DNA of 20,010 nt from Spizellomyces punctatus DAOM BR117 (lineage: Eukaryota), in the NCBI GenBank assembly GCA_000182565.2, contig KQ257471.1. The stretch is one strand, 5' to 3'. Shown in pieces: positions 1 to 20,010 of the stretch; the stretch's first letter is position 1; every line of letters begins with the position of its first letter. The position numbers were made by a program, and so were the translations under genes. The notes beneath the pieces were generated by a model, which was not told where the DNA came from, ran no database searches, and was given only the letters and a program-made list of their open reading frames with translations.

Positions 1-210
1 GTAAAAATTGGAAGCTTATGGAAAGTAAAAAATTATGTAGAGACATGTAGGGATGAGAAATGTCCCCATTTTCCTAGCAAGATTGCAAAAAGAATAGAAA
101 TATCCACATGTTTAAATGGCAACATTGGTTTCCTTGTTTACACAAAAATCCACAGAAGATGTAGGCAACTCAGGCGTCAGAACTCATCCCATCTCAACAT
201 TACCTTTGAG

Positions 211-312
211 GCATACCAGCCGGGATTGGCCACTCCGCGCCCGGCATGCCTGCCGGCATCCTCATGTCCGTTCTTCAAATGGACTACATCTGCGCCGGCA
301 TCTTCTGCCGCA
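211..312 (-). repeat. GC-rich palindromic dispersed repeat, composite copy overlapping the integrase stop
   Basis: The minus strand reads ATGCCGGCGCAGATGTAGTCCATTTGAAGAACGGACATGAGGATGCCGGCAGGCATGCCGGGCGCGGAGTGGCCAATCCCGGC, matching 12232-12320 and 12722-12844. Confidence 0.9.
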
Positions 313-1384
313 GAATTTCTATGTGCAAAAATGTACCCTTCGGACGAACTTTTAACTTTTTCTGTTGCAATCTTGTTTTAGTAGGTCGTGTTTGTACAGG
401 CTCCAACTGATGAATTTCTTTGTGAACTTCTTTTTGTGTTCTGGTCAATTTTACTGGTAGATGACCTGGTTTCTCGGTAATCGGTGCATTGGTTTTCTGT
501 AATTCATAGTATTTGAAACGCTGGTCTATTTCTTTACCATTGGCGTATGCTACTACGAATCGATAGCCATCGACATTGACTATATGGTATACTTCATCAG
601 ACCATTTTGCCTCGTATCCTTTTTTGAAAATATCCTGTTTGAGTAATATTCTTACATGGTCGCCAATGTCAAACTTCTTGAAATCACTTACAGCCTTGCT
701 ATTATCGCGTAGATAATCACCATTAGCAACATCGACAGGTGCCTTTTTCAATAGACTGTGATATGAAGTATTGTAGTTCATAACAAGGTCAGGAAGAGCA
801 TCTATGTAGCGCTTAGTTTTAAATACGGTCATGTATCTGGAGATAACACTTTTCAGTGTGCGATTAAACCTTTCGACCAGACCCATATGGTTATGGTCTG
901 CAACTTCAGCCATGTAATGGTTTATACCATACTTATTGAGCAATTGCTCAAAAACAATGTTGTTGTACTCTGAACCCCTATCAGTCGTGATATTTTTAGG
1001 ACGCCGCCTAGCGAGTAACTTTGTAAAACAATCAGCAATCTTTTCTCTGGTTTTATTCTTGAGAGGAAAAACAAAGGCATAACGAGAGTACACGTCTACA
1101 ATACATAACAGATAACGGTAACCATTGTTGTAGGTAGCATATTTCTGCATGTTGCACAAATCCGATTGCCATATGTGATCAACACCATTGGCTGTTATAT
1201 GCATGTAGTTAGGCTTGACAAGAGGTTTGTGTACTTGTTGCACATGCTGACTGTCGATGAATGTCTTTATATCCTTTCTGGAAATACCCTGATCCTTGAG
1301 TCTCTGGTAGAGCTTTTCTATGCTCTGAAGTCCAGTCTTGGGATCATAGTAAACTTTCTTGATTAGTTCGGTTTTTGTCCCCAT
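284..1384 (-). CDS. Retroviral-like (rve) DDE integrase, Polinton c-integrase type
   Basis: Catalytic triad motifs HIWQSDL, ITTDRGSEY and VERFNRTLK; N-terminal YYDPKTG; YNTSYHS; C-terminal FDIGDHVRI...KKGYEAKWSDEVY typical of Polinton integrases. The ORF is intact and its ATG lies 1 nt after the PolB stop. Confidence 0.95.
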   Translation of the reverse strand: MGTKTELIKKVYYDPKTGLQSIEKLYQRLKDQGISRKDIKTFIDSQHVQQVHKPLVKPNYMHITANGVDHIWQSDLCNMQKYATYNNGYRYLLCIVDVYSRYAFVFPLKNKTREKIADCFTKLLARRRPKNITTDRGSEYNNIVFEQLLNKYGINHYMAEVADHNHMGLVERFNRTLKSVISRYMTVFKTKRYIDALPDLVMNYNTSYHSLLKKAPVDVANGDYLRDNSKAVSDFKKFDIGDHVRILLKQDIFKKGYEAKWSDEVYHIVNVDGYRFVVAYANGKEIDQRFKYYELQKTNAPITEKPGHLPVKLTRTQKEVHKEIHQLEPVQTRPTKTRLQQKKLKVRPKGTFLHIEILRQKMPAQM

Positions 1385-1385
1385 T

Positions 1386-4300
1386 TTAAAAACCGAAAGG
1401 AAGTGTCTCTATGACCTTAGACTCAGAGTTAAATTCTTGAACCACACGTTTGTTGTAGACAAACTTGTACTTTTTGCAGGGTGAGTTATTTTTTTCTGGT
1501 ATGATGATCTTTGTCTTGTTACGCACACTGTGTGTTTTACTAATGTTGATTTCGCTAAAGTTAAAATTAACACAACTCTCTTTCTCAATACCTTCATCAT
1601 CAATGTACCTAGGGTTAAATACTATATCCTTCATAGACTCATGTCCAAGATTGAGTCCATTTTCATATGAAAGTGCGAAGCCTTTACAGACCGTCTTTGC
1701 TCTCCCTGTTTTGTTGAGAATGTAAGAGTAATTCTTAGCGCCACCTGAAACAAATTCTACAATATGGTCGCCTTTCAATTCATCTGTCAGGTCTCCAAGA
1801 TAATTACCATAGGGCAAAGTCTTTTCAGTTGATCCTATATCATCATCAACATATATAATAGAATCAGTATCATAGTACAACACCTTTTCCCCTACAGTAT
1901 CCAGAACACTGTAAAGTTTACAACGAGCCAAAGCGGTAGTGTATGCAGCAATGAAAATACTAGTATTCTTGTCATCACGAACAGCAGCCTTATGCAAGGA
2001 GTATGACAGATCCAAAGTGCGACCATTATCATAATCAACAATGTCGTGTATGATATATTTATCATTGAACATGATGGAGTAGTATTCATCAGGATTTTCC
2101 TCAGCATTGATCGTGATATGCTTACGCATGTTGTTCTTTTGACCGAATTTACCCCACAATGAATTGAGCATCAACTTAGCCACGAGATGTAATCCTTCAT
2201 TGTAGACAATTTTGGCTGGATCAAGACGAATACCTTGCTTGCTTTCGTAGTCGTCAATATACTTTTTTCTGTCGTCATCATTTTTACACCATTTAGGGTA
2301 CCCTGATGCTTCCTGCTTGATTTTGAGAAATGTGAAGATGTAATCTTTGAAAAGATCAGATCCCGTATTTTCGAAATGAAGAACCTCATAAACTTGAGAA
2401 ATGACATAGCCCTTTGAAAGCACTAACTTCACTTCTGGAATGCACCAAGTCCCAACAAAAGCCCTCTGTTCAACAGAGTGGCGACAAACAGAGATACCTT
2501 TTTCAGCACAATTCTTACAAAGAACAAACATGGTCTTGTTGTTAATCTTATCAGGAAGTACAGGGTGATATAACCCACGAGGGGGTACTATTCGACACTT
2601 GATGAAACCATTGTAGTTCAGTTGGCCATCAAAGTTGTTAAGAATCCTTGTGGGGAACGAGTAGCATGGGTACTCTCCAAAAGCATTTACCCAAGGATAC
2701 TGTGATGTAAAATCGCAGTATTTCACTCTTTCCTTCTCAGAACATTTGTAGTAAAGTTTGCTGGCATTTGTTCTACCACCAAAAAATGCATTACGAGGAT
2801 CTAGAGGTCGGATATATTCAATGTCGAGGTCTTTACTCATAACATAATCACATATCTTCTTGTTTGAGTCATATTCACACTCTGAGATCGAGACATAATT
2901 GTAACCTAGAGCAATCAATTCTTCATGCTTATTATCGGTATATCATCTCAAAGACTTATAAGGGACACCATGATAATTAACGGCATCATCGTCTTTGCAT
3001 TGTTTACACCCATGGAATTCACAACCATTAAATTCATACACAGTATTTGTCGAAGGAGAATAGCCATCGGCATAGAATTTTTTCCCATTTAATCGGTCAA
3101 TCCATTTCTCTCCACCGCGTAGAACATGTCGCATATCCGGAACGCCATTATCACATAGATATTCGAGCCACTGGACAGCCTTGTCTGAATGACGCCGCAT
3201 TCCTTCTTCATGATGTGTGGGTATGCTTTCTTCAGGCATGAACATATGCCTGTAAGTCCCCATACATGCCGATGCTATGGTTTTATAAGCCCAAGGATCA
3301 ATTTCACCATCGGTTGCTACAAGGAATTGCTCTCGGAACAATTTCACGGCCGCTGCTAGAATATCGACATCATTCTTGCAGTATTCAACAAGTTCCTTAG
3401 TGTAATCAAAAACATACCTACCCTTCATGCATTCGCGTAGGGTTTTCTTGTACCAGCGTCGTGCATCAGCGCGTTTATCATAGGGCATACTGTCGAATCA
3501 AAAATCATCCAAAGATGGTAAAACGCCTTTATAATCATTTGAACATTTGAACCAATGTGGAAAGTAACCCTTACGAACATGTTCCTCTAATCCAAACATG
3601 GAAGGCAACTTTGACAGTCCCATAGGCAAAAACGACATGCTATCAATGAACCGGATGTTGAACTTGGGCAGCACCATTGAAATGATCTTCAACCCATTTG
3701 AGATATACTTAGGCTTAACACCGTTGTCATTGAACTTTTTGAAGAGAAAGTGGAAATCGTAACCCTGACCATTGTGAGCAATGAATGTTGTATTAGGGTT
3801 CTTGAAGATGAATTGATAAAAAGCATCAAATTCAAAGAAGGAGTGATGCTCATGACATTGGCACACAGATTGGCATAGACCGGTACAAACTACCTTGCAA
3901 TCCGTAAACTTTACACAATGTTCACCATCATGTAGAAACTCTGATTCAAAATCAAATGCTATGATCTTGCTAATGTGCTTTCTGGGTTTCTTTTTCTGTA
4001 TGAAGCATCGATGGTCAGGAGTGACGTAAGCCTTGCAAGGATGGCAGAGATAGTGGTTGCAATCGTGTAACTCAGCACAATTACCGTCATAATAAGCACG
4101 CTCAAATACACGCCTGCAGCCACCTTCCTTGTTACATTTCCATATTTTATCGCATTTTTTCTCCTTGTGATAATCATCACAATCTCCTGAAAAGTGACCT
4201 AAGTTACAACTTAAACACAACACTAGATCATCAGGAGATCCTTGTTTACATGTGACCCGACCACAAAGGTTGCATCCTCGTTTCTTATCACATTTATGAT

Positions 4301-5528
4301 TGGTATGCTTGTGTCCTTTCATGCATTGGAAACAAAAATACGATGCACAGTAAAAGGCGTTAATCTTGGTTATGCAATCGAAATGATCCCCTTTACGTAG
4401 GATAGTAGCAGGTTTCTCATCGTATTGCTCGTTGTTAACACCTTTGACCATAAGAGGCTTACCACCGTTCTCTAGATCAACAATAACGATGTTCCTTTTG
4501 AGGAATGAAACCAACTTTGGAAAGTCGCCGTAAGACATCTTCTGACCAACAGGTAACCCGCATCCTTCATAATAGTTAGTAACAATTTTGTCCAGTGGCT
4601 TTCTTTGTTTCATGATGTACGCATATTCATTTGTTGAGTGATCCATCGCATGGAATGCTACGGATAAGGCAACTGCTCTCATACCACAATTGTTACCATT
4701 GTTTTTCACAACAATGACACAACTTTTTGACTGTGCTGATAGATGGTCATGATAGTTTTTGAAGGCGCCGCCCTTTACCGAAACTAAACGATGCACCTCG
4801 ATAGTCATGCTTTCATCGATTGATGCTATTTCAGCCGATTGCATTCTCGCAGTAATTTCATCTATCACATCAGAAGCAATCAGATCACTAACTGATACAA
4901 CTTTTGATGACCAAAATCCATTGTGTAGACTTTGATGTTGAAACCCTATTTGCACTTTGTCACCGCATTCAAGGCCTACAAGTGATTCCTTGATGACATC
5001 ATTGAAAAATGAAACAATATCATCATGAGTAGCGAAGGTGTACTTTGGATTGAACCGATAAAGTTCCTTTGTATAACCGATACCTTTGATTTTGATCTCT
5101 TTGACAGATATTAAAGGTGAGAATGATTCTTGACGCTTTCGAAGATTATACTTACGTTTAGCCCTAGTGGCAGCAGCCTTCTTAGCGGCTTCCTTTCGCT
5201 TTTTAATAGCAGCCTGAGCCCTCTCTTGAATTTCTCTCATCTCGCGCTCTTCCGCTTCTTTATTAAGCCTTCTCGTCACTCTGGCCTTTTCAGCAATAGC
5301 CTGCTTTTGAGCCTCAGTGCGTCTCGCAGCAGCAATTCTTTTTTCTCGCTCAGATTGTAGGAATCTTGGTACTCGATGTATTTGAAGGTTCTCTAGTGCT
5401 TCTCGTCGTTTCTTAGTCCAGTTCTTACGTGAGAAGTTTCCAGAGACGATCTTCCGCATCATCTTCTCGAAAGGCTTCGAGTCTTCTTTTACGTTTCTGT
5501 TTGCGATTGGGTCAAAAATCAAAGGCAT
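1386..5528 (-). pseudogene. polB: Protein-primed family B DNA polymerase (pPolB, ~1380 aa) with two in-frame TGA codons
   Basis: ORFs 3498-5528, 2943-3488 and 1386-2918 share one frame and are separated only by TGA at 3498-3500 (LDDF*FDSM) and 2943-2945 (SLR*YTDN). Motifs: ExoI IAFDFES, ExoII AHNGQGYDF, FIDSMSF, KGYFPH, ExoIII YCKNDV, FFGGRT, DFTSQYP, KLMLNSLWGKFGQ, YYDTDS. Confidence 0.93.
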
Positions 5529-5597
5529 AGTAAATAGAAATATATAGTGTTAAAAAATAAATATTTTCAAAGCTTTAAACGTATTTGTTCTTCGAAT

Positions 5598-5634
5598 GAT
5601 GCCGGGCGCAGAGCGGCCAATCCCGGCAGGGATG
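5598..5634 (+). repeat. GC-rich palindromic dispersed repeat, intergenic copy
   Basis: GATGCCGGGCGCAGAGCGGCCAATCCCGGCAGGGATG, immediately 3' of the 5636-5950 gene. Confidence 0.9.
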
Positions 5635-5635
5635 T

Positions 5636-5950
5636 TCATGCAAAGTGAGCAACTTTTACTGGATCATCAGGAATAGCCACTTTTCGATTTATTTTAAAGT
5701 ATCTCATCTTAGGAGGAGGTGGTGGTGGTTTTCGTATACATGGTAACTTTTCTATAGCATACATCTTTGAAATAGGCGATTCTGCTAACCCATGTATTAT
5801 ATTATGAATGTATGAGCGCGAGACACCTAACCTGTTAGCAATCTCTATGGCTGCCCGATAGTCATTTACAAATGTTCTAGAACCATCTTCTTCGATCTTG
5901 TATACCCTGTAGCGATCCTTCGTGTTTATCGATCCTGATTTGCATCCCAT
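5636..5950 (-). CDS. Small putative DNA-binding protein, NUMOD1/HTH-like
   Basis: The segment FVNDYRAAIEIANRLGVSRSYIHNIIHG matches a NUMOD1-type helix-turn-helix pattern. It has a proline-rich basic tail and an AT-rich upstream region. Confidence 0.6.
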   Translation of the reverse strand: MGCKSGSINTKDRYRVYKIEEDGSRTFVNDYRAAIEIANRLGVSRSYIHNIIHGLAESPISKMYAIEKLPCIRKPPPPPPKMRYFKINRKVAIPDDPVKVAHFA

Positions 5951-6212
5951 GTTAAAATATATTGTGTATACAAAATATTATTTCTCTTTGTTTAAACGTG
6001 TGTGTTTATTAGCAAATGTTGTACAAAAGCTCTATAACAACGCCCCTACATGACGCTAAACAAAGGGATATCTATGTACATTGTGCTATGAAACACCTTT
6101 ACAGACTGTTTTTGTCGTTTTGTATTTTTTTTTTTCTGGTTTTGTTGTTTTGTAATTTTTTTTTGTTGATTTCATGGATTTTTTAGCATGTGTCAACGGT
6201 AATTGAAGAGAA

Positions 6213-6812
6213 TCAAGCAGCGGCACTACTGCTTCCTACATCTGGAGGATTGATAACATCAGCATGGACAATGTCCTGATCGCTCACTTTAGCCTTGACG
6301 CTCTTTCTGTGCTTAGGAGTGCTAGCTGCTATGAGTGCGTTAATCTGCATCTGTTGCTGCTCGATACGCTCCATGAGCATTTGCTCTAAATTAGCAGATT
6401 CCCCATCACGCTCAGGGCTTGACCGCTCGACACGTCTACGTTTACCCTTTTTGTGGTTGTAATCGCTGTCATCGGCATCATCGGAATCGTCGTCAGAACC
6501 AGAACTCAAGGTTTCACCATCAGACTCGAAATCTTTGAACTTTCTCTTTAACTTGAGAGATGAAGATTTCCATTTATCCTCTTCTCGCTCCTTCCGCTCT
6601 AGGAGTCGTCCCAGATGACCTTGAAGTGATTCTAGCAACTCCTTGTCTTCCTTATATATCTTCTGATTATCAGCCATATTTTCTAATAAACACTCACTTT
6701 GCTCGAAGGTGAGATCCTCTAGACCCATCTTGAGAGCACGACGCACTATGGGATGTAGCAAGCCTCCTACAAAGTGCGTCACTTGCCCCCATTGACTCTT
6801 TGCAATGGACAT
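6213..6812 (-). CDS. Hypothetical protein with acidic tract, NLS-like basic patches and a short coiled coil
   Basis: 199-aa ATG ORF on the same strand as its neighbours, containing SSGSDDDSDDADDSD, KKGKRRR and LMERIEQQQMQINAL. Confidence 0.65.
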   Translation of the reverse strand: MSIAKSQWGQVTHFVGGLLHPIVRRALKMGLEDLTFEQSECLLENMADNQKIYKEDKELLESLQGHLGRLLERKEREEDKWKSSSLKLKRKFKDFESDGETLSSGSDDDSDDADDSDYNHKKGKRRRVERSSPERDGESANLEQMLMERIEQQQMQINALIAASTPKHRKSVKAKVSDQDIVHADVINPPDVGSSSAAA

Positions 6813-6957
6813 GTTTCAAATTCGGTTAGGTGTTTCAGAAAATGTAGCTATGTTTCAGATTCGGTTAGATGTTTCAGAATTATGGCGCGTGTTTCAGAAC
6901 ACGTATCTGATGTTTCAGATTCGGTTAAATGTTTCGAATCATACCTGATGTTTCAAA
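6812..6957. repeat. Phased array of 8 TGTTTC(A/G)(G/A)A motifs, 19-21 bp apart
   Basis: Motif starts at 6812, 6831, 6851, 6870, 6890, 6911, 6930 and 6949. The spacer TTCGGTTA recurs three times. Confidence 0.9.
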
Positions 6958-7056
6958 CCCGTACTCATGCTAATGGGAGAAAAGATACACCGAGTGCCTT
7001 TTTATGCCACCGGCTTGTACTCAGGGATGCCCTTCCGTTCAATGGAAAGAATCTTG

Positions 7057-7082
7057 GCATCCCTGCAGGGATGCGCCGGCAT
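7057..7082. repeat. Perfect 18-bp palindrome built from the repeat terminus
   Basis: GCATCCCTGCAGGGATGC (7057-7074) followed by GCCGGCAT. CAGGGATGC is the 3' end of the repeat family. Confidence 0.75.
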
Positions 7083-7109
7083 AGTCTTGGCATTTCTTGG
7101 CGCCATTTT

Positions 7110-7283
7110 TTAAACATAAACAACACGCCTCACGACTCTTCCAGAACCGTAGCGTCACTTACGTGTTGCTGCGGCTTTTCTAGCAGCGATGATGCGCCTG
7201 TTTCTTGCACGAGCAGCCGCTCTAAGTCCTTTATTCGGCATGGCCGATACGTTGATGAGTTTTCTATGGGATTTCTTAGCCAT
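7110..7283 (-). pseudogene. Small Arg/Lys/Ala-rich basic protein (putative DNA-condensing core protein), one in-frame TGA
   Basis: Manual translation: MAKKSHRKLINVSAMPNKGLRAAARARNRRIIAARKAAATRK*RYGSGRVVRRVVYV-TAA, with TGA at 7155-7157. It lies directly downstream of the MCP gene and is absent from the ORF track. Confidence 0.7.
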
Positions 7284-7342
7284 AATGTGATTCAATATTA
7301 GGGTGTCCTATACATATGTGAAGAATATAATTGTTCGCATTA

Positions 7343-8689
7343 CTAAGCCGGAACCAATCTAATACCATCTTTGTTGATGCTCATCACATGATCAGTAGTC
7401 CAAAATACATGAAATGTCTTGTCCTTGAATGTAGGAATGCCGGCGAAATCGGCTGTTTCCGGAGGATTTGGATATTGAGAGACATTGATTAGAATGCGCC
7501 CATCGGCTAGAGTCTGAAGACCACCACCAATCATGTCGGGGGTTTGCTTGAAATTCTGCCTCCACGACCAATGTTTTATCTTTTTTCCTCCTAGATCCCA
7601 TCCTTCCAAATCAGACATAGTGGGCGCAAACTTGACATCGTTAAAGTCCTTGTTCCTTTGTGAAAGAGCATACATCTCTGGGTCTATAGTAGAGACAACT
7701 CCTGTTTTCTCAGAGCCATGTGCAATAGCCTTCCCTTGTGGGAACCGTTCCATTCCTACTTGGATAGAAATGGTTCTAATACCTGCATCGTCCGAATAAT
7801 TCAATTTGTCTACATCAGTCCTTAAATTGTCAGTTGTCACCAACATCAATGACGAAACAGAGGACTGTTCACCTGTTACAAGCGAGAGTTGTTGTACTCG
7901 ACTATCTTGTCCTGCAAACTCTTGACTCCACACTATTTGCATGGGGATAGTCAGGGGTGTAGGATCCTCAGCCTGCATCAAAGCAAGCACTTTATCATAG
8001 TATTCCTTGACCAGTTCAGCAAACTGACAAATCAGTTCATTTTGTTCAATCCTGAAATATTTGATTATTCCGGATGTGGGAAAAATTTTCGTGAGTTCAG
8101 TCTCAGCAGTCATTTCAAGGGTTACTCCTCCTTTTACAAGACATAGAGGAAAAGCCACTTCATTTTGAAAGAATGACAGCGATGAGCCGGTGACAGTGTA
8201 AGCCCTGTTTGTAGCAACCACTGCTGAACGGTCATTATCCTCACTCGAATAATACTTGCATTGGCCAAGATGTTGTTTGGTTTCCCACGATGTTAGAGCG
8301 TTTTCATGCACCGTAAAAAGGTTGTAGTCATTGAGATCTTCAATGATCCTTCCATTGATCAGAATAGATTGCCGTTTCCATACAGCATCTGTTCCTGATT
8401 GACATAGCCTGTGGGTTGCAGTGGCAGAAACAACTTCTTTGTAATCATCATCAAGCCCTACTAGTCTATATTTGTGCAATGTTTCATTAACGAGCCAGAA
8501 ACGCTTGTCATCTGCTATTTTAAAAACTAGTTTCCTGCCTGCTCGACAGTCCCCACTTCCGTTTGTTGGCTCGAAGCGAACCTGACTAGATGGCTGGAAG
8601 TTTAGAATGACTCCGTTTTTTGTGGATCGTTTATAAGTAAATGCCGATGGGACACGTCTGACCTCTGTTACTTCAATATCGGATGACAT
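7343..8689 (-). CDS. Major capsid protein, double jelly-roll, PLV type
   Basis: 448 aa and beta-rich. The N-terminal pattern RFEPTNG...RKLVFKI...AVWKRQSILINGRIIEDLNDYN resembles PLV MCPs. It is adjacent to the packaging ATPase and the ORF is intact. Confidence 0.8.
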   Translation of the reverse strand: MSSDIEVTEVRRVPSAFTYKRSTKNGVILNFQPSSQVRFEPTNGSGDCRAGRKLVFKIADDKRFWLVNETLHKYRLVGLDDDYKEVVSATATHRLCQSGTDAVWKRQSILINGRIIEDLNDYNLFTVHENALTSWETKQHLGQCKYYSSEDNDRSAVVATNRAYTVTGSSLSFFQNEVAFPLCLVKGGVTLEMTAETELTKIFPTSGIIKYFRIEQNELICQFAELVKEYYDKVLALMQAEDPTPLTIPMQIVWSQEFAGQDSRVQQLSLVTGEQSSVSSLMLVTTDNLRTDVDKLNYSDDAGIRTISIQVGMERFPQGKAIAHGSEKTGVVSTIDPEMYALSQRNKDFNDVKFAPTMSDLEGWDLGGKKIKHWSWRQNFKQTPDMIGGGLQTLADGRILINVSQYPNPPETADFAGIPTFKDKTFHVFWTTDHVMSINKDGIRLVPA

Positions 8690-8848
8690 GGTTTACTTTA
8701 CACATCTAGAAAAAAAAAACGTCATTTTTTAAGCAAAAGTGACATCAAAAATTGTGCCTTTCGGAAAGGAGTTTGCTGTCCTAAATAGCCTGAACTCAGT
8801 CGGTGTAGCTTAACAAGTTACAATGGTTGTCAAAGCGAGGGGGTCAAA

Positions 8849-8867
8849 GGGGGACAGCCTGTCCCCC
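8849..8867. terminator. GC-rich hairpin at the 3' end of the ATPase gene
   Basis: GGGGGACA-GCC-TGTCCCCC is a perfect 8-bp stem overlapping the TAG at 8867-8869. The function is inferred from position only. Confidence 0.4.
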
Positions 8868-9538
8868 TACGAAAAACCAACTCTAAAAGGTCATTTCGAA
8901 CTTTGTAGATTTATGTGCACAAAATGAAATGGTTTCTTTGTATTAACCATAACGAACTTTTCAAATACATCTTCAGGTAAAGCGAGAGATAAGCCTGCTT
9001 CGACCATTTTCTTAAGTTCGCTTTTCAAAGGTCTAAAAATGATCCAGTTTGTTGCATTGCTACGTACAGCGGGACTATTGTGATAAAAATATTGACTCGA
9101 CAGGATGCAAGTGATACCGGCATGCCTTCCACGTGTTGCCAACTCATCGAGTGACTTCTTATGTCCCTTTTGCATGTTGTAGTCATCTATGATTAGAAGC
9201 AGGTCTCGTTTTCTTCCACTTCGAACAAATTCATAAAGTTGCTCTTCGTGTATAAAATTGAGTATTTCATTGGAAATCTTGTCAAATATATGAACCTTTT
9301 TGCTCGTTCTTAAGGGGTTCCAATTGGTGTCATGCGGATTTGGTGTGAATATTATGATATTCGAATACTGCTTCTTCAAGAACAATTTGCATATCACAGC
9401 AATGTTTAGCGTTTTACCGCTAAATCGAGCACCATTGTATATGATAAAACCATACTTTCTAGGAAGCCGTGGATCTGTATTATCCTTTATGCGTCCAGAG
9501 ACTTGACTAGGTAAAGGGGCAATTGTGATTGGCTTCAT
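8867..9538 (-). CDS. A32/FtsK-HerA family genome-packaging ATPase (in-frame TGA 8 codons before the probable original stop)
   Basis: Walker A GARFSGKT, Walker B LLIIDD, RGRH arginine finger, SSQY, VRSN. Probable start MKPITI at 9538 (alternative ATG 9577). TGA at 8891-8893 is followed in frame by PFRVGFS-TAG, which resembles the usual C-terminal FRxxF ending. Confidence 0.92.
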
Positions 9539-9585
9539 TGCACTTGTTTTTATTTGCTCTCTGTATCTATAATACATTAGAAGAA

Positions 9586-10329
9586 ATGAAAAAGTTGATT
9601 CTCGATAGCAACAGGGCGACGAACGGAAACAAGAATGAACCTAAATGGACTCTAGCCGAACCCATCACATGTGATAAAATTTGATACAATTCGATCATTT
9701 TGCCCCTTTCGTGGGACATAGTAAATGACAAGAACAATATTGTCTCCTTTTATGATGCTGGGATGGGTAATGCTGCAAAGACTTTTGCTATTCCTCCTGG
9801 GACATATAGCCCTGATGATTTGGTCGATGCACTGACTGCTGGATTTAACTCGACTGGGACGCAAGCATACACCGTAGAATACAATCATATAAACAATCAA
9901 ATCACAGTGACCGCGGGTACAACACCATTCAAAGTTCTCTACCCTCAAACCACAGCAAGCAAACTGCTCGGATTAGTTCAGACGCAGCAATCTGACCCTG
10001 GGAGATCAATAACTTTTGCGAATCCAATCGATTTGACAGGTGTTAAGATGGTGCTCGTCTCATCATCAAACTTACGTTCTAATGATGTTGTAGTTGCTGG
10101 AGCCGATGATCTGAATATTCTAGCATCGATTCCAATAAGCCAGGAAATAGACACCGTGCTGTGTGCGCAGAATTATTTCGATACCGACTTCATTGACACG
10201 GAGTCAGGCCTTGTTAGTACCATCGACATCCGTTTGCTTGATGCTGAAACGCTATTGCCGATTGATTTACAGGGCAAAGGGTTCACTTTGGTTCTTGATT
10301 GTCATTCCTCCGGCTTTGCAGATGATTAA
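9586..10329 (+). pseudogene. Minor capsid protein (penton, single jelly-roll), one in-frame TGA
   Basis: ATG 9586 reads MKKLILDSNRATNG...LAEPITCDKI*YNSIILPLSWDIVNDKNN, in frame with ORF 9700-10329; TGA at 9682-9684. Motifs LDS, IPPGTY, KLLG, ILASIP and IDIRLLD...IDLQG are typical of PLV/Polinton pentons. Confidence 0.82.
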
Positions 10330-10356
10330 TTTTTTTTCATTTGGAACATGTAAAAG

Positions 10357-10674
10357 ATGTTGCGTCAAAAATTCGCAAACTTTCTCTCAAGTGCAAAGAA
10401 CTTTGGTCTTCGAGCATTGAACAGTTACAGCAAAGTAAACAATGGAATTCGACAATTTGTAAACCATGCTGGCCAAGCCAGAGATATTTATGGAAAGGTT
10501 CATCAATCTCTAGTCCATGACGAATCTGTACCCATCAAAGTAAGAGAGACAATTTCACGAGGATGAGGTTATATCAATGATCTCCATAAAGGTCTAGGGC
10601 GATCCTATGAGATCCAACAGAATTTTGATTCAGCGCTAAGGAAATTGCTTCCTGTCGAATTAGCGGGGTATTAA
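10357..10674 (+). pseudogene. Hypothetical 105-aa basic, amphipathic protein, one in-frame TGA
   Basis: ORF 10357-10566 continues in frame past TGA 10564-10566 (ISRG*GYINDLHKGLGRSYEIQQNFDSALRKLLPVELAGY) to TAA 10672-10674. Confidence 0.6.
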
Positions 10675-10688
10675 TGCTACTTTTAGCG

Positions 10689-10967
10689 TCAAATGATTTC
10701 ATTCAAGTCATCAATGTAAAGAGGATTTTCAGGAATAATAACATACTCGTTCCAGTTAATACCACTCACATCAGCGTCTGGAATGATGGTTTCCTTACTG
10801 TATATATTCATCATGCCTGAGCCCGGCATTGGCACTCCGAGTTCATTCGCAGAGTGAATGAACGAGTCAGAATCGTCTTTGACGGTTCCTCCGCGCCCAG
10901 CATGCCTTTCAGCCAACTTCCTCCTCAAACGCTCTTGTATCCGTTCCTTCCTTTGTTGAGACAACAT
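10689..10967 (-). CDS. Hypothetical protein
   Basis: Probable start MLSQQRKERIQERLRRKL at 10967, downstream of an AT-rich divergent spacer (10968-11017). It ends TGA-CGC-TAA and contains two degenerate copies of the GC-rich repeat. Confidence 0.55.
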   Translation of the reverse strand: MLSQQRKERIQERLRRKLAERHAGRGGTVKDDSDSFIHSANELGVPMPGSGMMNIYSKETIIPDADVSGINWNEYVIIPENPLYIDDLNEII

Positions 10968-11017
10968 GCTTCTTTTTTTTAATAATACTAATATAGTAAA
11001 ATACAGAATAGAACGAT

Positions 11018-12037
11018 ATGTATGTTGCCGAATTGGTAAAACTATTACAGAAGGGCAACACTGATGTAACTGATTACAACTCTGAGCAGGTCGAACATGA
11101 TGTGTTTTGGAGAGAGAAGAGAAAATGGGTTGATTCAAAGTTACCTACAGGCTATTTCAAGCACCCGCTGTTAAACAAGTATCGTTCATTTGGTAAGGTT
11201 GATACACAATTCGTCAGTGACCCATACTATATTGAAATTGATAATAGACGCTTCGGTGAACTAAGGGATGCTAACGGCCGGTCTTTGGATCCTGATACCT
11301 TTCAGCCAGTTGTTTCAGATGCAGAACTCAAACGGATGGCTTCCAGGCATTCAGTTGATTACCGTCCCAAATCTAATCAAGAGACTCGGTATCCGATAAT
11401 CCATGGTCGCGATGGATACAAAAATGACATAGATTTGAATGCACGCATCAGACAAATGCGCGAAGGTTATGAGAATTTTATACAAAAGGAGAGGGCTATA
11501 GAAAGAGAAAGACGTGAGAACATTGCTAACATACAGCGTTTCCGCTCTTCACATGGTATTCACAATCCTGGGGAGAGTTTGCTAGAAACAACTGGCTTAG
11601 GAACGCGGGGCACAGACATTTCTGCCTCAAGAGACTCATTCAATGTACAACGTGGACGACCTACTCCTGCGTTGTCTGAGAACATCTTTTATGAGGAAGG
11701 AGGCACGCCACCTACACAATGGGTTCTACATAGGCGATCTGATTCAGATCTTGAAAGGGGTATAATGACACCATTACCTTTATCACCAACCTCAGGCTTA
11801 CCATCACTAGCGCCGATGGATGACTCACCATCTCCGTCTCCATCTAGAACAAGGCAGCCCACGCCTAAACAACTATTCAAAAGTATTCTAAAGAGGAACC
11901 CTCGAGGCGGTTTCATGCATCCTGTTATACCGGGCAAAAATATGCCCGAGAGATTGCCTGAATTTAGACAAATGGTCAAAGCATTTAAAGACAATAATAA
12001 TCGACCATTGTCAACTTGGACGAATATCAAACTATAG
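11018..12037 (+). CDS. Hypothetical protein (339 aa; coiled coil and Pro/Ser-rich region)
   Basis: Long ATG ORF after an AT-rich spacer. No family was recognised. Confidence 0.7.
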   Translation: MYVAELVKLLQKGNTDVTDYNSEQVEHDVFWREKRKWVDSKLPTGYFKHPLLNKYRSFGKVDTQFVSDPYYIEIDNRRFGELRDANGRSLDPDTFQPVVSDAELKRMASRHSVDYRPKSNQETRYPIIHGRDGYKNDIDLNARIRQMREGYENFIQKERAIERERRENIANIQRFRSSHGIHNPGESLLETTGLGTRGTDISASRDSFNVQRGRPTPALSENIFYEEGGTPPTQWVLHRRSDSDLERGIMTPLPLSPTSGLPSLAPMDDSPSPSPSRTRQPTPKQLFKSILKRNPRGGFMHPVIPGKNMPERLPEFRQMVKAFKDNNNRPLSTWTNIKL

Positions 12038-12078
12038 CGCTGAAGTATGTTTTTTTATTTTCTATTTACAAAGCTAAA

Positions 12079-12888
12079 ATGCCTAAAAAAAAGGAATCTA
12101 TACCGGCGCAGAGCCAAATGCCGGCAGGCATACCTGACCAGGACATTACAGATGAAGAACAAAGTTTGAATGATGATGATGAAACTAATGACGATGATCA
12201 TCAAGACTATGTTCAAGAACTTGTAAACAAATATGCCGGCGCAGAGCCAAATGCCGGCAGGCATGCCGGGCGCGGAGTGGCCAATCCCGGCAGGGATGCC
12301 GATCCAGGCAGGGATACCGGAGAGGTCAATACCAGCGCTCCCAAAAAACGTACTGCATCAGAGAAGCAGCGAGCACATTTAGAAAAAAGCCGAGAAAAGG
12401 CTCTTCAGGTTAGACGAGAACTTGCCGCCAAGAGAAAAGAAGAGAGAGAACTAGAAAAGAAGAGAAAAGAGGATGAACGGATTCTTGCTAAGGCCGAAGC
12501 CCTTAGAGTGGAACAGGAAAAATGTGTCGAGGCTAGGCTCCGCAACTATATGAAGGACTTACAAAGTCACAAGACTAAAGCGAAGCGAATTAAAACGCCA
12601 ATACCGAAAAAAAGACGGCAGATTGTAGTTGAGGAATCATCAGATGATTCTTCAGATGATGATGATTATCAGGTTGTTAAAGTCATCAAGAGAAAGAGAA
12701 CTCGCCCTGTTCATCCCACTCGCGCAGATGTAGTCCGTTTTAAAAATGGACATGAGTATGTCGGGCACGCAGAACCATATCCCAGTGCAGAGCCATATGC
12801 CGGCAGGCATGCCGGGCACGGAGTGGCCAATCCCGGCAGGGATATCATGCGTACCAAACCACCATCGATCTTTGATGACATTGTATAG
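12079..12888 (+). CDS. Hypothetical charged coiled-coil protein carrying in-frame palindromic repeat insertions
   Basis: Probable start MPKKK at 12079 (AAAATG context). It contains KRTASEKQRAHLEKSREKA, a K/E/R coiled coil, an acidic SSDDSSDDDD tract and three repeat-derived segments. Confidence 0.72.
   Translation: MPKKKESIPAQSQMPAGIPDQDITDEEQSLNDDDETNDDDHQDYVQELVNKYAGAEPNAGRHAGRGVANPGRDADPGRDTGEVNTSAPKKRTASEKQRAHLEKSREKALQVRRELAAKRKEERELEKKRKEDERILAKAEALRVEQEKCVEARLRNYMKDLQSHKTKAKRIKTPIPKKRRQIVVEESSDDSSDDDDYQVVKVIKRKRTRPVHPTRADVVRFKNGHEYVGHAEPYPSAEPYAGRHAGHGVANPGRDIMRTKPPSIFDDIV
12232..12320 (+). repeat. GC-rich palindromic dispersed repeat, in-frame intragenic copy
   Basis: TATGCCGGCGCAGAGCCAAATGCCGGCAGGCATGCCGGGCGCGGAGTGGCCAATCCCGGCAGGGATGCC; a shorter copy lies at 12100-12134. 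Confidence 0.9.
12722..12844 (+). repeat. GC-rich palindromic dispersed repeat, composite in-frame intragenic copy
   Basis: GCGCAGATGTAGTCCGTTTTAAAAATGGACATGAG...GCAGAGCCATATGCCGGCAGGCATGCCGGGCACGGAGTGGCCAATCCCGGCAGGGAT. Confidence 0.9.
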
Positions 12889-15168
12889 ACCAAATGTCGG
12901 CATGCAATTCATTTTCTAAGCTATGATGATATAAAGGAATAAGAAGATGCCTTTGCCTAATAGCATTCAAGGCACATATACGGTTCGAAGAAATTTAGAA
13001 GTCCTAGATAATTTCAAGTCCGGAAAAGTTAAAGCCAATTCTATCTATGGAGAGAGCCTACGGAATAAAGATGGTATAGTCACTATACTCGATTTGGATA
13101 GTCAAATGCCTAGTCTCTCCATTCAGAAAAATAAAGGTAAATATACCATCTCTCTTGCCGAGACAACTTATGTTTTTCCATTAATTGATGATGAACATGA
13201 TGTCAGGCTTGTAACAGACGATACTCTGCTTATAACAGAAGACGGCTTATCTGTTAAACCAGAGACACTCCTGCAACCTCTCTATAGGGCTCCCGACTCA
13301 CGAACAGTAAGCCTAAACATTGATGATGATGAACTAAAAGTTGAGGATGGAAAATTAACAGTCATACCTTATAACTATGATTTCCCACTCTACAGGGAGG
13401 CCGAATCACATACGGTTGGTTTACAAGCAGATGATAGTTTGCTTATAACTGAAAACGGTCTATCGGTTAATTTTCCTGATCCTGAGACGCTGAAAAAGCC
13501 GTTGTATCGTGACCAGAGCGGCCTTGGAATCAAACTTCATAAAAGTCTAAAGGTGAACAATAATGACGAATTGGAAACTAACATTCAGTCGGTACTAAAA
13601 GCATTTGGCGCTCTGAAATCGAGTTCAGGTGCTGATACGCTGTTAGACATCGGGTCTTCATGGCTCGACTTTGGATTCGATAGTTTGACCGAAATGACTG
13701 ATGTGTTAGGAGAAGTAGACACCACAGCCATTCGCCTAATGGTAGATAGTACCTCATTCAGCCAAGCGGGTTCGAGATTGTCCCTGAAATCACCCGGATA
13801 TGAACAAATCATGTATGGTAACCTTACTTATGGCTACTCGGGAAGTTCTTCATTCACCTATTCGTCCACGCTTCAGGAGTTGCGTGTACCCAATGTAAAG
13901 TTAAGCGGAACATTGCCTGCGATTGGAGGTGGCTCGTATGCTGTAAGTAAAGACTATCTTTCGCAATTTTATCAAGGCTCTCAAACTGGAGCGATCGCCG
14001 TGAGTCCGGAGGCTGCTGGACGTCGAGAGATAGGCTGTTTGGTCGATAATCAGACCATCAGAATTGTTGGAAATGCACTCACAGGTGGTACATTTTTCAG
14101 GACTTTAATGGCGTATCTATTCGACCTGGAACGACCAATGATGTGGTATTATCTCTTAAATGTGAGGCTGGCAGTTGTCTCCAAATGGTCAAAGCAGATA
14201 CCATTAAAGACGTACTGACTTGCAGCAATGGTATCGAGAGAGTACAGAATGACCTTCAACTCGATCTAAAAGTTGATGCTAACAGCGGTTTGGCTATGGT
14301 CAACAGGGGTACCATACGGGATATCTTTACAGCCTCCCAAGGGGTAAGCAGGGTGGGCAACGAGTTCAGGTTATCTCTTACTGCACAGTCACCCGATCTG
14401 ACTCTAAACAATGGTGTTCTGAGTTCAAACATCGCTGCGGGAATTGGACTGCAAAAAAATGGTGCGATTTTGTCAACGAACCTAAGAGGTATCAATGGAG
14501 TGCAAGTTAGCGGCAATTTGATTTCATGTTCACTTACAGGAAGTGATACCGTCCTTCGAGTAGGGGATACTCTGAAAGGTAATTATGTGGGCAGTACCAA
14601 CTCATATGGAAGTGTGGTCGTTGTTGGTAATACCATTCAGTACAACATGATTCCTCCACAATTTGTGTCTAATTCACCAAATCTCATCATTACAGGTTCG
14701 TACCCACTCTACAACTTTACACTCATTGACCCTATGCCATTATCGAAACAAAGGGATACCGATAATACTGAACAGAGTGATACCGCAGAAGTGTTGAAAA
14801 CTGATGTTCCTGGTGGGAATGTGGTCGTATTGTCCGGGGCTACACCACTGACTACCATTCCATTTCCTGTGATGGTATCTCCACCACTGACAATTCCGAT
14901 GGCTGTCAATAGTATTCTGCCCATCGTCTCAACCTTTCCTTGGGGGATGATTTTCGGAGGGTCACGCAAACGTAAGGTTCAACGAGATGCGGAAGGCCAA
15001 CCTATACTCGATGGAGATGGAAACCCTGTTTACAAACCAATCGACCCTGTTACATTCATGCCTCCATTGGAGCCAGGAAGCAATGTAGCAATTGCAAGTG
15101 ACCCTGTAGGTGGCTGCACTCGTCTCTTGTTTGATACGCCTTCATGCTATCGCACCATCAAATACGAA

Positions 15169-15329
15169 TACCCGCAGCAAGCAATCAATCTCTCAATGTT
15201 AAGAGATTATGATACCAAGTTGATCAAGCCTTGGGTGACAAGCCTGATAATGGCATTACCCGCAGCAAGCAATCAATCTCTCAATGTTAAGAGATTATGA
15301 CACCGAAGTTATCAAACCTTGGGTGACAA
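15169..15329 (+). repeat. Direct duplication, 73-nt unit, 88-nt period
   Basis: 15169-15241 versus 15257-15329: the first 44 nt are identical (TACCCGCAGCAAGCAATCAATCTCTCAATGTTAAGAGATTATGA), the remainder is diverged, and the period causes a frameshift. Confidence 0.92.
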
Positions 15330-16784
15330 CAGGATTAGCATCGAAGCAAAACTTATCTCCTTTGCTTGACAATATCAGTAGTCTGACCCCAGCCGATGGC
15401 ACTTTTTTGATGGGTGGAAATGGTGGTTTTTTCCAGATTGTACCTAAAGATGAAATCCTCAGCGCATATCAGCCGTTGATTACACCAGCGAGTGTCCTTA
15501 ACCTTAGCGGTTTAACGGTACAGAATTCAAATACCAATGCTATGGCAATCACACTAGGAAACACTAGCGCTGCACAGACATGGAATATCCATGTGGCTGG
15601 TTCATCGAATGGAAACCTAATTTCTGGAGCATTAGGCTTTTACTCGTCATACCAAGATAAAGGATACGTATTCCGAATTGACCCATCAGGTAATACGGTC
15701 GTGAGTGGAGGCCTTGGAGTTTCGACCGATGCCTACGTTGGCGGAATGCTCTATATTGCTGGCATTGAAGCCGCAACTCAGAAATTCGTAATTGACAATA
15801 TTGCACCGATTACTCAGTCATTATCTTCATTGACAACGACAGTTACTAACAACAATAATGCCGTTACTACTGCACTCGCATCGAAGCAGCCTATGAACGC
15901 TACAACTAATAGCCTGTACACGATGACGGTGCAGCCTGACTCTTGGTTGTATTCTTCTGCTGGGACTACGATCGAAAATGTGACTTCCAATCAAGTTAAA
16001 GGTATCCTCGATATTGCAACAAATGCTGGTGTGAACACACTGCTTTCTGGGAAACAGAACAACATCACTACATCAACTAATCTGAGTCTTGCTTCTGTTA
16101 CTGCAAATGGTTATTTGAGTGTTCAAAATGCTGCCAATCCCACCTTTATGTCACTGGTAAATACAGCATCAAATGTGACATGGGGACTTCGAGTCGCTGG
16201 TTCTTCAGCCGATGGCTCTAACCCAGCAGGTGGGTTTGGAATCAACTGTTCATATAACAACGTAGGCTATGTGTTCAAGATTTCTAATACAGGTATTACA
16301 CAGATAACAAATACCTCACAGTCAACCAGTTCGACTACAGGAGCACTTCTAGTAAGTGGTGGTTTAGGTGTTGCAAAGGACGTATATGCAGGAGGAAATG
16401 TAATTAGTAGCACCTCTGTGGATGCTCCAAACTGGGTGCAATCTAGAAACATTTCGTCTGGCACTAATGCCTACGCGGCCATTGGTTGTGCCAATGATAG
16501 CGGCAATGGTGCGTTACTTTTCCTCAACTCTTCTACAAGGACTGCTGATGGCTCGTCGAATAACGCTACTCTCCGCAACGACTGCGGGGACATGAACATC
16601 CAAGGAAAATCAGGTCTCGGATTGGGTCTACGGATTGTATCCATTTCAAATGAAGTGAAAGTCTTGACCACTACAGACTCCTCATCTGCAACAACAGGGG
16701 CTTTACAGGTATCTGGGGGTGTTGGAATTGCTAAAAAACTTTGGGTAGGGACAGGATTATATTGCAACAGTCTATATTTGCCGG

Positions 16785-17384
16785 TGTAACGGATTTTTTG
16801 TTGGTAGACTACAGTAAAGACAACTTGGGTCTCCTAGCAGGTTGTGTGGGTGTCCGTACTAGGAATCGTAGTCTCCAAATCCTTTCTTTGGGCGTCGGTA
16901 GCGACTTGAGGGCGAGAGGCAAGGAGAGTCGGTTAGTTGTGAACCGAGCAGGATTTAGAGGCTTCGGTACGGGTGATCAGGCCGTTGAAGCGCTCTGTTA
17001 GGTTCCTGTTAACCTAAGATTGGAGTTGAGAAGCGAGTTATGGGGATTTTTTGTCGCTACGGCTTCTGCCCCCGACTTATTTTATTGAATACATCCTTTT
17101 TATACAAGATTCTTGGATAAACTGTTAAACTAAACTAAACTAATGGGTGTCGCTGCACCGCAACTGATTTATTGGTGGCGGTACCGATCTCTTCCTTTTC
17201 CGCACTGGCTCGGGCCTCCACAGGTTGTACGAGGCACGCTGAAATCTAATGCGCCAATTGCCATTCTCCGAACCGGTTTTTTCGGTCGCGGTAACCCAAT
17301 CGGTGGAGTTGGTCACGCGATTCGTGCTTCCCGCGTCCGATTTGGGCTTACTCGCGATCTCTCGAAGACGTCCTCGTCGTTACA
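16785..17384 (-). mobile_element. Solo LTR of an LTR retrotransposon (600 bp, 4-bp TSD)
   Basis: Termini TGTAACG...CGTTACA (7-bp inverted repeat, TG..CA), with CCGG duplicated at 16781-16784 and 17385-17388. Removal restores the fibre frame (YLP-ATSNGFFLQ). On the minus strand TATAAAAA (17097-17104) is followed by AATAAA (17081-17086). Confidence 0.9.
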
Positions 17385-19366
17385 CCGGCGACGTCAAACG
17401 GCTTCTTTCTACAGTCCAATACCAGCGGTAACGGACAGATATTTCAACTCACAGCCAATAATGTACGGACTCAGTTAACCTTGAGCAACATGGTGTATGA
17501 CGGATATTGTGATGCATGGTTTACTGGGTCTATAAAAGCACACAATCCTACACTGGGCACTGGATTAATAATTAGTTCAAATGGCAACATCATAACCTCG
17601 GTTAATACAAACGGAAATGTGAACATTACACCGAATGGTACGGGGATAGTATTTATAGGCGCTACCACGGATTCATCTTCTTATTCTACAGGTGCATTAC
17701 AAGTTGCAGGAGGTGTTGGAATATCGAAGAATCTCTACTGTGGAGGGAGTCTGTACTCCAATAATTTGAAAGTTGCAACTGAAAGTTATGTAGGGTCAGC
17801 CATTGCAAATAAACAGACATCGAGTCCGCTCCTAGATTCTATCAGTGGACTCGCAATATCAGCGAATTCATTTATTGTTGGAAGTTCTGCTACATCATTC
17901 TCCACGAAAACCATTGAAGAAGTAAAGTCAATTCTAGGCATTACAAATGTCGACCTCTCAGGGAAGCAAAATGCCTCTCCTTTACTCTCTACTCTCGCTG
18001 CGATGTCACCAATGAGCAATATGTTTCTCATGGGAGATGATGTCCAAGGATTCACTCTCACAAATGACATCAAAGTACGAAGCATTTTAAACATTGTTGA
18101 TTATTCCTCAGACATAACTTCATTGCAAGGAAGCATTGCAACCCTACAAACATCATTATCATCAAAGCAGGACACCATATCCAGTAGTACCGCATTATCA
18201 ACAGGAACACTTGTTGTAAATGACATAACCGATTCCACATCAGCCATCACTGGAGCACTTCAAGTGAAGGGTGGAGCAGGAATCGCTAAGAAACTATGGG
18301 TTTCTGGTGCACAAATGACCGTCCAAAATACTAACTATAGTGTTGGCCAAACCAATACCCTCATGTTTTCACACGCAATGCAAAATATATGTTCTATACA
18401 ATCCTATTTGCCTGGTAGTAACAATGTAGACCTGAATTTCTATGTCGGACAAAACAACGCATCTATTCAAAGTATGTCGCTTAATGGAGCAACCGGAAAT
18501 GCTTATTTTGATAGAGATGTCATCATCGGAAACACCAGTGTAAATGCTTTAAGAAGCATTCAGGTCAAGAATGTAGACACAGGAACAAATGCTTGTTCGA
18601 TTTTGTATCTAACTGCATCCGGTGGTTCGTCTGTTCTTTTTATGAATGGAAGTAATCGTTCAGTTGACGGAGCGCAGAATTGTTTGACTCTTCGTAATGA
18701 TGTGGGTGCCTTGCGCCTTCAATCTCAGGGAGCAAAAGGTATTTACGTTTATCCTAACACAGGTAATGTCGTTGTTGAAAGCACCACTCCAGCGTTATCG
18801 AGTACAACTGGTGCTTTGGTTGTCGCAGGTGGACTTGCGGTCGGTGCCCATGTCATATCAGGTGGAAACCTTTATGCAAATACAGCGGTCTACGCTAATG
18901 GACAAAAATGTGCGACTGAACAATGGGTCTCTACACAAGTACAAGCCTTCCCTAAGATTCAGGTGTTCAAGATGCTAACTAAAGATGTAATCACAACTGG
19001 TAGCGGAACAAAGACGTTCTATGTTTCTACAGCCGGCCGGGCATTGATACGCTATACCATCAACTTGCATGGCACCAATAATGCAGGAGGAATGCTCAAT
19101 GTGTATCTAGGAACTAATGCCGGTTCGATGCCGTCAGTCTTTTCCAGTGATTTTAACTATAATGCTGGAGTGAACAGAACAGTTTATGCCTCATTCATCG
19201 TGTCGGGTTTAGTTCCTGATGTAGCATATTTTACCAATTTTTCAGCAGTAAATGCAGCACCGGATACAAGTGCAGACGTAACAATTATAGAGATTACGGA
19301 ACTTGGTGCTTAGAACTCGAACGAGCGCCATTATTAAGAAAAAAATGAAGCTATGAAGACATAAAA

Positions 19367-19675
19367 ATGCAGCGCGCGGACATTGATGGTCATTCAGTTT
19401 TCAATATTAAAGACGACGTGAAGGGCGACATGGATAAATTTTGGAAATTTTGTGAAAGTATGTTAAGAGGGGACAAGAGCAGGGTAATTCTCTATTTACC
19501 CCAAACACCTGAAAATGAACATATCTTTCAAGAGATTCTCCCCATCGTCCACTTGAAGAAACTCGACCAATTATGCTTCAAGCATAGTGGTTATCTCGCT
19601 ATTCTCAACAATTTTGTATTGTTGGGTCATTCGAGAAACGAACGGCTGTTTTTTTTAGAGATGAGAGTCAAATAG
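19367..19675 (+). CDS. Hypothetical protein
   Basis: 102-aa ATG ORF with AAAATG context, directly after the fibre gene. Confidence 0.55.
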   Translation: MQRADIDGHSVFNIKDDVKGDMDKFWKFCESMLRGDKSRVILYLPQTPENEHIFQEILPIVHLKKLDQLCFKHSGYLAILNNFVLLGHSRNERLFFLEMRVK

Positions 19676-19676
19676 A

Positions 19677-20010
19677 ATGCATTTCATATCCGTACGGTCT
19701 ACCAAAGACGACTTTATAACCATGTTTGATGACCTACATCAAGGATCATTCAAAAACATGATCAAAGACTTCTCTGATATTCTACAAACGAAGCAATTCT
19801 CACTGTCATTTCAAGACCCTACATTATCTGATACAAACCATAATGGCTTCATAAATTATTCGTCTATAGCATTTTTCAGAAATCGAAAGCATCTTATCAC
19901 CATAAACCTGAAAACCCTAATGCCTGTCATCAAGGATCCTACGCTAGATAAAAGGGCGATCTGCAAATGCATATTGCAGCATCAGGAAACTCTATTGGAT
20001 ATGGATGACC
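19677..20010 (+). CDS. Hypothetical protein, partial (runs off the window)
   Basis: The ATG lies 1 nt after the previous TAG and the frame is open to the window end: MHFISVRSTKDDFITMFDDLHQGSFKNMIKDF...QETLLDMDD. It is absent from the ORF track. Confidence 0.6.
   Translation, partial: MHFISVRSTKDDFITMFDDLHQGSFKNMIKDFSDILQTKQFSLSFQDPTLSDTNHNGFINYSSIAFFRNRKHLITINLKTLMPVIKDPTLDKRAICKCILQHQETLLDMDD

Follow-up and report, generated by a model that had tools for sequence, protein, structure and literature searches.

What are the short GC-rich palindromic sequences that recur through the window (the whole 20,010-nt stretch of DNA analysed here), several of them inside open reading frames (ORFs): tiny mobile elements, cis-acting signals, or repeats of protein-coding sequence? 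A sequence-only reading had described them as hairpin modules with common ends and at least three types of interior (A, B and C), and had likened them to Rickettsia palindromic elements (RPEs) or fungal mitochondrial GC clusters.

A family of hairpin modules

The family of modules with shared ends is real and non-random. The motif ATGCCGG[GC] occurs 13 times in the window (mean 0.5 and maximum 3 in shuffled sequences), and the 14-nt terminal hairpin pattern AT[GC]CC[GT]GC[AT]GG[CGT]AT was matched 10 times, on both strands, as against 0 in each of 200 first-order Markov shuffles. A search with a unit profile (nhmmer) gave 7 full units with scores of 24.7-36.7 bits, the best score over 20 shuffles being 7.7 bits; at least four partial units exist besides, the shared ends being ATGCCGG(S)...(S)CCGGCAGGSAT. 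The within-window repeat search paired 210-259 with 12251-12300 (50 nt, 96%), 213-259 with 12797-12843 (47 nt, 94%), 253-295 with 12722-12764 (43 nt, 86%) and 212-247 with 5599-5634 (36 nt, 89%). Family sequence was present at all eight places listed by the sequence-only reading, both as solo units and as arrays and on both strands, as it had claimed. The modules occupy seven loci within 213-12843:

213..301, minus strand: left cluster, B unit 246-301, then C unit 213-247 (35.6 bits), followed by ATGCC; outer stem 7/7 pairs (B) and 6/7 (C); 87 nt, a multiple of three; the B unit has its own GTCC..GGAC interior hairpin and the 14-nt hairpin ATGCCGGCAGGCAT at its end
5599..5633, plus strand: solo C unit, 33.7 bits, both stems perfect
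7059..7082, minus strand: truncated unit, 5' arm ATGCCGGCGC fused to the perfect 14-nt palindrome ATCCCTGCAGGGAT; 5.9 bits by profile, which is noise level
about 10813..10907, minus strand: diverged C-type unit inside ORF 10683-10967, in two halves, 10813-10839 (7.7 bits) and 10889-10907 (19 nt, 95% to the A/C junction)
12100..12131, plus strand: solo A unit, 28.6 bits; codons 8-17 of ORF 12079
12233..12315, plus strand: mid array, A unit 12233-12264 (29.8 bits), C unit 12263-12297 (36.7 bits), degenerate 18-nt unit 12295-12315; 81 nt, a multiple of three; stop-free in six frames
12722..12843, plus strand: C-terminal array, B-type unit, rearranged C/A remnant 12756-12790, A unit 12779-12810, C unit 12809-12843; 24.7, 35.5 and 11.1 bits; 120 nt, a multiple of three

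The units range in size from 30 to 56 nt. In each, an outer stem of 7 bp (TGCCGGS/SCCGGCA) encloses a loop that varies from 10 to 34 nt and in some units carries a small hairpin of its own, and an overlapping 14-nt terminal hairpin, ATSCC-GGCA-GGSAT, completes the unit. All seven pairs of the outer stem are formed in five of eight full units, and six of the seven in two more. The borders are sharp, the similarity between copies ending at the unit limits. Folding and covariation were the checks proposed for the palindromes. Between A-type and C-type units a C:G pair of the outer stem is exchanged for G:C, a compensatory change, and the inner hairpin shows a corresponding one; this amounts to one event per helix. 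The hairpins are modest, with DNA folding z-scores against shuffles between -1.18 and -2.33 for 10 stretches. The modules are GC-rich (57-76%), although the surrounding DNA, described earlier as AT-rich, is only moderately so (window, 41.7% GC). An Rfam search of the modules matched no family.

Two of the minus-strand loci are irregular. The truncated unit at 7059-7082 lies 74 nt beyond the stop codon of a 42-aa basic ORF and has a direct repeat of 9 nt, TCTTGGCAT, on either side (7052-7060 and 7085-7093; period 33 nt). The diverged unit at 10813-10903 is interrupted after GGAG, which is found on both sides, by a stretch of about 54 nt with its own 8-bp hairpin (GTTCATTC/GAATGAAC), and the loss of 1 nt shifts the reading frame within the unit; the folding z of this locus is -2.33.

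The host element is a decaying Polinton-like virus

The DNA of the window belongs to a Polinton-like ("MELD") virus that is endogenous in a chytrid fungus, and the closest annotated paralogues of its proteins are those of Spizellomyces punctatus. Its recognizable genes, together with the ORF that carries most modules, are as follows:

284..1384, minus strand: rve integrase (Pfam rve PF00665, E 1e-17)
1386..5528, minus strand: protein-primed family B DNA polymerase, pPolB (PF03175 DNA_pol_B_2, E 3.1e-42; 145.5 bits against a cut-off of 25.8)
8891..9577, minus strand: A32-like packaging ATPase (PF04665 Pox_A32, E 2.5e-6; 27.6 bits against a curated cut-off of 22.8)
12079..12888, plus strand: ORF 12079, a 269-aa protein with three module clusters

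Fibre-like ORFs are also encoded. Two further ORFs, 7343-8689 and 9586-10329, are candidates, by size and position, for the double jelly-roll major capsid protein and the penton protein, with no Pfam match and no relative in IMG/VR or phage records. The best homologue of the integrase, that of 'Powellomyces chytrid fungus MELD virus 1', is 59% identical and has a coinciding C-terminus; in the window, module B provides the final residues and the stop codon of the integrase. Terminal inverted repeats and a target-site duplication may be hinted at by a contig in which 19999 is linked with opposite-strand position 311 and by another copy that diverges left of 159. In the parts of the papers available, a Polinton-like virus (PLV) integrated in S. 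punctatus (PMC7805220) and Powellomyces MELD viruses with adenovirus-fibre-like genes (PMC8502044) are on record.

This copy of the virus is in decay, with four in-frame TGA codons, of which two (2940-2942 and 3495-3497) break pPolB, one frameshift and an 88-nt duplication. Transcripts of the provirus are nearly absent: in 28 of 30 bins the RNA depth (X15) does not exceed 0.43 per strand. Because the window copy is decaying, the tolerance of modules inside proteins rests on the intact paralogous ORFs; the window copy alone would not show it.

If the modules were a common host repeat found genome-wide, a rise in DNA depth would be seen over them. In X16 DNA reads, which carry the same species label, depth in the module bins was 5.9-7.7 per first-mate strand, similar to the rest of the element (3.1-10.1), while a high-copy insert at 16785-17384 reached 138-144 (depth taken over 16676-17342). 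The modules are therefore not a high-copy host repeat, an argument that, with reads of 38 nt, excludes hundreds of copies but not tens.

Modules at gene ends

Several clusters are found at or near the ends of genes. The integrase stop codon TAG (284-286) falls within the left-cluster B unit, and 213-283 is non-coding sequence beyond that stop. The C unit at 5599-5633 occupies the 107-nt gap between the stop codon of an HTH-like ORF (5636-5638, minus strand), about 2-4 nt away, and the start of pPolB (5528). The A unit at 12100-12131 is located 64 nt beyond the stop of ORF 11018-12037, and the C-terminal array ends 45 nt short of the stop codon of ORF 12079, with the next start lying about 100 nt beyond the array. 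A stop codon lies within 75 nt of five of the seven clusters, a result matched by 25 of 20,000 random placements, with the 75-nt threshold set after the data were seen.

In Mimivirus, transcript 3' ends are marked by hairpins that closely follow the stop codons of most genes. The modules could likewise act in cis for the virus, as gene-end or regulatory signals, either transcript 3' ends of the Mimivirus kind or operator or CCAAT-type sites for a viral or host factor, palindromic because they must work on either strand and present inside ORFs because the genome is compact. The 14-nt ATSCC-N4-GGSAT resembles a candidate site for a dimeric binder, and GGCCAAT is included within C units; the one at 5599 precedes the pPolB start codon by about 90 nt. 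We nevertheless consider this explanation unlikely. A cluster is nearby at only 5 of the 15 scored stop codons and at none of the genes right of 12900, and two clusters, 12233-12315 and 10813-10903, are 123-197 nt from the nearest stop. Moreover, close paralogues have anything between 0 and 5 units at a single place, and distant homologues have none, which is unexpected for a required signal.

Modules within ORF 12079

Modules are in frame in ORF 12079 (three places), in ORF 10683 and at the C-terminus of the integrase. Cluster lengths are multiples of three in five of the seven clusters (87, 33, 30, 81 and 120 nt), and A and C units are stop-free in all six frames. In the predicted structure of the ORF 12079 protein, the one protein folded, a conserved central helix (residues 95-167) has pLDDT above 90, and the module segments (8-17, 52-79 and 215-255) are within or mostly within stretches of pLDDT below 50; the modules thus sit in segments predicted to be disordered.

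Module A is indeed read in two frames within ORF 12079, as IPAQSQMPAG in the 12100 copy and as YAGAEPNAGR; the mid array, in a different frame from the 12100 copy, gives the peptide YAGAEPNAGRHAGRGVANPGRDADPGRD. The mid and C-terminal A+C blocks differ at five positions, and none of the five differences is synonymous. A 43-aa module peptide matched only P0001, the window's own ORF 12079 protein, and its homologues P0002 and P0003, of 4 candidates from 5.8 billion proteins, and a 31-aa peptide of the other frame had one match, an unrelated repeat protein, among 1.84 billion representatives. Judged by these searches, module peptides are confined to the ORF 12079 gene family among the proteins searched.

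At two of the loci, 30- and 33-nt units follow one another head to tail in one frame, and their copy number varies among paralogues, as in an ordinary coding minisatellite. The units could then be an in-frame peptide repeat of the disordered arms of the ORF 12079 protein, and the copies elsewhere accidental patches of gene conversion or repair, with no self-propagating element involved. ORF 12079 holds four of the seven full units and most of the partial ones, and unit lengths are all multiples of three. All seven homologues, module-free ones included, keep intact or almost intact the peptide KYAGA, which in the window is encoded by the 5' arm ATGCCGGCGCA; the arm there may therefore be ancestral coding sequence. 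The homologue P0004 also carries a peptide repeat of its own at the same two places. A peptide repeat, however, accounts neither for two frames of one DNA unit within the same ORF nor for the lack of any silent substitution between the two A+C blocks, and it has no need of a compensatory stem change. Unlike a coding minisatellite, the modules are dispersed to five other loci, on both strands and in non-coding DNA; at four loci outside ORF 12079, two of them non-coding, family sequence occurs with similarity ending at the unit borders. This explanation is distinctly improbable in our judgement. The claim of conservation at the DNA level is upheld by the two frames, both strands, the non-coding copies and the absence of silent differences, and the modules are conserved and propagated as DNA rather than as peptides.

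Variation among sister copies and paralogues

Sister copies of the virus differ at module sites by exact multiples of units, one having +33 nt and another +63 nt. One contig each of X1 and X2, which represent one sample, skips the 63 nt of 12251-12313; 2 letters are common to both sides of the joint, and the contigs do not give the letters between the sides. P0002 reads YAGAEPNTGEVN at this place, the exact absence of 12251-12313. It also has M...M where the window has I...I at the flanks of the 12100 unit. P0003 is longer by 11 residues, equal to one 33-nt C unit, on the opposite side of the A-left part, and the C-terminal arrays of sister copies contain 3 to 5 units in different order (B-A-C-A-C-A in P0002, B-C-A-C in P0003 and B-C'/A'-A-C in the window); for P0003 and the C-terminal arrays the differences come from annotated protein models, in which an intron call could mimic a gap. 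The more distant homologues P0004-P0007 are without modules, and their central core is conserved. In another copy of the virus, segment 10804-10900 is replaced by 79 other letters.

At the sites compared, the modules are accordingly not fixed at orthologous positions: whole units distinguish the close paralogues, and the distant homologues have none, all of this variation being seen in three close paralogues of one gene and one replaced segment (10804-10900). Of the proposed search for empty sites and target-site duplications, the first part gave the unit-wise absences; in the second, the flanking direct repeats were of 2, 3, 5 or 9 nt rather than of one length. No clean filled/empty pair at the DNA level with target-site duplications of a single length was seen among the copies compared.

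In P0004 a different repeated peptide, APPQRGGA, is found at the same mid and C-terminal places, a hint from sequence that this protein, or these two places in it, may want a repeat.

The flanks bear on whether the units are true miniature transposons (MITEs), cut and pasted or copied by the rve integrase or a host nuclease with duplication of an AT(G/A)CC target, which is very unlikely. The outer stem 5'-TGCCGGS...SCCGGCA-3' does provide inverted ends of the TG...CA type, and an rve integrase gene adjoins; AT[GA]CC follows four of the seven clusters, ATACC being both the first five letters of the 12100-12131 unit and the five after it, Met (ATG) stands on both sides in P0002, and the 9-nt repeat flanks the 7059 unit. 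The duplicated stretch, however, varies from 2 to 9 nt and overlaps the unit consensus, so that it may belong to the unit itself; no excision footprints were seen; and the window, outside which the right end of the virus lies, showed no element whose long ends match. The terminal inverted repeats, 7 bp and complementary, are very short for a MITE, and units of 30-35 nt are smaller than known MITEs.

Comparison with known systems

Mobile GC clusters of yeast mitochondria were reportedly described by Weiller et al. in 1989. According to the available part of a later paper, such clusters, GC42 for example, are mostly intergenic and duplicate an AG target (PMC4478555). The modules resemble them, as far as that account goes, in being palindromic, GC-rich and short (30-50 nt) amid AT-richer DNA, in occurring singly or in tandem, merged or shuffled, in being present or absent between close genomes, and in that the enzyme is not known in either case. 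In contrast to GC clusters, the modules reside in a nuclear-integrated virus, often within ORFs, and are followed by AT(G/A)CC. The likeness is one of form, and kinship of sequence is not expected. Residence of the modules in the mitochondrion was rejected, given a provirus with pPolB, integrase and ATPase and given that P0001 is encoded on a contig of 321,667 bases and that DNA depth is single-digit per strand. Duplication of an AG target was likewise rejected, the module flanks being AT, ATG, ATGCC, ATACC or the 9-nt repeat.

RPEs are palindromic elements of Rickettsia, about 100-150 bp long and mostly old and fixed, which are inserted in frame within protein genes, adding a peptide without destroying the protein, and also occur in non-coding DNA. 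The modules are similarly in frame inside ORFs, where they add peptide segments, and are also found in non-coding DNA; they differ from RPEs in their size of 30-56 nt, in belonging to a eukaryotic virus and in varying among close copies. Double-hairpin elements are small and GC-rich with two hairpins, their mobility being inferred from presence and absence; they are said to have been reported by Paquin, Laforest and Lang in 2000 from the mitochondria of Allomyces and other zoosporic fungi. The modules, compared with these by description, also have two overlapping hairpins and come from an early-diverging fungus, although from a nuclear-integrated virus and not from mitochondria.

With Polinton-like and MELD viruses the window shares pPolB, rve integrase, A32 ATPase and fibre-like ORFs. 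Palindromic mini-repeats, on the other hand, are not mentioned for these viruses in the available parts of PMC7805220 and PMC8502044; in the latter the words 'palindrom' and 'hairpin' do not occur, nor does 'palindrom' in a 2026 preprint. Nothing similar was found in the literature consulted on Polintons and PLVs.

DNA-level palindromic repeats and their proposed spread

The proposal of tiny mobile palindromes holds in part: in form the modules are like GC clusters and RPEs, and their units are shuffled, but a duplication of fixed length is lacking and no dedicated mobility enzyme is evident in the window. The best explanation, to which we give about an even chance, is that the modules are selfish or neutral palindromic repeats at the DNA level, lineage-specific, which spread by template switching or ectopic recombination. 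The selfish or neutral status and the template-switch mechanism are our inference; the repeat family, its anatomy and placement, the whole-unit differences between sister copies and the lack of a high-copy host source are observations.

For these DNA-level repeats the following mode of spread may be envisaged. The hairpins would fold in the single strands displaced in protein-primed replication and so promote a switch of template, by the polymerase or by a repair intermediate, at the shared ATGCCGG or GGSAT-ATGCC junctions, whereby units would be gained, lost and shuffled. In tandem arrays this would lead to unequal exchange and slippage, and occasionally a unit may be copied from its template into a distant AT(G/A)CC site. 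Harmless units, in multiples of three nucleotides and mostly stop-free, would survive where genes end, between genes and in disordered segments of proteins.

A family of GC-rich palindromic units in the provirus

The mini-repeat family proposed by the sequence-only reading proved to be real, with motif counts far over those of shuffled sequences. The 14-nt pattern AT[GC]CC[GT]GC[AT]GG[CGT]AT was found 10 times in the window and in none of 200 shuffles, and ATGCCGG[GC] 13 times (shuffle mean, 0.5). An nhmmer profile of the unit detected seven full units at 24.7-36.7 bits, the top score of 20 shuffles being 7.7 bits. Units of three types (A, B and C) form seven clusters, at 213-301(-), 5599-5633(+), 7059-7082(-), 10813-10903(-), 12100-12131(+), 12233-12315(+) and 12722-12843(+). 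Long matches stop at the unit limits, as for 210-259 versus 12251-12300 (50 nt, 96%), while the flanks are unrelated. No unit was detected right of 12843 by motif and profile scans of the window.

Units of the family located by the nhmmer profile
213-247 (-), full C unit
5599-5633, full C unit
12263-12297, full C unit
12809-12843, full C unit
12100-12131, full A unit
12233-12264, full A unit
12779-12810, full A unit
12758-12783, partial unit, 11.1 bits, above the shuffle best
246-259, partial unit, 8.3 bits, above the shuffle best
10813-10839, partial unit, 7.7 bits, equal to the shuffle best
7059-7082, partial unit, 5.9 bits, under the shuffle best

Two shorter resemblances were noted. One, AGGCATGCCGG, an 11-mer within the ATPase gene (9117 region), was taken as chance, about three matches being expected by our own estimate. 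The capsid-sized ORF (7343-8689) contains the other near its 3' end, at 7432-7446; this unit-like sequence, ATGCCGGCG...CCGGAGGAT, scores 1.4 bits with the profile, which is the noise level, and sister contigs omit 5 or 13 letters at this place.

Anatomy of the units

Each unit begins with A-TGCCGGS and finishes with SCCGGCA-GGSAT. The outer stem, with 7-nt arms, pairs perfectly in five of the eight full units (three C, one A and one B) and has 6 of its 7 pairs in two others. A second hairpin, ATSCC-GGCA-GGSAT, overlaps this stem and takes up the final 14 nt, with all five pairs present in 7/8 units and in the truncated 7059 unit. The loop measures 12 nt in type A, 15 nt in type C and 36 nt in type B, the last holding a stem of its own (GTCCRTT/AAYGGAC) with one transition in each of the two B copies. 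The hairpin character first read by eye was borne out, but moderately: ten stretches fold better than their shuffles with z from -1.18 to -2.33. Covariation was likewise seen in part, A and C differing by compensatory changes in both helices, at the innermost pair of the outer stem (C:G versus G:C) and at pair three of the inner hairpin; since this is one event per helix, it is suggestive only.

Neighbouring units share an AT overlap, giving periods of 12, 18, 30, 33 and 54 nt. Five of the seven clusters measure 87, 33, 30, 81 and 120 nt. The remaining two are 89 nt, or 90 minus one base, and 22 nt, or 24 with the preceding CT spacer, which sets the 33-nt period of 9-nt direct repeats. The A and C units are free of stops in every frame, and B has stops in two forward frames. 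The unit at 10813-10903 is split after GGAG by about 54 nt with an 8-bp hairpin, GGAG standing on either side.

Gene content and relatives of the host virus

Pfam matches were obtained for 5 of the 18 ORFs scanned, three of them exceeding the curated cut-off, and 13 ORFs were without match.

Features of the host virus
284-1384 (-), rve integrase (Pfam E 1e-17)
1386-5528 (-), protein-primed polymerase, 1380 codons (PF03175, E 3.1e-42)
5636-5950 (-), small HTH-like ORF (Pfam score below cut-off)
6213-6812 (-), acidic ORF
7155-7283 (-), very basic 42-aa ORF, previously unlisted (MAKKSHRKLINVS...RKAAATRK)
7343-8689 (-), 448-aa ORF, putative capsid protein by size and position only
8891-9577 (-), A32-type ATPase (E 2.5e-6)
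9586-10329 (+), penton-sized ORF
10357-10674 (+), small ORF
10683-10967 (-), small ORF
11018-12037 (+), ORF
12079-12888 (+), ORF 12079
From 12947 rightward, long fibre-like ORFs

The top integrase homologue among the best 120 of 156 matches (E <= 1e-20) was 'integrase [Powellomyces chytrid fungus MELD virus 1]', with 59% identity. An integrated Polinton-like virus has already been recorded in S. punctatus (PMC7805220), and adenovirus-fibre-like genes are described in Powellomyces MELD viruses (PMC8502044). The nearest relatives of ORF 12079 are SPPG_09293, SPPG_09453 and SPPG_03313, uncharacterised proteins of Spizellomyces punctatus DAOM BR117. The putative capsid protein had no relatives in IMG/VR or in phage records, and the integrase alignment had none in IMG/VR. 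The ORF 12079 alignment detected one remote IMG/VR locus and four in metagenomes, likewise remote (24-80 residues aligned at 31-71% identity), none of the five carrying the family motifs. Comparison of the window with known RNA families and tRNAs gave no match. The whole window is covered by raw DNA reads of the same species label, most at least 99% alike and many 90-99% alike, indicating that several diverged copies exist.

Other features of the virus were noted in passing. The basic ORF at 7155-7283(-), between the capsid-sized and the acidic ORFs, may encode a core or DNA-condensing protein. A 30-39-nt repeat with the consensus ATGTTTCAGATTCGGTTAGATGTTTCAGAA is present three times at 6804-6939, amounting to five TGTTTCAGA-like words in all, in the intergenic DNA that opens with the start codon of ORF 6213-6812(-). 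These copies may serve as a promoter or as a binding array; a T-rich repeat of 30 nt is located at 6106-6165. The left module cluster is flanked on both sides by an inverted repeat, CAGAAGATG... (153-166 and 294-307; 14 nt, 86%), and AGATGTAG occurs 4 times versus 0.5 expected. A joint between 19999 and 311, on opposite strands, is present in one contig, and left of 159 another copy departs from the window sequence. It may be that the left cluster belongs to a terminal inverted repeat with its partner past the right end of the window.

Conservation of the units at the DNA level

Module A is read in two frames of ORF 12079, as IPAQSQMPAG at 12100 and YAGAEPNAGR at 12233, in agreement with the earlier reading, and one diverged unit is read in two frames within ORF 10683. 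The last residues of the integrase and its TAG stop come from module B. Family DNA is also found outside genes, at 213-283 and as the unit at 5599. Five positions differ between the two A+C blocks of ORF 12079, four of them at codon positions 1 or 2; in the fifth case the codon is also altered at position 1. As judged by these sequence comparisons, the modules are conserved as DNA, not as peptide.

Unit differences between sister copies

The ORF 12079 protein of the window was aligned with six homologues (P0002 to P0007), the comparison suggested earlier for finding empty sites: P0002 and P0003 differ from the window by whole units, and no units were found in the more distant P0004 to P0007, while the core residues 94-154 are conserved in all. 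At the middle place P0002 reads KYAGAEPNTGEVN, exactly the window minus 12251-12313. This 63-nt stretch is skipped in one contig each of two contig sets from one sample (X1 and X2), the joint sharing 2 letters; all other unit differences between sister copies were taken from annotated protein models. At the same place P0003 reads KYAGPGAANPGRDAGAEPNTGEVN, 11 additional residues corresponding to one 33-nt C unit, which stands before the left part of A and not after it. The C-terminal arrays are B-A-C-A-C-A in P0002, B-C-A-C in P0003 and B-C'/A'-A-C in the window, and a loose end of X1 at 12779 agrees with the array form of P0002 and P0003. In another copy, 10804-10900 is exchanged for 79 other letters. 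Among the homologues without units, P0004 (SPPG_03313) has repeated peptides of its own, APPQRGGA twice and GALGRS/GALERS, at the N-terminal, middle and C-terminal places that modules occupy in the window lineage, APPQRGGA being the repeat of the middle and C-terminal ones.

The reading that we prefer, at roughly even confidence, is that a palindromic DNA-level repeat family is gained, lost and shuffled within the virus lineage, presumably via template switching or ectopic recombination at the shared ends. Hairpins in single-stranded replication intermediates would help switching at the shared unit ends, and selection would afterwards filter the products of unit change for harmlessness.

Placement and flanks of the units

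In an AlphaFold model of ORF 12079 made from the 7-sequence alignment (mean pLDDT 59.6), the helix at 95-167 is predicted with pLDDT > 90. Values below 50 are found at 6-14, 16-37, 55-85, 216-221 and 223-255, and most residues written by modules (8-17, 52-79 and 215-255) fall in these stretches. For five of the seven clusters, one of the 15 stop codons considered is no more than 75 nt away, a closeness equalled by only 25 of 20000 random placements, with the 75-nt threshold picked after the data were seen. This placement agrees with survival only at harmless sites, and also with a gene-end signal. That the units are gene-end or binding signals, to which the proximity to stop codons points, is unlikely in our estimation, unit number at one place differing between close paralogues. 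A somewhat weaker candidate is that the units are a coding minisatellite belonging to ORF 12079, the copies at other loci being a few stray patches; three of the clusters, the variable C-terminal array among them, lie in this ORF, and the full units at 213-247 and 5599-5633 lie outside genes.

AT follows all seven clusters and belongs to the unit, and AT[GA]CC follows four of them. The 12100 unit has ATACC both as its own first five letters and as the five letters after it, and P0002 has Met at both flanks of the site, hence ATG at both places. The 7059 unit has the 9-nt repeat TCTTGGCAT on both sides, with a 33-nt period. Since these flank repeats vary (2, 3, 5 and 9 nt), they would fit microhomology at switch points better than a fixed staggered cut. 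It is improbable that the units are genuine miniature transposons mobilised by an enzyme, for instance the integrase that this virus encodes.

Host and foreign repeats

The depth of raw DNA reads (X16), per first-mate strand, was 7.67/7.42 (1-667), 5.91/6.11 (5337-6003), 6.93/7.16 (12007-12673) and 6.43/6.93 (12674-13340) in module bins and 3.1-10.1 in other bins of the element, except for bin 16676-17342 (138/144). A common host MITE or satellite was rejected on this absence of raised depth at the modules, a weak bound that with 38-nt reads rules out hundreds of module copies but not tens. A search with the 43-aa module peptide matched only the ORF 12079 protein of the window, P0002 and P0003 (three proteins among four candidates); the other frame matched one unrelated 2721-aa protein, named glucanase. 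An 18-mer of unit C was found in one IMG/VR contig (63% GC), within an HNH-like ORF, and a 21-mer in one contig among 596 billion prokaryotic bases, without a further unit nearby; both exact matches lie in ORFs encoding PIPAGM. An exact scan of JGI metagenomes with a degenerate C unit (29 nt) gave no match. A bacterial or phage repeat was rejected, the single IMG/VR and prokaryotic matches being the chance expectation.

A separate 600-nt stretch inside the provirus, 16785-17384, behaves like a host repeat of high copy number and strong transcription, and splits the fibre-like gene region. Its DNA depth is 138-144 versus about 5 in the remaining sequence, its RNA depth 184/176 and its CpG observed/expected ratio 1.22, unlike the virus. 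Loose ends fall exactly at 16785 and 17384 in three runs, and poly-T loose ends at 17045/17047. This repeat gave no Rfam match and no tRNA.

Decay of this copy

The window copy is decaying. In-frame TGA codons are present in the polymerase (2940-2942(-) and 3495-3497(-)), the penton-sized ORF (9683-9685(+)) and ORF 10357 (10564-10566(+)), and no ORF contains an in-frame TAA or TAG. Two changes break the fibre-like gene (12947-16789): one nucleotide is lost near 14086, and 88 nt are duplicated in tandem (15169-15329); contigs of other copies have an additional G after 14086 and are without the duplication. By frame arithmetic, either sister-contig change would rejoin the fibre-like frames, and the sister form would yield a single ORF of some 1250 codons. 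CpG shows depletion (observed/expected 0.74-0.81), TpG and CpA are in excess (1.17-1.40), and 39 CGA codons remain. In Spizellomyces, 5mC is reported to be restricted to transposons (PMC12695648). Given CpG depletion and transposon-confined 5mC, CGA-to-TGA deamination would explain why the stops are TGA only. A code change of TGA to Trp was rejected, as the closest paralogues are standard-code S. punctatus gene models, and it is also countered by the frameshift and the duplication, absent from other contigs. The in-frame TGAs are thus read as probable CGA-to-TGA decay of a methylated provirus, which fits better than recoding. The element is nearly silent in the RNA run, where 28 of 30 bins do not exceed a depth of 0.43 per strand; an expression look-up listed no RNA dataset for the stretch.

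Discussion

Organelles and a few bacteria are known to have short palindromic GC clusters that are mobile and that genes tolerate within them. RPEs and the double-hairpin elements of zoosporic-fungal mitochondria are close to the present units in form and behaviour. Among known systems, yeast mitochondrial GC clusters are the closest, and similarly occur as single elements and tandem arrays, with merger and shuffling (PMC4478555). The analogy drawn by the sequence-only reading stands for form and behaviour and not for membership: the units lie outside the GC-cluster, RPE and double-hairpin families, differing in location, target and, for RPEs, size. Its statement that no such family is known for Polintons or PLVs agrees with our full-text literature searches, which turned up none.

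Beyond gain, loss and shuffling, the units may conceivably be self-propagating palindromic mini-elements of a chytrid Polinton-like virus, equivalent in a virus to RPEs and to the GC clusters of mitochondria. Their spread from site to site of the viral genome would occur by hairpin-promoted template switching in protein-primed replication, or by the viral integrase, and would add new peptide segments in several frames to viral proteins. We hold this stronger version only tentatively.

The same behaviour in a small virus would offer a compact, tractable system for studying how GC clusters move, with a genome of about 20 kb, several diverged copies, a genetically transformable fungus and protein-primed replication. 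About 78 of the 269 residues of one viral protein, a quarter to a third, are written by the repeats, and the integrase stop comes from one of them. Unrecognised, such repeats would distort gene models and phylogenies of chytrid Polinton-like viruses. If the units are self-propagating, they would rapidly supply Polinton-like viruses with protein novelty and would mark the sister proviruses that replicated most recently; if they are instead gene-end or binding signals, they would be the first cis elements defined in this virus group.

What the first reader, a model, noticed from the sequence alone, without database searches (positions are those of the whole stretch)
2943..10566. Six in-frame internal stops, all TGA and best read as Arg: CpG-decay signature versus UGA recoding
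Seen: TGA interrupts otherwise continuous frames at 2943 and 3498 (PolB), 7155 (core-like protein), 8891 (ATPase), 9682 (penton) and 10564. I found no internal TAA or TAG in the reconstructed genes, and the well-defined genes end in TAA or TAG. The context KAAATRK*RYG parallels KAAATRAKRKY in PolB and points to Arg. Established: deamination of methylated CpG creates stops only through CGA>TGA, whereas fungal RIP at CpA would give TAA/TAG. Supporting changes: PolB GLH (CAT, 2187-2189) where family members usually have R, KLV (GTG, 2421-2423) where A is usual, and CG>TG/CA variants among repeat copies (10889-10907, 12817-12819). Inference: host CpG-methylation silencing is most parsimonious; UGA read-through or reassignment is the less likely but more novel alternative.
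Basis: partly seen in the sequence, partly recalled or inferred. Interest (0 to 1): 0.72.

Follow-up and report, generated by a model that had tools for sequence, protein, structure and literature searches.

The report
Decayed chytrid provirus with CpG-made stops
This is a silenced, decaying copy of a Polinton/adintovirus-like virus integrated in a chytrid-fungus genome, and its six premature TGA stops are ordinary mutation damage at CpG sites, not a sign of an altered genetic code.

Summary
All six in-frame TGAs exist. Four lie on the minus strand (2943, 3498, 7155, 8891) and two on the plus strand (9682, 10564). Conserved sequence continues past each one or sibling reads read through it.

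The element is a Polinton/MELD-virus relative of Powellomyces chytrid viruses.

- **Sibling DNA reads:** they show CGA where the window has TGA at 7155 (10 of 10 reads) and at 9682 (17 of 23).
- **Sibling protein:** a Spizellomyces punctatus gene model has Arg at the 3498 site.
- **Close relatives:** they have Arg at the 2943 column (3 of 19), the 8891 column (3 of 7) and the 10564 column (1 of 4).
- **CpG signature:** of the 23 best-supported places where the window has T/A against the reads' C/G, 20 are CpG in the reads (p 6e-10).
- **Other damage:** the copy also has a 1-nt frameshift, an 88-nt duplication, a 600-bp transposon insertion and substitutions at invariant PolB columns.

Recoding is effectively excluded and CpG decay is supported. 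The kind of event is known, so interest is low.

The parts
284..1384 (-). rve-type integrase, 366 aa, intact frame, ends TAG
   Evidence: Pfam PF00665 E 1e-17; stop
1386..5528 (-). Protein-primed family-B DNA polymerase, 1380 codons, broken by two TGA. It also differs from relatives at 6 columns that are invariant in 19 of 19.
   Evidence: PF03175 E 2e-42; translation; 67% identical to a Powellomyces hirtus PolB; deviant columns F676, Q943, F958, V1036, H1114, A1264
2943..2945 (-). Premature TGA, PolB codon 862
   Evidence: The column is R in the 3 closest of 19 relatives and variable in the other 16. No sibling read row was shown for this place.
3498..3500 (-). Premature TGA, PolB codon 677
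   Evidence: Sibling gene model P0124 has R here. 14 of 19 more distant relatives have G and none has R. An X2 contig covering 3315-4120 with 0 differences confirms the window's letters.
5636..5950 (-). 104-aa ORF with a weak helix-turn-helix match; ends at TGA
   Evidence: HTH_3 E 0.0028, below Pfam's cut-off; stop
6213..6812 (-). 199-aa acidic ORF, annotated in public records; ends at TGA
   Evidence: Exact sequence is in the protein collection, as a singleton cluster; stop
7110..7283 (-). Small Arg/Lys-rich ('core-like') ORF of 57 codons with a premature TGA at 7155-7157, 15 codons before its TAA
   Evidence: Frame view. At 7157, reads show the sibling letter that makes CGA: 10 of 10 X16 reads and 1 X1 contig; 1 X2 contig keeps the window's letter.
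7343..8689 (-). 448-aa ORF, candidate double-jelly-roll major capsid protein (a lead only)
   Evidence: No Pfam hit. Atlas feature hits are to viral clusters, with DJR-like_dom on 10% of members of one cluster and Capsid_N on 24% of another.
8867..9577 (-). A32/FtsK-type packaging ATPase, 236 codons, with a premature TGA at 8891-8893, 8 codons before its TAG
   Evidence: PF04665 E 2.7e-6; 74-84% identical to 7 relatives, including FtsK of Powellomyces chytrid fungus MELD virus 1 and 4; the tail after the break is conserved; column is R 3, Q 2, K 2
9586..10329 (+). Penton-like small capsid ORF, 247 codons, with a premature TGA at 9682-9684 (codon 33)
   Evidence: Frame view. 9682 reads C (CGA) in 17 of 23 X16 reads and at 5.7 of 8 contig depth in X1. 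Atlas hits are to viral clusters, a lead only.
10357..10674 (+). 105-codon ORF of unknown role with a premature TGA at 10564-10566 (codon 70)
   Evidence: 6 relatives at E<=0.001. The C-terminal part is conserved; the column is Q, R, T, T in 4 relatives.
12947..19313 (+). Four ORFs whose frames join into one fibre-like gene of about 1890 codons, broken at three places
   Evidence: Frames 2>1>2>0 join across the three lesions listed below. Weak Av_adeno_fibre match, E 0.0082, below cut-off. Powellomyces MELD viruses are described as carrying adenovirus-fibre-like genes (PMC8502044, passage).
14086..14087 (+). 1-nt length difference to siblings that shifts the fibre-like gene from frame 2 to frame 1
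   Evidence: Siblings have one more letter behind 14086: 2 of 6 X16 reads and 1 X1 contig. Both frames are open across the place.
15169..15329 (+). 88-nt tandem duplication (two 73-nt copies, 92% alike) that shifts frame 1 to frame 2
   Evidence: family D3. The same peptide is read once in each frame. No sibling lacking the duplication was seen.
16785..17384 (.). 600-bp MITE-like insertion with 12-nt perfect terminal inverted repeats, flanked by CCGG on both sides. It splits the fibre-like gene and supplies its TAA.
   Evidence: Inverted repeat 16780-16791 / 17378-17389. Loose read ends at 16785 and 17384; DNA depth is about 278 against 7-17 elsewhere. 604 nt accounts for the shift from frame 2 to frame 0.
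12231..12298 (+). GC-rich, CCAAT-containing motif. Further copies lie at 210-259 (-), 5599-5634, 12098-12164, 12777-12843, and a partial copy at 10889-10907 (-). The copies differ mainly by CG>TG/CA.

Best explanation
The window is an integrated, transcriptionally near-silent and decaying copy of a Polinton/Maverick-type 'MELD' virus. It is related to the Powellomyces chytrid fungus MELD viruses and sits in a chytrid genome, probably Spizellomyces punctatus or a close relative.

The six in-frame TGAs are nonsense mutations. Methylated CpG in the silenced element deaminates (C>T), and the only codon this turns into a stop is CGA (Arg), which becomes TGA. That is why every break is TGA and none is TAA or TAG.

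Shown here:
- The six TGAs are premature.
- Sibling copies carry CGA at two sites and Arg at a third.
- This copy's private changes are overwhelmingly CpG>TpG/CpA.
- The copy carries other disabling lesions.

Inferred:
- The remaining three sites were CGA.
- The cause is 5mC deamination rather than another CpG-specific process.
For: **Identity of the element**
- Pfam finds PolB, rve integrase and A32 ATPase.
- PolB is 67% identical to a Powellomyces hirtus PolB.
- The ATPase is 74-84% identical to 7 relatives, two of them named FtsK of Powellomyces chytrid fungus MELD virus 1 and 4.
- A sibling PolB gene model in Spizellomyces punctatus is 87% identical by the search table and 79% and 76% over the two BLASTP segments, gaps included.

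**Sibling letters at the stops**
- 7157 gives CGA in 10 of 10 X16 reads.
- 9682 gives CGA in 17 of 23 X16 reads.
- The sibling protein has R at codon 677.

**Relatives' columns**
- R in the 3 closest of 19 at codon 862.
- R 3, Q 2, K 2 at the ATPase site.
- R 1 of 4 at 10564.

**CpG signature**
- 40 of 893 read differences were shown. In 23 of them the window has T/A against the reads' C/G, and 20 of those 23 are CpG in the reads, against a 25% background (p 6e-10).
- In the reverse direction only 2 of 10 are at CpG, against a 17% background.
- The per-site rate ratio is about 32.
- 12 of 24 amino-acid differences to the sibling PolB are single CpG transitions: 5 lost in the window, 7 lost in the sibling.
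- Composition: CpG O/E 0.81, TpG 1.17, CpA 1.22.
- All-TGA has P about 3e-4 without a CpG excess and 0.28 with a 40-fold excess; 54 CGA codons remain.

**Other decay**
- 6 substitutions at PolB columns invariant in 19 of 19 relatives.
- A 1-nt frameshift at 14086, an 88-nt duplication and a 600-bp insertion in the fibre-like gene.

**Expression**
- In RNA run X15 (about 6% of it read), depth is at most 0.43 per strand in 28 of 30 bins. The exceptions are the insertion bin and its neighbour.

**Literature**
- In Spizellomyces, '5mC is confined to transposons' (PMC12695648, passages).
Against: - At the 3498 column, 14 of 19 PolB relatives have Gly and none has Arg. Only the one sibling model shows Arg, and protein cannot tell CGA from AGA.
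- At 2943, 8891 and 10564 no sibling DNA was seen. The relatives' columns are mixed (R, Q, K, T, D and others).
- Only 40 of 893 read differences were displayed ('best supported'), so the CpG share could be biased by that choice.
- CpG depletion is mild (0.81).
- 4 of the 6 substitutions at invariant PolB columns are not CpG transitions, so decay is not only CpG-driven.
- Methylation of this locus was not measured.
- The RNA depth is not normalised to a host gene.
Confidence: 0.88

Rival explanations
1. UGA is decoded (reassigned or read through, for example as Arg) in this virus or host, so the genes are intact and CGA/TGA are synonymous.
For: - All six breaks are TGA, and no TAA or TAG occurs inside the ORFs.
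- The seven genes with a recognised family or recognised relatives end in TAA or TAG.
- Siblings and relatives often show Arg at these columns.
Against: - The copy has lesions that no recoding can rescue: a 1-nt frameshift, an 88-nt frameshifting duplication, a 600-bp insertion, and substitutions at 6 PolB columns invariant in 19 of 19 relatives.
- TGA is in the minority at 9682 (6 of 23 reads) and absent at 7157 (0 of 10) in run X16.
- Three other ORFs in the window end at TGA.
- No tRNA gene lies in the window.
- The CpG bias affects non-coding and non-stop positions alike.
- RNA depth is near zero.
- From my own knowledge, not tested here: no nuclear code change is known in chytrids.
Confidence: 0.02
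2. The CpG>TpG changes come from an active, repeat-triggered, methyltransferase-dependent hypermutation (a RIP-like process aimed at CpG), not from slow spontaneous deamination of 5mC.
For: - CpG sites changed about 32 times more often per site than other C/G in this copy.
- The sibling copy has lost different CpGs (7 against 5), so each copy was hit independently.
- The element is multi-copy (both alleles seen).
- A DNMT4/RID lineage is confined to fungi (PMC12344493, passage).
Against: - A 30-fold excess is within what passive deamination of heavily methylated CpG can give (my own knowledge).
- The base before the mutated C shows no strong preference: T 8, C 5, A 4, G 3 of 20. I counted these by hand from the contexts printed.
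- CpG O/E is still 0.81 and 54 of about 60 CGA codons survive, which is unlike a RIP burst.
- Classical RIP (CpA>TpA) is not seen: TpA O/E is 0.74.
Confidence: 0.08
3. The TGAs are assembly or sequencing errors, or strain polymorphisms of no consequence.
For: At 7157, none of 10 X16 reads supports the window's letter.
Against: - An X2 contig keeps the window's letter at 7157.
- 6 of 23 X16 reads keep T at 9682.
- An X2 contig covering 3315-4120 with 0 differences includes the TGA at 3498.
- Six independent errors that all produce TGA from CGA are not plausible.
Confidence: 0.02

Closest known systems
Powellomyces chytrid fungus MELD viruses (adintovirus-like Polinton/Maverick relatives; Starrett et al. 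2021, PMC8502044)
   Same: - A PolB close to that of Powellomyces hirtus (67% identical). The paper describes the Powellomyces PolBs as Beta-adintovirus-like.
- A packaging ATPase 74-84% identical to 7 relatives, two of them named FtsK of MELD virus 1 and 4.
- rve integrase, fibre-like gene, chytrid host.
   Different: This copy is integrated and broken: six nonsense codons, a frameshift, a duplication and a transposon insertion. The published genomes were assembled from one sequencing data set as apparently complete viruses (passages read only).
5mC-silenced endogenous viral elements and transposons of protists and early-diverging fungi (Sarre et al. 2024, PMC11244446; PMC12344493; PMC12695648)
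   Same: A viral insertion in a lineage where 5mC marks transposons. It shows little RNA, loss of CpG and erosion by transposon insertion and duplication.
   Different: Those papers concern giant-virus insertions or transposons in general. Here it is a mid-size Polinton-like virus, and methylation was not measured on it. I saw PMC11244446 only as a search listing with abstract.
CGA>TGA nonsense hotspots at methylated CpG (classical in vertebrate genes and pseudogenes)
   Same: The same codon logic: CpG transition is the only transition route that makes stops exclusively of the TGA type.
   Different: The host is a chytrid fungus, and the target is a provirus rather than a host gene. The comparison is from my own knowledge, not from a call.
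Fungal repeat-induced point mutation (RIP)
   Same: C>T mutation of repeated DNA in a fungus.
   Different: The context here is CpG, not CpA. TpA is under-represented (0.74), and no TAA or TAG stops occur.

Membership tests
Polinton/Maverick - MELD virus | Protein-primed family-B DNA polymerase | tested here: met
   PF03175 E 2e-42; 1100 relatives at E<=0.001
Polinton/Maverick - MELD virus | Retrovirus-like (rve) integrase | tested here: met
   PF00665 E 1e-17
Polinton/Maverick - MELD virus | FtsK/A32 packaging ATPase | tested here: met
   PF04665 E 2.7e-6, above cut-off; 74-84% identical to 7 relatives, two of them named FtsK of Powellomyces MELD viruses
Polinton/Maverick - MELD virus | Double-jelly-roll major capsid protein and penton | tested here: inconclusive
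   No Pfam hit. Only Atlas feature leads to viral clusters. No structure was predicted.
Polinton/Maverick - MELD virus | Adenain-like maturation protease | tested here: inconclusive
   None of the 18 ORFs scanned matched a protease family. Several ORFs remain unassigned.
Polinton/Maverick - MELD virus | Terminal inverted repeats with target-site duplication | tested here: inconclusive
   Inverted copies at 210-295 and 12722-12843 belong to a dispersed motif. The element's ends may lie outside the window.
Decay by deamination of methylated CpG | Private changes are C>T/G>A at CpG | tested here: met
   20 of 23, against a 25% background, p 6e-10; 12 of 24 amino-acid differences to the sibling
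Decay by deamination of methylated CpG | Sibling copies keep CGA where this copy has TGA | tested here: met
   Two sites by DNA reads and one by sibling protein. Three sites were not visible.
Decay by deamination of methylated CpG | CpG deficit with TpG/CpA excess | tested here: met
   CpG 0.81, TpG 1.17, CpA 1.22; the deficit is mild
Decay by deamination of methylated CpG | 5mC present on the element | not testable with these tools
   Literature only: in Spizellomyces 5mC is confined to transposons (PMC12695648)
Stop-codon reassignment / programmed UGA read-through | TGA conserved at the site among close copies | tested here: not met
   CGA in 10 of 10 and 17 of 23 sibling reads
Stop-codon reassignment / programmed UGA read-through | Genes otherwise intact | tested here: not met
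   Frameshift, 88-nt duplication, 600-bp insertion, and 6 changes at invariant PolB columns
Stop-codon reassignment / programmed UGA read-through | TGA not used as terminator; suppressor tRNA present | tested here: inconclusive
   Three ORFs end at TGA, but their natural ends are unverified. No tRNA in the window. No host genome is held.
RIP (repeat-induced point mutation) | C>T at CpA giving a TpA excess and TAA/TAG stops | tested here: not met
   TpA O/E 0.74; 0 internal TAA/TAG; the mutated context is CpG

The most novel reading that the evidence does not exclude
The CpG-specific damage is not passive ageing. It would be the product of an active, copy-triggered, CpG-directed hypermutation defence in chytrids (a RIP analogue acting at CpG) that disables freshly integrated MELD viruses. 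The family still has near-intact, possibly active siblings: most reads carry the sense codon at the two sites seen.
Probability: 0.08. Interest if true: 0.55.

Novelty: new member of a known kind. Interest (0 to 1): 0.2.

Why it matters
This removes a candidate genetic-code change. The all-TGA pattern is the expected footprint of CpG mutation in a silenced provirus.

It has modest positive value. It documents a Polinton/MELD-virus family with several diverged copies in a chytrid, apparently a laboratory model species. Some sibling copies keep sense codons where this one is broken. That could guide a search for intact or active copies, and could be used to calibrate CpG mutation rates at 5mC-marked elements in early-diverging fungi.

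Tried and rejected
- **Own genome:** not held, so I could not align genomic copies, measure the host's CpG O/E or check the host's code.
- **Reads (the only lay allowed):** only 40 of 893 'other letter' rows were printed. The sites 2943, 3498, 8891 and 10564 are not among them, which says nothing either way.
- **Sequencing-run search:** no RNA holder listed.
- **Exact look-up of 10 window ORFs:** 2 were in the collection, both singleton clusters, so no near-identical siblings were found that way.
- **Related DNA loci:** Viral contigs gave 1 locus at 24% identity, which I did not use. Metagenome contigs gave nothing in two scans. So I obtained no relatives' DNA and could not read codons (CGA versus AGA) in relatives.
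- **Rfam and tRNA scans:** 0 matches and 0 genes.
- **Earlier-findings look-ups:** nothing.
- **Atlas query with X at the break:** I then sent the uninterrupted part of that ORF as it stands.
- **Selenocysteine:** considered and dropped without a test. Six sites in unrelated viral genes, with CGA in the siblings, make it pointless.
- **Joining ORF 11018-12037 to ORF 12016-12888 through the 1-nt sibling difference at 12070:** the frames do not fit (my arithmetic), so those two ORFs remain unexplained.
- **Supplements:** I did not open those of the papers cited. The table of integrated elements in PMC7805220 may list a Spizellomyces element that is or is not this one.

Full report
**What is in the window**

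The minus strand carries the following:
- an rve integrase (284-1384);
- a protein-primed family-B polymerase (1386-5528);
- a weak HTH ORF (5636-5950);
- an acidic ORF (6213-6812);
- a small basic ORF (7110-7283);
- a 448-aa candidate capsid protein (7343-8689);
- an A32/FtsK ATPase (8867-9577).

The plus strand carries a penton-like ORF (9586-10329), a 105-codon ORF (10357-10674) and, from 12947 to 19313, four ORFs that join into one fibre-like gene.

- Pfam supports PolB (E 2e-42), integrase (1e-17) and ATPase (2.7e-6).
- The best PolB relatives are from the chytrid Powellomyces hirtus (67%) and an unnamed contig (62%).
- The ATPase is 74-84% identical to 7 proteins, including 'FtsK [Powellomyces chytrid fungus MELD virus 1]' and '... 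virus 4'.
- Starrett et al. (PMC8502044, passages read) describe six MELD virus genomes from one Powellomyces data set. These combine adenovirus-fibre-like genes with a Beta-adintovirus-like PolB.
- A sibling PolB gene model (P0124, 87% identical) is annotated in Spizellomyces punctatus.
- Two of the window's own ORFs are in NCBI/EukProt on a 321,667-nt contig.

So this is an integrated Polinton/MELD-virus copy in a chytrid genome, and the host is not an animal or a crop by this evidence.

**The observation**

All six TGAs are present and in frame. Four are on the minus strand and two on the plus strand. None is a natural gene end:
- PolB continues through both breaks, with conserved motifs on either side.
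- The eight residues after the ATPase break (PFRVGFS-type tail) are conserved in 7 of 7 full-length relatives.
- The 35 residues after 10564 align in 4 of 4 relatives.
- At 7155 and 9682, sibling reads carry a sense codon.

In 19 ORFs read with TGA open, the only internal stops are these six. ORFs were delimited by TAA/TAG, so this count cannot detect a gene split by TAA/TAG.

Three further ORFs end at TGA (5636, 6213, 10689).

**Decay or recoding: sibling evidence**

No genome is held, so I used public reads of the same species label.

| Site | What siblings or relatives show |
|---|---|
| 7157 (first letter of the minus-strand TGA) | Letter that makes CGA in 10 of 10 DNA reads of X16 and in one X1 contig; one X2 contig keeps the window's letter |
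| 9682 | C (CGA) in 17 of 23 X16 reads and most X1 contig depth |
| PolB codon 677 (3498) | Sibling protein P0124 reads DDF-R-FDS. 14 of 19 more distant relatives have Gly and none has Arg, so Arg is specific to this lineage |
| PolB codon 862 (2943) | Arg in the 3 closest of 19 relatives |
| ATPase (8891) | R 3, Q 2, K 2 |
| 10564 | Q, R, T, T |

Only 40 of 893 differing places were printed. The other four sites are not among them, so they remain unseen at the DNA level.

**Decay or recoding: mutation spectrum**

- Of the 40 printed differences, 23 have T/A in the window against C/G in the reads. Of those, 20 are TpG/CpA in the window and CpG in the reads. The background is 25% (binomial p 6e-10).
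- In the opposite direction only 2 of 10 are at CpG (background 17%).
- The per-site rate at CpG is about 32 times that at other C/G.
- Against the sibling PolB, 24 residues differ in 475 aligned. Twelve of these are single CpG transitions, 5 lost in the window and 7 in the sibling. Each copy is therefore decaying on its own.
- Composition agrees but is mild: CpG O/E 0.81, TpG 1.17, CpA 1.22, TpA 0.74.
- With the window's codon content, six of six TGA has probability about 3e-4 without a CpG excess, 0.03 with a 10-fold excess and 0.28 with a 40-fold excess. 54 CGA codons survive.

**Other damage**

- PolB differs from all 19 relatives at six invariant columns. The other four are not.
- The fibre-like gene is broken in three places:
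  - Siblings have one more letter behind 14086, which joins frame 2 to frame 1.
  - An 88-nt tandem duplication (15169-15329) shifts frame 1 to frame 2.
  - A 600-bp insertion (16785-17384) has 12-nt perfect inverted ends and CCGG on both flanks. It supplies the TAA of the upstream ORF, and its 604 nt explain the shift to frame 0.

No recoding could rescue these lesions.

**Expression and methylation**

In the one RNA run laid (about 6% of it read), depth is at most 0.43 per strand in 28 of 30 bins. The exceptions are the insertion's bin (about 180 per strand) and its neighbour. This is not normalised to any host gene.

[quoted passage not shown] Methylation of this locus was not measured here.

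**Verdict**

UGA recoding is effectively excluded.

The one correction concerns the 3498 column: the broader family has Gly there, and only the immediate lineage has Arg.

An active CpG-directed hypermutation cannot be separated from passive deamination with these data. There is no sign of a preferred flanking base (T 8, C 5, A 4, G 3 of 20, counted by hand) or of a mutation burst.

The phenomenon is of a known kind. The element is a new, decayed member of the chytrid MELD-virus group.

Noticed in passing
window 16785-17384: A 600-bp MITE-like element with 12-nt perfect terminal inverted repeats and CCGG on both flanks. DNA depth is about 278 against 7-17 elsewhere in the window, and RNA depth is about 180 per strand, with poly-T loose ends at 17045-17047. 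This suggests a high-copy, transcribed small transposon of the host. It has no Rfam match.
   Followed up: partly
window 210-259, 5599-5634, 10889-10907, 12098-12164, 12231-12298, 12777-12843: A GC-rich motif of 36-67 nt containing CCAAT recurs in both orientations. One copy lies about 70 nt upstream of the PolB start and another about 100 nt upstream of the fibre-like gene. It may be a viral promoter or regulatory repeat. The copies differ mainly at CpG.
   Followed up: partly
window 12947-19313: Four ORFs have frames that join into a single gene of about 1890 codons. It has a weak adenovirus-fibre N-terminal match (E 0.0082, below cut-off). This is unusually long for a Polinton-type fibre.
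   Followed up: partly
window 1386-5528, PolB residues about 250-520: The polymerase has a long N-terminal extension with many conserved Cys/His columns that are shared with its relatives (nearly invariant C and H columns in alignment A1). This part has no Pfam match.
   Followed up: no
window 6820-6960 (minus strand): Short tandem peptide-like repeats (HLTESET-type units in one frame) lie in the gap between the acidic ORF and the small basic ORF. Their function is unknown.
   Followed up: no
window 10683-11164: Sibling contigs differ here by a 9-nt insertion behind 10683, a 1-nt deletion at 10990 and a replaced stretch at 10803-10901. The 149-aa minus-strand ORF overlaps the start of the 339-aa plus-strand ORF by about 120 nt. 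The gene structure here is unresolved.
   Followed up: no
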